64,000 nt of DNA. It comes from Acidobacteriaceae bacterium. GTDB taxonomy: Bacteria > Acidobacteriota > Terriglobia > Terriglobales > Acidobacteriaceae. The notes under the pieces were generated by a model. The model saw only the letters and a program-made list of their open reading frames with translations, was not told where the DNA came from and did no database searches. A program made the position numbers and the translations under genes. The stretch covers positions 23,763 to 87,762 of the forward strand of contig PKXK01000075.1 in assembly GCA_003132325.1 (NCBI GenBank), written 5' to 3'. Below, piece after piece: positions 1 to 64,000 of the stretch. Position 1 is the first letter of the stretch; each line of letters starts with the position of its first letter.

Positions 1-381
1 ATTGGCGGACGCCCCACGCGCGTCCTCGGCGTGTGGCAAGGTTCAGCCGCTCAACAAGCTGCCGAACTTGTACCCAAAGCGATATCTGTAGTGGCAGCGT
101 TTCACAACGTCTCCGCGGATCTACTGAATGGTACTGGTGCACTCGATTGCGACGTAATCGTTTGCAGCGATGACGACAATGCTCGTAACCTTACCTTTGA
201 ACTCGTCTCGCAAATCTCCGGTCTCCGGGCGATCGATGGCGGCAAGTTGGAAAACGCGCGAATCGTGGAGCAGATCACCGCACTGCTGATCACTCTCAAC
301 ATCCGCTACAAAGTACACAGCGCTGGAATTCGAATAACGGGTCTCCCGCACCAGCAACCGGCGCCCGAGCGAGCACTATAG
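1..381 (+). CDS. npdG: F420H2:NADP+ oxidoreductase (Fno/NpdG), C-terminal part; gene begins upstream of the window
   Basis: Frame 1 is open from nt 1. The tail ..VVAAFHNVSADLL..CDVIVCSDDDNARNLTFELVSQISGLRAIDGGKLENARIVEQITALLITLN.. matches my recollection of the conserved C-terminal half of Fno/NpdG (..CGDDD.., ..GLRPLDAGPL..). Confidence 0.85.
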   Translation: MGGRPTRVLGVWQGSAAQQAAELVPKAISVVAAFHNVSADLLNGTGALDCDVIVCSDDDNARNLTFELVSQISGLRAIDGGKLENARIVEQITALLITLNIRYKVHSAGIRITGLPHQQPAPERAL

Positions 382-411
382 TTCCGACTTGCCTAGCGCT
401 GAAGCCACCCC

Positions 412-436
412 AAGACTCCTCCAATTGGGAGTCTTT
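412..436. terminator. Hairpin between convergent genes (possible terminator)
   Basis: AAGACTCC (412-419) pairs with GGAGTCTT (428-435) around an 8-nt loop, followed by a T. It lies between the npdG stop and the thiolase stop. The T-tract is weak. Confidence 0.3.
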
Positions 437-505
437 CCGCAGTTCCTGGTTCGCTTCGCTACTGTTGTCTTTGGAAGTGCGTCCGCGTGCTATCAACGGA
501 CCGAG

Positions 506-1675
506 CTAGGCTTCGCGCCCAAGAATCACAACGCAAGCGACCGCCCCCGGACCTCCAAGGTTGTGGGCGAGTCCGACTTTCGCATCCTTCACTTGCCGTG
601 CTCCTGCCCCTCCCCGCAACTGGGTTACGATCTCATAGATCATGCGGACACCCGTCGCACCAACCGGGTGTCCGAAGGATTTCAACCCACCGCTGGGATT
701 GACCGGCAGATCTCCTTGCAGGCTGCTGCGCCCTTCTTCGATGAACCTCGCGCCTTCGCCTTTCTTGCAGAAGCCTAGATCCTCATAGTTGCTGATCTCG
801 GTCCAGGTGAAACAGTCGTGGACTTCGGCGAAATCCACTTCCTTCAGGGGTTCGGCGATACCCGCAGCGACGTAGGCTTCCCGTGCGGCGGCCTCAGTGG
901 CAGGAAATCCGAGGTAGTCGCAAGTGGGATCGAGATAGGGCTTGCCCGACATGACCGCGAGGCCAATGCCGCGAACCACGATGAAATCCTTGCGAAACTG
1001 CTTGGCCAGGTCGGCACGGCAGAGAATGGCGGCAGCAGCGCCGTCCGTGGTAGGGCAGCAATCGAACAATCCGAAGGGATAGGCAATCATCGGGGCCTTG
1101 AGCACCTGTTCCTCGGTAATTTTCATCTGAAAATGCGCCTTGGGATTCAACGCTCCATTTGCGTGGTTCTTCACTGCGACTTTGGCGAGGGTGTCGCGCT
1201 GCATGCCGTAGGTGTGCATGTAGCGGTTGGCGGCTAGAGCGAAGATTCCGGGAGCCGTGGACCCGGCTTCAAAGTAAGGATGAATGCCTTCCCGCTGCAA
1301 CCCGCGCACCGGCCGGTCGCGCAGTTTTTCCGCGCCCACCACCATTACGATGTCGTATTGCCCCGCGGCAACGGCCGAAGCGGCATTGCGGAACGCATCC
1401 GTTCCGGTCGCGCAATAGTTCTCAACCCGGGTAATGGGACGGCCGCGGAATTTCAGCGCATCGGCCAGTGTAATCGTGGCTTTCCCTCCGCTGAAGCCGG
1501 GGGAGAAGGTGCCCAGCCACGCGGCTTTGACGTCATCCAGGCTCACGCCGGCATCTTTGCAGGCGCCGGTGGCGGCCTCGACCATCATCTCCTGCAGGCT
1601 CTGGTCAAAATTCTCCCCAAACTTGGTGCAGCCCACGCCAATGACGGCGACCTGGTTCGCTAAAGACTTGCTCAT
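506..1675 (-). CDS. Thiolase, SCP-x / DUF35-associated type, catalytic residues intact
   Basis: Start MSKSLANQVAVIGVGCTKFG follows RBS GAGGAGAGGGAA. Motifs NYCATGTDA, AEVHDCFTWTE and NPSGGLKSFGHPVGATG are present. ATGA overlap with the upstream gene. Confidence 0.9.
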   Translation of the reverse strand: MSKSLANQVAVIGVGCTKFGENFDQSLQEMMVEAATGACKDAGVSLDDVKAAWLGTFSPGFSGGKATITLADALKFRGRPITRVENYCATGTDAFRNAASAVAAGQYDIVMVVGAEKLRDRPVRGLQREGIHPYFEAGSTAPGIFALAANRYMHTYGMQRDTLAKVAVKNHANGALNPKAHFQMKITEEQVLKAPMIAYPFGLFDCCPTTDGAAAAILCRADLAKQFRKDFIVVRGIGLAVMSGKPYLDPTCDYLGFPATEAAAREAYVAAGIAEPLKEVDFAEVHDCFTWTEISNYEDLGFCKKGEGARFIEEGRSSLQGDLPVNPSGGLKSFGHPVGATGVRMIYEIVTQLRGGAGARQVKDAKVGLAHNLGGPGAVACVVILGREA

Positions 1676-3081
1676 TTCCCTCTCCTCGGGGTGCATTTCC
1701 AGTAATAGTGGTAGAGGCCGCCACCTTCCTTGAGTTTCCGCGGGGTTAATTCCACCGACATGCCGATCTTCACTTCCGACGGCGGAACATCCACCACCTC
1801 ACAATAGATGCGCCCGCCTCCGTCGAGGTCCACGACGGCCATCACCGTGGGTGGGAATGGGGATGGGTACAGCGTGTCTTCGGAAAATGTGTAGATTGTG
1901 CCGGTTCGCGCCAGGGCCACTTCTTCCAGCCCATCGCCCTTCTTACAGCCTACGCATACCTGCGCCACCGGAAACTGGCGCGTGCCGCAGTGGCGGCAGG
2001 CACTGCCGTGCAGACGCACGATCTGGGGCTCTTCCTTCGCATAGAAGATGTTGCTGATCTCCAGCCCCTGATCGGCCGAGCGGAAGAACTCTCTCGCACG
2101 ACGATACAGAGTGTAGGACTTGTAATCGACAGCGACAGCCTTCTGCACGCTGGAAGGGCTGTGCAGCTTGTAGGAATTGATGTAATTGGTGGCGCGAAAC
2201 AGCATTGCGTCTGCGCCGTTGCCATACCCTGCGACGAGCAGGAGATCGTCCGGCTTGGCCGACTCGAGAGCAATGCTCAACAGTACGAGGGGCATAGCGG
2301 TGCCGGTGATCCCGCCATCGTTGAACTGGATGTCCTGCAACTGCGCTTCGCTAAAGCCTAGCTTCTTCGCAAGCTGCTGCTGGGCCCGGCGATCGGGCGA
2401 GGGAACCACGAACTTGGCGATATCCTTGGCGCTTTTCCCCGCTTGCCCGAGCACATCTCCCACCACCTTGGCGATGGGAGCGATATAGCCGCGTTCGATC
2501 GAGAACTTGGAAGCAAAGGAGGTTACATGGACATCGCGATCGCGGCGAACCGCGTCGAAGAAGTCGTCGTAGGCCGTGGCGTCGGCGATCAATTCCGCGA
2601 TCACGTTTTGCGTACCGGCCGCGATCGCGGCTCCCCCATCCGAGTACAGCATCTCTTCGGCGGAGCCGGGTTCAGCTTCACGACAATCGCCGGCACAGAC
2701 GATGGTCGCGCTCGACCCGGAGTTGAGGCCCGTGAGGGCCAGCCGCAAGCCGCTGGTTCCGCCTCGCAGACTCGCGGCGAGATCGAGCGTCGAACATTTC
2801 TCCGGCAGATCACACAGCGCGGCGATCAGGCTCGCGTTGGAGCGCTCCAGGTATGGGCCCGTAGTAGAGGTGAAAAAGAGCCCGTCTACTTCTTCCGCTC
2901 CGCCAAGGCTACTCTGGCAGTCGAGCGCTGCGGCGGCGGCCAGCGTGAGCGCGTCTTCGTCGAAACGGCCCACCCGCTTGTGCCCGCCCGGGGAGGAAGA
3001 GGTCTGCCATGCGCGCGCAATCTCCTCACGCGCGATGCGGCAGGTAGGTATGCGTACAGCGTGTCCTACAATTCCCTTCAT
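1672..3081 (-). CDS. HMG-CoA-synthase/KAS-III-like domain fused to a C-terminal DUF35 (Zn-ribbon + OB-fold) domain
   Basis: Start MKGIVGHAVRIPTCRIAREEIARAW (HMGCS-type N-terminus) with RBS GGAAG. The C-terminus CRHCGTRQFPVAQVCVGC...VVDLDGGGRIYCEVVD is a typical DUF35. The longer ORF-track start at 3243 has no support. Confidence 0.8.
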   Translation of the reverse strand: MKGIVGHAVRIPTCRIAREEIARAWQTSSSPGGHKRVGRFDEDALTLAAAAALDCQSSLGGAEEVDGLFFTSTTGPYLERSNASLIAALCDLPEKCSTLDLAASLRGGTSGLRLALTGLNSGSSATIVCAGDCREAEPGSAEEMLYSDGGAAIAAGTQNVIAELIADATAYDDFFDAVRRDRDVHVTSFASKFSIERGYIAPIAKVVGDVLGQAGKSAKDIAKFVVPSPDRRAQQQLAKKLGFSEAQLQDIQFNDGGITGTAMPLVLLSIALESAKPDDLLLVAGYGNGADAMLFRATNYINSYKLHSPSSVQKAVAVDYKSYTLYRRAREFFRSADQGLEISNIFYAKEEPQIVRLHGSACRHCGTRQFPVAQVCVGCKKGDGLEEVALARTGTIYTFSEDTLYPSPFPPTVMAVVDLDGGGRIYCEVVDVPPSEVKIGMSVELTPRKLKEGGGLYHYYWKCTPRRGK

Positions 3082-3127
3082 TCGGTTCTTCCGTTCTGCT
3101 TCCAGATTGTTCCCGCTTGCGTGTACC

Positions 3128-4789
3128 TCACGGGATGAGCGACGCCAACAGGCCGCCCCGATCAATTTCGTTCCGCAGAAGCAGCAATTCTGCCTGGGTC
3201 GGGAGCACGGTTTCTGGGATATCGGCGGAAGTAACCAGCTCAAACCCGGTGTTCGCCTTGACCTGCTCCACGGTACATCCCGGATGGACGCTTTTCAGAC
3301 GCATACGCTTTGTCTCCGGGCAAAAATCCATTACGGCCAGGTTCGTAATGACCAGCACCGGGCCACGGTCATCGGGCGCTCCATCCTGCTGGCTCGAACT
3401 GGCTCCCGGTGCGTGCCCTCTGCCGGAAATAAAATCTACCTTATCCACGAACACCTGCCTGGTGTGGCTCCGAAAAAACGCAACCCATTGCGGAACACAG
3501 GGCGCGAATTCCAGGCCTACGGTCCCGGGCCCGCGGAATGCCGGTTTGTCATGCGGCCCCACGCAGACCAGGTTCACGTTGCCGTACTGGTCCATTTGCA
3601 TGCCGCTGACGAACATGATGTCGAAGGCTCCGCCCAGTTCCAGGTCGAACAGCTCTTCCAATCCAACGCGCGCCTCGCAATCAGTGAGGCCCTCATCTCC
3701 GTTGAGCGATGCTGGCAGATTCCGCAGACGAGGATTGAGCGCGCCGGCTCCGCCCATGGTGAAGCACAGGTTGGGCGCGTGCGTGAGTTGCGCCAGGCGC
3801 AGGCCGGCGAGCACTTCCCAGCAGCCGGTTCCCGCACCCGTGAACATGCCATCGCGAACCGAGCGGGAGAGTTCCGTCGCGATGATTTCTGCTTTCGACG
3901 CAGGATGAAGGTCGCGTTCGGCAGAAATAGAGCTTGCCAAGACCTTCGCAGCAGACTCGGCAGGAACCGGGTGCGGGCGAATCGCCTCTTGCAGATAGGC
4001 CTCAAGGTCGGCCGGATTGCGGCTTGCTTTCGCGTACCGTTTGATTTCCGCCCGGTCCACGTCATAGCAGCCAAAGCTGCCTGTCGGCCAGGCCGCGCCA
4101 CGGGACTCCACCACGGAGCGGACCAGCATGGCAGGAACGGTGGTGGCGCCAGAATGCTTGCGCAACTCTTCCGCTCCGACGACTTCCTCACAGCTCGCAA
4201 TCACCTGCCGGGAAGCGCGCACGAGCAGGGGATCCATGAATGCCGTGCCCTCGTGTTGCAGATTGCCGTACGCATCGGCGCGGCGGACATGCAGCAGCGT
4301 CCAATCGACCGGTATCGCCGGAACACAGAGCACATCCTTGCCGGTGAAGGGATCGGTTCCGCGTTGGTAGAGAGGGTTCACGCGAGCGCAGTCGGAGCCC
4401 GCCAGTGACCATGGCAATGCATAGAACGGAGCGCCACTCGAGGCTGCTTTCAGGCCAAAGGCGAGAAATGCCTCGCCGATTTCGACAACCTCGATCTGCT
4501 TTTTCTCCGCCGCCCGGCGAAAATTCGGGGCAAGCCCCAGCTCTTCGAATGCGACGTAAGAACTGACGATCTTGCGGACACATCCCGCCGCGATCAGCAG
4601 GTCCGCCTGGATTGAGGTGACCGCAGCCGTTACCAGCGTAAGATTTCGCGCTTTGCGCCGGATCAGTGCACGGACCAGTTCCATCGGAGCACCGTAATAG
4701 GAAAGCCCGCCAACGGCAACCGTGCTGCCATCGGGGATCCCGGCCACCGCTTCATCGGCGCTTGCGAGTTTGGATGTCCGTTGGACCAA
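3128..4789 (-). CDS. Family-I CoA-transferase, fused subunit A + subunit B (glutaconate-CoA-transferase-like)
   Basis: The N-terminal half (..GSTVAVGGLSYYGAPMELVRALIRR..LLHVRRADAYGNLQ) resembles the separate A subunits at 12106 and 42615. The C-terminal half (..MQMDQYGNVNLV..FVDKVDFISG..VMDFCPETKRMRLKSVHPG) resembles the B subunits at 11316 and 41800. Confidence 0.85.
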   Translation of the reverse strand: MVQRTSKLASADEAVAGIPDGSTVAVGGLSYYGAPMELVRALIRRKARNLTLVTAAVTSIQADLLIAAGCVRKIVSSYVAFEELGLAPNFRRAAEKKQIEVVEIGEAFLAFGLKAASSGAPFYALPWSLAGSDCARVNPLYQRGTDPFTGKDVLCVPAIPVDWTLLHVRRADAYGNLQHEGTAFMDPLLVRASRQVIASCEEVVGAEELRKHSGATTVPAMLVRSVVESRGAAWPTGSFGCYDVDRAEIKRYAKASRNPADLEAYLQEAIRPHPVPAESAAKVLASSISAERDLHPASKAEIIATELSRSVRDGMFTGAGTGCWEVLAGLRLAQLTHAPNLCFTMGGAGALNPRLRNLPASLNGDEGLTDCEARVGLEELFDLELGGAFDIMFVSGMQMDQYGNVNLVCVGPHDKPAFRGPGTVGLEFAPCVPQWVAFFRSHTRQVFVDKVDFISGRGHAPGASSSQQDGAPDDRGPVLVITNLAVMDFCPETKRMRLKSVHPGCTVEQVKANTGFELVTSADIPETVLPTQAELLLLRNEIDRGGLLASLIP

Positions 4790-4839
4790 GTCGTTGCGGG
4801 CCTTCCTGCACCCTCAGCCATCTACGAGCGCGCCGAGGT

Positions 4840-5526
4840 TCAAAGATTTGCGGCGGGCGGCAAGTTCATCTCCGGCACGGTTGCCGGCACCATCAATCTC
4901 GGTTCGGTCACAGCTTGCACGTCTTCCGCCGTCAATCCAGGAGCAACTTCCCGCAGCACCAAGCCTTTGGGCGTGACCTCCACCACGGCCATGTCGGTCA
5001 CGATGGTCGTTACGCACTCCAGCCCGGTGAGTGGGTAGGTGCAACGCTTCACGATCTTGGGTTCGTTGTCCTTGGTCGTGTGCTCCATGCAGATGATGAG
5101 GTGACGGGCGCCCGCGGCAATGTCCATGGCGCCGCCAATTCCTCCCGAACCCTTCGCTCCCGGAACCTTCCAGTTGGCGAGATCGCCGTTCTCGGAAACT
5201 TGCAGGCCACCCATCACGCAGAAATCCAGGTGCCCGCCGCGCGTCATCATGTGCGCGTCCGCCTGCGTGAAAAAACAGGCACCCGGAAGCAGCGTAACCG
5301 GAACCTTCATGGCGTCCACCTGGTCAGGGTCTTCTTCGCCCGGATTCGCACGCGGTCCCATGCCGAGAATTCCGTTCTCACTGTGAAAGTACACGGTGAT
5401 ATTCGGGGGAATGTAGGCGGCTATGAGGTTGGGAATTCCCCAGCCCAGATTGACACAAGCTCCGTCGGGCAACTCCTGTGCGGCCCGCTGCGCAATCTGT
5501 TCGCGAGTGAGACGTAATTTGGTCAT
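4840..5526 (-). CDS. scoB: 3-oxoacid CoA-transferase subunit B
   Basis: MTKLRLTREQIAQRAAQEL..VNLGWGIPN..SENG..GGAMD.. is a classic ScoB/AtoA pattern. ATGA overlap with scoA. Confidence 0.9.
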   Translation of the reverse strand: MTKLRLTREQIAQRAAQELPDGACVNLGWGIPNLIAAYIPPNITVYFHSENGILGMGPRANPGEEDPDQVDAMKVPVTLLPGACFFTQADAHMMTRGGHLDFCVMGGLQVSENGDLANWKVPGAKGSGGIGGAMDIAAGARHLIICMEHTTKDNEPKIVKRCTYPLTGLECVTTIVTDMAVVEVTPKGLVLREVAPGLTAEDVQAVTEPRLMVPATVPEMNLPPAANL

Positions 5527-6194
5527 GAGCGAAGTGTCTTTGCCTGCACGACGCGGTCCACGAACACGAACGGCGTGGCGATCGCTTCCGGATCGAGCAC
5601 GCCGGCCGGAACGATCTCGTCCACTTCGACGATGGTCGTGGCCGCCGCAGTCGCCATAATGGGATTGAAATTTCGGGCAGCCTTCCTGTAAACGAGGTTG
5701 CCCAGCGTATCGGCGCGGTGGGCTTTAACAAAAGCGTAGTCAGCGCCCAGCGCAGCTTCGAGCACACAACGTTTTCCGTTGAAAACGCGCTCTTCTTTTT
5801 GGGCGGCAATTTCGGTTCCGGCTCCGACGGGCGAAAAGAAAGCATAGATGCCGGCCCCTTGCGCGCGCATCCGCTCACAAAGAATTCCTTGCGGAACCAG
5901 CTCCAGCTCGACTTCCCCGGCCGCGAATTGGTCCTGAAAATAGTTCGACTTCGGTCCTGGAAACGATGCGATCACTCGCTTGACCTGTTTGCTCTTGAAA
6001 AGGATGCCGAGCTCGCCATCGCCCGTGCCGCAGTTATTGCTAATGGCCGTCAGGTTGCGCGTCCCCTTGCGCAGCAGTGCCTGAATCAAATTGTTTGGGA
6101 AGCCGGCGCCACCGAAACCACCGAACATAATGCTGGCGCCATCGGGGACATCGGCGATGGCGTCGTCCGCGGAGTTGTAGATTTTTTGTTTCAC
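5523..6194 (-). CDS. scoA: 3-oxoacid CoA-transferase subunit A
   Basis: GTG start at 6194 follows GGAGGAGAAGATTGCC. (V)KQKIYNSADDAIADVPDGASIMFGGFGGAGFPN is the ScoA/AtoD N-terminus. The ORF-track extension to 6311 overlaps the next gene. Confidence 0.9.
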   Translation of the reverse strand: MKQKIYNSADDAIADVPDGASIMFGGFGGAGFPNNLIQALLRKGTRNLTAISNNCGTGDGELGILFKSKQVKRVIASFPGPKSNYFQDQFAAGEVELELVPQGILCERMRAQGAGIYAFFSPVGAGTEIAAQKEERVFNGKRCVLEAALGADYAFVKAHRADTLGNLVYRKAARNFNPIMATAAATTIVEVDEIVPAGVLDPEAIATPFVFVDRVVQAKTLRS

Positions 6195-6219
6195 GGCAAT
6201 CTTCTCCTCCCGCGCGGCA

Positions 6220-6687
6220 TCAGATCTCGTCCTTGACCCACTTGCCGTCCTGAACTTTGTAACGCTGGGCCACTTCGATGAGCACACCGTGGGCTTTTCT
6301 CGGAGGCACAAACGTCCATTTCAACCAGGGGATGTGGTTGGGGCCGCTCAGTTCCTTGCTGGTCAGCGGAATGCCCGCCTTGTCGAGATCCTCCACCGTC
6401 TTAGCGATCTCGTCGGAAGTGAACGCGATGTGATGCACACGCTCGCCATATTTTTCGAGCAGCTTTAGATCGTTTGGGTTCTCGCTTTCGAAAAATTGCA
6501 GCGACGCGCCATTGGGGTTCACGAACGTCGCCCAGCGGAGCTTGTATCCTTGTTCGACGCCTTCATCCCAAACGATTTGCTTCGCCTGCTCGGGGTCCAA
6601 TACCTCGAGCATTTGCTGGTAGTCCTTGACCGCCTGGTCGAGGTTACGAACGAGAAATGACACATGATCAAATTTCAGTCTTGGCAT
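6220..6687 (-). CDS. VOC (glyoxalase/epimerase-fold) family protein
   Basis: MPRLKFDHVSFLVRNLDQAV...VHHIAFTSDEI...HGVLIEV shows the paired beta-alpha-beta-beta-beta metal-binding pattern of VOC/methylmalonyl-CoA-epimerase-like proteins. Confidence 0.75.
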   Translation of the reverse strand: MPRLKFDHVSFLVRNLDQAVKDYQQMLEVLDPEQAKQIVWDEGVEQGYKLRWATFVNPNGASLQFFESENPNDLKLLEKYGERVHHIAFTSDEIAKTVEDLDKAGIPLTSKELSGPNHIPWLKWTFVPPRKAHGVLIEVAQRYKVQDGKWVKDEI

Positions 6688-6721
6688 AATTCCTGCGATC
6701 TCATGGCAGGCTGTTTGGGGC

Positions 6722-7540
6722 TCAACCGACCACGTTAATGAATTCCACGCCTCCGTCAATCTGGATTACCTGGCCGGTGATGAAGTCGGAGGCCGGCGAA
6801 CTGAGAAACTCGATGGCGCCCGCCACATCGTCGGGCGTACCAATGCGGCCAAAGGGCATTTGCTTGACGATCTTTTCCCGCACTTCCACCGGAATGCCCA
6901 AGTCGGGATTTTTCTCCTCATCGCGAGCCGCAGTCAACCGCGTGTCGATGACTCCCGGAGCAACGGCATTGCAGTTGATCAGGTATTGCCCCCACTCCCG
7001 CGCTACGGCTTTGGTCAGTCCGAGGAGGGCGGCCTTTGCGGTCGCATAGTTCGCGTTTCCGACTGCCCCGTACATCCCCGCGATCGAAGACACATTTACG
7101 ATTTTCCGGTGCCCATGCTTTCCAGCTTGACGATCTTTCTTTCCGGCGTCACGCATGTAAGGGGCGGCCGCGCGGATGCAGTTGAACGCTCCCCGCACGA
7201 TCACGTCCATGACCATGTTGAATTGCTCATCGGTCATGCGATGAATCATGGCATCGCGCGTGATCCCGGCATTGTTGACCAGAATGTCCAAGCGGCCCCA
7301 CTTGGCTGCAGCCGCGTCCACCATCGCACTCGCGACCTTGGGATCGGCTACCGACCCGAGCACAGTGACAGCATCGCTGCCTGCCGCTTTGATTTCACGC
7401 TCCACTTCCGATGCTGGCACTGAATCGAGGTCGTTGATCACCACCCGGACACCGCTCTGCGCCAGCCGGAGCGCAGTGGCGCGACCGATGCCACGGCCCG
7501 AGCCGGTCACGATAGCGACTTTGCCTTCCAGCGGATTCAT
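6722..7540 (-). CDS. SDR-family oxidoreductase (FabG/3-hydroxyacyl-CoA dehydrogenase-like)
   Basis: TGSGRGIGRA, NNAG and the Y..ATKAA (YxxxK) motifs are present. Confidence 0.9.
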   Translation of the reverse strand: MNPLEGKVAIVTGSGRGIGRATALRLAQSGVRVVINDLDSVPASEVEREIKAAGSDAVTVLGSVADPKVASAMVDAAAAKWGRLDILVNNAGITRDAMIHRMTDEQFNMVMDVIVRGAFNCIRAAAPYMRDAGKKDRQAGKHGHRKIVNVSSIAGMYGAVGNANYATAKAALLGLTKAVAREWGQYLINCNAVAPGVIDTRLTAARDEEKNPDLGIPVEVREKIVKQMPFGRIGTPDDVAGAIEFLSSPASDFITGQVIQIDGGVEFINVVG

Positions 7541-7562
7541 TCGCGCGCTGCTCCTAATCGCC

Positions 7563-8765
7563 TCAGTAACTGCGTGGCAATCCCATCCGTTCGCCGATGA
7601 AGTTCAGGACCATCTCATCGCTGACCGGCCCTACCTTGTGCAGGCGGCAATCGCGCCAGTAGCGCTGCATATCGTACTCGCGGCTGTAGCCGTAGCCTCC
7701 GAAGACTTGCATGCCGGCGTCGGTTACCTCGCAGGCGAAGTTCGCCGCCACCAACTTCGCCATGTTCGCCTCGATCGCACAGTCGCGGCCGAGCGATTGC
7801 AGCCACGCCGCCTTATAGGTGATGAGCCGGGCCAATTCGACCTTCGTCCGCATCCAGGAAATCTTGTGCTGGATCGCCTGGAACTGCCCGATGGGCTTGC
7901 CGAACGCGCGCCGCTCTTTCGCATATTGCAGCGCATCTTCAAACGCTGCCTGAGCCTCGCCCAGGCACAGTGCGGCAGTCAGTATGCGCTCGTTGTTGAG
8001 CATCGCCAGCGTTTGATAGAACCCTTTGTCCTTCTCGCCGATCAGGTGATCTTTCGGCACCTTTACGTTGTCGTAGAAAACCTCGAACGACTGCGTGGCC
8101 CGAATACCGACCTTGTCGAGTTTTCGGAGGCGAATCCCGGGCGTGTCTGTCTTCACCAGGAATACCGAGATGCCATCCGCCTTCTTGACCACGTCCTCCT
8201 TGCTGCGCGCGACCACCACGAGGTAGTCGGCCACATTTGCGGAGGTGGTCCAAACCTTCTGCCCGTTGATCACCCAGTGATCGTCCTTCTCCACGGCCCG
8301 GGTCTTCATGGCCCCCAGCACATCGGTGCCACCGTCGGGCTCGGTCAGGGAGAAAGAAAACATGAGTTTCCCCTCCGCCAACAGAGGGAGGTACTTGCGC
8401 TTGAGCATCTCGCTGCCCGCAAATTGCAGCGTTTTCGCACCAAAACAACTCGACATGAAAAAGGTCAGCCCAATCGAACCGCTGCGGTGCGCCAGTTCCT
8501 CGGTGACGATGACCATATCCACGATGTCCCCGCCCACTCCGCCATACTCCTCAGCGATGGGAATCCCCAGATAGCCGCTTTCCGCCAGCGCCTTCCACAC
8601 CTTGTGCGGAAACTCTTCCTTCTCGTCCAACTCGCGGGCGTATTCCCGCGGAACTTCGCGCTCCACCAGCGCCCGCACATTCTGACGGAGAAATTCTTTT
8701 TCTTTCCCCAGTTCGAAATTGAGTCCCCCGACCTCTTCCGCTGCCTGCATCGCTTGATTGCTCAT
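7563..8765 (-). CDS. Acyl-CoA dehydrogenase
   Basis: Start MSNQAMQ follows RBS GGGAGAG. ..LTEPDGGTD.., ..FGGYGYSREYDMQRYWRD.. are the ACAD signature. Confidence 0.9.
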   Translation of the reverse strand: MSNQAMQAAEEVGGLNFELGKEKEFLRQNVRALVEREVPREYARELDEKEEFPHKVWKALAESGYLGIPIAEEYGGVGGDIVDMVIVTEELAHRSGSIGLTFFMSSCFGAKTLQFAGSEMLKRKYLPLLAEGKLMFSFSLTEPDGGTDVLGAMKTRAVEKDDHWVINGQKVWTTSANVADYLVVVARSKEDVVKKADGISVFLVKTDTPGIRLRKLDKVGIRATQSFEVFYDNVKVPKDHLIGEKDKGFYQTLAMLNNERILTAALCLGEAQAAFEDALQYAKERRAFGKPIGQFQAIQHKISWMRTKVELARLITYKAAWLQSLGRDCAIEANMAKLVAANFACEVTDAGMQVFGGYGYSREYDMQRYWRDCRLHKVGPVSDEMVLNFIGERMGLPRSY

Positions 8766-8779
8766 TGTTCTCTCCCTGC

Positions 8780-9382
8780 TCACCTTTCCCGTTTCACAAT
8801 TCCACCCTTGATCAAGGCAACGAATGTCTTCGTCACCACTTCCAGCTTCGGCGAATTTTCCTGGTGGTACCACCGGTAAATCCAGTTACACATTCCCAGC
8901 ATCGCGTTTACCAGGAGATCGGGGTCGCCGCTTATGAAGACACCGGAAGACTGACCGTTCTTGACGATCCCGGTAAAGATCTTCTGATATTCCTTTTGCG
9001 ACTCCTGGACCCGCTGTTTGCGCCGTCCGGAGAGCGAACCGAACTCGTGCAGAAACAACCCGACGCGCACCTGGTTGCGGATGATGTGTTCGATGTGCTG
9101 CTCAATTCCCTTCTCCAGGCGCTCCAACGGATCTTCCACGCCCTCAAGCGCCTTCTCGACTCCTTCCGTGCCTTGCTTGATCACGCCCAGAAGAAGGCCG
9201 TAAAGCAGGTCCTCCTTTGACTTGATGTAGTAATAGAGAGAACCCTTGAGCATGCCCACATCACGGGCCACATCTTCGATGGAAGTTGCGTGGTACCCTT
9301 TGGTGTAAAAAAACTTCGCCGCACTGTCCAGGATCTCGTCCATACGGACATTGGCTTTCGTAGACTCGTCGGCTCCGGCCAA
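8780..9382 (-). CDS. TetR-family transcriptional regulator (only regulator in the window)
   Basis: HTH ..YHATSIEDVARDVGMLKGSLYYYIKSKEDLL... Proposed TTG start at 9382 follows AAGGAGG; ATG at 9340 (MDEILD) is an alternative. The ORF-track start at 9454 overlaps the upstream gene. Confidence 0.85.
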   Translation of the reverse strand: MAGADESTKANVRMDEILDSAAKFFYTKGYHATSIEDVARDVGMLKGSLYYYIKSKEDLLYGLLLGVIKQGTEGVEKALEGVEDPLERLEKGIEQHIEHIIRNQVRVGLFLHEFGSLSGRRKQRVQESQKEYQKIFTGIVKNGQSSGVFISGDPDLLVNAMLGMCNWIYRWYHQENSPKLEVVTKTFVALIKGGIVKRER

Positions 9383-9413
9383 ATGAACCTCCTTATGGTT
9401 CCGCGCCCTAATT

Positions 9414-11312
9414 CTAGATGCGCGCGGCAATATTAGCTCCCGCGGTGATGGCATCCAAGATGGTTCCGGGCTTCTCGCAGTCTCCTATGCGGTAACTGGG
9501 AATCTCAAAATCTTCGTCGCAAAAGTCCAAGTCGTCATTGGGCCGGTATCCCAGGGCAACCACGACGTTGTCGCATTCGAAGGTCTTCTCTTCGCCGTTA
9601 TGGTCGGTGTAGATCACACGGTCCGGCTCGATACGGACTACCTTGGACCTGGTCATCAGCGCTACCCCGGCCTTGCGCAGCTCATAAAACATCCAGCGAC
9701 GTGTGATCGCCTCGATATTCAAACCGATGTGCGCCATCATTTCGAGGATGGCGATCTGGTGTCCCCGCGCAGCAAGGTATTCAGCCGTTTCGCAGCCGGT
9801 GCCGCCGCCGCCCACGATGGCGACTCGCTTCCCCACCTTCACCCGCTGCATCAGCAGATCTTCGGCGACCACCACATTCGGCCCGTTGACCCCGTTAATC
9901 GGCGGTACGACCGGCGAGCTTCCGGTGGCGAGCAGAATGATGTCGGGCCGCATTGCGAGTACGTCATCCTGGCTCAGGGCGCGCCCGGTTTCCACCTTCA
10001 CGCCGGTTTTATACACCTGCTGTGACAGGTAGTTGATAAAGTTGTTAATTTCTGCCTTGGAAGGTGCCGCCGCGGAAACGTGCAGCTTCCCGCCCAAGCG
10101 CAAGCTCTTCTCGACCAGCGTGACCTCGTACTTGCGCTGCCGGGCAACGCGCGCCGCTTCCAGCCCTGCGGGGCCCGCACCCACCACCAGCACTTTCAAT
10201 TTGTGGGCCGCCGGCACAACGTGGAAATCATATTCGCGTCCTAATTCTGCGTTCACTGTGCAGCGAGCTTCCAGAGCACGGGACACGAAATCCACGCAGG
10301 TGTTGCAGGAAATACAGGGACGAATGTCGTCGGGATGCCCCTCCTGCAGCTTTGAGGCCCATTCCGGATCAGCGATCAAAGCCCGTCCTAGTGCCACCAT
10401 GTCGGCCTTGTTTTCCTGCAGAATGCTTTCGGCGATCTTCACGCTGTGAATCCGTCCTACCGCGATCACCGGAACATGCGTCGCCTTCTTGATGCCAGCA
10501 GCATCGTCAGCCAAGTAGCCGGGCGGCATGAACATCGGTCCCATGATGTAGTGCAAAGTCTGCCAGTTTCCCGCGGAAACGCTAATCGAACCCACGCCCG
10601 AGGCTACCAGTTTCGGCACGACCTTCGAGTTTTCCTCGATGGTCAGGCCGCCTTCCACATACTCGCTCCCGGAAATGCGGAACTGAATTGGGAAACCAGG
10701 TACCAACTTGCGGATCCCTTCCACAATCTGCACGGGGAACAGGCAGCGGCCGTCGGTGCTGCCTCCGTATTTGTCCTCCCGCTTGTTCGCCAGAGGCGAC
10801 ATGAACTCACAGATCAGATAGCCGTGGGCCCCGTGAATCTCGACGAAGTCAAAGCCCGCATCGCGGGCGCGTCGCGCCGCCTGGACAAACTCCTCGACCA
10901 CATATTCGATCTCCGGAATCGTGAGTACCTTGGGCAGGGGACCACGCGTCGAGATGGGAATCGGACTCGGCGCGACCGGCGTGCCCAGAGTTGTCTGCCG
11001 GCCCATGTGGTTGAGCTGAATGCCCGCCACCGCTCCATGCTTCTGGATGGTCTTCGCCAGCTTGCTCAGCCCAGAAACAAAGCAATCATCGTGCAGCTTG
11101 AGCTCCGGGCCGACGCCGAGCACATCGGGATCGACAATGCAGTTTTCAACCACCACCATGCCAACATCGCTGGCCGCGCGTTTGTCGTAGTATCCGAGCA
11201 AGCGCTCCGATACGCTGCCATCCTCATGGGCGTAACCCATGCCCATGGGTGGCATCACGATGCGGTTCTTCACCCGCATGGGGCCGATTTGGATGGGCTC
11301 GAGTAGTTTCAT
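9414..11312 (-). CDS. OYE-family NADH:flavin oxidoreductase with C-terminal FAD/NAD(P) domain (2,4-dienoyl-CoA reductase / enoate reductase type)
   Basis: N-terminus PIQIGPMRVKNRIVMPPMG..EIHGAHGYLI. The Cys cluster CISCNTCVD is followed by VLVVGAGPAGLEAA and VAIVGGGGTGCETA dinucleotide folds. Confidence 0.9.
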   Translation of the reverse strand: MKLLEPIQIGPMRVKNRIVMPPMGMGYAHEDGSVSERLLGYYDKRAASDVGMVVVENCIVDPDVLGVGPELKLHDDCFVSGLSKLAKTIQKHGAVAGIQLNHMGRQTTLGTPVAPSPIPISTRGPLPKVLTIPEIEYVVEEFVQAARRARDAGFDFVEIHGAHGYLICEFMSPLANKREDKYGGSTDGRCLFPVQIVEGIRKLVPGFPIQFRISGSEYVEGGLTIEENSKVVPKLVASGVGSISVSAGNWQTLHYIMGPMFMPPGYLADDAAGIKKATHVPVIAVGRIHSVKIAESILQENKADMVALGRALIADPEWASKLQEGHPDDIRPCISCNTCVDFVSRALEARCTVNAELGREYDFHVVPAAHKLKVLVVGAGPAGLEAARVARQRKYEVTLVEKSLRLGGKLHVSAAAPSKAEINNFINYLSQQVYKTGVKVETGRALSQDDVLAMRPDIILLATGSSPVVPPINGVNGPNVVVAEDLLMQRVKVGKRVAIVGGGGTGCETAEYLAARGHQIAILEMMAHIGLNIEAITRRWMFYELRKAGVALMTRSKVVRIEPDRVIYTDHNGEEKTFECDNVVVALGYRPNDDLDFCDEDFEIPSYRIGDCEKPGTILDAITAGANIAARI

Positions 11313-11315
11313 CCC

Positions 11316-12104
11316 TTACTGCCTCAACATTCCTTCCACGTCGATCCGCTCGCGCAAGGTCCTCAATTCTTCTTCCGTAGGGCCGGTCGTCTGCGGAACG
11401 TCGGAAGGAACGATCAAATCGAAACCGGTGTTGTCGATTACCTGTTGCACGGTCACGCCGGGGTGTACGCTTTTCAGGCGCATGCGTTTGGACTTTTCTT
11501 CAAAGTCCATCACGCAGAGCGGAGTAATGCAATAGACCGGGCCGTTTCCCGGAATGCCGAGCTTTTGCCTCCCAGCGGGTCCACCCTCGCCCCACCCAAC
11601 GGTCGAAATGAAGTCGCATTTATCTACAAAGATCCGTTTGTCATGCGACTGCACAAACAGGTAGTAGCGGTCCACGTAGTGCGCCATGGAAAGCGTCCCC
11701 ACCGCTCCCGGTCCGCGAAAAGTAAGATGTTTGTAATCCTTGCCCACACCAATCAGGTTCGAGTTGCCGAACTTATCGATCTGCAACGCACCCACGACGA
11801 ACGTGTCCGATACAAGCCTCGGATCTTCCTGAAAGTCATCGTGCAGTACATACGCTTCCGCCCATTTCGCCGGCCGGATGTCATACACCGTGTAGAACGG
11901 CTCCATCCGCGGCTCTTTGGTTAGATTGGTGAACGTCATGGTCACGTACAACCGCACGTTCGGACAGCGCAATAGATGCGCCAGCAGAATTCCCGCACGA
12001 GGCACATGCAAGCCTGCGCCTACGGCCACGCGCTCGCCATCGCGCACCTGGTGCGAGATAAACGTCGCCAGCAGTTCCTTCGTCGTGTAGTCAGCGCTGC
12101 TCAT
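11316..12104 (-). CDS. CoA-transferase subunit B (glutaconate-CoA-transferase-like)
   Basis: ..LQIDKFGNSNLIGVG..FRGPGAVG..FVDKCDFIS..VMDFEEKSKRMRLKSVHPG... Paralog of 41800-42612. Confidence 0.85.
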   Translation of the reverse strand: MSSADYTTKELLATFISHQVRDGERVAVGAGLHVPRAGILLAHLLRCPNVRLYVTMTFTNLTKEPRMEPFYTVYDIRPAKWAEAYVLHDDFQEDPRLVSDTFVVGALQIDKFGNSNLIGVGKDYKHLTFRGPGAVGTLSMAHYVDRYYLFVQSHDKRIFVDKCDFISTVGWGEGGPAGRQKLGIPGNGPVYCITPLCVMDFEEKSKRMRLKSVHPGVTVQQVIDNTGFDLIVPSDVPQTTGPTEEELRTLRERIDVEGMLRQ

Positions 12105-12105
12105 T

Positions 12106-13005
12106 TCAGTACTCGTGTAACGAAATCAACCGGCGGATCCCGATCGCTTCCAGGTAATCCTCATGCGTCTTCGGGGCGAGAACATATTTCTGCAAGTAGT
12201 CTTCAAAGGGCTTGCGATCTCCGTTCTTCGCGTAAGCATTCCCGGCCGCAACGTATTCGCGGATGTGTGCGCCATCCTCGATGTAGTATCCCGGACCCGC
12301 AAACGGGTGCGATCCGTACGGAGCCCGGACCACCGCATCCACTCCGTAGAGCGAAGTTGCCCGAGGATCTTTCCGGATTTCTTCGTTGGGCAGCACGCGC
12401 TCAACTTGCGCTATGGTCTTCTTCGCCGCACGCCACATGGCGCGATCGCCAAATCCGGTCCCCACATGCTGCACGTTGCCGTAGGCATCTGAATGCGCGG
12501 CATAAATAATGGCCAGCTCCGGCGTGATCGCCGGGATCGCCAGCACCGGCTCGCCGCTGATGGGGTCGTTATAGACCTTGATCTCCGGATTGATCTCCGG
12601 AAACGAGGTGCCGATGCCTGCCTTCCAGGGCGTGGACGGCAGCCCCTGCGCAGCGGCGCGCAGCGCGCAATAAAACATTCCCTCGTCGCACTCGAAGATC
12701 TCCAGTTCCCCGCGCTGCGCGGCCACCCGAAAAAATGGAGCTACCGGGCAGTAATGCTCTCCGCCCATGTACGTGGTGACCAGCTTTCTTACACACCCCG
12801 CGGCTATCAGCAGATCGAGATCAAGTCCGCCCGACGCCGCGCCGACCACCGTCAAATTCCTGACGCCACGGCGGATGATCTGGCGCACCAGGGCCATGGG
12901 ATGACTCGAGTTGATGAAACCGCCAATGGCAATGGTCATGCCATCGCGGACCATCTCCGCGGCTTCGGTCTCGCCGATGACCAGGCTTTTGCGTTCTGCA
13001 AGCAT
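12106..13005 (-). CDS. CoA-transferase subunit A (glutaconate-CoA-transferase-like)
   Basis: ..MTIAIGGFINSSHPMALVRQIIRRG..LLIAAGCVRK..AAHSDAYGNVQ... Paralog of 42615-43514. Confidence 0.85.
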   Translation of the reverse strand: MLAERKSLVIGETEAAEMVRDGMTIAIGGFINSSHPMALVRQIIRRGVRNLTVVGAASGGLDLDLLIAAGCVRKLVTTYMGGEHYCPVAPFFRVAAQRGELEIFECDEGMFYCALRAAAQGLPSTPWKAGIGTSFPEINPEIKVYNDPISGEPVLAIPAITPELAIIYAAHSDAYGNVQHVGTGFGDRAMWRAAKKTIAQVERVLPNEEIRKDPRATSLYGVDAVVRAPYGSHPFAGPGYYIEDGAHIREYVAAGNAYAKNGDRKPFEDYLQKYVLAPKTHEDYLEAIGIRRLISLHEY

Positions 13006-14396
13006 CAGTCGTGCCAGGATTCCTTGAATTCAGGAATTTTCGTTCCCAGGATCTGCTCTACGCACGTCAGTCCCGCCCGCGCCGCGCGGTCCACGCCAAT
13101 GCCGCGCGAGCGGAAGGTCTCGGAAGCAAACCACAATCCCTCCACCCCCGGGGCCGTGTAGTCCGGACGAAACATTCCGACCAGCGCCGGCTTCTGAAAC
13201 ACTCCGAAGGCCGGCTGCTGCACCACGTGCCGCCGCTTCCAAATGATGTTTTTCGCGGTCCAGCGGTTGGGATAAAACGCCGCCAGATCTTTCTCGATGA
13301 GGTTAAATTTTTGCTCGATCCACTCCCGGCCCCGCGCTCCCTGGTAAGCGAACCCGCAGTTGTAGAGGTGAACCCCAGGCGGCGCGACCGAGGGATCGTA
13401 GCCCGTCGCCAGGAAAGCCCAGCCCGGCAGGCGACTGTTGGCGGAATCAAACCAGATTGCCAGTTCGGTGGGATCCAGGCCGGTGAAGATCGGCTCATGG
13501 CTGGCAACGTACATGCCAAGCCAGCAGACTTTGTACTCATCGGCGGCCAGCGTCTTGATCTTGGTGGCATACCAATCTGGAAGATTCTTCTCGGGCACCA
13601 CGTTCAGCACATTCCACACCGGCAGCGTGCTGATCACCGCATCGGCTTCAATCACATCCCAGTTGAACCCTTCAGTCATCATTGCTTTCGGACCTTTGTC
13701 AAACGCCACACCCTTGACGCGGCCGTTCTCGATGATAACCTTCTGGGCGCTGGTCTCAGTCCACAGATCGCCGCCGTTGGCCTTGAGTGACGCCGCCAGC
13801 TTGTCGAAGATGCCGTGCCATCCGCCTTCGGGCCAGCAGGAGTAGCCGGCGACGCGGCGTTCCATGTAGTGCATTTTGCGGGTGTAAAGATTATCGCTGG
13901 CGGAATGGTCCCACCACTTGTCGGTGAGGCATTCGGCGCAGGCGATGTACTCGAAGAGCGCGATGACGCCTTCGCTCGTCGTGTACTGCAGCAGCCACTC
14001 GCGCATGGGCTTGTCGTCCCACTTGTCGAGTTCTTTCCAATCGGTATCGCAAAGAATCTTGATGACTTTCTTGAGTTCGTTCTTGTCGGTGCTGTAGAGC
14101 GACTGGATGCTCTGCCACTTGCCGTCCACCCAAACCGGCATGCCCTTGCTGGTGAGCCCGTGCTTCAGTTCGCCGCCAAGGTACGAAATGATCTTGGTGA
14201 TCCCCGAGCCGCCATCCTCCAGCAGATGCCCGCCCAGGCTGAGCCGATAGCCTTCGAAGGGCACAGCCATGGCCCGGCCGCCCAGATGTTTCTCGCGATC
14301 CATGACCACAACTCTCTTGCCCTGTTTGGCGAGCAACGCGCCCGCGGTCAGTCCCGCCGCCCCTGCCCCAATTACGACAACGTCATATTTAGCCAT
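13005..14396 (-). CDS. FAD-dependent oxidoreductase, phytoene-desaturase (CrtI)-like family
   Basis: Start MAKYDVVVIGAGAAGLTAGALLAKQGKRVVVMDREKHLGGRA (Rossmann GxGxxG + E..LGGR) follows RBS GGAGAG. Confidence 0.8.
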   Translation of the reverse strand: MAKYDVVVIGAGAAGLTAGALLAKQGKRVVVMDREKHLGGRAMAVPFEGYRLSLGGHLLEDGGSGITKIISYLGGELKHGLTSKGMPVWVDGKWQSIQSLYSTDKNELKKVIKILCDTDWKELDKWDDKPMREWLLQYTTSEGVIALFEYIACAECLTDKWWDHSASDNLYTRKMHYMERRVAGYSCWPEGGWHGIFDKLAASLKANGGDLWTETSAQKVIIENGRVKGVAFDKGPKAMMTEGFNWDVIEADAVISTLPVWNVLNVVPEKNLPDWYATKIKTLAADEYKVCWLGMYVASHEPIFTGLDPTELAIWFDSANSRLPGWAFLATGYDPSVAPPGVHLYNCGFAYQGARGREWIEQKFNLIEKDLAAFYPNRWTAKNIIWKRRHVVQQPAFGVFQKPALVGMFRPDYTAPGVEGLWFASETFRSRGIGVDRAARAGLTCVEQILGTKIPEFKESWHD

Positions 14397-14409
14397 TCGC
14401 TCTCCGTCG

Positions 14410-15564
14410 CTAATCGCTGCGATATCCCAATGCGTATTCGGCGACCACGCTTCGATGCAGTTGGTTCTGCCCCTCGACAATCTGAAAAATCTTGGCGTCG
14501 CGGAAATACCGGCTCACCGGCGACTCTCCCAGGCAACCATAGGCCCCGTGAATCTGCACCGCATGAGTCGCCGCCATCAAAGCCGCGTCACTCGCCATCA
14601 TCTTTGCCAGACTTGCCTGGGCCCGCGTTCCCGGCAATTTCTGGTCTTTCATCCAAGCCAGACGATAGGTGGCGGCACGCGCGCCCTCAAGGCCGGCTGC
14701 CATGTCGGTCAACATGGATTGCACCAACTGAAACCGCCCGATCGGCTGGTCGAACACGATGCGCTCGCGAGCGTACTTGACCGAAGCGTCGTAGGAAGCC
14801 TGCGCCAGTCCCAGGGCCCGAGCGGCCACTCCCAAGCGGCCGTTTTCCACCGCACACATCGCCACTTTCAGCCCTTGCCCCTCTGCCCCGACGCGGTTGC
14901 CTGCCGGAACCCGGCAGTCTTCCAGAAACACATCTCCGGAACTCAGCGGGCGGAATCCCAGCTTGTTCTTGTACGGCTTCAGCTTCATGCCGGGCGTGTC
15001 GCGTTCAATGATGAAAGCGCAAATATTCTTGCGCGGGTGGGCGCGATCCAGCGTGGCAAAGGTCAGCACGAAATCGCAAACATCCAGAAAGCTGATCCAA
15101 GCCTTGTTGCCGTTGAGGACGTAGCTGTTGCCATCCTTTACCGCCAGGGTCTGCATCGCGGCCACGTCGGTCCCGGAATGCGGCTCGGTGACTGCGGTCG
15201 CGGCGAAGATTTTCCCCTGCGCCAGGGGCTTCAGATATTTCTGTTTCTGCTCTTCCGTGCCGTATTGCAGGATGCCCGCCCCGCAAAGCCCACTGGGAAA
15301 CGACAGCGCGCAAGCCACGGCATGGCAAACTTTAGAGATCTCTTCCAGAATGATGGTGTAACTGACAAAATCGAGCGCGGATCCGCCGTACTCGGTGGGC
15401 ACCACGCCGCCCATGAAGCCGAGTTCCGCGGCTTTGCGGGCGATCCCGGCGGGAAATCGTTCTTCCTGGTCGTACTCGGTGACGAACGGAGCAATCTCAC
15501 GCTCGGCAAACTCCCGCGCCGTCTTGCGGATCTGTTGCTGTTCGTCGCTCCAGCCGAAATGCAC
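14410..15564 (-). CDS. Acyl-CoA dehydrogenase (short/medium-chain type); first gene of the long minus-strand operon
   Basis: GTG start. ..AVTEPHSGTD.., ..IHGAYGCLGESPVSRYFRDAKIFQIVEG... Confidence 0.9.
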   Translation of the reverse strand: MHFGWSDEQQQIRKTAREFAEREIAPFVTEYDQEERFPAGIARKAAELGFMGGVVPTEYGGSALDFVSYTIILEEISKVCHAVACALSFPSGLCGAGILQYGTEEQKQKYLKPLAQGKIFAATAVTEPHSGTDVAAMQTLAVKDGNSYVLNGNKAWISFLDVCDFVLTFATLDRAHPRKNICAFIIERDTPGMKLKPYKNKLGFRPLSSGDVFLEDCRVPAGNRVGAEGQGLKVAMCAVENGRLGVAARALGLAQASYDASVKYARERIVFDQPIGRFQLVQSMLTDMAAGLEGARAATYRLAWMKDQKLPGTRAQASLAKMMASDAALMAATHAVQIHGAYGCLGESPVSRYFRDAKIFQIVEGQNQLHRSVVAEYALGYRSD

Positions 15565-15590
15565 GATACCCCCGCGGAGAAGAGTATTCT

Positions 15591-15604
15591 ACCAAACGTT
15601 TGTT
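15591..15604. promoter_or_regulatory. Operator-like palindrome, copy 1 (ACCAAACGTTTGTT)
   Basis: 13/14 match to ACCAAACGTTTGGT. It lies 27 nt upstream of the ACAD start and abuts the -10 element. Confidence 0.7.
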
Positions 15605-15631
15605 TATATACTAACTGGCCCTTGCGGTCAA
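15603..15631 (-). promoter_or_regulatory. Sigma70-type promoter TTGACC-17-TATAAA
   Basis: The minus strand reads TTGACC gcaagggccagttagta TATAAA, running straight into the palindrome. Confidence 0.55.
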
Positions 15632-15654
15632 CGGTTTTCCCAAGCGGAGGATTC

Positions 15655-16068
15655 TTACCCCGCCAACACGCGGAAATGCTCGATGTCGAGGATGCTGGCG
15701 GAACGTTCCGATCGCCATACCGGCTCGACCGGGCTGCCGATCTTGAGGCGCCCACCATCGGCGACCACCCAATGCAAAAAAGATGAATCGGCCCCGTCCA
15801 AATGAATCAGCCCGAACGTCCGGTCCGCGCTGCTCGAGTAACTCAAGAGCTGCCCGGTTCCTGTCAGTTCCCGAAATTCCGTGACCGGCTGCCAGCACCG
15901 TCCGCAAAATGAAAGGGGCGGAACGCTCCGCCGGCCGCATTTCGAACACACGCTGGCCACGATCTTCTGGTCCGTCAGCCCTTGCAGAAAGCGTGTGACC
16001 GCCGGCCCTGCCGTGTATTGGAACGGGATCTCGATTCTCTGCCGCACACTCCAGTGCGCTGCGCTCAT
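15655..16068 (-). CDS. DUF35 (Zn-ribbon/OB-fold) protein
   Basis: Start MSAAHW follows GGAGGAGG, with ATGA overlap with the upstream gene. CSKCGRRSVPPLSFCGRC + ..FGLIHLDGAD... Confidence 0.8.
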   Translation of the reverse strand: MSAAHWSVRQRIEIPFQYTAGPAVTRFLQGLTDQKIVASVCSKCGRRSVPPLSFCGRCWQPVTEFRELTGTGQLLSYSSSADRTFGLIHLDGADSSFLHWVVADGGRLKIGSPVEPVWRSERSASILDIEHFRVLAG

Positions 16069-16556
16069 CGCGCCTCCTCCAGCGTGCGGAAATGCTGAAT
16101 GTCCAGCAAGCTGCCGGTGCGCTGCTCGCGGAACACGGCTTTGACCCGCTGCCCGACGTAAATCTTCTTCGGGTCGGTTTCTTCGAGAAAGTGATACATC
16201 GCCGTATCCGCGCCATCCAGGCGCACCATGGCAAATCCATAAGGTACCGGGCGCTGTTCGCCGGTCATGGGATCGATGAACGGCAACTCCACCACCGTAC
16301 AGCCGACCAGCGAGCCCTCGTCGCTGACCGGAACCCACTCTTTGGTCTCCGCAAAGCAGATGCCGCAGACCGGTCGCGGGGGCACGTACACGCGCTGGCA
16401 CGAAGGACACCGAACTCCGAGGATCCGCCCGTGATCGCGCAGTTCGCCGAAGAATCGTTCCGCGTGTGCACCCAGCGCGTACTCGTATTCCATACTCAGC
16501 TGGAACGGGATTCGCAAAGCCTTCTGTTCCACGACTTCCGCCTTCATCGCAGCCAT
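16065..16556 (-). CDS. DUF35 (Zn-ribbon/OB-fold) protein
   Basis: CPSCQRVYVPPRPVCGIC + ..YGFAMVRLDGAD..; 163 aa. Confidence 0.85.
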   Translation of the reverse strand: MAAMKAEVVEQKALRIPFQLSMEYEYALGAHAERFFGELRDHGRILGVRCPSCQRVYVPPRPVCGICFAETKEWVPVSDEGSLVGCTVVELPFIDPMTGEQRPVPYGFAMVRLDGADTAMYHFLEETDPKKIYVGQRVKAVFREQRTGSLLDIQHFRTLEEAR

Positions 16557-16560
16557 CTCT

Positions 16561-17718
16561 TTAGTTGCTCGCCAGAATCAATGCGTCGGTCCACGCGTTG
16601 CCGCCGTAGCCCGTCGCCAGCGCGGTGCGGACATTCGGCACCTGCCGCTTCCCCGCCTTGCCCATCACCTGGAGCGCGGCTTCGGCAACCCGGATCATCG
16701 CCGTGGCTCCAATCGGATTTGTGCTCAGCACCCCTCCTGAAGGATTGACGGGCAGCTCGCCAGTCATGCTGGTCACGCCTTCGTCGATCAGCCTGCCACC
16801 GTGCCCGCGTTCGCAGAACCTCAGGTTCTCGTACATCGCCATCTCGGCATAAGTCGCCACTTCGTAAATCTCGGCGACGTCCAGCTCTTTCCGCGGATTC
16901 GTGATTCCCACCGCCTTGTAAACCTTCTGCGACGCCGCGATTTGGCTGCGCATGATCGCCAAGCGCTTGGGGCTATCGCCCATGTATTGTTGTTCGTGCG
17001 CCGTCGCCACGGCCCTGATCCACGCCGGACGGGGCGCCAGTTTCCTGGCCTTGGACTCCTCGGCAATCACCATGGCCACCGCTCCATCGGACTGCGGACA
17101 CATATCCAGCTTACGGATGGGATGCGCCAGGATCTGCGAAGCCAGAACTTCTTCCACCGTAAGATTCGGCATTTGCAGGTGAGCGTATTCGTTGTTGCAG
17201 GCGTTGCGCCGGGCCTTCACGGCGACCTTGGCCGCCTGCTCGGGGGTCACCCCGCTTTCATGGATGTAGGTGCTCGCCATGACAGCGAAATTTCCCACCG
17301 CACCGGCCATCATCGTGCGCTCCCAAACGGGATCACCCACCGTAGTGATCGCGGCCTGCGTATGCCCGTCCGATTGCTTTTCAAATCCCACGGCCAGCAC
17401 GGTGTCATAAAGCCCAGCAGCAACGTAGTAGTAAGCGGCCATGGTGGTAGTGGTACCCACCGTGCCGCCAGTATTGAACTTCACCGAAGGCTTCAGATAT
17501 CCACCCCAACCTTCGACGCTCCACAGTTCGGGAAACATAAAGCCCTCAAAGGGCTCCATGTTGCCGAGAAACACGGCATCCACATCTTCCATGCGCAGGT
17601 CGGCATCTTCCAGCGCCTTGGTGACGACCTCGGTTATCAGTTCGCGGAGATTGACGTCGAGGCGCCTGGAGCCGTGCTTGGTCTGTCCGGTCGCAACGAT
17701 GCCGACTTTCCTACCCAT
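16561..17718 (-). CDS. Thiolase-fold protein lacking the canonical Cys/His/Cys residues (Ltp2-like / non-catalytic partner)
   Basis: Overall SCP-x thiolase pattern (..DMCPQSDGAVAMVIA.., NPSGG). However, it has FNTGGTVGTT where 506-1675 has NYCATGTDA, AEIYEVATYAE instead of AEVHDCFTWTE, and TNPIGATA instead of GHPVGATG. Confidence 0.85.
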   Translation of the reverse strand: MGRKVGIVATGQTKHGSRRLDVNLRELITEVVTKALEDADLRMEDVDAVFLGNMEPFEGFMFPELWSVEGWGGYLKPSVKFNTGGTVGTTTTMAAYYYVAAGLYDTVLAVGFEKQSDGHTQAAITTVGDPVWERTMMAGAVGNFAVMASTYIHESGVTPEQAAKVAVKARRNACNNEYAHLQMPNLTVEEVLASQILAHPIRKLDMCPQSDGAVAMVIAEESKARKLAPRPAWIRAVATAHEQQYMGDSPKRLAIMRSQIAASQKVYKAVGITNPRKELDVAEIYEVATYAEMAMYENLRFCERGHGGRLIDEGVTSMTGELPVNPSGGVLSTNPIGATAMIRVAEAALQVMGKAGKRQVPNVRTALATGYGGNAWTDALILASN

Positions 17719-17721
17719 AAT

Positions 17722-18849
17722 CTATGCCTCTCCCCGGCGCAGGATTACCACCGCCTGGGTCTGCCCACAAATTCCGTCGGCGCCATGGGCCAACGCAACG
17801 CTCGCGCCCGGAACCTGGTGGGCCCCGGCCGCGTCCGAGAGTTGCAGGTAAGCCTCGGCGACGCGCGTCAGTCCCGCGACCGTGGCTGGGTTTCCTGTAA
17901 TCGCACCACCGGAGGGGTTCACCTTTCCGCCGTTTTCCGATGCGGCGACCTTGGCCACGTCTTTTCTGGCCCACAATCCAAGCGCCTCGCCGTAAAGCAG
18001 TTCCTCTTGCGCGTAGCGGGCGGAGATCTCAGCGACGTCAATGTCTTTTGCACCCACGCCTGCCATCTGGTAAGCGCGCTTCGCGGCCTGCGAAAGGGCC
18101 ACAGCTTGAGCCAGATCGCGATCCGTCCAGTAGGCGTCGGTGGAATTTCCCATCCCGCTGATCCATACTGCGCGACTGCCGAATGTTTTTGCTTTCTCAG
18201 GACTCGCCAGCAACAAGGCGCAAGCTCCGTCCGACGTCGGGGCCGCCATGAGCTCCGTCAAAGGATCGGCGTATGCGGCCGCACTAAGAATCTGTTCGAT
18301 TTTGTACTCGCCGGCCCGCAGAGCCAGGGGATTTTTCATCGCATCGCGATGATTTTTCTGTGATACCTGGGCTAGCGTCTCGCTCCCGATTCCCGCCGCG
18401 TTCATGTACGCTCGGGCCTGCAGCCCAGCCGCGGTCGGCGCAAGGACTCCCAAGGGCCGCTGGCAGTAGGGATCGAACATCACAGCCGTAATCTTCTGCC
18501 CTTGGCCCTCGGACTCCTTGCAGTGCGCCACCACCAGCGTGTATTCGAAAGCCCCAGCCAAAATACGGGCGGCGCCATAGATCAGCGCCTGGATCCCGTC
18601 GGATGCGACTTTGGCCTCGGACTTCAGATACCCGCCCACCACTTCGCTGACCGACATGCTGGAGATCGTTTTGCCATCCCAGAAGTCCTGCGACGCGGTG
18701 ACCATGCTTTCGATCTCCTGCATGGGGACGCCGGTCTGCTTCAAAAGCCCGGCAACGACCTCGTACACAAGTTCGTTGTAAGTCTGGTGGGCTTTCTTCG
18801 CCTCATACCGGGTCTGCACTGCTCCGACAATGGCCACGCCTGCACTCAT
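17722..18849 (-). CDS. Thiolase-fold protein lacking the canonical Cys/His/Cys residues (second paralog)
   Basis: Start MSAGVAIVGAVQTRYE (ATGA overlap). KVASDGIQAL, AEISARYAQEE and GNPATVAGL sit at the three catalytic positions. The ORF-track start at 19083 overlaps the crotonase gene. Confidence 0.8.
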   Translation of the reverse strand: MSAGVAIVGAVQTRYEAKKAHQTYNELVYEVVAGLLKQTGVPMQEIESMVTASQDFWDGKTISSMSVSEVVGGYLKSEAKVASDGIQALIYGAARILAGAFEYTLVVAHCKESEGQGQKITAVMFDPYCQRPLGVLAPTAAGLQARAYMNAAGIGSETLAQVSQKNHRDAMKNPLALRAGEYKIEQILSAAAYADPLTELMAAPTSDGACALLLASPEKAKTFGSRAVWISGMGNSTDAYWTDRDLAQAVALSQAAKRAYQMAGVGAKDIDVAEISARYAQEELLYGEALGLWARKDVAKVAASENGGKVNPSGGAITGNPATVAGLTRVAEAYLQLSDAAGAHQVPGASVALAHGADGICGQTQAVVILRRGEA

Positions 18850-19643
18850 TTTCCCAACCAACGCGCCTTTCGTTTCTCGACAAATGCCGAGATCCCCTCC
18901 CGTGCATCCTGCGAGAGCACCGCTTTCCGGCAATGCTCCTTCTCGACTTCGAATCCCTCGCGATACGATCTTCCGATTGACTCGCGTAGACACTGCTTGA
19001 TCAGGGAGACGGCAACCGGAGCCTGGCCCGCCAGTTGCGAAGCGAACGCCTGCGCCTCGCCCAGTGTCTTCTCGGCATCGCAAGCGCGAGTGACTAGTCC
19101 GATCCGCGCCGCCTCGTCAGCATCCAAATAGGCGCCGGTCATCATTAGCTCGAGAGCTTTGGCGTATCCCACGGCCCGCGGCAGGCGCTGTGTGCCGCCG
19201 CCCCCGGGGATGATGCCGAGGTTCACCTCGGGCAGTCCGATGCGCGCCGGGCCCCGGCTCATGAAGCGGAAATCCAGGCACAGAGAAAATTCGCAGCCGC
19301 CGCCCAGCGCGTAGCCGGTAATCGCCGCAATCGTCGGCTTGGTAATGCGCTCCAGTCGCCCGAATACCTGGTGTACCCGCGCGATCACCTTATTCACGTA
19401 TTCTTCTTCGAAGCGGTATTCCTTCATCCGCTTGATGTCGGCGCCCGCCATAAATATCTTGGGATTGCGAGTGGCGAAAACTACTGCCCGCGTCTCCGAA
19501 TCCGCATCCATCTGGTCGCTTAGCCGCAGCAGTTCGTCATAGAGGTCGTTGTCGAGCGTGTTCGCCGGCGGCTTATCGAGATAAACCGTCGCGACCCCGC
19601 CCGACTGCTCGAGGCTGAGAAACTTGAACGAGTCAAAACTCAC
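18846..19643 (-). CDS. Enoyl-CoA hydratase/isomerase (crotonase) family
   Basis: GTG start at 19643, 4 nt after the upstream stop. ..VATVYLDKPPANTLD..FMAGADIK..ITGYALGGGCEFSLCLDFR..PEVNLGIIPGGGGTQRL... Confidence 0.85.
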   Translation of the reverse strand: MSFDSFKFLSLEQSGGVATVYLDKPPANTLDNDLYDELLRLSDQMDADSETRAVVFATRNPKIFMAGADIKRMKEYRFEEEYVNKVIARVHQVFGRLERITKPTIAAITGYALGGGCEFSLCLDFRFMSRGPARIGLPEVNLGIIPGGGGTQRLPRAVGYAKALELMMTGAYLDADEAARIGLVTRACDAEKTLGEAQAFASQLAGQAPVAVSLIKQCLRESIGRSYREGFEVEKEHCRKAVLSQDAREGISAFVEKRKARWLGK

Positions 19644-19647
19644 GCGA

Positions 19648-20535
19648 TTATTTCTTCTCCTTGCCGGCCGACTTCTTTTTGGGAGCGGATTCGAACTTGA
19701 AAACCGCCGCCGCCGCATCATGCAACAATGATTGTTTGTGTTCCGGCTTGAGATTCAGCAACTCGATCTGGCTCAGGCTCTCTTCATGCAGGATGAGCGG
19801 ATAGTCCGTACCCCACAACACCTTGCCTTTGCCACGGCTGTTCAGGAAATGCACCAGTTTCTTGTCCCAGTATTTCGGAGCATGCCCGCTGGCCGCGATG
19901 TACACATTCGGATGCTTCCACGCCATGGCAATCAGCTCTTCTACCCAAGGCCAGCCGCAATGCCCGCCAATCAACTTCAGTTCTGGGAAATATAAGGCAA
20001 TATCGTCGAGCAGGATGGGCTTCCCGCACGCGCTGGGCATGAACTCCGCCGAGTGTCCGACCTGAAACACGACCGGAATATCGAGCTCCGCACATTTCGC
20101 GTAGAAGGGAAACCATTCGGCCGCATTGATCGGCAGGCCGAACCCGAACGGATGCACGTGCGCACCCTTGAAGCCATATTCCTTCACGGCATGTTCGAGT
20201 TTGCGGACGCCCTCCATGCGTTCGAAAGGATTGATTCCCGCCAGCCCCACGATCCGGTCGGGATACTGTTTTACAAGCTTGGCAATGTCGGCGTAGTCGA
20301 AATCCGCCCCCATCTTGTTCTTGCGGTAGAAAGCCTGCTTCAGGGCCGGCACGCATACTTTTTCCACGCCCAGACGATCCATGTTGGCCACGAACTCATC
20401 CGCCGTGAAGCCTTTCATGTTGGCCTTGCGTCCCCACTGCACGCCCATCATGAAGAACACCTCTTCATTATCCAGAAAGAGATGCTTGATACCTTCCGGG
20501 GTGAACGGATTGCACCAGACGTCAATTGCTCCCAT
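19648..20535 (-). CDS. Amidohydrolase-2 family (ACMSD/LigI-like metal-dependent hydrolase or decarboxylase)
   Basis: MGAIDVWCNPFTPEG.., ..GFKGAHVHP.., ..VVFQVGHS.., ..GGHCGWPW.., ..VLWGTDYP.. show the typical TIM-barrel amidohydrolase_2 metal-ligand spacing. Confidence 0.8.
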   Translation of the reverse strand: MGAIDVWCNPFTPEGIKHLFLDNEEVFFMMGVQWGRKANMKGFTADEFVANMDRLGVEKVCVPALKQAFYRKNKMGADFDYADIAKLVKQYPDRIVGLAGINPFERMEGVRKLEHAVKEYGFKGAHVHPFGFGLPINAAEWFPFYAKCAELDIPVVFQVGHSAEFMPSACGKPILLDDIALYFPELKLIGGHCGWPWVEELIAMAWKHPNVYIAASGHAPKYWDKKLVHFLNSRGKGKVLWGTDYPLILHEESLSQIELLNLKPEHKQSLLHDAAAAVFKFESAPKKKSAGKEKK

Positions 20536-20537
20536 GC

Positions 20538-20957
20538 TCAGTCGTGCTCCTTATAAGAGTTCTCTTCCGCCAGTTCGATTAGGATGCCGCTCGTATCTTG
20601 CGGTGCGAGGAATGCGATTTGCCGGTCATGCAGGCCGCGCCGCGGCACTTCGTCCAGCAACTTGATGCCGTGGCTGCGCAGCTCGGCAAGGCGCTCCGAG
20701 ATTCCGTTAACTTCGAACGAGAGATGATGGACCCCTTCCCCGCGCTCGCGCAACAGCCGTCCTACCTTGGTGTTCGGTTCGCGCGAACTCAGCAGTTCCA
20801 GGTGGATTCCGCCCAGGTCCAACACAGTGACGTCGGTCTTGGTTTCGGAGATATGTCCGGTCTCGACCACCTGCGCTCCCAGTACCGAGCAAAAACGCTC
20901 GACCGCAGCCGGAAGGTCGCTCACCAGAACCCCAATGTGGCTGAAACGGCCAAGCAT
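20538..20957 (-). CDS. VOC family protein, methylmalonyl-CoA-epimerase-like
   Basis: Start MLGRFSHIGVLVSDL (RBS GGAGG upstream). ..IHLELL.., ..GVHHLSFEV.., ..ILIELAE... Confidence 0.8.
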   Translation of the reverse strand: MLGRFSHIGVLVSDLPAAVERFCSVLGAQVVETGHISETKTDVTVLDLGGIHLELLSSREPNTKVGRLLRERGEGVHHLSFEVNGISERLAELRSHGIKLLDEVPRRGLHDRQIAFLAPQDTSGILIELAEENSYKEHD

Positions 20958-21000
20958 GAAGCCAGCGCCTCCTGCGCGTTGCGGCAAGGGACTATTACCA

Positions 21001-21014
21001 ACCAAACGTTTGCT
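21001..21014. promoter_or_regulatory. Operator-like palindrome, copy 2 (ACCAAACGTTTGCT)
   Basis: 13/14 match. It lies 44 nt upstream of the 20957 start and abuts the -10 of the minus-strand promoter. Confidence 0.7.
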
Positions 21015-21042
21015 TTATAGCAGAGCGGAAGCGCCCCGTCAA
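21014..21042 (-). promoter_or_regulatory. Sigma70-type promoter TTGACG-17-TATAAA
   Basis: The minus strand reads TTGACG gggcgcttccgctctgc TATAAA, followed by GCAAACGTTTGGT. Confidence 0.55.
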
Positions 21043-21110
21043 TCCAACCTCCACTCCTCGGCGCGCCAAGGTCCCACCCCTAAGGAAAATGCGGAGAGCT
21101 CGCCCGGTTC

Positions 21111-21139
21111 TTGACAACCTAACCCGTGCTCCCTATTAT
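21111..21139 (+). promoter_or_regulatory. Sigma70-type promoter TTGACA-17-TATTAT for the etfB operon
   Basis: TTGACA (21111-21116), a 17-nt spacer, then TATTAT (21134-21139). The palindrome starts 13 nt downstream of the -10. Confidence 0.6.
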
Positions 21140-21151
21140 CATATCGAACCA

Positions 21152-21165
21152 AACAAACGTTTGGT
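21152..21165. promoter_or_regulatory. Operator-like palindrome, copy 3 (AACAAACGTTTGGT)
   Basis: 13/14 match. It lies at the predicted transcription start region, 28 nt upstream of the etfB ATG. Confidence 0.7.
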
Positions 21166-21192
21166 ACTTTAGTCTCCCGTGGGGACTCGTCC

Positions 21193-21996
21193 ATGCACTT
21201 GGTCGTCTGCCTCAAGCAAATCCTCGATCCCGAGATTCCATCGAGCGATTTCAAATTAGACACGCAGGCACGCGGTCCAGCGGAAGGTATTGCTTCGTTC
21301 GTGCCCAGTATCTTCGACGAAAATGCCCTCGAAGTCGCTCTCCAGGTCCGTGAAGCCGCAGGAGCCGGAAAGATCACCGCCATCTCGATCGGGCCGGATT
21401 CCACGATTGACGTTGTGCGCAAAGCGCTTTCCATGCGGGCCGACGAGGCCATTCTCATTCGCCAGGGCGAATTCCCCGATCTTGACACCTATGGCACCGC
21501 GCGCATTCTCGCCTCCGCTATTCGCAAGCTGGAACCTGCCGACCTTATTCTTTGCGGCCGGGAGTCCGGCGACTGGTACGGAGGTCAAGTGGCCGCCTTC
21601 CTCGCGGTAGAATTCAATTATCCTTACACCGCGCTCGTGGCTGCCGTTTCCCAGCAGGGAATGGAATGGCACTTTCGCCGCCAGTCTGATGACGGCTGGG
21701 AAACCATTGCGTGCTCGGTTCCGGCAGTGGTGAGCGTGACCAACGACGATCATAATTTACCCCGCATACCCAAGGTCCGCGACAATATGATCGCCTTCCG
21801 CAAAACCATTCCGGCATGGACCGCGAAGGACCTCGGCCTCGAACCCCAGTCGACCCGCGGACCCAACGCTGAGCTTGAACTGGAAAAACTCTATATTCCC
21901 CAGGTATCCCGGCAATGCCGCATTATCGCAGGGGACAACGTGGATCAGAAGGCAGAGCAGTTGGCGCAACAACTCGCCGACCTGCATGCCATTTGA
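21193..21996 (+). CDS. etfB: Electron transfer flavoprotein beta subunit
   Basis: MHLVVCLKQILDPE.., ..LILCGRESGDWYGGQV.., ..VVSVTND.. form the typical EtfB pattern. Confidence 0.9.
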   Translation: MHLVVCLKQILDPEIPSSDFKLDTQARGPAEGIASFVPSIFDENALEVALQVREAAGAGKITAISIGPDSTIDVVRKALSMRADEAILIRQGEFPDLDTYGTARILASAIRKLEPADLILCGRESGDWYGGQVAAFLAVEFNYPYTALVAAVSQQGMEWHFRRQSDDGWETIACSVPAVVSVTNDDHNLPRIPKVRDNMIAFRKTIPAWTAKDLGLEPQSTRGPNAELELEKLYIPQVSRQCRIIAGDNVDQKAEQLAQQLADLHAI

Positions 21997-22014
21997 AAGA
22001 GATCTGGATAGCAC

Positions 22015-23016
22015 ATGCGTAGTGTGGTTGCTGTTCTTATCGCCAATCATAACGAGCTCGGGCGCACCGAAATCGAAGTGTTGAGCGTCGGCGTGCGCCT
22101 CGCGGAGGATCTGGGCGGCACGCTGACTGCCGTCCTTCTCGGCGAACCGCCCGCCAGCTTCGCGCCCAGCTGCTTCAGCTATGGAGTGAACCGGGTAGCA
22201 GTTGCCGAAGGTCCAGTGTTCTCTGCATACCAGCCGATAGCGTTCTCTGCCGCGATCAAGCAGGTCATTCGAACTATCGGGGGCGACGTTCTCCTCTTCC
22301 CCAGCACCACCTCCGGACTGGAATTGGCCCCTCTCTCTGGACACAAGCTAGGCGCCAGTGTAGTGATGGACGCCGTCGGGGTTGATGGCAAAGTAGACGG
22401 CGGCGGAATCCGCATCCACAAGCCAGTCTTTGGTGGAAAAGCCCAAAGTCTGCTCATCGCCCGCAAAGCGCCGGTTGTCGTTGCGCTCCGGATGCGCTCG
22501 ATCGCACCCGTCGCCAAGCAGGAGAACACCCCGGGAGAAATCATCAAAGTTCCCGTGACCGTTACTTCTCCCGCCGGAACTTGGCGCTTAGTTGATCGCA
22601 ACGTGGAGCAGTCCGAGGGCCTTCGTCTCGAGGACGCCCGCATTGTGGTCAGCGGCGGCCGCGGTCTCGGCGGCAAAGAAAACTTCGCTTGCCTGGAAGA
22701 ACTCAGCAGAGTACTCGGCGCCGCTCTCGGTGCATCCCGCGCCGCCGTGGATCTGGGATGGGTCCCTTCCACCTGGCAGATCGGTCAGACCGGCAAAAAG
22801 ATTGCGCCAGACCTGTACCTCGCGGTGGGCATCTCCGGAGCTAGCCAGCACATGGTTGGGATCGCCGGGGCCAAGCATATCGTCGCCATTAATAAAGATG
22901 ACAAAGCGCCGATCTTTCAGATGGCGGAATTAGGGGTCATCGAGGACTATCGCGAATTCATTCCCAAGTTGATTGAGGCGGTCAAGAAACGCAAGGCTTC
23001 CGCCACCACACTATGA
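22015..23016 (+). CDS. etfA: Electron transfer flavoprotein alpha subunit
   Basis: ..[60 protein letters not shown].. is the EtfA FAD-binding signature. Confidence 0.9.
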
Positions 23017-25019
23017 CGCCGACGCGCCAAGTCTATTTCAACATCACCCAGGTTTGGGTGATGTACCTGCTGTTCGCGATCACGCTGGCGGTGTTTTGCC
23101 ATGGCATCTACCGTCATTGGCGTCGCTGGCAAATCGGAAGGCCCGTACAGCGTCTCGATCAGCTTGGTACCCGTCTGAGGCTATTGCTAAAGCAGGCCCT
23201 CGGCCACGAGAAGCTCCTCAAGCGCTATTCCGGCGCGGGAGTTGCGCATCTTCTCATTTTCTGGGGCTTCGTTTTTCTCTTCATCGGCACCGTCGTGGTC
23301 TTTATTCACGAGGATCTCCACATCCACATCATGCAGGGCAGCTTCTATCTGTATTTCGAATCGCTGACCCTGAACACCTTTGGCGTGTTGTGCATCGCGG
23401 GAATCGTCGCCGCGCTGGCTCAGCGCTACGTCCGCAGGCCGAAACGGCTGAAGCCCGATAAGCCGGACGATGCCATTATTCTGCTTGCAATGCTGCTCAT
23501 CCTGGTGACCGGCTTCATGATCCAAGGTCTGCGGATTCAAATCACCCACGATCCGTGGGCGGCTTGGTCACCCTTCGGCAAGGCTGCCGGAATCCTCTTT
23601 GCCAGATTTCTCAGCTCTGCTCAAATGCTCGTCCTGCACCGCGCGATCTGGTGGTTCCACCTCGTCGTCGTCTTCTCCTTCATCGGCTGGATCCCCTACT
23701 CCAAGCTGTTCCACGTCTTCACCGCTCCAGCGAGCATCTTCACGCAAAACCTCACGCCCCGCGGCCAGCTTCCCTTGCTGAACCTGGAAAAAGAAGAGGA
23801 ACCGCTCGGAGTAAGCCGGCTGCAGAATTTCTTCTGGAAAGACCTGCTCGATCTCGACGCCTGCACCGAGTGCGGCCGCTGCGAGGTGAACTGTCCGGCC
23901 TTTCTAACCGAGAAACCGCTCTCCCCCAAATGGCTCATCCTGGACGCGCGCGAGTCTCTGCACGCTCACGCGTCCAATGGAGACGGAAACTCGACGGACC
24001 CGGAGGCGCCATCTCCGCTGGTTGGGCCAGTTATAAAGGAAGAGACTTTGTGGTCCTGCACAACCTGCGGCGCTTGCATGGAACAGTGCCCGGTCGCGAT
24101 TGAGCACGTGCCCAAGATCGTCGGTATGCGCCGCCATCTGGTGATGGAGCGCGCGGAGTTCCCCGGAGACCTGGAAAACATGGTGCGCAGCCTCGAAGCC
24201 CGGGGCCATCCTTATCCTGGAGCCAGCGCGTCGCGCACCGACTGGATGCAAGGGCTTCCCGTAAAGTCCCTGGCCGACCAGCCCAACGCCGAGTTTGAAG
24301 TTCTGTTCTGGGTCGGCTGCGCCGGGGCCCTTAACCAGAGGAGCCAGTCCGTTACCCGCGCTGTCGCGGAACTGCTGGCCCGTGCGGGGGTGAAGTTTGC
24401 CGTGCTCGGGCGCGAAGAGCGATGTACCGGAGACTCCGCGCGACGCATTGGGCACGAATTCCTCTTCCAGACCTTGGCGCAGCAGAACATCGCCACCCTC
24501 GACCGTTATAAGGTCAAGAAGATCGTTACCGCCTGCCCGCACTGCTTTAACACAATTAAGAACGAGTATCCGCAACTTGGCGGCAATTATGAGGTCGTGC
24601 ATCACAGCGAGTTCTTGGCCGAACTCGTCGCCCAAGGGCGCCTGAAACCGAGAGAAGCCCCGACCGGCAAAGTCACCTTCCATGATCCCTGTTACCTCGG
24701 CCGCTACAACCAGATCTACGATGCGCCACGGAATCTGCTGGACAGCCTTCCCGGAGTCGAGCGCTCGGAACCCGAATGGAACCGCCGCAACGCTCTCTGC
24801 TGCGGCGGAGGTGGCGGCTTCTCCTTCATGGAAGAAAAACGTGGCACGCGCATGAACCAAAACCGCTCCCGCCAGCTATTGGCGACTGGGGCCGACACCA
24901 TCGCCGTCGGCTGCCCCTTCTGCATGATCATGCTGGAAGACGGCGTGAAGACCGCGGCCCCGGACGAGGCCGTACCAGTGCGGGATATCGCCGAAATCTG
25001 GAAGGCGGCAACCGAATGA
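23013..25019 (+). CDS. Membrane-bound Fe-S oxidoreductase, HdrD/DsrK-like with NarI-like N-terminal membrane domain (EtfD-like ETF:quinone oxidoreductase)
   Basis: About 5 hydrophobic helices in the first ~250 aa. Two ferredoxin motifs (CTECGRCEVNCP, CTTCGACMEQCP) and two CCG-type Cys-rich regions (..WVGCAG.., ..ALCCGGGGG..). ATGA-type overlap with etfA. Confidence 0.85.
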   Translation: MTPTRQVYFNITQVWVMYLLFAITLAVFCHGIYRHWRRWQIGRPVQRLDQLGTRLRLLLKQALGHEKLLKRYSGAGVAHLLIFWGFVFLFIGTVVVFIHEDLHIHIMQGSFYLYFESLTLNTFGVLCIAGIVAALAQRYVRRPKRLKPDKPDDAIILLAMLLILVTGFMIQGLRIQITHDPWAAWSPFGKAAGILFARFLSSAQMLVLHRAIWWFHLVVVFSFIGWIPYSKLFHVFTAPASIFTQNLTPRGQLPLLNLEKEEEPLGVSRLQNFFWKDLLDLDACTECGRCEVNCPAFLTEKPLSPKWLILDARESLHAHASNGDGNSTDPEAPSPLVGPVIKEETLWSCTTCGACMEQCPVAIEHVPKIVGMRRHLVMERAEFPGDLENMVRSLEARGHPYPGASASRTDWMQGLPVKSLADQPNAEFEVLFWVGCAGALNQRSQSVTRAVAELLARAGVKFAVLGREERCTGDSARRIGHEFLFQTLAQQNIATLDRYKVKKIVTACPHCFNTIKNEYPQLGGNYEVVHHSEFLAELVAQGRLKPREAPTGKVTFHDPCYLGRYNQIYDAPRNLLDSLPGVERSEPEWNRRNALCCGGGGGFSFMEEKRGTRMNQNRSRQLLATGADTIAVGCPFCMIMLEDGVKTAAPDEAVPVRDIAEIWKAATE

Positions 25020-25069
25020 GCACAGACATGAAACCGACCTCGATGGAGGCAGAGTTCTAACCGACCTTT

Positions 25070-26236
25070 ATGATCTCAACTGGTCAAACCATCCGGCAAA
25101 CGCCGCCGCTTGAGGTCCTGAACGGCTATCTCCACGACTACGGAGAGAGCGTGCGCCGTTTCTTTCGCGAACAGCAGCGCTCGGCGATGATCTCGCCACT
25201 CTTCAATCTGCCGGGACGGCTCATCCTGGGAAGCTACTGCTATTACGAAAACCTGAGACCACTTCTCCTCGAGTTGCTGCAACACACCACGCCGGAAGCG
25301 ATCGGCCGCAATATGCGCAAGCTCGGTTCGCGCGCCAATTCCATCCATCTGAACTCGCTGATGCTCGGCTACTTCAACGGCCGCGAGCAGCTTCGGTTGC
25401 TGGGAAAGCAGCCGCAGGACGACCTCGACGAACTCGCCTTTATCCTCGACTTCTGGGCCCGTGCTGCAAAGTCCTATCGCAGCGATGGCCACCACCTTCC
25501 CGACGACGCGGATTTCACGATGCCTGTTCTTTCGAAGCAAGATGTGGAAGCCCTCACTGCACAGCTGCGTGGAAGCTGGCCCGAAGAGATCAAGAACAAG
25601 ATCCGCCGCATGATGGCCACCCTCGAGCTCTACACCTTTATCCTCAACGGAGAGGCGCGCATCGGAGTTTTCCATCACGGACCTTACGCCCTCGCTAACG
25701 GGGACGTGCTGGTGGTCAAGGAACTGATTGGCCTGCGAGAGAACTTCTTCCCGTGGGCACATACCGACGCGCGTCCCGGCTGTGATGCCGTTGCCCGGGT
25801 GATGCGCCTTCGCGGGGTGCAAGCGAAGATCGTGCTGATGGGCAGCATGACCACGGTTCCTTCGTCCTACGAGGGAAACATCGTCGCGCAAGCAATTTTG
25901 CGGGTGGACGGCGGCGAAATCCGCTCCGTGGTGCCCGAAGAAATGGACGCGATCACCCAGGCAGCGGCCGAAGCTCAGCTCGAACTCTATCGCCGCATGA
26001 TTGACTGGGACAACCGCTACCGCGTGGAGTATGGGGCTGAACTATACGCCTGCATCCTGAATACTTTCGCGCAAAAGTTGCCTTTGCCCGATTTCGCGGA
26101 CAGCATCCGCCAGAATTTCCGCCGGTCAATTGACCGGCACCTCGACGACCTGTTCACCGGTCGCGAAACCCCGGCGGTGTTGAGTCACATTGCCAAAACC
26201 GATGGGCCGATTTATTCACCCATCGTGGTGAAATAA
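25070..26236 (+). CDS. Conserved hypothetical, unknown family A, copy 1
   Basis: 388-aa ORF in the operon frame with normal composition. Clear paralog of 26241-27452 and 57846-59036 (shared LFNLPGR, RRMMATLELYxFILxGExRxGxFxHGPY, FxPW, TxGPxxxP). I recognise no known domain. Confidence 0.7.
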   Translation: MISTGQTIRQTPPLEVLNGYLHDYGESVRRFFREQQRSAMISPLFNLPGRLILGSYCYYENLRPLLLELLQHTTPEAIGRNMRKLGSRANSIHLNSLMLGYFNGREQLRLLGKQPQDDLDELAFILDFWARAAKSYRSDGHHLPDDADFTMPVLSKQDVEALTAQLRGSWPEEIKNKIRRMMATLELYTFILNGEARIGVFHHGPYALANGDVLVVKELIGLRENFFPWAHTDARPGCDAVARVMRLRGVQAKIVLMGSMTTVPSSYEGNIVAQAILRVDGGEIRSVVPEEMDAITQAAAEAQLELYRRMIDWDNRYRVEYGAELYACILNTFAQKLPLPDFADSIRQNFRRSIDRHLDDLFTGRETPAVLSHIAKTDGPIYSPIVVK

Positions 26237-26240
26237 CTTA

Positions 26241-27452
26241 ATGAGCGCCGTGCACAACCCGATGTCGGTCGAAGAGATCAACCGCTGCATCCGGCTTTTC
26301 GGAGATGCCCAGAAGTCCTTCATGCACGCTGAAAAGCGTGCCGGGTTGCGCTCCGTGCTCTTCGACATCCCTCGCCGGTCCTCGATCGGCTGGCACTGCA
26401 TTTATGAAAAGGGCGCCGCGTTCCTCCGCGAGTTGTCGAATTACGCTTCCCCGGAAGAGCTGGGGCGGCGCATGCAGCGCCTGTGCTCGCGTCCTTACTA
26501 CCTGACACTCTCGATCATGATGTGCAGTTACCTGGGAGCGCGGCAGCAAATTATGCTTGACCACGGCCTCTTGCCTGACAGTGGATTCTCGGAGGAGAAA
26601 ATCGAAGAATTGGGTTTCATCATTGACTGGTGGAGCCGTGTTTGTCGCGCTTATCGTAGCGATGGACTGCTTCTCCCAGAACAAGCGAATAACACCCAGG
26701 AAATCCTCCCAGCCCCAACTGCGAGCGCAATCGATGGGCAGTTACTGCCGATGGAAACGGAAACCACCCACCGGCTTCGCCGCATGATGGCCACTCTCGA
26801 GCTCTATTGCTTCATCCTGCACGGCGAGCAGCGAGATGGTATCTTCGGCCACGGTCCGTACCCCGCCTGCGATGGTTCTCAGCTCGTCATCCTGGAATTT
26901 ACTGATCTCCAGAATGATTTTCTTCCGTGGGCGGAAACCAAAGTTAGGAATCCATATGCCAACCTCGCCGTCGCCCTGCGGATCAAAGGCGCGGCTGCCG
27001 AGTTCCGGCTCTTCGGCAGCATGCTGCTGAACCCGCCGGACCTCGCGGAGTCCTTGCAAGCGGGGCGCCTCTTCACGCGCGCTGCCGACGACCAGATTCT
27101 GCCCATTCCTTTCTCCGAAATGCCGTTTATCCAGCGCTGTGCCGCCGATGCGCAAAACGAACTTTATCTGAAAGCTGGGGAATGGTCGCCCCGCTTTCAG
27201 GCAGAATACGGCGTCCACTTGTTCGCCAATCACCTGCGCTCATTTTTTCATCTGACAGAACTCGGCAGCAGTTATGACGAGCGGATTCGCCAGGAGTTTC
27301 AATCCGCGGCGGTCCCGCTGATCGAGACTTTACTTTTGCAAAAGGAACCGCCTTCCATGTGGAGGTTCATGGCCACCACGGAAGGCGACTTTTTCTGGCC
27401 TATAGCGATCCACCAGGAGGTGCCGGCACACAATGTCCACTCGCAAGGTTAA
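26241..27452 (+). CDS. Conserved hypothetical, unknown family A, copy 2 (tandem paralog)
   Basis: 403 aa. RRMMATLELYCFILHGEQRDGIFGHGPY.., ..DFLPW.., ..TTEGDFFWPIAI. It starts 5 nt after copy 1 ends. Confidence 0.7.
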   Translation: MSAVHNPMSVEEINRCIRLFGDAQKSFMHAEKRAGLRSVLFDIPRRSSIGWHCIYEKGAAFLRELSNYASPEELGRRMQRLCSRPYYLTLSIMMCSYLGARQQIMLDHGLLPDSGFSEEKIEELGFIIDWWSRVCRAYRSDGLLLPEQANNTQEILPAPTASAIDGQLLPMETETTHRLRRMMATLELYCFILHGEQRDGIFGHGPYPACDGSQLVILEFTDLQNDFLPWAETKVRNPYANLAVALRIKGAAAEFRLFGSMLLNPPDLAESLQAGRLFTRAADDQILPIPFSEMPFIQRCAADAQNELYLKAGEWSPRFQAEYGVHLFANHLRSFFHLTELGSSYDERIRQEFQSAAVPLIETLLLQKEPPSMWRFMATTEGDFFWPIAIHQEVPAHNVHSQG

Positions 27453-29583
27453 ACCCGCCGCCCACGCGGCCACAACAAACGGTAAGGAAAAGGGCGAGTA
27501 CTTCTGCGGCATCGACATCGGTGGCACGTTCACCGATTGCGTGGTGCGCGACCAGGCGGGACGCCTGACTATCGCCAAAGCGCTCTCTACGCCGGAAGAG
27601 TCTTCCAAAGGCTTTTTCGCGGCGCTCGATGCCGCCGCCGCCAAACTCGGCCTGACTCTGCACGACCTGCTGTCGAACACGCAGCTTCTGCTGCACGGGA
27701 CCACTCTCGGCACCAACGCACTGCTGGAACGCAAGGGCGCCAAGACCGGACTCATCACCACTCGCGGTCACGCCGACGCCATCATCATGATGCGTTCGGT
27801 TGGCCGCTCCGCCGGACTCCCGCTTGACAAACTCCACCACGTCTCGCGTCATCAGAAGCCGGTTCCTCTCGTCCCTCGCAGCCTGATCCGCGAAGTCAGC
27901 GAGCGCATCGACTTCAGCGGGGAAGTTCTCCTGCCGCTGAACGAAGACGAAGCTCGCACCGCCATCCGCGAGTTGCTCGATCAGGGCGTACAAGCAATCG
28001 GCATCTGTTTTCTCTGGGGATTTGCCAATCCTGCCCACGAGATCCGTGTGCGCGAAATGATCGAAGAAATGGCGCCTGACGTGTACGTTACCTGCGGGCA
28101 TGAACTGATCTCCAAACCCGGCGAATATGAACGCGCCGCCGCCGTCGCCATCAACTGCTTCATTGGCCCCATGATGTCGCGCTACGTCATTCGCATCGAG
28201 GAACAAGCCCGTGCCCTCGGATATCGCCGGCCGCTTGTCATCATGCAATCTTCCGGAGGCGTGGCCGGCGCGGCGGAAGTTGCCCGTACGCCGGTCTTCA
28301 CTATCGGCTCCGGGCCCGCCGGGGGCCTCACTGCCAGCGGTTTTCTCGCCTCGCTGCTCAAGCAAAACAATGTTATCGCCTCCGACGTCGGCGGTACCAG
28401 CTTCGACGTTGGATTGGTGAGCGACGGCGTTCCCCTCTCCGGGACGGAGACAACCGTAAATCAATACACATTTTCCGCCCCCCACCTCGATCTGGTCTCG
28501 ATCGGCAGCGGCGGCGGCTCCATCATCTGGGTGGATGAGAAAACCGGGGGCCTCAAAGTCGGGCCCGAATCCGCCGGAGCCAATCCCGGCCCCGCTTGCT
28601 ACGGCCACGGCGGCACGCGCCCTGCGGTCACTGACGCCGACCTGATTCTCGGCTACTACAATCCCGATTACTTCCTCGGAGGGAAGCTGCAACTCGACAA
28701 GGCCGCCGCCACCTCCGCCATGGACAGAGTCGGTCGCCTGCTTGGCATGACCGCCGTGGAGACCGCTGCCGGAGCCGTCCAGATCGTTGAGTTCCAAATG
28801 GCAGAACTCATGCGCCAGATGACCGTCGAACGCGGCTTTGATCCCCGCGATTTCGTCGTCTACGGGTACGGAGGCGCAGCCGGCGCGCACGTCGCCGAGT
28901 ACACCCGCGAATTGGGCTGCCGTCGGGTCGTAGTCCCGCTCGGCGCCACCGCCTCCACCTGGTCGGCGCTGGGAGTCCAGGCGGCCGATCTTCTGCACGT
29001 TTACGAAAAATCGCGGCTGTTCATGGCACCGTTCCCCAGCAAGGAGTTCAACCAGATTTTCGAAGAGCTCGAACGGCCAGCCCGTCTGCAACTCCACAAA
29101 GATGGGCTGAAAGACAGCGATATTGCCATCGAACGCGCCGTGGAAATGAAATTCAAACTCCAGATCCACACCGTCGAGGTTCCGCTGCGCTGCGGCAAGC
29201 TCAGCGACCGGCACGTCAAGGAACTTGAGACTGCGTTCATCGAGAAGTACGAACGCACTCACGGGCGCGGCTCGGCCTTCACCGCCGCCGGAATTGAAAT
29301 CGGCCTTTTCCGCGTGCGGGCACGCGGCCGCATTCGCCGGCCATCGCTTCAGAAAAGGACAGCCGTCAAATCGGCCGGCGCCATCGACCGCCGCGAAGTT
29401 TACTGGCGCCGTTTTAAGGCATTCCGCACAACGCCCATCTACGATGGGGCGCGGCTGAAAACCAACGCGGTCGTGAAGGGCCCAGCCATTGTTCAGCTGC
29501 CCGAAACCACCATCGTCGTTCCACCGCGTGATGAAGGACATTTTGATGGTTACGGAAATTTTCTTTTGACCTTGTCCGACTGA
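27433..29583 (+). CDS. Hydantoinase/oxoprolinase A family ATPase (acetone-carboxylase beta-subunit-like)
   Basis: GIDIGGTFTDCV (Hydant_A_N), ..DVGGTSFDV.., ..IGSGGGSI..; 716 aa. It overlaps the previous gene by 20 nt. Confidence 0.9.
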   Translation: MSTRKVKPAAHAATTNGKEKGEYFCGIDIGGTFTDCVVRDQAGRLTIAKALSTPEESSKGFFAALDAAAAKLGLTLHDLLSNTQLLLHGTTLGTNALLERKGAKTGLITTRGHADAIIMMRSVGRSAGLPLDKLHHVSRHQKPVPLVPRSLIREVSERIDFSGEVLLPLNEDEARTAIRELLDQGVQAIGICFLWGFANPAHEIRVREMIEEMAPDVYVTCGHELISKPGEYERAAAVAINCFIGPMMSRYVIRIEEQARALGYRRPLVIMQSSGGVAGAAEVARTPVFTIGSGPAGGLTASGFLASLLKQNNVIASDVGGTSFDVGLVSDGVPLSGTETTVNQYTFSAPHLDLVSIGSGGGSIIWVDEKTGGLKVGPESAGANPGPACYGHGGTRPAVTDADLILGYYNPDYFLGGKLQLDKAAATSAMDRVGRLLGMTAVETAAGAVQIVEFQMAELMRQMTVERGFDPRDFVVYGYGGAAGAHVAEYTRELGCRRVVVPLGATASTWSALGVQAADLLHVYEKSRLFMAPFPSKEFNQIFEELERPARLQLHKDGLKDSDIAIERAVEMKFKLQIHTVEVPLRCGKLSDRHVKELETAFIEKYERTHGRGSAFTAAGIEIGLFRVRARGRIRRPSLQKRTAVKSAGAIDRREVYWRRFKAFRTTPIYDGARLKTNAVVKGPAIVQLPETTIVVPPRDEGHFDGYGNFLLTLSD

Positions 29584-29595
29584 GGAGGCTCGCTC

Positions 29596-31887
29596 ATGGT
29601 TTCACCGTCTGTGCAATGGGATGGCCGCAACTATCCGTACGTGGCCCCGAAAAAACTCTCGATTGATCGCAGCCTCAAGCTGCACACTGCCGCCGAGGCA
29701 AGCATCGATCCTGTCACCTACGAAGTCGTGCGCCACGCCATGTGGAACATGAATGTCGAACACGGCAACACCATCATGAAGATTTCGGGCTCGCCCATCT
29801 GCGCCTACGGGCACGACTTCAATCCTTGCCTGCTCGATGAGATCGGAGACTTCGTTTTTTTCGGTCCCTTCCTGCAATACCTTGGCTCTGCCACTACCTC
29901 TGCCATCAAGTGGACGCTGGAAAATCGTTCCACTAATCCCGGCATCGAGGACGGGGACATCTTTCTGACGAACGATCCGTGGATTGGAGCCACGCATCAA
30001 TCCGATGTCACCCTGATCGCTCCGCTGTTCTGGGAAGGCAAACTCTTTTGCTGGGTGGGCAACACGCTCCACCAGTGGGATCTCGGCGGGACTTCCCCCG
30101 GGGGCTTCAATCCCCAGGCGCCGGATATCTTTTCGGAAGCCGGCTGCATTCCGCCGATAAAGATAGTCGAAAAAGGTCGCCTGCGCCGCGATATCGAAGA
30201 GGAATACATCCGCCGCTCCCGTGTGCCGCAGTTGGTGGCCCTCGATCTGCGCGCCGAAATCGCTGGCTGCAATGTGGCCCGCGAGCGCATGCTCAGTCTC
30301 ATCAAGCGCTACGGCCCGGAAACCATCAAAGGCGTCATCCGCAAACTCCAGAACGATTCCGAGAAGGCTTTCCTGGCCCGCCTGAACACCATTCCCGACG
30401 GCACCTGGCGCGAAGTCGGCTGGATCGAGATGGCAAACACGCAGGATCGCCATATTTACCGCAACGCTCTCACGCTCACCAAACGAGGCAACAAGCTGAT
30501 CTTCTCCAACGAAGGCACCGACCCGCAGTCCGGCACGCTGAACTGCACCATGGTCGCGTGGAAAGGCGCCATCGCCTCCATGATCTGCGCCCAGATGCTG
30601 TTCGACCAGATGTTCGTGGTCGAAGGCGCCTATCGTCACTGTGAATTCAACGCGACCCCGGGGACGCTGACCTGCGCCACCTATCCCGCCGCGGTAAGTG
30701 CCGCACCCGCTCTGACGCTGCTGCAGACGATTGCGCTGGCCGGACTGGTTATCTCGAAAATGCTGGCCTGCTCTTCCGATCCCGAACTCCGCAAGGAGGT
30801 GCAAAGTTGCATGGGAGCGGCCATGTATCCGATTGCCGCATTCAACGGAATCGATCAGCGCAAATCTCCATTCGTTTCCTTCCTGCTCGATCCGGTGGGC
30901 GCCGCACTGGCCGGCCTCTCGTGGCGCGACGGCGTGGACACCGGCGGTTGGCCCTGGGACCTGCAAAGCACCATGCCCAACGTCGAAGAGCATGAATGGT
31001 TCTATCCCATCTTTTATCTATGGCGGCGTGAACTGAGAGATTCCGGCGGTGCCGGCAAGTTCCGGGGAGGCAACTCCGCCGAACTCGCCTTCATCCCGCA
31101 CAAAACCGATCGGCTCACCTTCATTACCGCAACCGGCCACGCCGCGGTTCCTCCGCCGGGATTGTTCGGCGGATCGCCTCCCTCGACGACCCGCTATACC
31201 ATCAAGCGCGACGCCCGCGTCCGCTCGCACATGAGCGAGACGGGCAAGATGCCCGACACGCTGGAAGATCTGCCCGGCAAGACTGAGTATCTCGCGCCGA
31301 AAAGCTTTAACATTCCCGCCCTTCCCGACGACGTGTTTGTGCTTGCCTGGGCAGGCGCCGGGGGCTACGGAGATCCGCTCGAGCGCGATCCGGAAGCCGT
31401 GCACCGCGACCTGGTGAATGGCAACATTACCGCGGACTGGGCCAAGCAGGCGTATGGTGTGGTATTCGATCAGAGTGGCAAGCTTGATAAAGCCGCCACC
31501 GATCATATCCGCGATCAACTTCGTGCCGGGCGACTGGCCAACGCGCCGAAGAAGGAGCATTTCAAAGCCAACGTGGACGGCGCCCGCCAGGTGGCAGAAG
31601 GGTTGTTGCTCGTCGGCTTCGGCAGCGAGGCCTTCCTCGCCTGCGCCAAGTGTCACACCCGCATCAGCCGTGCTCGCGACAATTACAAGCTGCACTGCGT
31701 AACCGAATCACACCCGGTTACCGCAGCGAATCCGCACATCTTGGATCCTAAAACTTACATCGACGATGCTGTCGTTTTCCAGACTTACGTGTGTCCCGGA
31801 TGTGGCCTGCTCCTGCAAACTGAGATCCTGCGACCGGGCGGCGAACCGCTCTGGGATCTGCAACTCGCCGAGGTGAAGCGCAAGTGA
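29596..31887 (+). CDS. Hydantoinase B/oxoprolinase family subunit (acetone-carboxylase alpha-like) with fused C-terminal gamma-subunit-like Zn ribbon
   Basis: DPVTYEVVRHAMWNMNVEHGNTI.. and ..GAGGYGDPLERDPEAVHRDL.. form the HyuB core. The last ~110 aa carry CAKC...CPGC (two CxxC pairs). Confidence 0.9.
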   Translation: MVSPSVQWDGRNYPYVAPKKLSIDRSLKLHTAAEASIDPVTYEVVRHAMWNMNVEHGNTIMKISGSPICAYGHDFNPCLLDEIGDFVFFGPFLQYLGSATTSAIKWTLENRSTNPGIEDGDIFLTNDPWIGATHQSDVTLIAPLFWEGKLFCWVGNTLHQWDLGGTSPGGFNPQAPDIFSEAGCIPPIKIVEKGRLRRDIEEEYIRRSRVPQLVALDLRAEIAGCNVARERMLSLIKRYGPETIKGVIRKLQNDSEKAFLARLNTIPDGTWREVGWIEMANTQDRHIYRNALTLTKRGNKLIFSNEGTDPQSGTLNCTMVAWKGAIASMICAQMLFDQMFVVEGAYRHCEFNATPGTLTCATYPAAVSAAPALTLLQTIALAGLVISKMLACSSDPELRKEVQSCMGAAMYPIAAFNGIDQRKSPFVSFLLDPVGAALAGLSWRDGVDTGGWPWDLQSTMPNVEEHEWFYPIFYLWRRELRDSGGAGKFRGGNSAELAFIPHKTDRLTFITATGHAAVPPPGLFGGSPPSTTRYTIKRDARVRSHMSETGKMPDTLEDLPGKTEYLAPKSFNIPALPDDVFVLAWAGAGGYGDPLERDPEAVHRDLVNGNITADWAKQAYGVVFDQSGKLDKAATDHIRDQLRAGRLANAPKKEHFKANVDGARQVAEGLLLVGFGSEAFLACAKCHTRISRARDNYKLHCVTESHPVTAANPHILDPKTYIDDAVVFQTYVCPGCGLLLQTEILRPGGEPLWDLQLAEVKRK

Positions 31888-33458
31888 ACATCGGCCTCAT
31901 CGCATCGCGTAACGCACACCGCTATTGCAATAAGATCGCGCTGGTTGACGCCAACGCCGGCCGCCAGGTGACTTGGCGAGAATTCAACGATCGTGTCAAT
32001 CGCTTGTCGCATGCTCTCCTCTCGCGACAGCTGACCAAGGGCGACCGCGTTGCCATCTACTCCAGAAATTCGCTTGAGTACCTCGAACTCTTCATGGCCT
32101 GTGCCAAAACTGGAATCGTGGTTGAACCGATGAACTGGCGGTTTACACCCGAAGAAGTCGCGGCCACGCTGCGTGACGGCACGCCTCGCGTCATCCTGGT
32201 CAGCAATGAATACGCGGACTGCTATCGATCGATCAGCTCCGGTCTGCCGTTCATCGAACTGGTGGTCGGAATCGGCAATGGGCATGGTTTCGACACGGAT
32301 TACGATGCGTGGATCGCTACCTGTGCGAATTCCGAGCCCGAAACCGTCCACACCGTGGGCGATGACGATCTCTACTTCATCTGCTACACCGGTGGCACCA
32401 CGGGCGTGGCGAAGGGCGCCATGATCACCCATAAGAACGCCTACACCACCATGGTGAACATGACGGTTGCCGAGCAGATTACCTCGAACGACGTTTACAT
32501 CATCATGGGCCAGATGTTCCACATCGCAGTGCTCCTGCCGCACGGTTACATGTTCCATGGCGCCAAGGTCATCATTCTCAACTTTGATCCGCGCCGCGTG
32601 TTGCAGGTCATCCAGGAGCATCGAGTCACGACCCTTCTGGCCATCTCCACGATGATGAACTACATCATGGACGTGCCCGGCTTCGGCAACTTCGACACCA
32701 GCACACTCCGTCTCATCTCCTACGGCGGCGGCCCCTTCGCGTCCACCACCCTCGAACGCGCCATGCGAATGTTTCCGGGCATAGGCTTCCTGCAATATAT
32801 GGGACAAACCGAAGTCAGCATCATGTCGGCATGGCTGGGCCCCGAAGATCACGTCCGCGGGTTGGAAGACAATCCCGGCCTGCTCCACTCCTGCGGGCGC
32901 GAGGCCCTTCTTTGTGACGTTCGGGTCGTGGACGAACACGATCAGGACGTCCCGCGCGACGGGAAAACTCCCGGCGAGATGATTGTGCGCGGCGGAAACG
33001 TTATGCGCGGCTACTGGAACATGCCCGAACTCACCGCGGAGACCCTGCGCGGAGGCTGGTGCCACACCGGGGACATCGCCACCTGGGACGCCGACGGCTA
33101 CATGTACGTGGTCGATCGCAAGAAAGACATGATCGTCTCCGGAGGCGAAAACATCTTCAGCGCCCGCGTTGAGGAGATCATCTACCGGCACCCGGCCGTA
33201 AAGGAATGTGCTGTGATCGGAGTCCCTCATCCCGTGTACGGAGAAACTGTGAAGGCCTGCGTCGTGCTGCGGGAAGGCTACACCGCCACCGCCGAAGAAA
33301 TCATCGAGAGTTGCCGCCCTCACCTCGCCAGCTATCAGAAGCCGACCTCGGTAGAATTCCTTGATGCCCTCCCCAAATCCCCAACCGGCAAGCTCCTCAA
33401 ACGGGTCCTGCGGGAAAAACATTGGGGCGACCACTCCCGCCGAGTAGGAGGCGCCTGA
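31884..33458 (+). CDS. AMP-forming acyl-CoA synthetase/ligase
   Basis: GTG start overlapping the hyuB stop (GTGA). ..ICYTGGTTGVAKGAM.., ..GWCHTGDIA.., ..DRKKDMIVSGGENI.., ..PKSPTGKLLKR... Confidence 0.9.
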   Translation: MNIGLIASRNAHRYCNKIALVDANAGRQVTWREFNDRVNRLSHALLSRQLTKGDRVAIYSRNSLEYLELFMACAKTGIVVEPMNWRFTPEEVAATLRDGTPRVILVSNEYADCYRSISSGLPFIELVVGIGNGHGFDTDYDAWIATCANSEPETVHTVGDDDLYFICYTGGTTGVAKGAMITHKNAYTTMVNMTVAEQITSNDVYIIMGQMFHIAVLLPHGYMFHGAKVIILNFDPRRVLQVIQEHRVTTLLAISTMMNYIMDVPGFGNFDTSTLRLISYGGGPFASTTLERAMRMFPGIGFLQYMGQTEVSIMSAWLGPEDHVRGLEDNPGLLHSCGREALLCDVRVVDEHDQDVPRDGKTPGEMIVRGGNVMRGYWNMPELTAETLRGGWCHTGDIATWDADGYMYVVDRKKDMIVSGGENIFSARVEEIIYRHPAVKECAVIGVPHPVYGETVKACVVLREGYTATAEEIIESCRPHLASYQKPTSVEFLDALPKSPTGKLLKRVLREKHWGDHSRRVGGA

Positions 33459-33797
33459 ATGCCAAAAATTGGACAAGGCCTGCTCACTTCCGGCCGCGAA
33501 TGCCAAGGCACGCTGCGCGTCGTGGACACTATTCCGGATGTCCTCCGACTCATGCGGGAGGACCTCTCGGACGTAATCCTCTTCATGCAGTCGGCATCGG
33601 CCACCGCCGCTACTCCGCTTTTTGCGAAGATCAAGGGCATTGTCTGCACTGCCGGTGGGGCCACGTCTCACCTGGCGATCGTCGCACGTGAATTTGATCT
33701 ACCTTGCGTGATGGCCAGCGCGATGGAACACACCAACGGTCTTGACGGCCGCAGAGTCAGACTGAACCAGAAAGGCGAGATTTTTCTCGACAACTGA
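33459..33797 (+). CDS. Stand-alone PEP-utilising-enzyme mobile (phosphohistidine swivel) domain protein
   Basis: 112 aa. ..IKGIVCTAGGATSHLAIVAREFDLPCVM.. is the PEP_mobile signature with the catalytic His. The ATG directly abuts the ligase TGA. Confidence 0.85.
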   Translation: MPKIGQGLLTSGRECQGTLRVVDTIPDVLRLMREDLSDVILFMQSASATAATPLFAKIKGIVCTAGGATSHLAIVAREFDLPCVMASAMEHTNGLDGRRVRLNQKGEIFLDN

Positions 33798-34705
33798 TGG
33801 ATCGCCCCCCCACTCAAACCCGCGTCTACATCAATCTCGGCTTCCCCGAACTGGCGGCCAAGTATGCCAAGCTGCCCTGCGACGGCGTTGGCTTAATGCG
33901 TGCCGAGTTTTTTGCGCTCTCCATGGGAATCCATCCCAAGAAGCTGATCGCCGACGGGGGCGACATTGCGTTCATCGATTCCTTCGCCAATGGCTTGGCC
34001 ACAGTCGCCCAGGAATTCGCACCCCGACCGGTATTCTTTCGAACGCTGGACCTAAAATCCAATGAATACGCCGGCCTCGAAGGCGGCGGCCAATACGAGC
34101 AGCGCGAAGAAAATCCCATGCTCGGCTTTCGCGGCGCCTCCCGCTACCTTGCCGATCCCGAAAGCTTTCGCCTCGAACTCCGGGCGGTGAAGCGCGTGCG
34201 CGACGGAGGCCTGCGAAACGTTCGCCTGCTGCTCCCCTTCGTCCGTTTTCCACGAGAACTGAAAAGATGCCGCGAAATCGTTGAACAGGAGGGCCTGTTC
34301 GCCGATCCGGAGTTCGAACTCTGGATGGTCGCCGAGGTCCCCTCCAACGTCTTGCTGATTGACGAATTTCTGCCGCTGGTGTCCGGCATCTCGATCGGTT
34401 CCAACGACCTCACGCAGCTTATGCTCGGAATTGACCGCGACAGCGCTCGCCTGGCTAAGGAATTCGACGAGCGCGATCCCGCGGTCCAGAACGCAATCGC
34501 AATCATCGCGAAGGCCTGCCGGGCCGCGGGGAGGCCGGTCTCCATTTGCGGAAATGCGCCATCGCGCTATCCGGAACTCGTTCCCAGGTTGATTTCCGCG
34601 GGCCTGACCAGCCTGTCGGTTTCACCGGAAGCGTTTGAAGCCACGCTCAAGGCTGTGGTCGAGGCCGAAGCCATGTTGGGATTTGCTGCAAGACCGCTCC
34701 AATAG
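33797..34705 (+). CDS. Stand-alone PEP-utilising-enzyme C-terminal TIM-barrel (PEP/pyruvate-binding) domain protein
   Basis: ..DGVGLMRAEFF.., ..NPMLGFRGASRY.., ..ISIGSNDLTQLMLG.., ..VSICGNAPS.. are the PEP-utilizers_C signatures. The start overlaps the previous stop (TGATG). Confidence 0.85.
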   Translation: MDRPPTQTRVYINLGFPELAAKYAKLPCDGVGLMRAEFFALSMGIHPKKLIADGGDIAFIDSFANGLATVAQEFAPRPVFFRTLDLKSNEYAGLEGGGQYEQREENPMLGFRGASRYLADPESFRLELRAVKRVRDGGLRNVRLLLPFVRFPRELKRCREIVEQEGLFADPEFELWMVAEVPSNVLLIDEFLPLVSGISIGSNDLTQLMLGIDRDSARLAKEFDERDPAVQNAIAIIAKACRAAGRPVSICGNAPSRYPELVPRLISAGLTSLSVSPEAFEATLKAVVEAEAMLGFAARPLQ

Positions 34706-34759
34706 AACGGCCGTCAGGTTACTGCCGGCCGAATGACGAAATGCTGGGTGCTAACTCCT

Positions 34760-35686
34760 ATGTCTGAACCTCAACCGCAAGACGACTTCATCCATCCCAC
34801 CGGCGAAGAGCCCACCTGGCGCGAAGCCTGCTATTTTGATTTCTTCGATCCCGCCAGCCGCCTCTCCAGCTTCGGCTACATTGGCGTGCACCCCAACCAG
34901 CAAGTTGGCGACGTCATTTTCGCCCTCTGGCGCGACGACGTTCTTCTCGGCAGCTTCACCCGCTGGGACTTCAACATCCCGCGCGATATCGGCGCAGAGC
35001 GCCTCGGCTTCGGGCATCTCTTCTTCCGGCCGGTCGAGCCGTTCAAAACCTGGGAAATTTATTTCGATGATGGCCGCGTCCGCGTGGACACCACCTTCCA
35101 CGCTATCCATCCCGCCTACTTTTGGGGCCAGTCTCACGGTGCGCTCGAGAAAACCAACAGCCATCACTACGAACAGCAGGGACGCTACACCGGCGAAGTG
35201 CGGGTTGGAGCGGAACGCTACAAAATCGATGGCGTCGGCGTCCGCGACCACGCCTGGGGATGGGGCGCCCGCGCGGGCATCCGCCGCTGGATCTGGGCCT
35301 CCGCGCAGTTTTCCAGCGGCTTTGCTTTCAATACCTTTCTGATTACCCTGGCGGACGGCCGCGAAATTCTATACGGATATATCTGGCGGGGAAAACAGAA
35401 CGAATTGATCCGCCGTTCGACGCTGAAGGCTGAATACGCGCCCAAAGGCCAGGCTCCCGCCGCGCTCACGCTCGCCATGGAAGGCCGCAATGGGGATCGG
35501 GTCAGCGCCACCGCTAGAGTCCTCAATGCCTTCAACACCTCGTTCCAGGAGCGCAACAAGACTGGCTATCACTACTTCGGCGCGGCCAAATTCCAATGCG
35601 AAGGCCAAGTTGGCTACGGACAGATCAACGTGCACTGGCAAAAACAGGAAGACCGTCCGGAAAACTGGACGGTCTCGCAGGAGTAA
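34760..35686 (+). CDS. Conserved hypothetical, unknown family B, copy 1 (beta-rich, RDHAWGWG motif)
   Basis: Paralog of 56766-57701 and 60005-60877 (shared ..EPxWREAxYFxFYD.., ..GxGxRDHxWGxx..W..). The MSEPQPQ start was chosen by alignment to the paralogs; ATG at 34733 is possible. Confidence 0.7.
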   Translation: MSEPQPQDDFIHPTGEEPTWREACYFDFFDPASRLSSFGYIGVHPNQQVGDVIFALWRDDVLLGSFTRWDFNIPRDIGAERLGFGHLFFRPVEPFKTWEIYFDDGRVRVDTTFHAIHPAYFWGQSHGALEKTNSHHYEQQGRYTGEVRVGAERYKIDGVGVRDHAWGWGARAGIRRWIWASAQFSSGFAFNTFLITLADGREILYGYIWRGKQNELIRRSTLKAEYAPKGQAPAALTLAMEGRNGDRVSATARVLNAFNTSFQERNKTGYHYFGAAKFQCEGQVGYGQINVHWQKQEDRPENWTVSQE

Positions 35687-35692
35687 ACCACT

Positions 35693-36871
35693 TCAATTGT
35701 AGGACTCAACGATCAGTGTGATGCCTTGCCCGCCGCCAATGCAGGCGGTCGCCAAGCCGTACTTCCCTTTTCTGCGCCGCAGTTCGAGCAGCAACGTGAA
35801 CACCAGCCGTGTTCCGGTCGCGCCCAGGGGGTGCCCCAGCGCAATCGCGCCGCCATTCACGTTGGTCTTCTCACGATCCAGCCCGAGTTCTTTTTCCACT
35901 CCGAGATACTGCGCCGCAAAGGCCTCGTTCACTTCGACCAGGTCCATGTCCGCGAGTTTCAGACCCGCTTTTTTCAAGGCTTCCTTCGAGGCCGGCACAG
36001 GCCCCAACCCCATCTCGGCTGGATCCACACCTGCGATTCCCCAGGACACGATTCTTCCCAGCGGCTTGCCGCCCGATCCTGCGATCGCGTTTTCATCCGC
36101 GATCACGACCGCGGCTCCGGCGTCAACGATGCCGGAGGCATTCCCGCCGGTGACCGTACCATCTTTTCCAAAAGCTGGCCTCAGCTTAGCCAATGCCTCA
36201 ACGGTTGTGTCGGTCCTTACGTGGTCGTCAAGCTCGTACTGTTCTGTTCCCTTTTTCGATTTGATTTCGACCGGCTGGATTTCTTCCTTCAATCTTTCAC
36301 GCGCCGCCGCGGCGCGCTTCTGGCTCACGCAAGCGAACTCGTCCTGATGCTCGCGAGTAAGGCCATATCTCTTCGCCACACGCTCCGCCGTTTGTGCCAT
36401 GTAAAGGCCGCAGTAGGTGTCGTAGAGAGATGACATCAGCATATCGATCAATGTCGACGATCCCAATCGCAGTCCCCACCGCGCCCCAGGGATGACGAAT
36501 GGCGCCTGGCTCATCGATTCCATCCCGCCCGCCAGCACCCGCGTTGCCTCGCCCAATTGGATCATCTGGGCGCCGCTCACAATGGACTGAATCCCCGACC
36601 CGCACAGCCGGTTCACCGCAAAAGCCGGCCGTTCCTTCGGGATTCCCGCCCGCAATGCTACATGGCGCGCGGCATAGATTGCATCCGGCCCGCTTTGCAC
36701 CACGTTGCCCATCACCACGTGATCGATCTGCTCCGGCGCGGTTCCCGTGCGCTCCAGCGCCGCTTTCGCCGCCACCACCGCAAGATCGGTCGCCGACATC
36801 TCTTTGAACTGCCCGCAGTACTCCGCCATCGGGGTACGTGCTCCGCCAAGTATCACTACGCTCTTCTGCAT
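35693..36871 (-). CDS. Acetyl-CoA C-acetyltransferase (thiolase II)
   Basis: ..VNRLCGSGIQS.., ..NEAFAAQ.., ..NGGAIALGHPLGATG.., ..ACIGGGQG.. form the complete thiolase signature. Confidence 0.9.
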   Translation of the reverse strand: MQKSVVILGGARTPMAEYCGQFKEMSATDLAVVAAKAALERTGTAPEQIDHVVMGNVVQSGPDAIYAARHVALRAGIPKERPAFAVNRLCGSGIQSIVSGAQMIQLGEATRVLAGGMESMSQAPFVIPGARWGLRLGSSTLIDMLMSSLYDTYCGLYMAQTAERVAKRYGLTREHQDEFACVSQKRAAAARERLKEEIQPVEIKSKKGTEQYELDDHVRTDTTVEALAKLRPAFGKDGTVTGGNASGIVDAGAAVVIADENAIAGSGGKPLGRIVSWGIAGVDPAEMGLGPVPASKEALKKAGLKLADMDLVEVNEAFAAQYLGVEKELGLDREKTNVNGGAIALGHPLGATGTRLVFTLLLELRRRKGKYGLATACIGGGQGITLIVESYN

Positions 36872-36897
36872 GAAATCCCCTGAATCGACGGCATGGA

Positions 36898-38610
36898 CTA
36901 TTTACGGACTTTTTGTTGCTCTTGAAGAGCCTTCTGCCGAAGAAGAAATTTTTGGACTTTCCCGGTTCCGGTAGTCTGGAACTGCTCCACGAAGCGGACA
37001 TACTTAGGAACCTTGAACACTGCCACCCGCTCGCGGCAATATTCGACAATCTCACTCTCCGTCGCGGTCTCGCCCTCCTTGAGTTGCACAAACGCCATTC
37101 CGGCTTCCTGCAACTTTTCGTCGGGCACACCCACAACGGCTGCAGCCACGATCTTGGGATGGGTGCAAAGCAGGTGTTCCACCTCGACCGCCGAAACGTT
37201 TTCCCCTCCCACGCGGATCATGTCCTTGATGCGGCCCGTCCACACCAGGTACCCGTCTTTGGTCACGAATCCCGCGTCGCCCGTGTGCAGCCAGCCCGTT
37301 TCATCGAGGGCCTTCGCCGTCTCCTCCGGGTTGTTGTAATACCCCTTCATCACCGTCCAGCCCCGCACGCAGATTTCCCCAGGCTCCCCGCGCCGTAAGG
37401 GCGCGCTGGTGACGGGATCGGCCACCTTGACCTCCGTCCCCGGCTGCGGCCGTCCCATCGTCCCGATTCGTTTCTCGTAGGCATCGTTTTGCCAGTGCGC
37501 GATGCACACATTCGGGCTCCCTTCCGACAATCCATACAACGAACAGATATTCCGGATGCCGATCTCTTCCGCCACCATCCGCAAGATCGCCGGTGTCCCG
37601 GCCGTCCAGCCTTTTGTCAGAGACGCCCGCGAACGCCGCGGGAAGTCTTCGTGATTGCGCATCGCCAGGTACATCGGCTCCAAGCCTGCGTACGCGGTGA
37701 TTTTTTCTTCTTCGATCAGGCGCAGGGTTTCGCCTGCATCGAAATTCGATCCCGTATGCAACTGGTAGCCGATGGTGATCGCCCCCAGCAGCGCACACAC
37801 CGAGCCGCCCACATGAAACATCGGCATGGCGGAAAGCAGCCGGTCTGCTTCATCGAAGCCGGCGCGCTTCGCCATCTGAAAGGCATTGCGCAGGCTCTGC
37901 CCCTGCGTCAACATCGCCGCCTTGGGAAACGCGGTGGTGCCCGAGGTGTACTGCAAAACCAGAACACTGTCGGCGCGGACTTCCTCCTGGCTGCCGGCCG
38001 GGCTCGCGTCACCCAAGCCGAGCGCCTCCGAAAACGATCTCATCCCGGCACTTGCCGCGCCGACCAGAATCAGGTCCCGCAGTTTGGGCAGCGCCTCACT
38101 CTGCCTCTGGCTGCCGGCCGCCTGCATCAACTCCGGACAAATCGCGCGCACCATCGCGATGCAATCGGTCTTCAGCAAAGACGGACAAAACAACAGTGTC
38201 CTGGAATCCGACTGTCGCAGCGCATACTGAACTTCCTCTTTCTGATAGCGGATATTGATCGGGACCATGGCCGCACCCAAAGCGGCCAAAGCGAACTCCG
38301 CCACCGCATATTCCTTGACGTTTGCCAGCCACACGGCGACGTTGTCGCCCCGGCGAACGCCCAGCACGCGGAGTCCGCCCGCAAACCGGCTCACATCCCG
38401 GGCAAATGCATTTGCCGTGATCCGCTCCCCGGCAAAGACAAGCAGTTCCCGTTCCCCCCACTTCGAAACGCACCGCCGCAGGGCTTCCGGCAACGTCGTC
38501 CGGTCCCACTGCATGTCACACTGCATGCCTGGCTCATCTTCGCGGCCCCGCAGGTAGGCCAACTGCTCTGAATCGGAGTGGGCTGCTTCCTTGGCCATGG
38601 GGAGAATCAT
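36898..38610 (-). CDS. AMP-forming acyl-CoA synthetase/ligase
   Basis: ..LQYTSGTTAFPKAAM.., ..GWLHTGDAG.., ..GRIKDMIRVGGENV.., ..QTTGTGKVQK... ATGA overlap with the upstream gene. Confidence 0.9.
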   Translation of the reverse strand: MILPMAKEAAHSDSEQLAYLRGREDEPGMQCDMQWDRTTLPEALRRCVSKWGERELLVFAGERITANAFARDVSRFAGGLRVLGVRRGDNVAVWLANVKEYAVAEFALAALGAAMVPINIRYQKEEVQYALRQSDSRTLLFCPSLLKTDCIAMVRAICPELMQAAGSQRQSEALPKLRDLILVGAASAGMRSFSEALGLGDASPAGSQEEVRADSVLVLQYTSGTTAFPKAAMLTQGQSLRNAFQMAKRAGFDEADRLLSAMPMFHVGGSVCALLGAITIGYQLHTGSNFDAGETLRLIEEEKITAYAGLEPMYLAMRNHEDFPRRSRASLTKGWTAGTPAILRMVAEEIGIRNICSLYGLSEGSPNVCIAHWQNDAYEKRIGTMGRPQPGTEVKVADPVTSAPLRRGEPGEICVRGWTVMKGYYNNPEETAKALDETGWLHTGDAGFVTKDGYLVWTGRIKDMIRVGGENVSAVEVEHLLCTHPKIVAAAVVGVPDEKLQEAGMAFVQLKEGETATESEIVEYCRERVAVFKVPKYVRFVEQFQTTGTGKVQKFLLRQKALQEQQKVRK

Positions 38611-39005
38611 TTCGGCAGGTCGCCCACCATCTGCAACACCTTGGCGCTGTCGTAGAAAATATTGAGCTTCTGGATGAGATTGTTCTTGATGGTAAACACG
38701 TCCACTGCGTCGAAGATCACGTCCCGCCCTGTGGAGGTCCGGCCCTCAAAGTGGATCTCTGCCGCCACGTCGCCCGCCTCGCTCACGAACCACCGCGTTA
38801 CGTCGTCGTAGCGCTTGGGATAAAACTGCAGAACTCCCGCATAGAAATCGCGGATCGCCTTTCGCCCCTCGATGGGCGGAAGCATGGGAAAAGACAAAAC
38901 GCCATTCTCTGCAAAGACTCCCGCCAGATCGTCGAGCCGCGTCTCGTTTACTGCCGCGAAGTAGCTCTTGGCCACCGCTATGTTCTTGTCACCGCTTTCC
39001 GCCAT
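38607..39005 (-). CDS. NTF2/SnoaL-like fold protein
   Basis: 132 aa. ..AKSYFAAVNE..DDLAGVFAENGVLSFP.. Paralog of 50802-51215 (shared ..VFDAVDVFT..YDSAKVLQM.G.LP). Confidence 0.75.
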   Translation of the reverse strand: MAESGDKNIAVAKSYFAAVNETRLDDLAGVFAENGVLSFPMLPPIEGRKAIRDFYAGVLQFYPKRYDDVTRWFVSEAGDVAAEIHFEGRTSTGRDVIFDAVDVFTIKNNLIQKLNIFYDSAKVLQMVGDLPK

Positions 39006-39025
39006 TGTCCTCCTCGACCGGCACC

Positions 39026-39784
39026 CTATTGAGCGCTGAACCCGCCATCCACCGGCAAAGCGACCCCGGTGATGAAACTCGCTTCATCGCTGGCCAGGAA
39101 CAGAGCTGCTGCTGCAATCTCTTCCGGCTGCGCAATCCGCTTCAGCAAAGTGAAGCTGGCATATAATTCGCGAATCTTCCCTGGATCGCTCCCGCCCAGC
39201 TTCTCGCAGGCCCGCTGCAACAAAGGTGTATCCACCGCCCCCGGACACAAGCAGTTCACGCGGATCTTGTGGTCCGCGTAATCCGCCGCCATGCTGCGCG
39301 TGAGTTGGATCACCCCCGCCTTGGACGCGCCATACGCCGAGTATTCCCGCACCGCCACCAGCCCACCCACCGACGACATGTTGACAATCGCCCCGCCGCC
39401 CGCCTTGATGATCTCGGGTACGGCAAAGCGGCTCATGCGGTACACCCCATTCAGGTTGACGCCGATCTGCCGCTCCCACTGGTCATCGTCGGCGGTCGTC
39501 ACCGAACCTGTGGTCTCGATCCCCGCGTTGTTCACCAGGATGTCCAGCCCGCCGAGTTGCGCCACCGCCTCCTGCACCATGCGTTCGGCATCGCGCAGTT
39601 TGGACACATCGCCCACCGTCCGGCCAAACTTACCGCCGCTCTTCTTCACGGCATCGTCGGCTTGGGCCGGATTCACATCGGCAATCGCAACGTTTGCGCC
39701 CTCGTCGGAAAAGCGCTTCGCAATCGCGAACCCAATCCCCGACGCCCCGCCCGTCACCAGCGCTCTTTTCCCTTGCAATCGCAT
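39026..39784 (-). CDS. SDR-family oxidoreductase
   Basis: Start MRLQGKRALVTGGASGIGFAI. NNAG and YGASKAG are present. The ORF-track start overlaps the upstream gene. Confidence 0.9.
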   Translation of the reverse strand: MRLQGKRALVTGGASGIGFAIAKRFSDEGANVAIADVNPAQADDAVKKSGGKFGRTVGDVSKLRDAERMVQEAVAQLGGLDILVNNAGIETTGSVTTADDDQWERQIGVNLNGVYRMSRFAVPEIIKAGGGAIVNMSSVGGLVAVREYSAYGASKAGVIQLTRSMAADYADHKIRVNCLCPGAVDTPLLQRACEKLGGSDPGKIRELYASFTLLKRIAQPEEIAAAALFLASDEASFITGVALPVDGGFSAQ

Positions 39785-39791
39785 ATTGGCC

Positions 39792-40568
39792 CTATTCCTG
39801 GATCTGGTATCCACCGTCAACCATCAAAGCCGTGCCTGTGACAAAGCCTGCCTCATCGCTGGCCAGGAACAGCACTGCGCTGGCAATCTCCGCCGGGGCG
39901 GCCGCGCGTTTCAGAAGCTGGCCTTCGAGATAAGCCCGCTTGATCGCCTGCCAGTCCCCATTGGCCCCGGCTTGCGCCTTGCAGGCGTGCTCGAGCAAAG
40001 GCGTATCCACTACGCCGGGATTCACGGAATTAACGCGAATCTTGTGCTTGGCGAAGTCTCCCGCCATATTGCGGGTAAGCTGGACCACCGCTCCCTTCGA
40101 AGCGCCATACGCCGCCAAATCCGAGTATCCGAGGAATCCGGCGATCGAACCGATATTGACCACCGCGCCGCCCCCAGCCTTGATCATCTCTGGCACAGCG
40201 TACTTGCTCATGCGATAGACGCCACCGAGATTGACGCCGATCTGCCGCTCCCAATCTTCATCGCTGATCTCCACCACGGTCCCCTTGATGTCGATCCCGG
40301 CGTTGTTGACCAGAATATCCAACCCGCCCAGGAACTTCACCGTCTCGCTCACCAGCCGTGTCGCATCCGCCGACTTTGAGACATCGCCGACCAACCCGAG
40401 CACCTTGCACCCGTCTTTGCTGAACTCTTTTTCAGCCCGCCTGCATCCTTCAACGTTGATGTCGGCAAATGCAATGCCCGCTCCTTCGTGCAGAAAGCGC
40501 TCGACGATGGCATACCCAATCCCTGAGGCCCCTCCGGTCACCAGCGCGCGTTTACCTTTCAGCCGCAT
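39792..40568 (-). CDS. SDR-family oxidoreductase (tandem paralog)
   Basis: MRLKGKRALVTGGASGIGYAI, NNAG, YGASKGA. Confidence 0.9.
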   Translation of the reverse strand: MRLKGKRALVTGGASGIGYAIVERFLHEGAGIAFADINVEGCRRAEKEFSKDGCKVLGLVGDVSKSADATRLVSETVKFLGGLDILVNNAGIDIKGTVVEISDEDWERQIGVNLGGVYRMSKYAVPEMIKAGGGAVVNIGSIAGFLGYSDLAAYGASKGAVVQLTRNMAGDFAKHKIRVNSVNPGVVDTPLLEHACKAQAGANGDWQAIKRAYLEGQLLKRAAAPAEIASAVLFLASDEAGFVTGTALMVDGGYQIQE

Positions 40569-40586
40569 GTGAACTCCTTGCCATTG

Positions 40587-41717
40587 TCATTGCGCTGGCA
40601 CCGTCGTCCCCAGCAATTCCTTAATCCGGTCCATACCCTGGAAAGAAGACTTGGCCCGTCCCGGATCCGCGAACGGAGTGATGTTCCACAGCACGAGGTG
40701 ACGCAGTCCTGCAGCCGCCAGCGCGCTCACCTGCTCCGCCACATCCTCCGGCGTGCCATGCAGGGTAAAGTATTCCACCACTTCCCGCGGAACTTTGTTG
40801 ATCACGCGGATGGCATCATGGCGTCCGAAAAGCGAAGGCACATAATCATGGAACCCCGCCGAGCCTTCTCCGAAAGGAGGCTCGTAGCCGAAGCGCTTGA
40901 ACACTTCTCCCGGCAACAGCAGGCAAAGTCCCTTCACCAGCAGGTGATCGAGCAGTTGCGGAATGGCGTTCCGGTCCTCGTCAACCACAACATAAGCCAG
41001 CATCCCAGGTGTTACCGCGTCCACACTGCGTCCGGCTTCCGCGGATGCTTTGCGAATCGCCGCCAGCTTTTCGCCATACTCTGCCGGAGTCATCCTCGTC
41101 GGAAGCCAGCCGTCCGCCAGCTTCCCAGTGATCGTCAGCATCCGCGGGCCGTGCGCCGCAACCCACACCGGAGGCGTCCTGCCTTCATACGGCTCCAGCC
41201 CGAGTACCGCGCCTTCTAACTGAAAATGCTTCCCGTGAAACGAAACCGGATCACCGGCCGACTTCCACAGCAGGCGCAGAACCTGAATTCCCTCTTCGAG
41301 CTTCGAGACAGGCTGGCTGAAGTCAATACCGTAAGGAGTGAGATTGCACTGCTCGCCTGACCCGAGCCCCAGAATCAGCCGCCCGCGGCAGATGTGATCG
41401 AGTGTCAAAGCTGCTTGCGCCAGCATTGCGGGATGCCGCCGCAGGATGTCTGTTACTCCCACGCCTAACTGGATTTTCTGGGTGTTCGCGCCCACCGCGG
41501 ACATCGCCGCAATCGGATCAAAATAGACGTCAGCGCTTTTCTGGTACTTTGCCAGCGGAGTAACATCCGGAGTCCACACCGACCGCGGATGCCATCCCAT
41601 CAGGTGGCAAGGCCACCACGCTGAGTCATAGCCCTTGCTCTCGGCGCGCTGCGCCTGCTGAATCACTTTGTCGAACGGCGGCATGATCCCGCCGGGAACG
41701 CCTAGCTGTATATTCAC
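40587..41717 (-). CDS. Luciferase-like (LLM) flavin/F420-dependent oxidoreductase
   Basis: ..AESKGYDSAWWPCHL.., ..RLILGLGSGE.., ..VWVAAHGPRML..; TIM-barrel LLM pattern. Confidence 0.85.
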   Translation of the reverse strand: MNIQLGVPGGIMPPFDKVIQQAQRAESKGYDSAWWPCHLMGWHPRSVWTPDVTPLAKYQKSADVYFDPIAAMSAVGANTQKIQLGVGVTDILRRHPAMLAQAALTLDHICRGRLILGLGSGEQCNLTPYGIDFSQPVSKLEEGIQVLRLLWKSAGDPVSFHGKHFQLEGAVLGLEPYEGRTPPVWVAAHGPRMLTITGKLADGWLPTRMTPAEYGEKLAAIRKASAEAGRSVDAVTPGMLAYVVVDEDRNAIPQLLDHLLVKGLCLLLPGEVFKRFGYEPPFGEGSAGFHDYVPSLFGRHDAIRVINKVPREVVEYFTLHGTPEDVAEQVSALAAAGLRHLVLWNITPFADPGRAKSSFQGMDRIKELLGTTVPAQ

Positions 41718-41799
41718 AAACGCCCCGATTCGCTTGCGTCTCTATGTGAAACCGTGCCGTTCCAGGCGAAACGCGGAACTGCTATTTGCCTGGACGCGC

Positions 41800-42612
41800 T
41801 CACACCTTGGTCTTGGATCCGCGGAACTCCAGCTTCCGCATGTTCTTCGGATCAATCTTCTTCCTGAGTAACTCGACCTCTTCCACGCTGGGCGCCGGCG
41901 TTTCGGGAACGTCCGCGGGCATCAGCAGTTCGAAACCTGTCTCCTGCTGCACCTCCTTCGGGGTAATCCCGCGGTGCACCGACTTCAGCCGCATGCGCTT
42001 GCTGGTTGGCTCAAAATCCATCACGCAGAGATCGGTCACCACGATCTCCGGCCCGTTGCGCAGTCCCAGCTTCGCCCGCGCATCGCCCCCGGTGAGATAT
42101 CCCGGCGCCGCCAGAAAGTCCACCTTCTCGACGAGGGTCCGCGGGTTGTGGGTGGTGGACCAGATATAGATCCGCTTGTGCAGCGTGCACATGTCGCCCA
42201 TCCCCGCCGAACCCGGCAGACGCACCTTGGGCTTGTGATAATCCTTGCCAATAATGCTGTTGTTCACGTTTCCATACTGGTCGATCTGCGCCCCGCGTAT
42301 GCAGAAAATCTCCAGCGTATTGCGATGCACGTATCCCCACATATCGCCGATCTGCGGCAGGTACATCACGCAGTTCTTCCACATCGTGGGATCGAGCGTG
42401 TTGCCGATAATGTAGCCGGGGTCCGCATCCACGCCCACCGCCCCCGCGACCCAAGTCATTTTCGGGGCATGCGTCTCGCGGGCCAGCATGAACGCTGAGA
42501 CCGGAATATAAGACACAGTACCGTTCAGCATGATGTCGTCATCGGTGAACGCGTGCGCCAGCGTGACCACCATCAGCTCGTCAATCGTGTAGTCCTGCGA
42601 AGTCTTGCCCAT
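41800..42612 (-). CDS. CoA-transferase subunit B (glutaconate-CoA-transferase-like)
   Basis: ..AQIDQYGNVNNSIIG.., ..VEKVDFLAAPG.., ..VMDFEPTSKRMRLKSVHRG... Confidence 0.85.
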   Translation of the reverse strand: MGKTSQDYTIDELMVVTLAHAFTDDDIMLNGTVSYIPVSAFMLARETHAPKMTWVAGAVGVDADPGYIIGNTLDPTMWKNCVMYLPQIGDMWGYVHRNTLEIFCIRGAQIDQYGNVNNSIIGKDYHKPKVRLPGSAGMGDMCTLHKRIYIWSTTHNPRTLVEKVDFLAAPGYLTGGDARAKLGLRNGPEIVVTDLCVMDFEPTSKRMRLKSVHRGITPKEVQQETGFELLMPADVPETPAPSVEEVELLRKKIDPKNMRKLEFRGSKTKV

Positions 42613-42614
42613 GC

Positions 42615-43514
42615 TCAGCTCCAGAAACTCTTAATCCGCAGCAGCGCCTCGGCGCCACCCACCGCCTGCAAATACTCGGTCTGGTTCTTCGGGGCCAGCA
42701 CGTACTTCTCCAGGAATGCGTTGGTGCCGTCCTGCGTGCGCGACTCCGTCGCATACTGTTCCATCACGCTGCGATCAAAGTTGTAGTTGGGAAACAGCGA
42801 GCAAGGATGCGCCCCGTACGGCACATGCACGATCGCATCCACCTTGAAGTAAGGCAGCCCCGTGCGCTCCGGGGTGCGGCGGATTTCCTCGGTATCGACA
42901 ATTTCCTCCACCGTCACGATGACCTTGTTCGAAGCCCGCGGGAACACGTCCACATCTCCCCAGATGGGCTTGGGAAAGAACTGCACATTGCCCAGCGCAT
43001 CGGCCCGGTGCGCATGCAGAATGCACACATCGGGAACCAGAGCCCGGCACGCAATCACTTTCTGCTGCGTAAAAGGACACTCAATTACCTTGGTCGTATC
43101 GGGATGAAGATCGACCACCGCACTCCCCAAGCCGGACTGTGTGACCATGAACGGCAATCCGTACGCGCCCGCACTGAAGCGCGTGAACATCTGGTGCTCG
43201 GTGTACTCCTCCATCGTGACCTGGCCGGCTTCGACCGCGCGACGAAACGCGTTGGCCATGCCGAATTCGTCCAGGTTGACGATGATGGCCATCACTTTGC
43301 TCACGCAGCCGGCCGCGATCAGCCAGTCCAGCCCAATGCCACCGACGACCATTGCGGCTTTCAGATCGCGCTTGCCCGCCCGGATAATTTCGCGCACCAG
43401 CGCCAGCGGACTCATCTGCGTCCCCATGCCCTGGATCGCAAGGGTGTCCCCGTCGCGGATCATGGCCACCGCCTGCGCCGCGCTCATCACCTTGTTTTCT
43501 TTTCTGGCAGCCAT
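42615..43514 (-). CDS. CoA-transferase subunit A (glutaconate-CoA-transferase-like)
   Basis: ..DTLAIQGMGTQMSPLALVREIIRAG.., ..LIAAGCVSK.., ..HAHRADALGNVQ... Confidence 0.85.
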   Translation of the reverse strand: MAARKENKVMSAAQAVAMIRDGDTLAIQGMGTQMSPLALVREIIRAGKRDLKAAMVVGGIGLDWLIAAGCVSKVMAIIVNLDEFGMANAFRRAVEAGQVTMEEYTEHQMFTRFSAGAYGLPFMVTQSGLGSAVVDLHPDTTKVIECPFTQQKVIACRALVPDVCILHAHRADALGNVQFFPKPIWGDVDVFPRASNKVIVTVEEIVDTEEIRRTPERTGLPYFKVDAIVHVPYGAHPCSLFPNYNFDRSVMEQYATESRTQDGTNAFLEKYVLAPKNQTEYLQAVGGAEALLRIKSFWS

Positions 43515-43526
43515 TTCCTCTCCCGT

Positions 43527-44072
43527 TTACTTCTTCTCCCCGGCCAGGCTGTCCACGCGAAATACCTGGCAAGTGTTCTTCAGGTAAGGCATCCAGCGCT
43601 CGCGGTGCTCTTCTTCCGACATCGCCACGTCATCCAACCCTTCCCACCGCGCCCGTTTGCCGATGAGAATCGTGGCCGCAAAACTGACCGCCGCCTGGAA
43701 AATCTCCACCAGGTGAAAGCACCCGGTGTTGCGTCCCACCTTCTCAATAATCCGCCGGCTGATCCCCGGCCCAATCACGTCGCCCTTCAGTTTCTGCACG
43801 TTGTCGAGGGCGTAAGGGCAATACTTCTTGTAGGGCCCCTGCGCCATGGCGGCCGCGACTTCCTCAATGCGGCCGCTCTGAATGTCCACCACCATCTCCG
43901 CCTGGAAGCTGTGCTCCACATCGAGCAGCGAAGCATGCACGCGGAGGTACGTCTTCCCCTCGTCAATCACTTTTACGTTTACGTTGCGTTCGTGAATCTT
44001 GGGCAACGACGAACGGTCGTTGCTGGCATCGGCCAGGATCAGTGGCATGGGCTGCGAAGGCCTGTCACTCAT
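43527..44072 (-). CDS. Hypothetical protein (tentatively DUF2889-like); first gene of its operon
   Basis: 181-aa ORF with RBS GGGAGGAAG. The ..VGRNTGCFHLVEIFQAA.. motif resembles the GC(T/F)HL motif I associate with DUF2889. The assignment is tentative. Confidence 0.55.
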   Translation of the reverse strand: MSDRPSQPMPLILADASNDRSSLPKIHERNVNVKVIDEGKTYLRVHASLLDVEHSFQAEMVVDIQSGRIEEVAAAMAQGPYKKYCPYALDNVQKLKGDVIGPGISRRIIEKVGRNTGCFHLVEIFQAAVSFAATILIGKRARWEGLDDVAMSEEEHRERWMPYLKNTCQVFRVDSLAGEKK

Positions 44073-44092
44073 GGCAATCTTCCTCCCGACCT

Positions 44093-44106
44093 ACCAAACG
44101 CTTGTT
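44093..44106. promoter_or_regulatory. Operator-like palindrome, copy 4 (ACCAAACGCTTGTT)
   Basis: 12/14 match. It lies 21 nt upstream of the 44072 start and abuts the -10. Confidence 0.65.
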
Positions 44107-44134
44107 TTGTAACAGATCGTGAGGATTAGGTCAA
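44106..44134 (-). promoter_or_regulatory. Sigma70-type promoter TTGACC-17-TACAAA
   Basis: The minus strand reads TTGACC taatcctcacgatctgt TACAAA, followed by ACAAGCGTTTGGT. Confidence 0.5.
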
Positions 44135-44151
44135 TACAACTCTAGCCGGAA

Positions 44152-44910
44152 TCATGCCCGCCTGCCACCATCCACGCGAATCACCTGGCCGGTGATATAC
44201 GCCGCCTCCGCCGAAACCAGAAACAGCACCGCCGCAGCCACCTCTGCCGGCAAGCCCGTGCGTCCCAGGGCGCTCTCGCTCATCTTTTCCTGAATGTACT
44301 CTGGAGTCACGAAACGGCTCTGCATCTCCGTCGCGATCGAACCCGGCGACACCGCATTGACGGTCACGCCCCACTCTCCAAGCACCCGCGCCAATCCGCG
44401 CGTGAAAGTCCCCACCCCGCCTTTCGCCGCCGCATAAGGCAAGGTCCCAGGACTCCCGCCCGCCGCTGCCCCGATCGACGAAATATTGACGATCCTTCCC
44501 CAGCCCCGCTGCTTCATCGCCGGAATCGCCGCCTGCGCACAAAGAAACACGCTCCGCAGGTTCACCGCCAGCACACGATCCCAAAGCTCAGCGGTCCATT
44601 CTTCGATCGGTTGGCTGGCAACCGGGTCGGCCGCATTGTTGACCAGGATGTCGACTCCGCCCGCGTGTTCGCCGATCTGGGCAAACATCCAACGAACCGC
44701 TCCCGGGTCGGAAACATCGGCGCCATGCGTCCAGGCATGGCCGTTGGCGTCTTGGATCGCTCGCAGAGTCTGCCCGGCTCCGTCTTCATTCTTGCGGAAG
44801 TTGACCACCACCTGCGCGCCGCTCGCCGCCAGTGCAATCGCAATCGCCCGTCCGATCCCCGAACTCGCCCCGGTCACCAGCGCGACCTTACCCTCAAGCT
44901 CCACCCGCAT
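44152..44910 (-). CDS. SDR-family oxidoreductase (FabG-like)
   Basis: TGASSGIGRAI, NNAA, YAAAKGG. Confidence 0.9.
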   Translation of the reverse strand: MRVELEGKVALVTGASSGIGRAIAIALAASGAQVVVNFRKNEDGAGQTLRAIQDANGHAWTHGADVSDPGAVRWMFAQIGEHAGGVDILVNNAADPVASQPIEEWTAELWDRVLAVNLRSVFLCAQAAIPAMKQRGWGRIVNISSIGAAAGGSPGTLPYAAAKGGVGTFTRGLARVLGEWGVTVNAVSPGSIATEMQSRFVTPEYIQEKMSESALGRTGLPAEVAAAVLFLVSAEAAYITGQVIRVDGGRRA

Positions 44911-44925
44911 GGTGGCTCCGATCCG

Positions 44926-45486
44926 TCAACGGGCCGGTTCGCCTCCGCCCGCATGCGGCAACGGACATGCGTACTCGACCTGGAAAACGGAATTGAACTT
45001 CTGAAACCCGGTGACGATGGCGAAATAGCAGCCCAGTTCGACTATCTCGGGATCGCTAAAGTGCTTGTGCAACAGCGCCAGCGTTTCTTCGTCGATTCGT
45101 CCCCACGAGCGGAACGCATGCCAATCCGCCAACTTCAAAATCGCTTTCTCCCGCTCGCTAAATGCAGGGGAATCCCAGTAATGATCGATGTCGTCGACTT
45201 TCTGTTGCGGAATGTTGTTTCGTCTGGCCCAGACGATGTTTGCGATTTTTCAATACTCGCAGCTATTCAACCGCGCCATCCGCAGCCGAGCCAACTCCTT
45301 CGTCTCCGATTCCACCCGCCCGTTCAGGCAGGACATATAGAAGTCGTTAAACTTCCGGAAAATCTCCGGAACGTGTGCCATGAACGCCGAGTACACGGAA
45401 TCCCCGATCCATTCCTGGTACATCTCCATGGTCTGCCGAATGTCGGGTTCCATCTTCTCCGGCGGCACTAGCGGTAAAACTGGCAT
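44926..45486 (-). CDS. AhpD/carboxymuconolactone-decarboxylase (CMD) family protein with in-frame TGA at 45250-45252 (candidate selenocysteine, C-E-Y-U), or a recent pseudogene
   Basis: ATG at 45486 follows AAGGAGG (5-nt spacing). It reads MPVLPL...RLRMARLNSCEY-TGA-KIANIVWARRNNIPQQKVDDIDHYWDSPAFSEREKAILKLADWHAF...GGEPAR. The two ORF-track pieces (45250-45942 tail and 44926-45138) are in the same frame with no other stop. The total of 186 codons fits the CMD family. Confidence 0.6.
45221..45235 (-). other. Hairpin 14 nt downstream of the in-frame UGA (candidate bacterial SECIS core)
   Basis: The mRNA reads UGA-AAAAUCGCAAACAU-CGUCUG-GGC-CAGACG, a 6-7 bp stem with a G-rich apical loop. Confidence 0.35.
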
Positions 45487-45506
45487 ACGACCTCCTTGAA
45501 TTGGCG

Positions 45507-46532
45507 TCAGCGGAACGCCGGCATCACTTCCTTGCCCCACAGTCTGAGGCAGTCGAGCACTTTCTCCCGCGCCGGTCCGCCGGGCAGGCGGAAGCGCATG
45601 ATCAAGTAGTCTACGTCGTAATCGCGCCCATACATCTGCGCCTGCCGAATGCAATCCTCCGGCGTGCCGGTAATGAAATGTTTGCGCGCCCGCTCGCGCG
45701 TGAAATCCGACTCCTTCTGGAACTCGGGATGATGCGTGAGAATCCCCCAGTGAAAATAGAATAGCCACTCCTGGATCGCGAGATCGAGAAAAACCTCGTC
45801 CGACTCTTCCCTGCGCGGTGAAACCCACCCATCGCGCATCAGCACGACCGTGGATTTGTTTCCGTGCTTCTTCGCTTCCTCGCGATAAATTCGCACCTGC
45901 TCGTTCCACACCTTGGGATCGAGCGGAAACGGATCGCTGCACCAGGCATCGCCCATTCGTCCCGCGCGGGCGATCGTCTTCGGGAACATCCCGCCCACCC
46001 AGATCTCCGGCCTCGGCTGCTGATAAGGCTTTGGTGTCAAACGAACATCTTTGAGATTCCAGAACTTCCCTTCATAAGAGAACTTGTCCTGGGTCCACGC
46101 CCGCATCATGATCTCGTAGGACTCCTCAAAGCGCGCCCCGCGCTCCTTGTAGGGAACGTCCACGAATTCCTGATATCCCGGGTGATACCCGGAGGCAATC
46201 CCCACAATGACTCGCCCATGGGACAGGTGATCGATCATGGCGAACTGTTCCGCCAGATGCATGGGGTTGTAGAGCGGCGGGATGCAGATGTAAGTGCCCA
46301 GCCGGGCGTTTGATGTGCGCGTGGCAAGGGTGGAAAGCAAGATCAAAGGCGACGGAAACATGCACTCGGTTCGCCCGTGCCGCTCCGGCACAACAATGGA
46401 GTGAAAGCCGCCCGCCTCGGCCAGGTCGGCTTCCTGCAGCAAATGATCGACAAACGCGCTCGTCTGATCGCGGCTTGGAGGCGGCTGATCGTAAGGCCCG
46501 CCATGGGTGTCCAGCAGATATCCGATCTTCAT
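45507..46532 (-). CDS. Luciferase-like (LLM) oxidoreductase
   Basis: Start MKIGYLLDTHGGPYD... Close paralog of 47989-49032. ..VIVGIASGYHPGY.., ..IWVGGMFPKTIARAGRMGDAW... Confidence 0.85.
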   Translation of the reverse strand: MKIGYLLDTHGGPYDQPPPSRDQTSAFVDHLLQEADLAEAGGFHSIVVPERHGRTECMFPSPLILLSTLATRTSNARLGTYICIPPLYNPMHLAEQFAMIDHLSHGRVIVGIASGYHPGYQEFVDVPYKERGARFEESYEIMMRAWTQDKFSYEGKFWNLKDVRLTPKPYQQPRPEIWVGGMFPKTIARAGRMGDAWCSDPFPLDPKVWNEQVRIYREEAKKHGNKSTVVLMRDGWVSPRREESDEVFLDLAIQEWLFYFHWGILTHHPEFQKESDFTRERARKHFITGTPEDCIRQAQMYGRDYDVDYLIMRFRLPGGPAREKVLDCLRLWGKEVMPAFR

Positions 46533-46543
46533 TCTTTTACCTG

Positions 46544-47578
46544 TCAGGAAAAATGGGAGATCACTTTCTCTCCCCACATGCGAATGCACTTCATCGTGCG
46601 TTCGTGATCCGGTCCCGTAGGATGCCGGAAGTAGCACACGATGTATTCACTGCCCACCGTTTCCCGGTAGCGTTCCACCTCTTCGATCACCTGCGAGGGC
46701 GTGCCGGCGATGTCGCGATTCGGAGCAATCCGCTCGAAGGTCCACTCCTCGTCCTTGATGGTGCGTACCCACGGCTCCCATTCGGTATTGAATCGCCCCG
46801 ACTCAAAGAACCCGAGATTCTTGTAGAACAGGTGCATGGCCCTCAGCCCCGGCCACCACACCTCCTCGACCTCTTTCCGTGTCTCGGCCACCCAGCAATC
46901 CCGGATCAGCACGGCTTCCGTCTTGTTGCCGTGGGTCGCTGCTTCCTTGCGGTAAATGTCCGCCCACGCCTTCATGACGTTGATGTGGTGCAGGGGATCG
47001 GAAATCCAGCCATCACCCAGGCGAGCGGCCCGCTTTAACGCCGGCTCCGACATGGCCCCGATCCAGATCGGGGGGTGCGGCTTTTGCACCGGGCGCGGCG
47101 TGATGCCCACATTTTCGTAGTGATGAAATTTTCCGGAATAAGAGAATTGGTTCTGCGACCAGGCCTGGCGGATCACCTGCACCTGCTCGTTGAACAGCGG
47201 AGCGGCATCCTTGATGTTCCTGCCGAAGAGCTTGAACTCCGGCTCGACCAGCCCCAAACCGACTCCCAGGATGGAGCGCCCGCGGGAGATGTTGTCGAGC
47301 ACCGCCCATTCTTCCGCGATATGGATCGCATCCCATTCGGGCAACTGCAGAATCGAGGTCCCCAGCCGGATCTTTTTCGTCCGGCTGGCGATCGCAGCCA
47401 GCAGCACCGCCGGCGCCGGGAGATACCCGTCGGGCATCATGTGATGTTCGGGTACGAACACCGAGTCGAAGCCGACGGCTTCCGCTAGTTCCGCCTCGCG
47501 CAACACTTCTTCGTACAGACGCGCGATATTACGCCCGTCCGGCGGATCCTGCGTGTTGACCAGCATGCCGAACTTCAC
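46544..47578 (-). CDS. Luciferase-like (LLM) oxidoreductase
   Basis: MKFGMLVNTQDPPDGRN.., ..SILGVGLGLVEPEF.., ..IWIGAMSEPALKRAARLGDGW... Confidence 0.85.
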   Translation of the reverse strand: MKFGMLVNTQDPPDGRNIARLYEEVLREAELAEAVGFDSVFVPEHHMMPDGYLPAPAVLLAAIASRTKKIRLGTSILQLPEWDAIHIAEEWAVLDNISRGRSILGVGLGLVEPEFKLFGRNIKDAAPLFNEQVQVIRQAWSQNQFSYSGKFHHYENVGITPRPVQKPHPPIWIGAMSEPALKRAARLGDGWISDPLHHINVMKAWADIYRKEAATHGNKTEAVLIRDCWVAETRKEVEEVWWPGLRAMHLFYKNLGFFESGRFNTEWEPWVRTIKDEEWTFERIAPNRDIAGTPSQVIEEVERYRETVGSEYIVCYFRHPTGPDHERTMKCIRMWGEKVISHFS

Positions 47579-47663
47579 TCAGGGCATCTCCAACCAAGGA
47601 GGGTGGGAAACTTGCCTGGCCTGTCAAAACCGAATCTCGCATCAGAATCCGACTGGCGTACCA

Positions 47664-47677
47664 AACAAACGTTTAGT
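47664..47677. promoter_or_regulatory. Operator-like palindrome, copy 5 (AACAAACGTTTAGT)
   Basis: 12/14 match. It lies 86 nt upstream of the 47578 start. A TTTAAT -10-like hexamer sits just upstream on the minus strand; there is no good -35. Confidence 0.6.
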
Positions 47678-47702
47678 TGATTAAACATCGCGCCTATTCT
47701 CA

Positions 47703-47731
47703 GCCGAAAACCGGCCCAAGTCAAGCCGGTT
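47703..47731 (-). terminator. Rho-independent-type terminator after the 47989-51215 operon
   Basis: The minus strand reads AACCGGC-ttgacttgg-GCCGGTT followed by TTCGG (four Ts counting the stem end): a 7-bp GC-rich stem with a 9-nt loop. Confidence 0.45.
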
Positions 47732-47988
47732 ACGCCCTAATTGGAATGTCCCGAAACGGTACCTCTGAAGGCTTGACTCCTGCTGTCTCGCACGCGGGCC
47801 ACGCGGGAGTGCCCTGATCCCGTTTTCTGCGGCATCGGCAGAACGTTCCCTTTCTACGGCGAACGGACCCCCCCTCCACTCACCCTTGCTTCGCAGACTT
47901 GGGCACCTCCGGTTTGTCTCACTACACCTTACCAGGGGACAACGGGTCACTACCCGCCTGAGCCCGGGACAAATCGAAACATGGGCTG

Positions 47989-49032
47989 CTATACCGCTGT
48001 GCCCCTCTGGCGGAAGTGCGGCAGCACTTCCTTTCCGAACAGACGCACCGCGTCCAGAACCTTCTTGGGCTCGGGCCCCTGTGGGAACCGGAATCGCAGG
48101 ACAAAGTAGTCCGCCCCGAAGTCCCGTTCATACATCTCCAGTTGGCGGATGCAGTCCTCGGGCGTGCCCGTTACGTAATGCTTGCGCATGCGGTCGGGCG
48201 TGAAGTCCGCCTCGGTCTTGAAGTCTGGGTGATGCGCTACGATGCCGAAACGGAAGTAGAACAGGAGTTCCCGAATGGCTTCTGACAGGAAGACTTCATC
48301 GGCCTCCTCGCGGCGCGGGCTGACCCACGCATCACGCATCAGCACCACCTGCGAGGGCCGCCCCTGTTCGGCGGCGGATTTCCGGTAGAGATTCACCTTC
48401 TCCCGCCAAACCACCGCATCCAGGGGAAACGGATCCGTGCACCACCCGTCACCCAGCCGCCCGGCCCGCGCGATAGTCTTGGGAAACATGCCGCCCAGCC
48501 ACAACTCTGGGCGCGGCTTCTGGAACGGGGTGGGCGTGAGCAGGACGTCCCGATACTGGAAGTACTTCCCTTCAAACGTGAAGCGCTGGCCGCTCCATGC
48601 CTTTTCCAGCACCTCCATGCCCTCTTCGAAGCGTCCGCCGCGCTCCTCGAACGGCACGCCGAAAAACTGGTTGTATCCGGGATGGTAGCCCGACGCCACC
48701 CCCAGGATGACGCGTCCCCGCGAGAGGTGATCAATCATGGCCACCTCCTCCGCGACGTGCATCGGGTTGTACAGGGGCAGGATCAGGATGTAGGTGCCCA
48801 GCCGGATGCGCGAAGTGCGTACGGCCATCGCCGCCATCAGCGTCAGTACGGAGGGGAACAGCGTCTCGGTCCGTCCGTGGCGCTCGCCCCACAGAACGGA
48901 GTCGAAGCCCGCCTCTTCCGCCGCCGTGGCCTCGCGGAATAACTGGTCGGTGAACGCACCCACGCGCTCGCGGTTCGGAGCGGGCATGTCGTAAGGGCCG
49001 CCGTGGGTGTCCAGGAACAGGCCGACCTTCAC
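47989..49032 (-). CDS. Luciferase-like (LLM) oxidoreductase
   Basis: GTG start directly after the upstream stop. (M)KVGLFLDTHGGPYDMPAPNRE.. Paralog of 45507-46532. Confidence 0.85.
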   Translation of the reverse strand: MKVGLFLDTHGGPYDMPAPNRERVGAFTDQLFREATAAEEAGFDSVLWGERHGRTETLFPSVLTLMAAMAVRTSRIRLGTYILILPLYNPMHVAEEVAMIDHLSRGRVILGVASGYHPGYNQFFGVPFEERGGRFEEGMEVLEKAWSGQRFTFEGKYFQYRDVLLTPTPFQKPRPELWLGGMFPKTIARAGRLGDGWCTDPFPLDAVVWREKVNLYRKSAAEQGRPSQVVLMRDAWVSPRREEADEVFLSEAIRELLFYFRFGIVAHHPDFKTEADFTPDRMRKHYVTGTPEDCIRQLEMYERDFGADYFVLRFRFPQGPEPKKVLDAVRLFGKEVLPHFRQRGTAV

Positions 49033-49722
49033 CTAGGCTTTCTCCCGAAACGCCGCCGACTGCTGGATCTGGACCATATCTCCCTCATGTCCCCTTACGT
49101 GGATCCGGTGGCGGCACGACTGCCCGCCGTGCAGGGACGACTCCAGTTCTTTGACCTCGACCCGCACGTCCTCACCGGGAAACTTCTCGAAGAGCACCTC
49201 GAACCACGCGGCGGTGCACTCACAGCGGTTCGTGTGCGACGAATCCTGGATGCTCACGTGCCGGTGCGCGATCAGCGGACATGCACACCCGCCGGTGGTC
49301 GCATCGCTCAGAAAAGTCTGCGGGTCTTTCACGACGCAGTGGCTCCCGCCCCACATCTGCTCCAGGTATCGCACGTAGGCGTTGAACCACGATTGAATGC
49401 TCGCACCGTCGTAACCGAACTTTGCCGCCAGATTCTTGTCGAATACGCCCTGGCACGAGCGCGCTCCATGCTTGTACACCTGGTGCGCGACCGACGTCGG
49501 CACCAGATCCAGGCCGTTCATCACGCCCTCGAGATGCTTGACCCGCAGGGCGCGCGGATCGCTGGCCGGCAGCTTGCACACGTGCTCCTCGGCGAAGCCC
49601 AGCACCCGTTGGCGGCTGGCGGGGTCGATTTCCAGCAGTCCTCGCTCCAAGGATGCCAAGTAATCCAGCACCCACTCCAGTGGCACGTCGCGGGCCGTCG
49701 CACTGACCTTCACTTCCTCCAT
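49033..49722 (-). CDS. Cys-rich hypothetical protein
   Basis: 229-aa ORF contiguous with the downstream LLM gene. It contains ..TTGGCACPLIAH.., ..NRCECTAAWFEVLFEKF.., ..GGQSCRHRIHV... It faintly resembles ATC-hydrolase-family C-termini, but this is not secure. Confidence 0.55.
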   Translation of the reverse strand: MEEVKVSATARDVPLEWVLDYLASLERGLLEIDPASRQRVLGFAEEHVCKLPASDPRALRVKHLEGVMNGLDLVPTSVAHQVYKHGARSCQGVFDKNLAAKFGYDGASIQSWFNAYVRYLEQMWGGSHCVVKDPQTFLSDATTGGCACPLIAHRHVSIQDSSHTNRCECTAAWFEVLFEKFPGEDVRVEVKELESSLHGGQSCRHRIHVRGHEGDMVQIQQSAAFREKA

Positions 49723-49753
49723 GGTTTCCTCTCTCCAGCCGGACTTCCCATGC

Positions 49754-50698
49754 CTATAGCACGAACTTTGTCCCCACGCTGTTCTGGACGAACGCCTCGG
49801 GCATCTCCCGTGCGATGGTGTGGATCGCCTTCCATCCCGTGCAGTGCCCGGGGGCGATCAGCACCGGGTTCAGCGCCTTAAGCTCGTTGAGCGTGTCGGG
49901 AATAATCGGATCGAAAGCCGGGCCCGACAGGTGGAAACCGCCAATCACCGCGCACACCCGGTCCACGCCGCTGATCTTGCGCGCGTGGCGGATGGTATTG
50001 ACCACTCCGGCATGGCCGCAGCCGGTCAGGATGACCAAGCCCTTGTCCTTCAGGTTCATGACCACCGCCTGGTCATCATGCACGCTGGGATCCGACTGCC
50101 ATTGCCCGCCGTCAAATGCGAAGTGGAACGGCAGACCCTTCTCGAAAGTTGTGGTTCGCTCGATCTGCCCCGTCACCAGCGCAAGACCGCCAAGGACGTA
50201 GCTAGCTTTGCGGTCTTCGACGAAGTCGATACCCTCCTGGCCCAGGCTCTGACGATCTGGAGGGGGCAACACAATCTCCCGTCCGTCGGGAAAACACACC
50301 TTCCTCTGCATCCCGGCATCGGGATGGAGCAGCATTGGCAGCCGACGGCTTCCAAGACGCTTGGCCAGTCCCATCAGCCCGTTGGAGTGATCGGCGTGTC
50401 CATGACTGAGCACGATAGCGTGCAGTTCATGGGCCTTGATTCCGAGGACGTCCATGTTGTGGGTCAGTCCACCCCAGCTCAACCCTGCGTCAAACAGGAA
50501 CGATTCCCGGCGATCACCCGACTCCACCGTCACCAGCGCTGAGAAGCCGTGCTCCGCAACCAGTGTGTCGGAAAGGAAGAAATCTCGCTGAAGAACGTAC
50601 CGCTTGACCGTGTCCGTGCTGGGCAACAGCACGTCTACCATGTTATCGAGGATGGTCGTGATCTCGACCTTGTCGGCCAACTTTAACTCCCCCGTCAT
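49754..50698 (-). CDS. MBL-fold metallo-hydrolase
   Basis: ..ITTILDN.., ..EHGFSALV.., ..IVLSHGHADHSNGL.. (HxHxDH), ..LTGCGHAG... Confidence 0.85.
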   Translation of the reverse strand: MTGELKLADKVEITTILDNMVDVLLPSTDTVKRYVLQRDFFLSDTLVAEHGFSALVTVESGDRRESFLFDAGLSWGGLTHNMDVLGIKAHELHAIVLSHGHADHSNGLMGLAKRLGSRRLPMLLHPDAGMQRKVCFPDGREIVLPPPDRQSLGQEGIDFVEDRKASYVLGGLALVTGQIERTTTFEKGLPFHFAFDGGQWQSDPSVHDDQAVVMNLKDKGLVILTGCGHAGVVNTIRHARKISGVDRVCAVIGGFHLSGPAFDPIIPDTLNELKALNPVLIAPGHCTGWKAIHTIAREMPEAFVQNSVGTKFVL

Positions 50699-50801
50699 TC
50701 GTCGTGCCCTGCCTTCCTCTGCGCGAACTGTTCGTCGAGCGCAGGAATGGGATATCTTTCGCCGTCACTGCCTGGGGCAAGTCATCCGTGCCACGCGCGT
50801 G

Positions 50802-51215
50802 TTACGACTTCCCGGGTAATCCCCCGAGCATCTGCAGAACCTTCGCGCTGTCGTAAACGATCCACAAACGCTTGATCAGCCCGCTCTCGACCGTGAACAC
50901 ATCCACGGCATCGAACACAACGTCGCGTCCGGTATTGGTCGTTCCTTTAAAGTGGATCTGCGCGGCCACGGTGCCGTCCGCGCTGTGGAACCAGCGCGTG
51001 ATTTCGTCGTGCCGCTTGACGTAAAACTTGAATACATCGGCGTAGAAAGCGGCCACATTCGCTCTTCCGATGACCGGCTCTCGCGCAGGAAAGTGGACCT
51101 CGGCGTCCTCGGCAAAGGCTTTGGCTATCGCCGCGGTGCTTTCGGCATGAACGGCGTCGAAGTAGGCTTTGGCGGCGGCCTCGGCCGAGCCGCGTTGAGT
51201 GGATGTCTGCGTCAT
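50802..51215 (-). CDS. NTF2/SnoaL-like fold protein (paralog of 38607-39005)
   Basis: Start MTQTSTQ follows RBS GAGGGA. ..AKAYFDAVHA.., ..VVFDAVDVFTVESGLIKRLWIVYDSAKVLQMLGGLP... Confidence 0.75.
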   Translation of the reverse strand: MTQTSTQRGSAEAAAKAYFDAVHAESTAAIAKAFAEDAEVHFPAREPVIGRANVAAFYADVFKFYVKRHDEITRWFHSADGTVAAQIHFKGTTNTGRDVVFDAVDVFTVESGLIKRLWIVYDSAKVLQMLGGLPGKS

Positions 51216-51244
51216 GTGTTCCCTCGGAAATTCGCTGTGGCCAG

Positions 51245-51273
51245 AATCTACCAAACGTTTGTCTTGTTGTCAA
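51245..51273 (-). promoter_or_regulatory. Sigma70-type promoter TTGACA-17-TAGATT
   Basis: The minus strand reads TTGACA acaagacaaacgtttgg TAGATT, about 30 nt upstream of the 51215 start. Confidence 0.55.
51250..51263. promoter_or_regulatory. Operator-like palindrome, copy 6 (ACCAAACGTTTGTC)
   Basis: 12/14 match. It lies inside the 17-nt spacer of the promoter at 51245-51273. Confidence 0.65.
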
Positions 51274-51316
51274 GAAATGCGAAGTCGTGCCTGCTCGGTA
51301 ACGCCCTCAGAGGGCC

Positions 51317-51823
51317 TCAGCCGCTTGCCTTTTCCACCCGGAACATCTTTTCCCCATCGAAGGTCCGCATCTTCTCCACGTGCACAATCAGAACCAGACG
51401 ATCCGGGCTCAGATAGCGTTGAATTTCCTTCTCCTGCTGCGCCGGGGGGAAAGGTTTCAGCGCATTGGCCACGGTTGCTTCTGCCCACCGTCGCACCGTT
51501 TGTGGATTTTCGCAGAACTCCACCCTGCCCCGAATCGTAACCTGTTTCAGTCCGCTGCCCTGGAAACAGATGGAAATCGCCGGGTTCCGGCGCAGCGCCT
51601 TCACCTTGTCCCGGTTGCGGGTTGAGGTCAGCATGATCGTGCCCTCGATCACGGCGTAGGCCATCTCGCACACCACCGGCTCACACGCCCTGGTCACCCA
51701 GCCGATCACGCACTTCCACGGAGGCCCGTCGATGATCCGCCAGGCCTCTTCCTCCGAGAGCACGAACGAGTCGAGATACTGGCGTATCCACCAGGACGGA
51801 TGAGGCGCATCGTCAGACTTCAT
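51317..51823 (-). CDS. Pyridoxamine-5'-phosphate-oxidase-like split-barrel protein (PPOX/FDOR class, possibly F420- or FMN-dependent)
   Basis: ..IMLTSTRNRDKVKALRRNPAISICF.., ..VTIRGRVEF.. match the PPOX-class pattern. Confidence 0.7.
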   Translation of the reverse strand: MKSDDAPHPSWWIRQYLDSFVLSEEEAWRIIDGPPWKCVIGWVTRACEPVVCEMAYAVIEGTIMLTSTRNRDKVKALRRNPAISICFQGSGLKQVTIRGRVEFCENPQTVRRWAEATVANALKPFPPAQQEKEIQRYLSPDRLVLIVHVEKMRTFDGEKMFRVEKASG

Positions 51824-51841
51824 ACCCGTAGGCCGCTCAAA

Positions 51842-51879
51842 CAGAGAAAATGGCCGCGAGGCTGGTTCGCTCCGCGGCC
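51842..51879 (-). terminator. Rho-independent-type terminator after the TonB-receptor gene
   Basis: The minus strand reads GGCCGCG-gagcgaaccagcct-CGCGGCC followed by ATTTTCTCTGTTT. Confidence 0.5.
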
Positions 51880-51898
51880 CACGCTAGAGAAATGCGGT

Positions 51899-54800
51899 TT
51901 AGAAGACCAGCTTCAGGCTGAACTGAATCTCCCGCGGCACTCCGTCGGTGGTGCTGATCACTCCTACCTGCGGCGACGAGAGGTTCGAGTTCGGCAAACT
52001 GAAATTGGCGTGGTTTGCGATGTTGAAGAAATCCGTCCGGAACTGCAGGTTCGTGCTCTCGGTGAGCCGGAAGACTTTCGCCACCGAGGCATCGATCTGC
52101 GCGAATCCGGGACCGATCACCGGGGTACGGGAAGCGGTACCGATATGACCGGCCGCTGGCGTGGTGAAAGCGCTAACGTCGAAATATTCGTTTACCCCGC
52201 CCAGAACCGGGTTGGGGCGGGAGATATTCGGGCGATCTGGAAAATCAATGTAGTCGCCGATACCGCTAGCGTCGGTGCCCAATAGTACGGAGAATGGCTG
52301 ACCGGTCTGTGCCGACCCCAGCGAGCTGACGTTCCAACCTCCGAGTAGCGCATCCACTACGCCGTTGGCGCTGTCCAGATGTTTCCGTCCTTTGCCGAAC
52401 GGGAGTTGGTAGGTCACACTCTCGGTGAACCTTTGCCTCCGGCTGAACGCCGATTCGGAGCGATCCAGGCGAATATTGGCGGGATAGAGACTGGCCTGGG
52501 CCACTCCTGTCAGAATGTTAGAGGAATTGTAAGCGTCAGATTCGGAAATATTTTTCGCCCAGGTGTAACTAGTCTGGAAGTTCACGGCGCCCACCGCGCG
52601 GGACAGCTTCACTGTCCCCCCGTTGTACAGCGCGTTGGTATCATACCGCCGGGAGTACAGAGAGAAACCCACCCCGGCTTGAACGAATCCAGGCGCCCCG
52701 GTCGGCGGATTTGGTGCGGCGCACCCGCTTGCCGGAAAAACGGGAAAGCCGTTGCTATCGAGCACTGGATGCGCATCTCCGCCGCACGGCTGGTTGTAGT
52801 TGGCTTCCAGTTTCCGTGGCAGGTGCCACGACTGAGAACCCGTGTATGTAAGTTCCAGGCTCATGCGCCCTGGGAGTTCCCGTTCCACGCCGAAACTCCA
52901 CTGCTGCGTAGTAGGAGAGTTCATCGGTTCGAGCACACCGGTAATCAGCCCCGGGAACGGACTTGGCGCCGTGCAAGTGGCGCATGTCGGAAACTGCCCC
53001 ACTGGTCCAAAGAAGGTGTTCAAAACCGGCTGCGGATTGTTCCATTGCAGAATGCCCTGTGCCAGCCCGGCGAAATCCACGAAGTCATTAAAGATTCCGT
53101 ACCCCATCCGGAATACGGTTTTGCCGTCCCCGAAGGGATCGTAGGCAAACCCCACCCGGGGTTGAAATTGGGTTAAGGAATAATTGTTGTAGGGCACGCC
53201 CACATGCACGGAGGTTGCGTACGGCGATTGCCAGCTCCCCAACTGATTGTGTGCGTCCGAAAGAACCGGAATCTGCAAATCGTGGCGGATCCCGAAGTTG
53301 AGCGTCAGTTTGTGGGTAACGCGGAAAACGTCGTTGACATACCACGCAAGCGGCGTCGTGCGCGCATTGAAATGACTGGGCGGACCGTCGCGATGGATCA
53401 GAGTGACCGTGGGCGCGCCCTGCAACAGCGTAGTGAGGTCAGAGAAAGTGTAGCTGCCGCCCGGGATAGTAGCCGATGACCAGTTCCACTGGATGCGTTC
53501 CACCATGCCGCCAATAGCGATCGTGTGCTTGCCATGGACCCATAACAGGTCATCGTTGAAGGGCACAACGTTCTTCGCCTCGGTAAACGGACTGGCATCG
53601 TCGTTACCTAACAACGACAGACTTCCACCCGAGGTCCCCGCGCTGCCGTTACCCACTGTGATCACGCCAATAGTTTGCCTGGCAGGATTGCCGGTGTATT
53701 GATCGGACTGGAGTTGCACCGTGGGGTTCGTGCTGGAATTGAGGAACTGCCTGAGCAGACTCACGCTGGCCGTATTGACCAGGCTGGAGCTGATGGTGCG
53801 GCTCCACTTGACCAGAACGTTTTGGTCGCGGTCGAAGCGATTGAACTGGAAGTCGGGAAGATTGAATGCTTGCGTGGCGCTGGCATCCACGATCTGGTAA
53901 CGGAATTGGAGTTGGTCCTTGGAGGTCAATGCGTGAGTGAGGTTTGCCACCCCGAAATCCTGCCGTGTAGGTTGGTGGTTGGCGAACGCAGCCTCAGCGA
54001 TACCGGAGGCGGGGAAGGAAGGAAGCGAAGGCGACGGATCGGGGAACAGTGCCAGCAAGGGCAGAACTGCAGGCACGAGTCCGGGCACAGGCACACCGTT
54101 GATATTGCCAATACGCGCTCCCGCATCGGGCACAAAAGCAATGTTGGTGGTGTTCAGACTTTGCCGCAACCCCTCGTAGTTGATGAAGAAGAAGGTCCGG
54201 TCCTTCACGATTGGACCGCCTAACGTGCCGCCGAATTGGTTGCGTTTGAAGGCGGGCTTGTAGGGCGAGCCATCGGCATTGAAATCGAAGTACGACCGGG
54301 AATCAAAGATGTCGTTTCGCAGGTACTCGTACACATTCCCGTGAAACTTGTTGGTCCCGGTTTTGGTCGCAAACGTCACTACTGCCGCCCCCGCTCCGCC
54401 ATACTCCGCGCTGTAGTTGTGGCTCAGCACTTTGAATTCCTGGATTGCTTCCACACCCGGCATATCGCCCGCCGCTGCGGTTCCCGGCGCCGTCAGGCTG
54501 CCATTCGAGAAGTTCACGCCGTCCATCAAGTACGCGACCGAACTTCCCATCGACCCATCGGCAGAAATATAGGACCCCGTGTTCGTGGCCGCGCTCAATA
54601 CGCTTGGCGGCGGCGTGCTGGTGATCTGCACCAAGCCTGGCTGCTGTGTTACCAGCGCCGTAAAGCTGCGCTGGTTCAGCGGCAGGTCCTGCAGTTGCTG
54701 GGTCTGAACCACGTTGGAAACTTCGGACTCCGTGGTCTGCACCGTGACTTCTTCGGCGTTGACTTCCACCGTCTCGGTGACTTGGCCGACATTCAGTGCG

Positions 54801-55144
54801 ATTTTCAAGTTGGGATTCGCCCCAATATTCAGCCGCACCAAATCGACTACCGCTTTCTGGAAGTTGGCCTGCTCCACCGTGACCGAGTAGCTTCCGGGAG
54901 GTAGCTGCAGCACAGTAAAGTGTCCTTGCCCATCGGTCACGGACTGGCTGGTCTGCCCTGTGGCATTGTTCTTCACCGTAACTTTTGCCCCGGCGAGGGC
55001 GCTGCCCGTCTTGTCGACCACGTCTCCCGCCAGGGTCGCCGTGGTCACCCCGACTTGGGCCCACGCGGGGGATACCCAGCAAACCATTTGCAAGTACAGA
55101 AAACACACCAGTGCTGTTACCGCAATACGCTTGAAAATACGCAT
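51899..55144 (-). CDS. TonB-dependent outer-membrane receptor with N-terminal carboxypeptidase-regulatory-like domain (Acidobacteria-type)
   Basis: Start MRIFKRIAVTALVCFLYLQ...AWAQ (signal peptide). ..GDVVDKTGSALAGAKVTVKN..TDGQGHFTVLQLPPGSYSV.. is the CarboxypepD_reg domain. A long beta-barrel follows, with C-terminal ..FSLKLVF. Confidence 0.9.
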   Translation of the reverse strand: MRIFKRIAVTALVCFLYLQMVCWVSPAWAQVGVTTATLAGDVVDKTGSALAGAKVTVKNNATGQTSQSVTDGQGHFTVLQLPPGSYSVTVEQANFQKAVVDLVRLNIGANPNLKIALNVGQVTETVEVNAEEVTVQTTESEVSNVVQTQQLQDLPLNQRSFTALVTQQPGLVQITSTPPPSVLSAATNTGSYISADGSMGSSVAYLMDGVNFSNGSLTAPGTAAAGDMPGVEAIQEFKVLSHNYSAEYGGAGAAVVTFATKTGTNKFHGNVYEYLRNDIFDSRSYFDFNADGSPYKPAFKRNQFGGTLGGPIVKDRTFFFINYEGLRQSLNTTNIAFVPDAGARIGNINGVPVPGLVPAVLPLLALFPDPSPSLPSFPASGIAEAAFANHQPTRQDFGVANLTHALTSKDQLQFRYQIVDASATQAFNLPDFQFNRFDRDQNVLVKWSRTISSSLVNTASVSLLRQFLNSSTNPTVQLQSDQYTGNPARQTIGVITVGNGSAGTSGGSLSLLGNDDASPFTEAKNVVPFNDDLLWVHGKHTIAIGGMVERIQWNWSSATIPGGSYTFSDLTTLLQGAPTVTLIHRDGPPSHFNARTTPLAWYVNDVFRVTHKLTLNFGIRHDLQIPVLSDAHNQLGSWQSPYATSVHVGVPYNNYSLTQFQPRVGFAYDPFGDGKTVFRMGYGIFNDFVDFAGLAQGILQWNNPQPVLNTFFGPVGQFPTCATCTAPSPFPGLITGVLEPMNSPTTQQWSFGVERELPGRMSLELTYTGSQSWHLPRKLEANYNQPCGGDAHPVLDSNGFPVFPASGCAAPNPPTGAPGFVQAGVGFSLYSRRYDTNALYNGGTVKLSRAVGAVNFQTSYTWAKNISESDAYNSSNILTGVAQASLYPANIRLDRSESAFSRRQRFTESVTYQLPFGKGRKHLDSANGVVDALLGGWNVSSLGSAQTGQPFSVLLGTDASGIGDYIDFPDRPNISRPNPVLGGVNEYFDVSAFTTPAAGHIGTASRTPVIGPGFAQIDASVAKVFRLTESTNLQFRTDFFNIANHANFSLPNSNLSSPQVGVISTTDGVPREIQFSLKLVF

Positions 55145-55190
55145 AGCCACTCTCCCGGGGGCAGTCGATCGGATTCGCAAAACAATGCTT

Positions 55191-55199
55191 GGGGGGGGG
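55191..55199. repeat. G9/C9 homopolymer in the 5' leader of the TonB-receptor gene
   Basis: Nine consecutive G on the plus strand (C9 in the mRNA), 47-55 nt upstream of the ATG at 55144. Confidence 0.9.
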
Positions 55200-55348
55200 A
55201 AGCGAAGAACAGGTCTGCAGCGACCACGGTGTCGTGCCCACGAAGAAGTGGGCTAGGCCGCTTCCGGCGAAATGGCAATAAGGATCCCACTTGTGGCTCT
55301 CCCGCCAAACAACCGCTGCCTACTCTTTCGCAATGTCTGACCTTTTCG

Positions 55349-55362
55349 ACCAAACGATTGGT
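55349..55362. promoter_or_regulatory. Operator-like palindrome, copy 7 (ACCAAACGATTGGT)
   Basis: 13/14 match. It lies 7 nt downstream of the -10 of the promoter at 55369-55397. Confidence 0.7.
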
Positions 55363-55368
55363 TGGTAC

Positions 55369-55397
55369 TATTTAATCGTTTCCCGCACGCTTGTCAA
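55369..55397 (-). promoter_or_regulatory. Sigma70-type promoter TTGACA-17-TAAATA for the TonB-receptor unit
   Basis: The minus strand reads TTGACA agcgtgcgggaaacgat TAAATA. Confidence 0.55.
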
Positions 55398-55643
55398 GCA
55401 TTTTTTGGATGGCGGCTCCGCATCTGCCCAGTTCCACAAAAATGGAATCGGCTAGGATTCAAAACTCGCGGTTCTGTAACGGTAGGTAGCGATTGGCGCC
55501 AGGTTCTAACATATCTCAAAAGCGGCCGGGTCAAGCCGACTCGCGATCAAACGAGGAGCGACAAAGGGCGGGCCTGACGAAGATCAGCGATGGGAAGAAC
55601 TACCAGCAGCAAGAGTGCGCGGCAACCGCACGACATCGAAGGC

Positions 55644-55673
55644 GGGAATGCGTTTGCAACTCCGCGCATTCCC
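55644..55673 (-). terminator. Hairpin downstream of the cytochrome c gene (possible terminator, no T-tract)
   Basis: GGGAATGCG (55644-55652) pairs with CGCATTCCC (55665-55673): a 9-bp stem with a 12-nt loop, 19 nt after the stop. Confidence 0.3.
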
Positions 55674-55691
55674 GGCTCTCGATCAGGATGT

Positions 55692-56129
55692 TTACTTCTT
55701 TTGCAGGGACTCGATGTACTTGTTCAGATTGGCGACACGCTGCTGCACTTCGGCTTCGTGTCCGGCGCTTATACTCCAGAACAGGTGGCCCCAGATCGGC
55801 ATATCCTTGCTCCCGTGGGCGGCCAGCACGTCATCTCCACGAATGATCGCAGAAACCTTCATTGCCGGATACTTGCCTCCGTTCTTGCCGGCCAACGCGG
55901 TCAGATCGGTCGGCGGCACCTTCAAGGCATCCGCAGCCGGACCGTTCCCTTTGCCGTCCGTACCGTGACAAACGGCGCAATACGTCTTGTACATCTCTGG
56001 CCCCGATGCTGCTGAGGTGGGTTTGATCGGGACACGTTTGATTTCTTTCTTCGGCGCCTGAGCCGATGCCATCATCACCATGGCGATGACTACCGCGAGA
56101 ACTATCCAAAGACTCCTACGAGCACGCAT
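55692..56129 (-). CDS. Class I c-type cytochrome, secreted
   Basis: Signal peptide MRARRSLWIVLAVVIAMVMMASAQA. Haem motif CAVCH, and a distal Met candidate in ..SKDMPIW... Confidence 0.85.
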   Translation of the reverse strand: MRARRSLWIVLAVVIAMVMMASAQAPKKEIKRVPIKPTSAASGPEMYKTYCAVCHGTDGKGNGPAADALKVPPTDLTALAGKNGGKYPAMKVSAIIRGDDVLAAHGSKDMPIWGHLFWSISAGHEAEVQQRVANLNKYIESLQKK

Positions 56130-56190
56130 TGATTTCCTCCTTGAGATCTAACTTCTCCCTCGTCTTACACTGCGTACAACAAGTCAGTCT

Positions 56191-56213
56191 AGTTTGGAGA
56201 CAAACTCCAAACT
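56191..56213. other. Perfect 9-bp inverted repeat AGTTTGGAG-acaaa-CTCCAAACT
   Basis: It lies in the gap between the thioesterase stop and the cytochrome c start. It contains GTTTGG/CCAAAC, the operator half-sites in everted order. Confidence 0.3.
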
Positions 56214-56271
56214 GTGAAGACCGTCACATCCCGGCGTGATTAAAGACGCAACGGTAACCAACCGTAGAGCG

Positions 56272-56706
56272 CTATTTCAGTTCCACATTTCGTTCATATG
56301 CCGCAATCGCCTGGCGAACTCGCGCCGGAAGCGCTTGCGCCCGCCTCGTTTCCGGGTTCGCATTCACGTGCACCACTTCCCCGGTCGTCAGCAGTTGGCC
56401 TTCACGCCGGATCTCAATCGCAAACGTGACACTGGAATTCCCCAACCGTGCCGCTCGCACTCCTATCTCGAGCACATCATCGTAACCAGCCGAACCGTGG
56501 TAGTTCACTAGTGCCTTCGCCACATACAGATCGCTACCCGTTCCCGCTAACCCATCTGGATACGGAAGCCCGATCGCACGCCAGTATTCCGTTATCGCCA
56601 CATCGAAATAAGTGAGATAGTGTGCATTGAACACGATTCCCTGCTGGTCCACTTCCGCCCAGCGCACCCGCAATGCCATCGTGAACGCATATCCCTGGAT
56701 CGCCAT
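56272..56706 (-). CDS. Acyl-CoA thioesterase, 4HBT/YbgC hot-dog fold
   Basis: ..VRWAEVDQQGIVFNAHYLTYFD.. is the typical YbgC-type N-terminus; 144 aa. Confidence 0.85.
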   Translation of the reverse strand: MAIQGYAFTMALRVRWAEVDQQGIVFNAHYLTYFDVAITEYWRAIGLPYPDGLAGTGSDLYVAKALVNYHGSAGYDDVLEIGVRAARLGNSSVTFAIEIRREGQLLTTGEVVHVNANPETRRAQALPARVRQAIAAYERNVELK

Positions 56707-56765
56707 GCTGCCCCTGGTGCACGCAGTATCGCAACTGAGGACCTCTCACCTCGAACCAACCGCAT

Positions 56766-57701
56766 TTACAAGGCTGCTGTGCACAGCCACCGATGTGGCT
56801 TCTCCGCTTCCGTTCGATAATAGTAAGCAAAATCTCCGTACCCAGTGCGTTCTCCGCAAGTGTATTTCGCGGTGCCAAACAACAAGTGCCCAGTGCGGTG
56901 TGGCCAGTGACCCGAAGTGTCCACGATATTGAGCGGTTGCACCCCCAGCACCAGCTTTTCACCCGCCTTGCTCACCACCTCCGCTTGGACCCGGGCTGGG
57001 ACGCGTCCGCTCTCCGGCCAGTGAACGGTGAAGTCCGCCGACTGAAGGAGATCGCGATTTCCGTTGCGCAGAATGTATCCGCAGAGTTGCTCGCGTCCAT
57101 CCGTAAACCCCTGGGGATAGACATTGACCGTAAGTGACTCGTCAAACAGCGGCCACAGCATGATGTACTGTTTCCACTTGGAACGTCCGCCCCAGCCCCA
57201 CATCCGGTCGCGGTAGCCCAGGCTGTCAATTGCGATCGTCGTATTCTGCAATCGGACCTCACCCGTGAACCGGCCGACCTGGTCAAAGTGGTTGCTGGAC
57301 GGTCCCTTGCTTTCCGACTCCATCCATAATTTCGATTCCGCCCAGGAGTAAGGGGCGTGGACAGCGTCGAACTGAAGATCCAACTGAATCTCTGGACTCA
57401 CATAGTAGACCCGCCACCGTTTCATTGGCTCCACGTTTTTCATAAAAACCGGGCCGAAGCTCAGACGATCTTCCTGAATATCCGCGGGGATGTGGTAATC
57501 CATCTTCATGTGATGGTGCAGGACCCGATTCCCCTGAAACACAGCGGCGATCACATCGGCGCGCTCCTGGTTGGGAAAAACGCCGAGGTAACACACGAAC
57601 TGCAAATCGTGCCGGCGGTCGTAGAAACCCCAGTACCAAGCCTCGCGCCACCAAGGTTCGGTCCCGGTCTGGTGGGTGAGATCATCGTGCGGCTGCAACA
57701 T
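56766..57701 (-). CDS. Conserved hypothetical, unknown family B, copy 2
   Basis: ..QTGTEPWWREAWYWGFYD.., ..SLGYRDRMWGWGGRSKW... Paralog of 34760-35686 and 60005-60877. Confidence 0.7.
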   Translation of the reverse strand: MLQPHDDLTHQTGTEPWWREAWYWGFYDRRHDLQFVCYLGVFPNQERADVIAAVFQGNRVLHHHMKMDYHIPADIQEDRLSFGPVFMKNVEPMKRWRVYYVSPEIQLDLQFDAVHAPYSWAESKLWMESESKGPSSNHFDQVGRFTGEVRLQNTTIAIDSLGYRDRMWGWGGRSKWKQYIMLWPLFDESLTVNVYPQGFTDGREQLCGYILRNGNRDLLQSADFTVHWPESGRVPARVQAEVVSKAGEKLVLGVQPLNIVDTSGHWPHRTGHLLFGTAKYTCGERTGYGDFAYYYRTEAEKPHRWLCTAAL

Positions 57702-57808
57702 GGGTGTACCCCCGGAAGACGCTTGTCAGCGTGGCGCCGGGCGGCATCGTTTCGTCCCGGTGACGCGAGGCACGAGCACCGAATCTGACATGCTATGCTC
57801 GTTCAACA

Positions 57809-57822
57809 AACAAGCGTTTGTT
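57809..57822. promoter_or_regulatory. Operator-like palindrome, copy 8 (AACAAGCGTTTGTT)
   Basis: 11/14 match, in the divergent gap between family B copy 2 and family A copy 3. Confidence 0.55.
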
Positions 57823-57845
57823 TTAACAACGGCAAAGATTATCAC

Positions 57846-59036
57846 ATGCCCTTCGGTGGGACCAGTGATTTGGATGGGAGAATGTCCGCCATGGTCGAGC
57901 GCGTAAATCGCGAGATTGCCATCTTCGAAAAGTATTTCCGGAGATTCTTCCGCGGAGAGGATCGCTCCAATCTACAGTCGGCCCTGTTCAATGTGCCGGG
58001 ACGACTGGTTGCCGGCTGTTGCGCCGACTACGAGAACATGGCTGCAGTCTTCCGGCACCTTCTGACAACCGCTTCGGCGGAGCAAATCGGCCGTCGGATG
58101 AAGCAGACTGCCTCGCGGCCCGGAATTTTTCAGATCACCTGCCTGCTCGTGAGTTATCTGATCGGGCGCCAACAGGAGATTCTGTTACGGCACGGCGAAG
58201 GCTTGTCCTACAGCGACGAGAAACATCTGGAAGAGATGGATCTGCTTTTCGAGGCGGGCCGGACAATTTTGAGTGCAGCCCGCAACGACGGCGCGCATTT
58301 TCCGGGCGAATCGCGGGATGAGATGCCTCTTCTGGACGATGCCGCCCAGCATACCCTGGTGCACCAGTTAAGCGAACCCTCCCTGCAGGATCTGTCCTGG
58401 AGGCGCCGCCCATGGGCAACTCTCACCGCCTATAACTTCTTGCTCCATGGTGAGATGCGGGACGGCATTTTCAATCACGGGCCTTACGATCTTGGAGGTG
58501 GCCACTGTCTCCTGGTCAGGGAGCTAACGGAGTTGCACAACGACTATTTCCCCTGGTCCACCAACATTCGCAAACTTCCCGCGGGATTCGTGCGGGCCAT
58601 GATCCTGAAGGACGTAGAATGCCGTTTCGATGTGCTCGGCGGCGTTGCCACGCAGCCGCAAGTATTCGAGGACAGGATCGTTCTCGATGGGCTATTTGAA
58701 ATATCCAAGGGCCGACTGGTTCCGACCGATGAGTCTGCCACCAGGAAGATTCTGGAGGTTGTGTCGGAAAACAGTAGAGTCCTATACGAAGAATTCTGCG
58801 GCTGGGAGGAATCCCGGAAACTTCGCTACGGCACGCTCCTGCACGCGAATTTTCTGCGCGGTTTTTGGGAACTGATCCCTGGGATTAGCGCCCATGGACT
58901 CGCCCGTAGCACAATTGTGGGATACGAACGCTCTGGGGAAGCGCACTTTTCTGAGTTGTCTAGTCGCCGAATTCCGTTGGTGATGGAGCACATCGCTAAC
59001 ACCACAGGACCCATCTTTTCTCCGCTTCGTCTCTGA
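57846..59036 (+). CDS. Conserved hypothetical, unknown family A, copy 3
   Basis: ..LFNVPGRL.., ..RRRPWATLTAYNFLLHGEMRDGIFNHGPY.., ..DYFPW.., ..NTTGPIFSPLRL. The start is uncertain (ATG 57846 or 57882). The ORF-track start at 57795 would put the palindrome inside the CDS. Confidence 0.65.
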   Translation: MPFGGTSDLDGRMSAMVERVNREIAIFEKYFRRFFRGEDRSNLQSALFNVPGRLVAGCCADYENMAAVFRHLLTTASAEQIGRRMKQTASRPGIFQITCLLVSYLIGRQQEILLRHGEGLSYSDEKHLEEMDLLFEAGRTILSAARNDGAHFPGESRDEMPLLDDAAQHTLVHQLSEPSLQDLSWRRRPWATLTAYNFLLHGEMRDGIFNHGPYDLGGGHCLLVRELTELHNDYFPWSTNIRKLPAGFVRAMILKDVECRFDVLGGVATQPQVFEDRIVLDGLFEISKGRLVPTDESATRKILEVVSENSRVLYEEFCGWEESRKLRYGTLLHANFLRGFWELIPGISAHGLARSTIVGYERSGEAHFSELSSRRIPLVMEHIANTTGPIFSPLRL

Positions 59037-59091
59037 TTAGTCTCGGGTAATCCGGCAGCGACCGCCGTGGAGCTCTCATTTAGCATCCGAA

Positions 59092-59105
59092 ACCAATCGT
59101 TTGTT
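59092..59105. promoter_or_regulatory. Operator-like palindrome, copy 9 (ACCAATCGTTTGTT)
   Basis: 12/14 match, 25 nt upstream of the ATG at 59130. Confidence 0.6.
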
Positions 59106-59129
59106 TGATACAGTGTTTTGGAAATTACG

Positions 59130-59930
59130 ATGCAGAAGGGTCGATCGCAAATTACGATCTCGCGCTTATGGGTTTTGCCCGGCGGCGATTTCACCGTGGA
59201 TTACTCCATCCTCGTGGAAGGGGGAGCCTCGCGAGAATATACGGTGCCGTGCCCCGCATTTCTCATCGAACACCCGGCCGCGCTCGTCCTCTTCGATACG
59301 GGCCTCAGCCCCCGTGCCATCGATGACCCGGCCAGTTACTACGGGGAGGAGATCGCTCTAGCCATGAAACTCCGCTTCTCCCGGGAACAACAGATTGACG
59401 CGCGACTGGCTGAGCTCGGATACCGTCCAACCAATGTCAGCCATGTGATCATGTCCCATCTCCACATTGATCATGCAGGTGGAATGTGCCTGTTTCCCCA
59501 CGCGACATTCCACGCGTTTGCCGATGAACTGACCGAGGCCCGGGCAGTGCGCCATGCACCTCATGCCGTCTACAAGCTGGAGGATCTGGCTCCCGTCGAA
59601 AACTCCGCATGGAAGCTCTATGGCAGTGACGTAGATATTTTCGGAGACGGTAGTCTACGGTTCTTCCGATTGTCTGGCCACAGTGCGGGCGAGGGGAGCC
59701 TCCTGGTCAGGCTGGCTTCTCGCAATCTCATGCTCACCGCCGATACGGTGCACGTGCGCGAAGCTCTCGAGCGTGAAAAGCCGACCCTTTTTGACTCTGA
59801 TCCGGTTGCGGCTGTCCGGAGCGTGCAGCGGCTCAAGCAGTTGATCGCGGAGAACGGTGCGGACTCCTGGATCGCACATGATGCGGAGGATTGGCAACGC
59901 TATTGCACCTTCCCGAATCCGCTAACCTAA
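59130..59930 (+). CDS. MBL-fold metallo-hydrolase, N-acyl-homoserine-lactonase-like subgroup
   Basis: ..VPCPAFLIEHPAALVLFDTG.., ..IMSHLHIDHAGG.. (HxHxDH), ..LSGHSAG.., ..AHD... Confidence 0.8.
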   Translation: MQKGRSQITISRLWVLPGGDFTVDYSILVEGGASREYTVPCPAFLIEHPAALVLFDTGLSPRAIDDPASYYGEEIALAMKLRFSREQQIDARLAELGYRPTNVSHVIMSHLHIDHAGGMCLFPHATFHAFADELTEARAVRHAPHAVYKLEDLAPVENSAWKLYGSDVDIFGDGSLRFFRLSGHSAGEGSLLVRLASRNLMLTADTVHVREALEREKPTLFDSDPVAAVRSVQRLKQLIAENGADSWIAHDAEDWQRYCTFPNPLT

Positions 59931-60004
59931 CTCAATTCCCCTAAGTCTGCTGCGTCTGCCAATTCCGACACCTTCGCACGCTGACGAAGAAATTGTAGCC
60001 GACT

Positions 60005-60877
60005 TCAGATCGTGAACCCGTATTCGATGATGCCCATAGTTTCGTGGCCGTGGGCGTCCCTGAAGGTGCCGTAGGACTCGCCGACGTGACAGCGTCCGAA
60101 GAGGATGGGAGAGGTGAGGCGGAGCGTGCCGGAGAAATCGTGGGTGCCGCCCTCGTTGTCGAAGAGGCGGATGGTGAAGCGAGTGGGGTATTCGCGGCCG
60201 GGTGGAATCTCACAGGCGACATCGGCATCGCGCAGCGGGATGTTCCGTCCGTTGTGATGGAGAAAACCGTGGCGCGTCAGGCCGCTGGACTCTTCATTGA
60301 ACTGCTCGAGATGCAGATAGGAGCCGTTGCCAAACGGGGCCATGAAGGCCACCCATCCGCGGAAACCTTCCCAGTGACGAACTCCCCAGGAGTGATCGCG
60401 ATGGCCGAATCCATTGATGGCGACGGAGGCGCCCTGGAATCCGAACGCGCCCGTGACAATGCCGGATTGTTCGTAGTGTTCGGCGGCGAGAGAAGGCGGA
60501 AGCGGGGAGATGCAGTCTTTGTAATCAAAGACGGGGGTGCGAGCGCGCCAGGTGATGTCGAAGTGCAGAGCGACATCGTGGAATTGCAGGCGAAAATCCG
60601 ACATCGTGTTCAGCGTTTGGAAGTGGAGGCCACCGACCGAGATGTCGGTCCATTCGGAGGCGGGGAGATCCTGGTTGACGGCGAGGTCGTGGTAGACGAC
60701 GCGACCCCGGTAGGCGATGACGACCCAGCGGTTGCATTTGCCACGGTTGGGCTCGAGCCCAATGCGGCAGGAGACCCAGAAGTCGAGAGCGGGATCGTAG
60801 AACGAGAACCATTTGCTCTCGCTGAAGTTGGATTCGGGCGAGGGCAGGTGGCGAAGTTCGTCGCGGTCGGAGATCAT
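60005..60877 (-). CDS. Conserved hypothetical, unknown family B, copy 3
   Basis: ..FSESKWFSFYDP.., ..GFGHRDHSWGVRHWEGFRGW... Paralog of 34760-35686 and 56766-57701. Confidence 0.7.
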   Translation of the reverse strand: MISDRDELRHLPSPESNFSESKWFSFYDPALDFWVSCRIGLEPNRGKCNRWVVIAYRGRVVYHDLAVNQDLPASEWTDISVGGLHFQTLNTMSDFRLQFHDVALHFDITWRARTPVFDYKDCISPLPPSLAAEHYEQSGIVTGAFGFQGASVAINGFGHRDHSWGVRHWEGFRGWVAFMAPFGNGSYLHLEQFNEESSGLTRHGFLHHNGRNIPLRDADVACEIPPGREYPTRFTIRLFDNEGGTHDFSGTLRLTSPILFGRCHVGESYGTFRDAHGHETMGIIEYGFTI

Positions 60878-61000
60878 CGGATCCTTTCACCCTTAAACGG
60901 TTGAGTTTCGTGTTCCCATCCCCAGCTCACGCCGTGGGTCTTGTTCCTGGCCGCTATGCGGCGCAGGGTCGGCACGCGTAACAAATCCCCGGGAAGACCA

Positions 61001-63631
61001 TCAGGGATCGGAGAGGTGGATCGTACCGTGCGTGCCGTCGATGGTGATTCGGTCGCCTTCCCGGATGAGGCGAGTGGCGTTCTTGAGCGACGTGACGGCG
61101 GGAATGCCGTACTCGCGCGAGAGCACGGTGCCATGCGCCAGGATGCCGCCGGTTTCGAGGACGAGGCCGCGAATAATAAGAAAGACCGGCGTCCAGCCGG
61201 GGTCGGTGCTGTTGGTGACCAGAATGTCGCCGGGTTTTACGCGGCTCAGTTCTTTGATATCGCGCACGACGCGAGCCGTGCCGGTGGCCTGGCCGGAACT
61301 GGCCGCGACGCCGGTGAGCACATTGCCGGTGGCGGTTTGAGGAACGGCATCCGTTTCGAGATCGAATTCCCGATCGCCCTGCAAAAACATCGGGGGCGTG
61401 GTGCGGAGATATTTGCGGTATTCGGCGCGGCGCGGCGTGATGAGGCGCGCGGCAGCCGCGGCAGGAATCTTGCCGTTCATCACATCGAACACTTCTTCTT
61501 TGGAGAGGAACCAGATGTCGTCCGGATCGGCGAGACAGTTCCTCTCGACGAGATTGCGACCGATGGCGACAAAGGCTTTGCGCTGTCCGTAGAAGACGCG
61601 ATCAACCTCGAAGCGCTGGTTTTCACGGAAGAGTGAATAAATCTGCGCGTACTTCAACAGAAAGCGGAAGATGCGCTTTTTGAAGAAGCCCCACGAGGTG
61701 CGTGCGAGTTTTTGTTCGATTTCGCGGGTGAGGGCTTCCCGGCGGGCTTCATTTTTCTTGAGAGCAGCTTCAGGAGCAGCATCGTCGGGGACACCGACGA
61801 AGAGCTTGAGAACGTCGATTAGGAGAGCGGGATCGTCGCCCCAGCGCGGGAAGGAGATCTCACGATCTTCCGCGCCCCGGAAAGCGTATGTCTGGCGGAA
61901 GGCCTCGAGCTCGGCGGCAAACTCACGGCCAGAAGTGGTTTCATTGAGGCGGGTGGGGATTTCCGAAGAAAGGACGTTCGTAAAGATATCGCGCAGCTCA
62001 TCAGATGCGGCGATTTTACGCGCGAGGTGCCAGACTTTTTCGTTGAATTCAACGGTGTAGTTACTGGGCAGGCCGCTGAGCAGGACACTGGCGGAACTGG
62101 AATCGCCGAGCCACTTCTGCAGAACCGTGCCCAGGAAGGTGACGGCCGCAAAGGTGTGCACCATGACGCCGAAGCCGATGGGCTGGCAATGGTCTTTGAT
62201 GAGGCGATCCATGGCCCAGTAGTACTCGCTGAGTTCTGCGGGGGTAGCGCGGTCGAGATTCAACGTGTCGAGCTTGCGAACACGCGCGAGGAGTTCGGGC
62301 AGCCAGTCATCGTAGAACGTCTTGTAGCAGCGGGTGAGCGTGTACTTCTTGTAGTGCCGTGAGAGATAGAGTTCGCTCTTGATCTTGGCCCATAACAGGA
62401 ACGGCATGGATCGTGCTTCTTCTTTTTGCACGGGCGTGAAGAACTTGAGAGCGTCGTCGCCGCGAACAAACTTGGGAGCGTAGCGCAGGCATTCCATCAA
62501 GTAACGCGTGCTGAAGTAGCCGCGGTTCTTGTGGAAGCGCATCAGCTTGAGGGGAAGAAACTGATTCATGCCGGAGGCGCGATACATGAAGTCGTAGGTT
62601 TCCGTGATGAGGTCAGCCTGTACGGAGTAGAAAAGCGGGGTGATGGCGCGGGTGAGAACTTCGTCGCTCCAGGCGCGCGTCCATATGATTTCCCCTTCGT
62701 CGGTTTCGGCCGGTTTGTTCCAGCGTTCGAGACCGGCGACGTCGGGCCGAAGCTCATCGGCATGTTTTACGTTGCGGGATTGCAGGATGTATATCCGACC
62801 GCCTGCGAAGGCCCATTCAATATCCTGCGGGCGGCCATAGTGTTTCTCAATGTCGCGTGCGATTGAGGCAACTTGAAGAATGAGGTCGGCAGGGGTTTCC
62901 GAAGAGGAAGGGCGCTGCGCGAGAGAAAGCGTTTCTTTCGCAACGACAAAAGCATCTGGCGTGACCTTGCCGGAGACGAGCGCTTCGCCGAGGCCGGGGA
63001 TGGCTTCGATGACAAGCTCTTCGGCCATGCTGACGGGGTTGACCGTGAAGGCGACACCGGAAAACTCGGAGGGAATCATCTGCTGCACGAGGGCACAAAC
63101 ATGGACCGCGAAATGATCAATGCCCTTGTTCCAACGGTTGGCTGCGGCGCGCGCGGTCCAGACAGACGTCCAGCAGAGTTTGATGTATTCGAGGAGCTGG
63201 TCGAGGCCGCGGATGTTGTAGAAGGTGTCCATCATGCCGGGGAAGGAACTGACGCCAATATCGGGTACTGAAGAAGAAGAGCGGATCGCCACGAGCGAAT
63301 CGGCGCCGAGCCGGGCGTAAGCCTGGCCGATCTCCTCGACGAGAGCGGCGGGAATGGGAGATGCGTTCAGCAGGCTGCGGATTTTTTCGGTATCGGCAGC
63401 CACTTGCTCATGATTGTCGAAGTTCATCGCGGCGGCGATCTCGCGGATCTTCGGCTCGAGCCGGTTGCATTCGAGGAAACTGCAGTACGCGTCGGCAGTG
63501 ACGCCAAAACCGCGAGGGACGGGGAATCCCGCAGCGGAGAGTTCGCCGAGGTTCGCCCCCTTGCCGCCCATCAAGGCGACATCTTTTAACGAGCACTGCT
63601 CGAAGAAAAGGATGTTGGTGGTTGGGTTCAT
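61001..63631 (-). CDS. PEP-utilising-enzyme family protein: N-terminal PPDK_N ATP-grasp, long middle domain, C-terminal phosphohistidine swivel (rifampicin-phosphotransferase-like architecture, no TIM barrel)
   Basis: Start MNPTTNILFF (ATGA overlap with the upstream LLM gene). ..VALMGGKGANLGELSAAGFPVPRGF.. is the ATP-grasp. The C-terminus ..ILVTNSTDPGWTPVFLIIRGLVLETGGILAHGTVLSREYGIPAV.. is the mobile His domain. Confidence 0.85.
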   Translation of the reverse strand: MNPTTNILFFEQCSLKDVALMGGKGANLGELSAAGFPVPRGFGVTADAYCSFLECNRLEPKIREIAAAMNFDNHEQVAADTEKIRSLLNASPIPAALVEEIGQAYARLGADSLVAIRSSSSVPDIGVSSFPGMMDTFYNIRGLDQLLEYIKLCWTSVWTARAAANRWNKGIDHFAVHVCALVQQMIPSEFSGVAFTVNPVSMAEELVIEAIPGLGEALVSGKVTPDAFVVAKETLSLAQRPSSSETPADLILQVASIARDIEKHYGRPQDIEWAFAGGRIYILQSRNVKHADELRPDVAGLERWNKPAETDEGEIIWTRAWSDEVLTRAITPLFYSVQADLITETYDFMYRASGMNQFLPLKLMRFHKNRGYFSTRYLMECLRYAPKFVRGDDALKFFTPVQKEEARSMPFLLWAKIKSELYLSRHYKKYTLTRCYKTFYDDWLPELLARVRKLDTLNLDRATPAELSEYYWAMDRLIKDHCQPIGFGVMVHTFAAVTFLGTVLQKWLGDSSSASVLLSGLPSNYTVEFNEKVWHLARKIAASDELRDIFTNVLSSEIPTRLNETTSGREFAAELEAFRQTYAFRGAEDREISFPRWGDDPALLIDVLKLFVGVPDDAAPEAALKKNEARREALTREIEQKLARTSWGFFKKRIFRFLLKYAQIYSLFRENQRFEVDRVFYGQRKAFVAIGRNLVERNCLADPDDIWFLSKEEVFDVMNGKIPAAAAARLITPRRAEYRKYLRTTPPMFLQGDREFDLETDAVPQTATGNVLTGVAASSGQATGTARVVRDIKELSRVKPGDILVTNSTDPGWTPVFLIIRGLVLETGGILAHGTVLSREYGIPAVTSLKNATRLIREGDRITIDGTHGTIHLSDP

Positions 63632-64000
63632 GCGCGTCCGTGAAAGTACGGCAAGACTTTTTCTCCGAAAAGTTGCATGCACCGGCGAGTCTGCTCGCGC
63701 GCCGGGCCGTATGCAGAGCGGAAACGCATTACCACGTAGTCGGCATGATACTCGTCGCGGTAGTTCTGGAGCGAAGCGATACAGTCCTCAGGACTGCCGA
63801 GGACAAGATGCTTGCGCATGTTTTCGATGGTGACGTCCGAGCGCGATTTCAGTGTTGGATCCTGCTGGCTGAGCACGCCCGCGTCGAAGTAGTAAAGCCA
63901 CTCCGGCATATAAGCTTCCCCGCAGATACGGTCGGCTTCGGCCCGAGTTTCAGCAACAAAGCCATCGCGCATGAGGATGACCTTGGGATTTTCGACACCA
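63628..64000 (-). CDS. Luciferase-like (LLM) oxidoreductase, C-terminal part (gene continues beyond the window)
   Basis: The tail ..LVLGSPEDCIASLQNYRDEYHADYVVMRFRSAYGPAREQTRRCMQLFGEKVLPYF.. parallels the C-termini of 45507-46532 and 47989-49032. The frame is open to nt 64000. Confidence 0.8.
   Translation of the reverse strand, partial: GVENPKVILMRDGFVAETRAEADRICGEAYMPEWLYYFDAGVLSQQDPTLKSRSDVTIENMRKHLVLGSPEDCIASLQNYRDEYHADYVVMRFRSAYGPAREQTRRCMQLFGEKVLPYFHGRA

Follow-up and report, generated by a model that had tools for sequence, protein, structure and literature searches.

A free-standing phosphohistidine swivel and a PEP-binding TIM barrel as parts of a possible PEP-driven phosphorylation relay in an acidobacterial catabolic operon

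Introduction

Enzyme I of the sugar phosphotransferase system (PTS) is the well-known PEP-utilising enzyme that has no ATP-grasp domain: phosphate passes from PEP to a swivel histidine and on to a small phosphocarrier. In the Dha kinase (DhaK/DhaL/DhaM), a kinase of ATP-dependent ancestry has been switched to PEP-derived phosphate, which is delivered by a phosphohistidine protein. To our knowledge, no PEP-driven phosphorylation of a small molecule by a phosphohistidine relay has been described outside these two systems.

Other swivel-containing enzymes draw on ATP. In phenylphosphate synthase (PpsAB), HpeHI, CreHI and rifampin phosphotransferase (RPH), phosphate enters from ATP via an ATP-grasp domain (PPDK_N), and a substrate domain of the RIF-binding type is fused to the swivel; the parts of the two-component dikinases associate transiently (PMC12167813). 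The 25-hydroxysteroid kinase of Sterolibacterium denitrificans is a single ATP-dependent enzyme of the APH type, and its reaction is fully reversible because the tertiary phosphoester that is formed has a transfer potential close to that of ATP (PMC8449060).

A preliminary description of a 64-kb stretch of DNA from an Acidobacteriaceae bacterium (hereafter the window) drew attention to a homolog of PEP synthase (PpsA) that appeared to be divided into two short proteins. Here we compare this gene pair with its relatives and with the systems above. The pair belongs to an operon of 11 genes (21193-35686). We propose, tentatively and at a little under an even chance of being right, that a PTS-independent phosphorylation machine powered by PEP is encoded here, in which a free swivel shuttles phosphate from a TIM barrel to a pair of uncharacterised proteins (unkA and unkB) and a lyase, in many operons, removes it. 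PEP hydrolysis would in this way drive the dehydration, or another activation, of an alcohol that would not otherwise react, in sterol or terpenoid breakdown by peat Acidobacteriota and other uncultured bacteria, and within one enzyme superfamily an ATP-grasp and a TIM barrel could take each other's place as the donor module.

Results

The two open reading frames were found as previously claimed, encoding 112 and 302 aa in different frames with a one-base overlap (TGATG). The first (33459-33797, positive strand) encodes a free-standing phosphohistidine swivel protein (Pfam PEP-utilizers, E = 9.9e-14, residues 39-102) and ends with TGA at 33795-33797; its start abuts the stop of a CoA ligase gene (TGA ATG), with AGGAGG 7 nt upstream. 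The second (33797-34705, positive strand) begins with ATG at 33797-33799 and encodes a free-standing PEP/pyruvate-binding TIM barrel (PEP-utilizers_C, E = 1.6e-64), which covers positions 18-288 of the 293 in the profile. By HMM search, the swivel and the PEP-binding TIM barrel are thus both complete, and each is a polypeptide of its own. All of the motifs named earlier were recovered. The swivel has GGATSHLAIVAREFDLPCV, a phosphohistidine motif of the form GG..SH..I.AR that includes the phospho-acceptor His71 (codon 33669-33671), and the TIM protein has GVGLMRAEFF, ISIGSNDLTQL and SICGN, with the catalytic Cys251 encoded at 34547-34549.

Homologs of the swivel fell into 114 clusters with 34-96% identity, and in all 114 the protein was free-standing and 92-125 aa long. 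Stand-alone TIM barrels formed at least 120 clusters (59-93% identity), mostly of 290-315 aa, with some shorter. The junction between the two genes differs among relatives: they overlap by 1 or 4 nt, or are separated by 29 nt. Residues G66, G67, H71, L72, A73, V75 and R77 are invariant among 46 aligned swivel homologs, and R35, E37, R82, D85, N89-E90-Y91, R116, E180, N203-D204, R214 and C251 are kept in 60 members of the TIM family. The concern that the domains might be degenerate was not borne out: the catalytic residues are all in place and are conserved throughout both families.

The TIM protein aligns end to end with the C-terminal domains of PpsAs at about 43-51% identity, corresponds to PpsA positions 478-791 of 798 (NCBIfam), and matches residues 531-825 of the PEP synthase in PDB entry 9dae (E = 3.5e-85); 2ols (PDB) was also aligned. 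It scored 343.8 bits with NF005057 (cut-off, 598), 332.9 bits with TIGR01418 (cut-off, 739.75) and 105.2 bits with the PtsI model TIGR01417 (cut-off, 341.7). In neighbor-joining trees of these short domains (200 bootstraps, PpsA sampling limited to 16 sequences), the stand-alone TIM barrels formed one clade against the 16 PpsA TIM domains in 200/200 replicates. By sequence, the TIM barrel is derived from the PpsA lineage and not from the PtsI lineage.

Compared with the swivels of those PpsAs whose TIM domains resemble that of the pair, the free swivel reaches only 22-28% identity. In neighbor-joining trees with the same limits, it clustered in 195/200 replicates with the unk-associated or unk-fused swivels of loci that carry an ATP-grasp. 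It matches only positions 153-227 of PtsI (TIGR01417), and its 112 aa leave no room for an HPr-binding subdomain. Judged on these alignments and trees, it is a member of a lineage other than that of the PpsA swivels. The pair shares with PpsA a swivel with the phospho-acceptor His and a C-terminal TIM barrel with the catalytic Arg, Glu, Asp and Cys; it lacks PPDK_N, does not unite the three domains in a single polypeptide and stays below the equivalog cut-offs of NCBIfam. The earlier view of a PpsA split at its linker holds for the TIM barrel but not for the swivel. Since the swivel lies outside the PpsA lineage while the TIM barrel shares about 50% identity with PpsA TIM domains, the pair looks like a PpsA TIM barrel that was recruited to a pre-existing system of swivel and unk proteins rather than a fissioned PpsA.

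The operon is headed by genes for ETF beta, ETF alpha and a membrane FeS/CCG oxidoreductase (21193-25019; Pfam), followed by unkA (25070-26236) and unkB (26241-27452). Next come genes for a Hydantoinase_A-type ATPase subunit that resembles acetophenone carboxylase gamma and caprolactamase alpha subunits (27433-29583; Pfam, NCBIfam), for a Hydantoinase_B protein with a C-terminal domain like acetone carboxylase gamma (29596-31887; Hydantoinase_B, E = 1.6e-98; Acetone_carb_G, E = 7.6e-7), and for an AMP-forming acyl-CoA ligase (31884-33458; Pfam AMP-binding, E = 5.8e-79). The swivel and TIM genes lie between the ligase gene and a gene for a DUF7065/DUF7064 protein (34733-35686); all of these are on the positive strand. 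We infer that the putative true partners of the pair, which the preliminary description had missed, are the unk proteins upstream (25070-27452) and the lyase homolog downstream (34733-35686). The hydantoinase A/B enzyme, the CoA ligase and a divergently encoded thiolase probably act outside the relay on neighbouring steps, which are probably ketone activation or carboxylation, CoA activation and thiolysis, respectively.

Genes of the sterol- or terpenoid-catabolic type are abundant in the window, where they encode Ltp2/ChsH2-like proteins, acyl-CoA dehydrogenases and CoA transferases; a phytoene-desaturase-like flavoprotein, luciferase-like oxygenases and ETF are also encoded. Among related loci, L001-L003 and L005-L010 have an FeS/CCG gene ahead of the unk genes, and a subset has a CoA ligase gene between hydB and the swivel gene. 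The high-GC loci L071 and L077 contain genes for PaaK-like ligases, an amidohydrolase, a luciferase-like protein and an MBL-fold protein (Pfam).

The unkA and unkB proteins are paralogs (34% identity, BLASTP E = 5e-75) with a common core of R37, R105, E195-x-R197, G204-P205-Y206 and W229. Their genes adjoin each other in most loci, and the proteins are probably heteromeric partners. A third paralog (57795-59036, positive strand; unk HMM, E = 5e-85), which has no Pfam family, is transcribed divergently from a second DUF7065/DUF7064 copy (56766-57701, negative strand; family HMM, E = 4e-117; Pfam). Searches of Pfam, PDB sequences and PDB profiles returned no match for the two unk proteins of the operon. 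The AF2 model of unkA had a pLDDT of 92.8 and a pTM of 0.91, and Foldseek found no match for it in the PDB (best E = 2.4, TM ≤ 0.12), although RPH structures are included there. The idea that unk proteins are hidden, divergent PPDK_N or RIF-binding domains was rejected on the basis of these searches.

Three distant unk proteins (P0415, P0438 and P0498) are fused to an N-terminal swivel of the same type, in which the S-H motif is intact. At locus L101, the swivel-unk fusion is followed by a PPDK_N protein, and the fusion locus L100 carries a PPDK_N+swivel protein together with a DUF7065-like gene; there is no TIM barrel in either. The fused or ATP-grasp-type relatives are only about 25% identical to the unk proteins of the window. 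Gene linkage and these fusions suggest that unkA may be the module that accepts phosphate from the swivel histidine or binds the substrate.

Linkage was counted over the 29 unk loci with a length of 12 kb or more. A swivel gene was present in all 29, swivel and TIM genes together in 26, a DUF7065/DUF7064 gene in 27 and hydantoinase A/B genes in 25. Two loci count against a relay from TIM barrel to swivel to unk: L041 has TIM and DUF7064 genes with no visible swivel or unk gene, and L086 has unk and swivel genes with no TIM gene.

The frequent co-occurrence of HydA/B in these loci makes a direct functional tie possible, and in the window HydA and HydB are encoded within the operon itself, downstream of the unk genes and upstream of the swivel gene. 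The swivel and TIM barrel might then serve the hydantoinase A/B-type enzyme, which is like acetone and acetophenone carboxylases, either by recharging a bound nucleotide with phosphate, in the way DhaM acts on DhaL, or by providing a second phosphorylation, of an enol or bicarbonate, in what would be a PEP-assisted ketone carboxylase. The CoA ligase or transferase and the thiolase nearby fit a path in which a ketone would be converted to a beta-keto acid, then to a CoA ester, and finally cleaved by thiolysis, and the chemistry of the hydantoinase A/B-type family runs through enol-phosphate and carboxyphosphate (PMC5214803). However, no hydantoinase genes are visible beside the swivel, TIM and unk genes of L047 (21 kb) or of eight shorter contigs (2-9 kb), and none was seen in layout (ii), where swivel, TIM, unkA and unkB are directly adjacent. 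Swivel fusions were found with unk and never with HydA/B, and the ATP-grasp-type relatives L100 and L101 have no hydantoinase genes. We consider it unlikely that the hydantoinase enzyme is what the pair serves.

The 34733-35686 protein belongs to the DUF7065/DUF7064 (Rv3169) family (Pfam DUF7065, E = 1e-14; DUF7064, E = 1e-14). A profile of 39 family sequences matched the crystallised 25-phosphosteroid lyase in the PDB (9fzn/9g2i, E = 3.1e-21; 9g4c, E = 4.9e-20), mainly over the N-terminal domain, and a smaller DUF7065/DUF7064 profile did so with an E value of 2.7e-8. The match came from family profiles only, as the single sequence did not match this lyase in the PDB. The protein is a remote homolog of 25-phosphosteroid lyase, and phosphate elimination is its predicted activity. 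Where genes were called (L001-L004 and L040-L042), its gene is the next one after the TIM gene; in most loci of layout (i) it lies about 0.9 kb past the TIM start. Six loci of layout (i) (L060, L062, L068, L069, L072 and L081) showed no DUF7065/DUF7064 gene directly downstream of the TIM gene, and none was detected, even with a broad profile, in the eight short contigs of swivel-TIM-unkA-unkB layout. Thus, the lyase is not a universal partner.

The reported absence of an ATP-grasp from the operon was confirmed, as Pfam found no PPDK_N in 21193-35686. The sole PPDK_N of the window (E = 5e-79) is, as had also been stated, in a protein with its own swivel, encoded at 61001-63682 on the negative strand. 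This dikinase of the RPH/PRK06241 type (longest ORF, 893 aa) matches the NCBIfam PRK06241 and RPH-like models and comprises PPDK_N, a middle domain and a C-terminal swivel (residues 816-886; PEP-utilizers, E = 6e-21), with no match to the unk HMM. A third DUF7065/DUF7064 copy (60005-60877, negative strand; Pfam DUF7065, E = 3.8e-16; DUF7064, E = 1.7e-6) lies 123 nt downstream. Because the dikinase has a swivel and a DUF7065/DUF7064 partner of its own, it is a parallel ATP-type system and not the missing third of the pair, and the suggestion that it donates phosphate to the free swivel finds no support.

An ATP-grasp encoded elsewhere in the genome might nevertheless complete a three-part PEP-synthase-like dikinase, in which the pair would make PEP or take phosphate from ATP, as in PpsAB, HpeHI and CreHI. 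Two-component dikinases with a separate ATP-grasp protein do exist (PMC12167813), and our inspection covered 64 kb of the host genome and ±10 kb of its relatives. However, 26 TIM-type loci, each at least 12 kb long, contained no PPDK_N within ±10 kb. The ATP-grasp-type relatives, by contrast, have a PPDK_N gene in the same locus (adjoining the fusion in L101) and no TIM barrel. The only PPDK_N protein of the window already has a swivel and a lyase partner, and a gluconeogenic PpsA would have no reason to be placed in a catabolic operon with obligate unk partners. A distant ATP-grasp completing the pair is, in our estimate, improbable.

Discussion

The reading that we favor, and to which we give an even chance, is a relay that starts at the TIM barrel, where PEP gives up its phosphate to His71 on the swivel protein, continues to a substrate on unkA/unkB and ends with elimination of the phosphate by the lyase. 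Residue conservation and the examples of PpsA, PPDK and Enzyme I suggest that the TIM protein would bind PEP and phosphorylate His71 with release of pyruvate. The phosphorylated swivel would act as a diffusible, HPr-like phosphocarrier and, as gene linkage and domain fusions suggest, dock on unkA/unkB, where the bound substrate would be phosphorylated, most likely at a hydroxyl of a sterol- or terpenoid-like compound. Going by the homology to 25-phosphosteroid lyase, the DUF7065/DUF7064 protein would then eliminate the phosphate to leave an alkene. The net reaction would be an energy-driven dehydration.

Several lines of evidence are consistent with such a relay. The His motif of the swivel and all PEP, pyruvate and Mg2+ motifs of the TIM barrel are intact and conserved; an ATP-grasp is absent from the operon and the TIM-type loci, and the unk proteins are not hidden ATP-grasps. 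The association with unk is borne out by the linkage counts, by the swivel-unk fusions and by the lineage of the swivel. Since PPDK_N serves the same acceptor family in distant relatives, the TIM barrel here would occupy the place of the ATP-grasp. The homology of the downstream protein to a lyase and the presence of a DUF7065/DUF7064 gene after the RPH-like dikinase as well argue for elimination as the following step, and the abundant catabolic genes of the window argue for a sterol- or terpenoid-like substrate. With PEP as the donor, phosphorylation of the kind catalyzed reversibly by 25-hydroxysteroid kinase would be expected to become irreversible.

Phosphate might instead flow in the opposite direction, from a high-energy phosphorylated intermediate, formed elsewhere with ATP and then bound by unkA/unkB, through His71 to pyruvate at the TIM barrel, so that energy would be conserved as PEP. 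The TIM-barrel half-reaction of PpsA and PPDK is reversible, the ATP-using HydAB is encoded nearby, and an APH-type kinase is found near the module in some loci (L040). Tertiary phosphoesters can moreover have a transfer potential like that of ATP (PMC8449060). However, the transfer potential of PEP is far above that of ATP-level phosphoesters, and reverse flow would therefore run uphill. The neighbouring homolog of a phosphate-eliminating lyase suggests that the phosphoester is consumed by elimination and not recycled, and the homologous ATP-grasp-type loci point to substrate phosphorylation as the ancestral direction. We give reverse flow little credence.

The different frames and one-base overlap are what a single-base error could yield, but a PpsA broken by frameshift or misassembly, the objection foreseen in the preliminary description, or a pseudogene remnant is ruled out by more than 100 independent clusters (down to 34% identity for the swivel and 59% for the TIM barrel) with separate genes and varied junctions, by the invariant catalytic residues of both families, by the intact CoA ligase gene, with no ATP-grasp remnant, upstream of the swivel, and by the non-PpsA lineage of the swivel.

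The proposed PEP-driven relay looks like an undescribed use of PEP in place of ATP in activating a lipid-like substrate for breakdown. A search of the literature on stand-alone swivels, clusters of hydantoinase and PEP-utilising genes, DUF7064/DUF7065/Rv3169 and 25-phosphosteroid lyase found no account of such a system. If the relay exists, it would be a possible third route for PEP-derived phosphate, and it would mean that a PEP-binding TIM barrel can replace an ATP-grasp as donor and that a swivel can work as a free carrier. It would give a first functional context to unk, a family with no Pfam model or PDB fold match, and would extend the 25-phosphosteroid lyase family (DUF7065/DUF7064, including the mycobacterial Rv3169 family) to kinase-lyase pairs in many uncultured bacteria of soil, peat and sediment. 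For peat carbon cycling, it would indicate that recalcitrant lipids (sterols, hopanoids and terpenoids) are turned over with the help of an energy-driven step that has gone unrecognised.

Among described systems, PpsA of the archaeal, Dehalococcoidia and Saccharibacteria type has the same PEP, pyruvate and Mg2+ motifs and catalytic Cys as the TIM protein. Unlike PpsA, the system described here has no ATP-grasp, keeps swivel and TIM barrel on separate polypeptides, and is encoded in a catabolic operon with obligate extra partners. It would share the logic of Enzyme I, except that the 112-aa swivel itself would play the carrier; an HPr-binding subdomain, HPr and EII genes are all absent, and the likely acceptor is an enzyme-bound small molecule. 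DhaM receives its phosphate from EI and HPr, whereas the relay would have its own TIM barrel, and the protein families are unrelated.

The comparison drawn earlier with multi-component PEP-synthase-like kinases of non-pyruvate substrates is apt, given that swivel and TIM barrel are on separate polypeptides. As in PpsAB, HpeHI, CreHI and RPH, a swivel His would carry phosphate to a non-pyruvate substrate in catabolism, and the distant unk relatives L100 and L101 use a PPDK_N donor as two-component dikinases do. Here, in contrast, the donor is probably the PEP-binding TIM barrel, with no PPDK_N in the operon or in TIM-type loci; the swivel is free in all 114 homologs, with no RIF-binding-like domain fused to it, and the unk proteins have no fold match in the PDB. 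The closest parallel in chemistry would be the 25-hydroxysteroid kinase and lyase of S. denitrificans, which likewise pair phosphorylation with phosphate elimination and so dehydrate a tertiary alcohol at the expense of ATP (PMC8449060, PMC11061730), and the genes neighbouring the operon resemble those of sterol side-chain catabolism. The kinase of S. denitrificans is one protein, whereas the kinase proposed here would be a PEP-dependent relay of four, and the whole would be a counterpart of the ATP-dependent dehydration of the sterol side chain, with PEP as the driving force.

Swivel and TIM genes in the operon

The phosphohistidine swivel and the PEP/pyruvate TIM barrel were encoded by separate genes, at the positions given in a preliminary description of the sequence. 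The swivel gene (33459-33797, + strand) encodes a 112-aa protein with a Pfam PEP-utilizers match at an E value of 9.9e-14. Its ATG abuts the TGA of the preceding acyl-CoA ligase gene, with AGGAGG located 7 nt upstream. The TIM gene (33797-34705, + strand) encodes a 302-aa protein that matches PEP-utilizers_C at E 1.6e-64 over positions 18-288 of the 293-position profile. These HMM searches confirmed the domain limits, and the TIM ATG indeed has one base in common with the swivel TGA (TGATG). The TIM protein corresponds to the C-terminal part of PEP synthase: it aligned with PpsA positions 478-791 of 798 in NCBIfam, and its best solved-structure match was PEP synthase 9dae (residues 531-825, E 3.5e-85). 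The phospho-acceptor histidine (His71, in GGATSH of the swivel) and the catalytic cysteine region (SICGN with Cys251 in TIM) were likewise recovered. TIM also carries the PEP/pyruvate/Mg2+ motifs GLMRAE, FRTLD, NPMLGFRG, AEVP, SIGSNDLTQ, and DRD; motif functions follow what is well established for PPDK, Enzyme I, and PpsA.

The operon spans ETF beta (21193) to the DUF7065/DUF7064 gene (35686). It encodes, in order, ETF beta, ETF alpha, a membrane FeS/CCG oxidoreductase, two proteins without a Pfam model (unkA and unkB), hydantoinase A (HydA), hydantoinase B (HydB), an acyl-CoA ligase, the swivel, TIM, and the DUF7065/DUF7064 protein. HydB (29596-31887) has a fused C-terminal acetone-carboxylase-gamma/ApcB-like zinc domain (Pfam E 7.6e-7). 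Of caprolactamase alpha and acetophenone carboxylase, HydA was nearer to the former, with all scores below the equivalog cut-offs. A Pfam scan of 21193-35686 found no ATP-grasp domain, in agreement with the preliminary description.

The conserved core of the locus

TIM homologs were recurrently surrounded by unkA, unkB, HydA, HydB, the swivel, and DUF7065/64. We retrieved 55 metagenomic loci around unk homologs and scored all loci by family HMMs. Nonduplicate unk loci numbered 69, and 29 of them were at least 12 kb long. The swivel was present in all 29, swivel and TIM together in 26, DUF7065/64 in 27, and HydA and HydB in 25. In a second, more divergent layout, the swivel, TIM, unkA, and unkB genes were contiguous and no hydantoinase genes were visible (L071, L074, L076, L077, L082, and L090); neighboring genes encoded ADP-forming acyl-CoA synthetases, PaaK-like ligases, and a histidine phosphatase. 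A 21-kb locus, L047, contained the swivel/TIM/unk module and two DUF copies, again with no hydantoinase genes. Therefore, the invariant core is swivel, TIM, and unk, and the hydantoinase-type enzyme is common yet dispensable. The same loci argue against a swivel/TIM pair that works for the hydantoinase/acetone-carboxylase-like enzyme, a reading we consider unlikely. One locus, L041 (1813-3663), departs from the four-gene module: a TIM homolog (60% identity) adjoins a DUF7064 gene, F420-related genes lie upstream on the opposite strand, and the swivel and unk are not visible.

The unk family

The paralogs unkA (25070-26236) and unkB (26241-27452) are 34% identical, and a third paralog lies at 57795-59036; neither Pfam models nor PDB sequence matches were found for any of them. 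The AlphaFold2 model of unkA was confident (pLDDT, 92.8; pTM, 0.91), and Foldseek found no PDB fold match for it (best E, 2.4; TM, ≤0.12). The predicted fold is thus absent from solved structures. A hidden ATP-grasp or rifampin phosphotransferase (RPH)-type substrate domain was considered for unkA/unkB and, given no PDB sequence, profile, or Foldseek match, was therefore rejected.

The family is small: among 1.84 billion representatives, the profile search found 306 relatives. Residues conserved superfamily-wide were R37, R105, E/D195-x-R197, G204-P205-Y206, and W229, an arginine-rich core compatible with phosphate handling. Because H203 was conserved solely in the TIM-associated branch, unk itself is probably not a histidine phosphocarrier.

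Members of one subfamily (P0441, P0453, P0460, P0476, P0489, and P0498) share a conserved extension at the C terminus, about 170-380 aa long. These extensions were 27-44% identical to one another, had no Pfam match, and resembled none of the swivel, TIM, and DUF families. In a Terriglobia genome (MFD01872.bin.1.96; L001/L010, 2461-3658), the unkB ortholog was annotated as a pair of genes (261 and 140 aa); the AMP-ligase downstream was likewise in two pieces (230 and 364 aa), and both splits probably reflect frameshift errors or decay in a long-read assembly.

Proposed alternative phosphoryl donors

Three of the 306 unk relatives were fusions with an N-terminal swivel (P0415, 516 aa; P0438, 575 aa; P0498, 777 aa), in each of which the phosphohistidine S-H was intact. 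A PPDK_N ATP-grasp gene (Pfam E 2e-43) came directly after the fusion gene in L101, its start overlapping the fusion stop. In L100, one strand encoded a free swivel, unk, a swivel-unk fusion, and a DUF7065-like protein, and the other a swivel-containing protein, unk, a CoA ligase, a PPDK_N-swivel protein, and biotin-carboxylase components. This locus (ENA ERZ11425561 NODE_243, 1-12990) held four swivel domains and three unk domains, one of them fused to a swivel, as well as an acyl-CoA ligase and biotin carboxylase with its carrier. Its combination of a kinase with a biotin carboxylase resembles the acetovanillone (Hpe/Acv) pathway, except that unk occupies the position of the RIF-like domain.

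No TIM barrel was found in the fusion-context loci, and no ATP-grasp in any HMM-scored TIM-type locus; the two donor modules were mutually exclusive. Together, the fusions and the exclusive contexts suggest that unk is the acceptor or substrate module served by the swivel phosphohistidine. The donor would be an ATP-grasp in one unk branch and the PEP-binding TIM in the branch of the window. That an ATP-grasp encoded in trans completes a PpsA-like dikinase appears quite unlikely.

Link to 25-phosphosteroid lyase

The DUF7065/DUF7064 protein (34733-35686) belongs to the NCBIfam Rv3169 family. A 10-sequence profile matched 25-phosphosteroid lyase (25-PSL; PDB 9fzn, 9g2i, and 9g4c) at E 2.7e-8, and a 39-sequence profile gave the same match at E 3.1e-21. 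In Sterolibacterium denitrificans, the ATP-dependent APH-type kinase 25-HSK and 25-PSL dehydrate a tertiary 25-hydroxysteroid to a delta-24 alkene (PMC8449060; PMC11061730). The 25-HSK reaction is fully reversible because the transfer potential of the tertiary phosphoester is ATP-like (PMC8449060). We infer that PEP as donor would render phosphorylation irreversible. Flow in reverse, with the phosphoryl group passing to PEP, seems decidedly improbable.

The lyase gene directly followed TIM in loci with called genes (L001-L004 and L040-L042) and lay ~0.9 kb 3' of the TIM start in most loci with hydantoinase genes between unk and swivel. It was not seen downstream of TIM in L060, L062, L068, L069, L072, and L081. 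Short contigs with the divergent layout likewise showed no copy, even with a broad profile; the lyase is not universal in swivel/TIM/unk loci.

Elsewhere in the window, an RPH/PRK06241-type dikinase gene (61001-63682, - strand), encoding an ATP-grasp, a middle domain, and its own swivel, has a DUF7065/64 gene (60005-60877, - strand) 123 nt downstream, which suggests a second kinase-lyase pair, of the ATP type. A third DUF7065/64 copy (56766-57701, - strand) is divergent from the third unk paralog (57795-59036, + strand), which precedes a metallo-beta-lactamase-fold gene (59118-59930, + strand); no swivel or TIM genes adjoin this divergent pair. In L040, a 356-aa APH-family phosphotransferase (15413-16483, - strand), of the family of the Sterolibacterium 25-hydroxysteroid kinase, and phytoene-desaturase-like proteins are encoded within 6 kb of the swivel/TIM/unk/DUF cluster, reinforcing the sterol side-chain link.

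Conservation and origin of the pair

In a search of 5.8 billion proteins, stand-alone TIM proteins made up at least 120 clusters (59-93% identity; 290-315 aa for the most part, with some shorter) and stand-alone swivels 114 (34-96% identity; 92-125 aa throughout), none of the latter fused. Peat and palsa MAGs of Acidobacteriaceae/Terriglobales were the closest genomes (94-96% identity). Among relatives, the swivel and TIM genes overlapped by 1 nt or 4 nt or were 29 nt apart, and catalytic positions showed little or no variation across 60 TIM and 46 swivel sequences. Separate genes kept across so many clusters, with differing junctions and conserved catalytic residues, dispose of an artefact or pseudogene, that is, one gene broken by assembly error or degenerate domains.

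The pair had been described as a PEP synthase split at the linker, which suits TIM better than the swivel. In neighbor-joining trees of these short domains, with PpsA sampling limited to 16 sequences, stand-alone TIM proteins (n = 71, divergent layout included) were of PpsA type and separated from full-length PpsA TIM domains in 200 of 200 bootstraps. The window TIM was at most 50% identical to those domains. The window swivel was only 22-28% identical to swivels of the same PpsAs and clustered with unk-associated swivels of L098, L100, and L101, apart from PpsA and RPH-type swivels, in 195 of 200. This discordance favors recruitment of a PpsA-type TIM into an existing swivel-unk system over simple PpsA fission.

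A catabolic island

The remaining genes of the window suggest a catabolic island that breaks down a sterol- or terpenoid-like lipid. The flanks of the operon (506-21005 and 35693-50698) encode thiolase-fold proteins that are Ltp2-like and carry a ChsH2-type OB domain, CoA-transferase subunits (at least five pairs or fusions), acyl-CoA dehydrogenases, and an old-yellow-enzyme (OYE)/Pyr_redox_2 fusion. Also encoded there are a phytoene-desaturase-like flavoprotein, four luciferase-like oxygenases, and proteins of the SDR, SnoaL, DUF2889, amidohydrolase_2, and glyoxalase-fold types. With an enoyl-CoA hydratase and the ETF with its quinone-side oxidoreductase, the gene set resembles those that degrade the side chains and rings of sterols or terpenoids. 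A 1,093-aa TonB-dependent-receptor-like outer-membrane protein (51899-55180, - strand; CarboxypepD_reg, Plug, and OMP_b-brl_4) may take up the island substrate.

A proposed phosphoryl relay

We propose a three-step relay, to which we give even odds. PEP bound by TIM would phosphorylate His71 of the free swivel, and the swivel, acting as a small phosphocarrier-like protein, would hand its phosphoryl group on to a substrate bound by unkA/unkB. In the window operon, the 25-PSL-like protein would then eliminate phosphate to leave an alkene. From the observed domain identity, residue conservation, gene linkage, fusions, mutually exclusive donors, and lyase homology, we infer the flow direction, the substrate, unk as acceptor site, and the lyase chemistry. 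The system is both widespread and conserved, one of its folds has no PDB match, and each proposed step is open to direct test. No account of such a system was found in the searchable literature.

The system fits none of the families with which it was compared. It shares the TIM lineage of PpsA but lacks an ATP-grasp, consists of two polypeptides, and scores below the NCBIfam cut-offs. Compared with Enzyme I, its TIM is of another lineage and the HPr-binding subdomain is missing; compared with the RPH, PpsAB, and HpeHI dikinases, it has neither the ATP-grasp nor the RIF-like domain. By analogy, the system appears to be a hybrid of Enzyme I/HPr (PEP to histidine to carrier) and small-molecule dikinases (carrier to catabolic substrate), apparently coupled in the window to a lyase of the 25-PSL family.

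Follow-up and report, generated by a model that had tools for sequence, protein, structure and literature searches.

Selenoproteins that carry a C-x-x-U motif are an established family among the CMD/AhpD proteins (PMC1088965, PMC2398784, PMC13188914). One of them, AhpD-like and with the motif CPYU, occurs in Occallatibacter riparius, a member of the Acidobacteriaceae that is listed among the users of selenocysteine (Sec) (PMC12013277). The second Cys of the C-x-x-C motif of Mycobacterium tuberculosis AhpD (Cys133) is the exposed, attacking residue (PMC6626918), and the true gamma-CMD enzymes are without a redox C-x-x-C (PMC3141380). The gene studied here belongs to the same superfamily and lies in 64 kb of DNA from an Acidobacteriaceae bacterium (the window, i.e., the whole stretch that was analysed). 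Its frame contains a TGA in place of the second Cys codon; almost certainly this TGA encodes Sec and the gene is that of a true selenoprotein. Its main features are the following:

44926..45486, minus strand: complete selenoprotein gene, with 186 sense codons (78 + Sec + 107) followed by the terminal TGA 44928-44926; it carries the C76-E-Y-U79 motif
45250..45252, minus strand: UGA in frame, proposed to encode Sec79; it falls in the second-Cys column of C-x-x-C
45259..45261, minus strand: TGC encoding Cys76, which opens the C-x-x-U motif and is invariant across the subfamily
45491..45497, minus strand: Shine-Dalgarno sequence AAGGAGG, with a 4-nt spacer to the ATG at 45486-45484

We read the sequence directly and recovered the coordinates, the frame, the ATG at 45486, the AAGGAGG ribosome-binding site and the 186 codons just as they stood in the original prediction. 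The translated frame reads ...ARLNS-C76-E-Y-[TGA 45252-45250]-K-I-A-N-I-V-W... and runs for 107 further codons up to the stop; at the other end, the N-terminus MPVLPL is kept in the orthologs. The reported splitting of the gene by an ORF finder could be reproduced, and gives one piece at 45250..45942 and a 70-aa piece at 44926..45138. Public gene callers place ORFs of 78 and 70 aa at the selenoprotein gene, and all the public records examined describe it either as two short hypothetical ORFs or as the C-terminal fragment alone. Since TGA is the ordinary stop in 32 of the 56 genes of the window, the genetic code is not reassigned. When we screened the window for other in-frame TGA candidates, only gene boundaries and antisense frames turned up.

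The protein matches the Pfam CMD family (PF02627) over residues 40-121, with 31.2 bits against a gathering cutoff of 23, and has PDB relatives in PA0269 and Atu0492 (E ~1e-8). We assigned its fold by way of a Cys homolog, P0001, which is 65% identical to the window protein and whose AlphaFold model has an overall pLDDT of 70, with 75-92 in its core. In Foldseek, the top PDB matches of this model (34/34) all belong to the AhpD/CMD family, with a target TM of ~0.8 to 2gmy and 2ijc. On the basis of this model, the window protein is predicted to have the all-helical AhpD-like fold. The residues C76-x-x-U79 and Glu64 align with Cys48, Cys51 and Glu36 of PA0269, and the position of the relay His, four residues past the second Cys, is occupied by Asn83, which is invariant in the Sec and Cys forms of the subfamily.

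The score against TIGR01926 (peroxidase-related) is 44.5 bits for a cutoff of 81.8 and that against NF053654 (YciW-related (seleno)protein) is 57.6 for a cutoff of 310, and the NCBIfam search reported no match to NF041047 or NF041238 at an E of 0.1 or below. The original prediction had named the AhpD-like selenoproteins as the family of the gene: the CMD/AhpD fold and the CxxU motif bear this out, but the scores fall below the cutoffs of the curated models for AhpD-like selenoproteins. The window protein is outside these models, in a separate and narrow CMD subfamily. A search of 1.84 billion representative sequences returned only 5 below E=1e-10, an estimate of subfamily size that applies to the C-terminal half, as the profile consisted of the C-terminal 109 columns. 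We also considered gamma-carboxymuconolactone decarboxylase (PcaC) proper, and rejected it because the C-x-x-U is conserved and no PcaC model is among the NCBIfam matches to the window protein.

The TGA is present in every acidobacterial species-representative genome found (9/9) and in 14 of 15 metagenome relatives. Orthologs are carried by the assemblies CAWHOT01, CAVZBV01, JBEKDG01, CAWCKR01, CAWJAA01, PLHW01, PKUV01, CAVRWP01 and CAWCZN01. The strain is not the exception that a comparison of TGA with Cys among orthologs might have made it. The same TGA column recurs together with a hairpin, described below, in 25 distinct orthologous genes, which is more than chance, and the protein identity of the TGA-carrying orthologs goes down to 47%. 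The ratio dN/dS is ~0.09 upstream of the TGA and also downstream, with dS near saturation. Alignments place the TGA column on the second Cys of the motif in CLYC (the full-length Cys homologs P0001-3), CNNC (P0009) and CAYC (PA0269); the Cys homologs and the PA0269 structure (NGCAYC) thus confirm the predicted position. One detail of that prediction has to be changed: the second Cys had been called resolving, and in M. tuberculosis AhpD it is the attacking residue, which would put Sec at the nucleophile position of the window protein.

Downstream of the TGA, the mRNA can form a short hairpin:

45220..45236, minus strand: putative bSECIS core of 17 nt, with a 7-bp stem (UCGUCUG/CAGACGA) and a GGC apical loop

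The hairpin had been predicted as CGUCUG-GGC-CAGACG at 45221-45235. It is real, and one further U-A pair lengthens the predicted stem (6 bp, 14 nt from the UGA) to 7 bp (45236-45220), with its start 13 nt past the UGA. A published bSECIS model (PMC13188914) specifies a loop of 3-9 nt, a stem of 4-16 bp, a G within the first two loop positions, 16-37 nt between UGA and loop, and a minimum free energy of -7.5 kcal/mol or lower. The window hairpin lies within all these limits: its GGC loop has 3 nt and opens with G-G, its stem has 7 bp, the UGA-to-loop gap is 20 nt, and its folding energy is -7.7 kcal/mol. Compatibility with a bacterial SECIS, as originally proposed, is also what the comparison of relatives points to. 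Across 22 distinct sequences the pairing is kept in 98.7% of cells, versus 14-44% when the partners are slid. The fourth pair is U-A in 12 of these sequences and C-G in the other 10, with 0 intermediates, and a second pair has one switch from U-A to C-G. The Cys homologs encode the identical V-V-W-A-R peptide but with other codons; the hairpin is absent from them, and forcing it costs +11 to +14 kcal/mol. By the published criteria and these comparisons, we regard the hairpin as a credible bSECIS.

Some properties of the element are less typical. It is minimal (17 nt), has no bulged U, and sits inside a conserved peptide. The covariation concerns two pairs and probably reflects just two or three independent events. 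In one ortholog (L006) the hairpin is closed by G-U and its energy is -6.1 kcal/mol, marginally short of the -7.5 threshold. Single-sequence folding of the window region gives an unremarkable z-score of -0.95, so the case for the hairpin is a comparative one. Rfam gave no relevant match, either in a scan of the whole window at the gathering thresholds or in a scan of 45100-45330 at E<=10. To our knowledge, Rfam has no general model for bacterial SECIS elements. The sequences suggest a single gain of Sec and SECIS and a later reversion to Cys, during which synonymous changes may have removed the hairpin and left the peptide intact.

The genes for the Sec machinery were sought around the locus. 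SelA, SelB and SelD are encoded neither in the 64-kb window (Pfam, essentially every gene) nor in the ~20-kb flanks of 11 related loci. ARAGORN found no tRNA-Sec (selC) in the same regions: the window gave 0 tRNAs, and the 11 related loci nothing but a tRNA-Met. The AhpD-like selenoprotein of O. riparius shows that the lineage is able to decode Sec, and the machinery is supported from the literature, at the level of the family only.

How else could the TGA be explained? A sequencing or assembly artefact is excluded: three independent assemblies, which come from different runs, have the 561-nt gene with 100% identity, and the TGA is found in dozens of other assemblies. The Logan assemblies SRR7151530 and SRR7151497 match the window at 100%. 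The original prediction gave as its alternative a very recent nonsense mutation, which would have left a pseudogene with a dead or truncated 78-residue product. One base change, from TGC or TGT to TGA, is enough for it, and gene callers do annotate two fragments. Such a mutation is refuted by the conservation of the TGA in 25 distinct orthologs as little as 47% identical and by the purifying selection on both sides of it, measured past the TGA with synonymous sites saturated; a further point against it is the conservation of the hairpin that goes with the TGA forms, and we give this explanation practically no chance. The two fragments might instead be a functional split gene, in which a 78-residue N-terminal peptide and a re-initiated C-terminal polypeptide are made separately and then assemble. 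The second codon past the TGA is GTG in 5 of the 22 sequences, preceded by an AAGG-like purine run, and gene callers begin ORFs there in P0004-P0006. In the window and 16 others (17/22), however, this codon is ATC, GTC, TCC or GCx, none of which is a start, and in the window no start codon follows in frame until TTG 45138, 38 codons downstream. A polypeptide begun at that TTG would omit the strongly conserved segment ANVVWARRNNIP...DHYWDS, which is under purifying selection. The break would also fall exactly on the catalytic residue of the C-x-x-C motif, and we consider a split gene very improbable.

The codon could also be read through without selenium, whether the tRNA is a near-cognate one or a dedicated suppressor (a selC*-type tRNA-Cys(UCA) or an allo-tRNA), which would place Cys, Ser or Trp at position 79; the hairpin would then be a SelB-like or general stimulator of read-through. 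Acidobacteria have tRNA-Sec-like allo-tRNAs that are possible nonsense suppressors, and other phyla have selC* tRNA-Cys(UCA) with a dedicated SelB* (Mukai et al., PMC5389517); the backing for Sec machinery in the window genome, as said, is confined to its family. Yet the same study did not report selC* tRNAs from Acidobacteria, and every selC* genome in it also had a full Sec system (PMC5389517). The hairpin fits a model that is specific to Sec, and at this position Sec and Cys make a classic pair, in a family of which many Sec members are known. Moreover, a TGC would insert Cys without the cost of a stop codon, and TGA and hairpin have nevertheless been kept across deep divergence. Read-through without selenium is therefore unlikely. 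We consider it very probable that UGA79 is decoded as Sec and that the product of the gene is an AhpD-like (CMD-fold) thiol/selenol oxidoreductase of 186 residues.

The genes around the selenoprotein gene bear on its possible role:

45507..46532, minus strand: luciferase-like (LLM) oxidoreductase, the upstream neighbour (Pfam Bac_luciferase; start at 46532 from the public gene call)
44152..44910, minus strand: SDR oxidoreductase, the downstream neighbour, with its start 15 nt past the selenoprotein stop
43527..44072, minus strand: DUF2889 protein, a conserved downstream partner (Pfam annotation and locus comparison)
41800..43514, minus strand: two-subunit CoA-transferase (A 42615-43514, B 41800-42612), conserved in the same gene string

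The stop of the LLM gene precedes the selenoprotein start by 20 nt, and the two genes are adjacent in all the orthologous loci of the main clade. The nearest NCBIfam model to this LLM protein is TIGR03619 (F420-dependent LLM class), with a score below the cutoff. The SDR gene is kept in most orthologous loci and is missing from three (L011-L013), where the DUF2889 gene is immediately 3' of the selenoprotein gene. The selenoprotein gene is accompanied by the same set of genes in two clades whose immediate neighbours differ. This set includes an OMP importer, F420/flavin LLM oxidoreductases, CoA-transferases and a trio of glyoxalase-fold, amidohydrolase_2 and enoyl-CoA hydratase genes. The annotation of the window and of the related loci has no peroxiredoxin/AhpC or lipoamide-system gene near the selenoprotein gene. 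The role of an AhpC adaptor was rejected for want of a nearby peroxiredoxin gene, and peroxide scavenging tied to the neighbouring LLMs was downgraded because these look F420-type and not peroxide-generating. A scan for promoters and terminators between 38 and 52.5 kb did no better than on shuffled sequence.

If Sec is inserted by the standard bacterial pathway, the 17-nt hairpin 13 nt 3' of the UGA would act as the SECIS. It would bind SelB carrying Sec-tRNASec and so bring it to a ribosome that has paused at the UGA, in competition with release factor 2. In the finished protein, Sec79 would be the exposed, attacking residue of the motif, where M. tuberculosis AhpD has Cys133 and PA0269 has Cys51, and its redox cycle with Cys76 would pass through a selenenylsulfide. 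Of the AhpD "proton relay", Glu64 and Tyr78 are retained, with its His replaced by Asn83. The gene is probably co-transcribed with those for flavin/F420-type LLM oxidoreductases, the SDR, the DUF2889 protein and the CoA-transferase, as part of a large catabolic island of peat-soil Acidobacteriaceae. As a working guess, the protein would reduce a hydroperoxide, or an oxidised thiol or disulfide partner, that the pathway produces. Because the same gene set accompanies the gene in two clades with different immediate neighbours, we tentatively raise the possibility, in itself rather unlikely, that the protein serves a conserved catabolic pathway of Acidobacteria as its dedicated catalyst or redox relay, with an intermediate or cofactor of the pathway as target, and is not a general antioxidant. 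If this were true, the selenol and the change from His to Asn would mark an enzymatic role that is new for the AhpD fold, comparable to the reductive dehalogenation that Bmp8 performs with a Cys.

Acidobacteriaceae are abundant in peatland, and the presence of a selenium-dependent protein in one of their catabolic operons would imply that part of their carbon metabolism in acidic soils requires selenium. The subfamily has no curated model, and a family model flagged for selenoproteins would mend the annotation of many peat and soil Acidobacteriaceae genomes. It is also a compact natural experiment in the evolution of Sec and Cys.

Among known systems, the marine AhpD-like 2 or "CMD domain-containing" CxxU selenoproteins (Zhang & Gladyshev, Sargasso Sea 2005, GOS 2008), which we compared by their description, have in common with the window protein PF02627, a C-x-x-U with Sec for the second Cys, the existence of Cys homologs and a small G-containing SECIS loop just downstream. 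The window protein differs in belonging to peat and soil Acidobacteriaceae, to a very narrow subfamily and to a conserved catabolic operon. The AhpD-like protein of O. riparius DSM 25168 (COG2128/TIGR01926 type, CPYU) comes from the same bacterial family and the same superfamily and has Sec in the same column, but it is 20% identical to the window protein and keeps the relay His at +4 (U-L-D-S-H) where the latter has Asn. The best matches in both sequence and structure are PA0269 (PDB 2ijc/2o4d/7xw1) and Atu0492 (2gmy), which have weak peroxidase activity. The N-G-C-A-Y-C of PA0269 falls on the N-S-C-E-Y-U of the window protein, and its Glu36 and Tyr50 correspond to Glu64 and Tyr78. These two proteins have Cys and not Sec, are ~145 aa long and are without the N-terminal extension of ~55 residues; His55 of PA0269, called invariant in the PA0269 family, corresponds to Asn83.

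The AhpD of M. tuberculosis, a reductant of AhpC through lipoamide/DlaT, carries its C-x-x-C on a conserved helix-turn-helix, as the window protein does its C-x-x-U. The two differ in chain topology, and the window protein has neither the relay His nor AhpC or lipoamide genes nearby. In the E. coli fdhF SECIS studied by Liu et al. 1998, the minimal functional element is reportedly an upper stem-loop of 17 nt at a distance of 11 nt from the UGA. The window hairpin resembles it in being short and directly 3' of the UGA in coding sequence, with a near size and spacing and a G that opens the loop; the fdhF element has a bulged U and a GGUC-type loop, whereas the window hairpin has no bulged U and a GGC loop, and its binding of SelB is putative. 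A more distant relative, the tetrabromopyrrole debrominase Bmp8 (PDB 6ohi/6ohj), with a catalytic Cys, shares the fold and is matched weakly in sequence (E=0.0016) and also in structure. There is no sign of halogenated substrates for the window protein, and Bmp8 shows that the fold is capable of pathway redox chemistry on small molecules. Set beside these systems, the window protein does not overturn current understanding and is a solid rather than surprising finding: it represents a new subfamily, as a rule wrongly annotated, within a type of selenoprotein that has been known for 20 years.

The selenoprotein candidate begins at an ATG at position 45486 of the minus strand, preceded by AAGGAGG (45497-45491), and its frame reads MPVLPL...ARLNS-C-E-Y-[TGA 45252-45250]-KIANIVWARRNNIP..., with 107 stop-free codons between the in-frame TGA and the terminal TGA (44928-44926). 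As the original prediction stated, a mechanical ORF finder breaks this gene in two, and public gene callers cut the identical sequence into ORFs of 78 and 70 aa. The 561-nt gene is 100% identical across three independent assemblies from separate sequencing runs, and the TGA is therefore not a sequencing error. When Cys is substituted for the stop, the protein scores 31.2 bits against the Pfam CMD model PF02627 (cutoff 23). In the NCBIfam search, it falls far short of the cutoffs of its best matches, "YciW-related (seleno)protein" (NF053654, 57.6 bits versus 310) and "Peroxidase-related enzyme" (TIGR01926, 44.5 bits versus 81.8) and has no match at all to the remaining curated AhpD-type selenoprotein models. 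The nearest solved structures are the small AhpD-like PA0269 (2ijc/2o4d/7xw1) and Atu0492 (2gmy), with E ~1e-8. The alignment puts N-G-C-A-Y-C of PA0269 directly over N-S-C-E-Y-[TGA], which places the TGA in the second-Cys column of the C-x-x-C motif, as predicted. The AlphaFold model of P0001, a Cys homologue with 65% identity, is all-helical (pLDDT 70 overall, core 75-92) and its only PDB matches are structures of the AhpD/CMD family (target TM ~0.8 to 2gmy and 2ijc).

The TGA is widely conserved. Among 5.8 billion proteins searched were three full-length homologues with C-L-Y-C (63-65% identity) and three closer relatives that start exactly two codons past the TGA column; at the DNA level, the latter have a 78-codon ORF followed by a TGA, in frame, at that column. 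An exhaustive profile search of 1.84 billion representatives, which effectively used the C-terminal half, gave 290 matches at E<=1e-3 and 5 at E<=1e-10, the closest being fragments that begin just past the U column and one full-length Cys form. Scanning one genome per species identified orthologues in nine MAGs of Acidobacteriaceae, Terriglobales, and Terriglobia (97-54% identity) from Danish soils, SPRUCE peat, and Stordalen bog and palsa. All nine carry the TGA, as do 14 of the 15 further loci of the metagenome scan, among them those of a distant clade (47-52% identity); the fifteenth has Cys (C-E-N-C). This amounts to 25 distinct TGA-containing genes, so this strain is not an exception among orthologues with Cys.

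These data bear on the alternative readings of the codon. Among the window gene and the related loci L001, L002, and L004, dN/dS is ~0.09 on both sides of the TGA, with synonymous sites near saturation. The downstream half has thus been translated in frame for as long as these lineages have been diverging, which rules out a recent nonsense mutation. As for a split gene with a restart after the TGA, GTG, a possible start, is the second codon past the TGA in only 5 of the 22 distinct sequences; the window has ATC there, and its nearest downstream in-frame start lies 38 codons after the TGA. Such a restart is not conserved, and we rejected it. TGA is also the stop codon of 32 of the 56 window genes, and the code is therefore not reassigned. 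The UGA very probably encodes Sec; the main alternative, its selenium-independent suppression, appears highly improbable. The 64-kb window contains no tRNA gene and no Rfam match, Pfam annotation of essentially all its genes revealed no SelA, SelB, or SelD, and tRNA-Met was the sole tRNA gene found in the flanks of 11 related loci. Indirect support for Sec machinery comes from published work. Four selenoproteins were counted in Acidobacteria by Zhang et al. 2006 (PMC1794560). Occallatibacter riparius DSM 25168, from the same family as the window organism (Acidobacteriaceae), is listed as Sec-utilising in the deep-Sep paper (PMC12013277, Table 2, Data S1). Its three selenoproteins there are FdhA, one that is deiodinase-like, and one that is AhpD-like, with C-P-Y-U. 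The latter shares the Sec column with the window protein, at only 20% identity.

The predicted hairpin CGUCUG-GGC-CAGACG is present upon folding, and one extra U-A pair extends it to a 7-bp stem (45236-45220). It satisfies each of the published constraints on bacterial SECIS elements (bSECIS), taken from the legend of Fig. 2 of PMC13188914.

Window hairpin and bSECIS model (PMC13188914)
Apical loop: 3 nt (GGC); model, 3-9 nt
Upper stem: 7 bp; model, 4-16 bp
First two loop positions: GG; model, G
UGA-to-loop distance: 20 nt; model, 16-37 nt
Free energy: -7.7 kcal/mol; model, -7.5 kcal/mol or lower

Conservation alone proves little because the hairpin falls within the conserved peptide V/A-W-A-R-R. 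Across the 22 distinct sequences, standard pairs fill 98.7% of the cells; sliding the 3' partners by 1-3 columns lowers this share to 14-44%. Twelve sequences have U-A as the fourth pair and the other 10 have C-G, with zero mismatched intermediates, and the outer pair shows one switch from U-A to C-G. The compensating changes are non-synonymous on the 5' side (Val to Ala, Ile/Val to Thr) and synonymous on the 3' side (AGA to AGG, CGA to CGG). This covariation is limited to two varying pairs and probably represents two or three independent events. The decisive control is provided by the Cys homologues, which encode the same V-V-W-A-R by GTG-GTG-TGG-GCx-CGC and in which forcing the hairpin costs +11 to +14 kcal/mol, whereas all TGA forms use xTC-GyC-TGG-GCC-AGr-CGA, with the rarer Arg codons AGA/AGG (-6.1 to -9.8 kcal/mol). 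The hairpin of the related genome L006 (-6.1 kcal/mol) is slightly short of the energy threshold, and the single-sequence folding z-score of the window SECIS region is unremarkable. Unlike the SECIS of Escherichia coli fdhF, the window hairpin has no bulged U.

In a quick and crude neighbour-joining tree of Sec and Cys forms, the Cys forms P0001 and P0002 are nested in the Sec clade (93/100 bootstraps), and the Cys form P0009 is basal with the outgroups. This topology suggests a single gain of Sec in place of Cys and a later return to Cys, in which synonymous changes would have erased the hairpin while retaining the peptide V-V-W-A-R. The sole Cys-form relative in the metagenome scan (L032:1-363, contig Ga0075521_10087923) has a different 6-bp hairpin at the SECIS register, CUUCUU-CGCCA-AAGAAG, in a stretch that codes for F-F-A-K-K. 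This may be a SECIS relic or precursor, or a coincidence of Phe/Lys codons.

The "proton relay" of PA0269 (Glu36, Cys48, Tyr50, Cys51, His55; PMC3141380) aligns with Glu64, Cys76, Tyr78, U79, and Asn83 of the window protein. The relay His is described as invariant in the PA0269 family (PMC3141380), and it is kept in the AhpD-like selenoprotein of O. riparius, whereas Asn83 (AAC, 45238-45240, minus strand) takes the place of this residue (His55 of PA0269, His137 of Mycobacterium tuberculosis AhpD) in every Sec and Cys member of this subfamily. Of the two motif cysteines of M. tuberculosis AhpD, the second (Cys133) is exposed and attacks AhpC, and Cys130 is partly buried (PMC6626918). The TGA is therefore at the attacking position, and the "resolving" role originally proposed for it has to be abandoned. 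The attacking position is the usual site of Sec-for-Cys replacement. A specific role as hydroperoxide or oxidised-thiol reductase is possible, if rather doubtful.

No species genome matches the window exactly: the best DNA identities are ~90% (two Danish-soil Acidobacteriaceae MAGs) and 88% (a SPRUCE peat MAG), and several public metagenome assemblies contain contigs 100% identical to it. From 38.6 to 55.2 kb, every gene is on the minus strand. The selenoprotein gene (Sec-CMD) lies 20 nt past a luciferase-like oxidoreductase (LLM) gene and 15 nt ahead of an SDR oxidoreductase gene, and because of these short gaps it is probably co-transcribed with both. All nine genomes and the close metagenome contigs keep the order PNPOx-like, LLM, LLM, [Sec-CMD], (SDR), DUF2889, CoA-transferase A/B, LLM, SDR, (SDR), SnoaL-like. 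The flanking LLM and PNPOx-like genes (40587-47578, 51317-51823) are nearest to F420-dependent NCBIfam classes (the LLM gene at 46544-47578 passes TIGR03619; TIGR03618 is below cutoff), a hint that this acidobacterium may use F420-linked redox chemistry. Taken as a whole, the window is a catabolic island, with thiolases, ChsH2-like proteins, acyl-CoA dehydrogenases, several CoA-transferase pairs, ETF, hydantoinase/acetone-carboxylase-like genes, acyl-CoA ligases, and a large TonB-type outer-membrane barrel. The distant TGA clade (L025, L029, also L026-L031, L033) has different immediate neighbours, in the order OMP_b-brl_4 barrel, Sec-CMD, glyoxalase-fold, amidohydrolase_2, enoyl-CoA hydratase. 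The window also has these genes, so Sec-CMD stays associated with the set despite rearrangement:

18846-21005, glyoxalase-fold, amidohydrolase_2, and enoyl-CoA hydratase trio, ~25 kb from Sec-CMD
51899-55180, outer-membrane protein of the distant-clade type, ~6 kb from Sec-CMD

The window and the 100%-identical metagenome contigs have a block of ~3.75 kb (47578-51336) that the closest genomes (L005, L006, L008) lack; in these, the bordering PNPOx-like and LLM genes are ~150 nt apart. The block resembles an operon insertion specific to this strain and contains:

47989-49032, LLM
49033-49722, 229-aa protein with no Pfam match
49754-50698, MBL-fold protein
50802-51254, SnoaL-like protein

Elsewhere in the island are genes resembling ATP-dependent carboxylase or phosphorylating systems for ketones or phenolics:

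27433-31887, hydantoinase A and B with an acetone-carboxylase gamma domain, adjoining an acyl-CoA ligase and a PEP-utilising enzyme
33459-33797 and 33797-34705, PEP-utilising enzyme in two ORFs (mobile-domain and PEP-binding)
61001-63682, PPDK_N-plus-mobile-domain protein

Two ORFs with no Pfam match (25070-27452) lie immediately upstream of the hydantoinase genes, and the island encodes three paralogous DUF7065+DUF7064 proteins (34733-35686, 56766-57701, 60005-60877).

The result is a sound and useful annotation correction and a tidy case of SECIS evolution, unsurprising to a selenoprotein specialist. AhpD/CMD selenoproteins with CxxU have been catalogued since 2005, as AhpD-like (COG2128), AhpD-like 2, "CMD domain-containing" (PF02627), and distant AhpD homologues (PMC1088965, PMC2398784, PMC13188914). 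The window gene shares their superfamily and way of working, but it differs from them in failing the curated subfamily models, in lacking the relay His, and in forming its own narrow clade linked to a catabolic operon.
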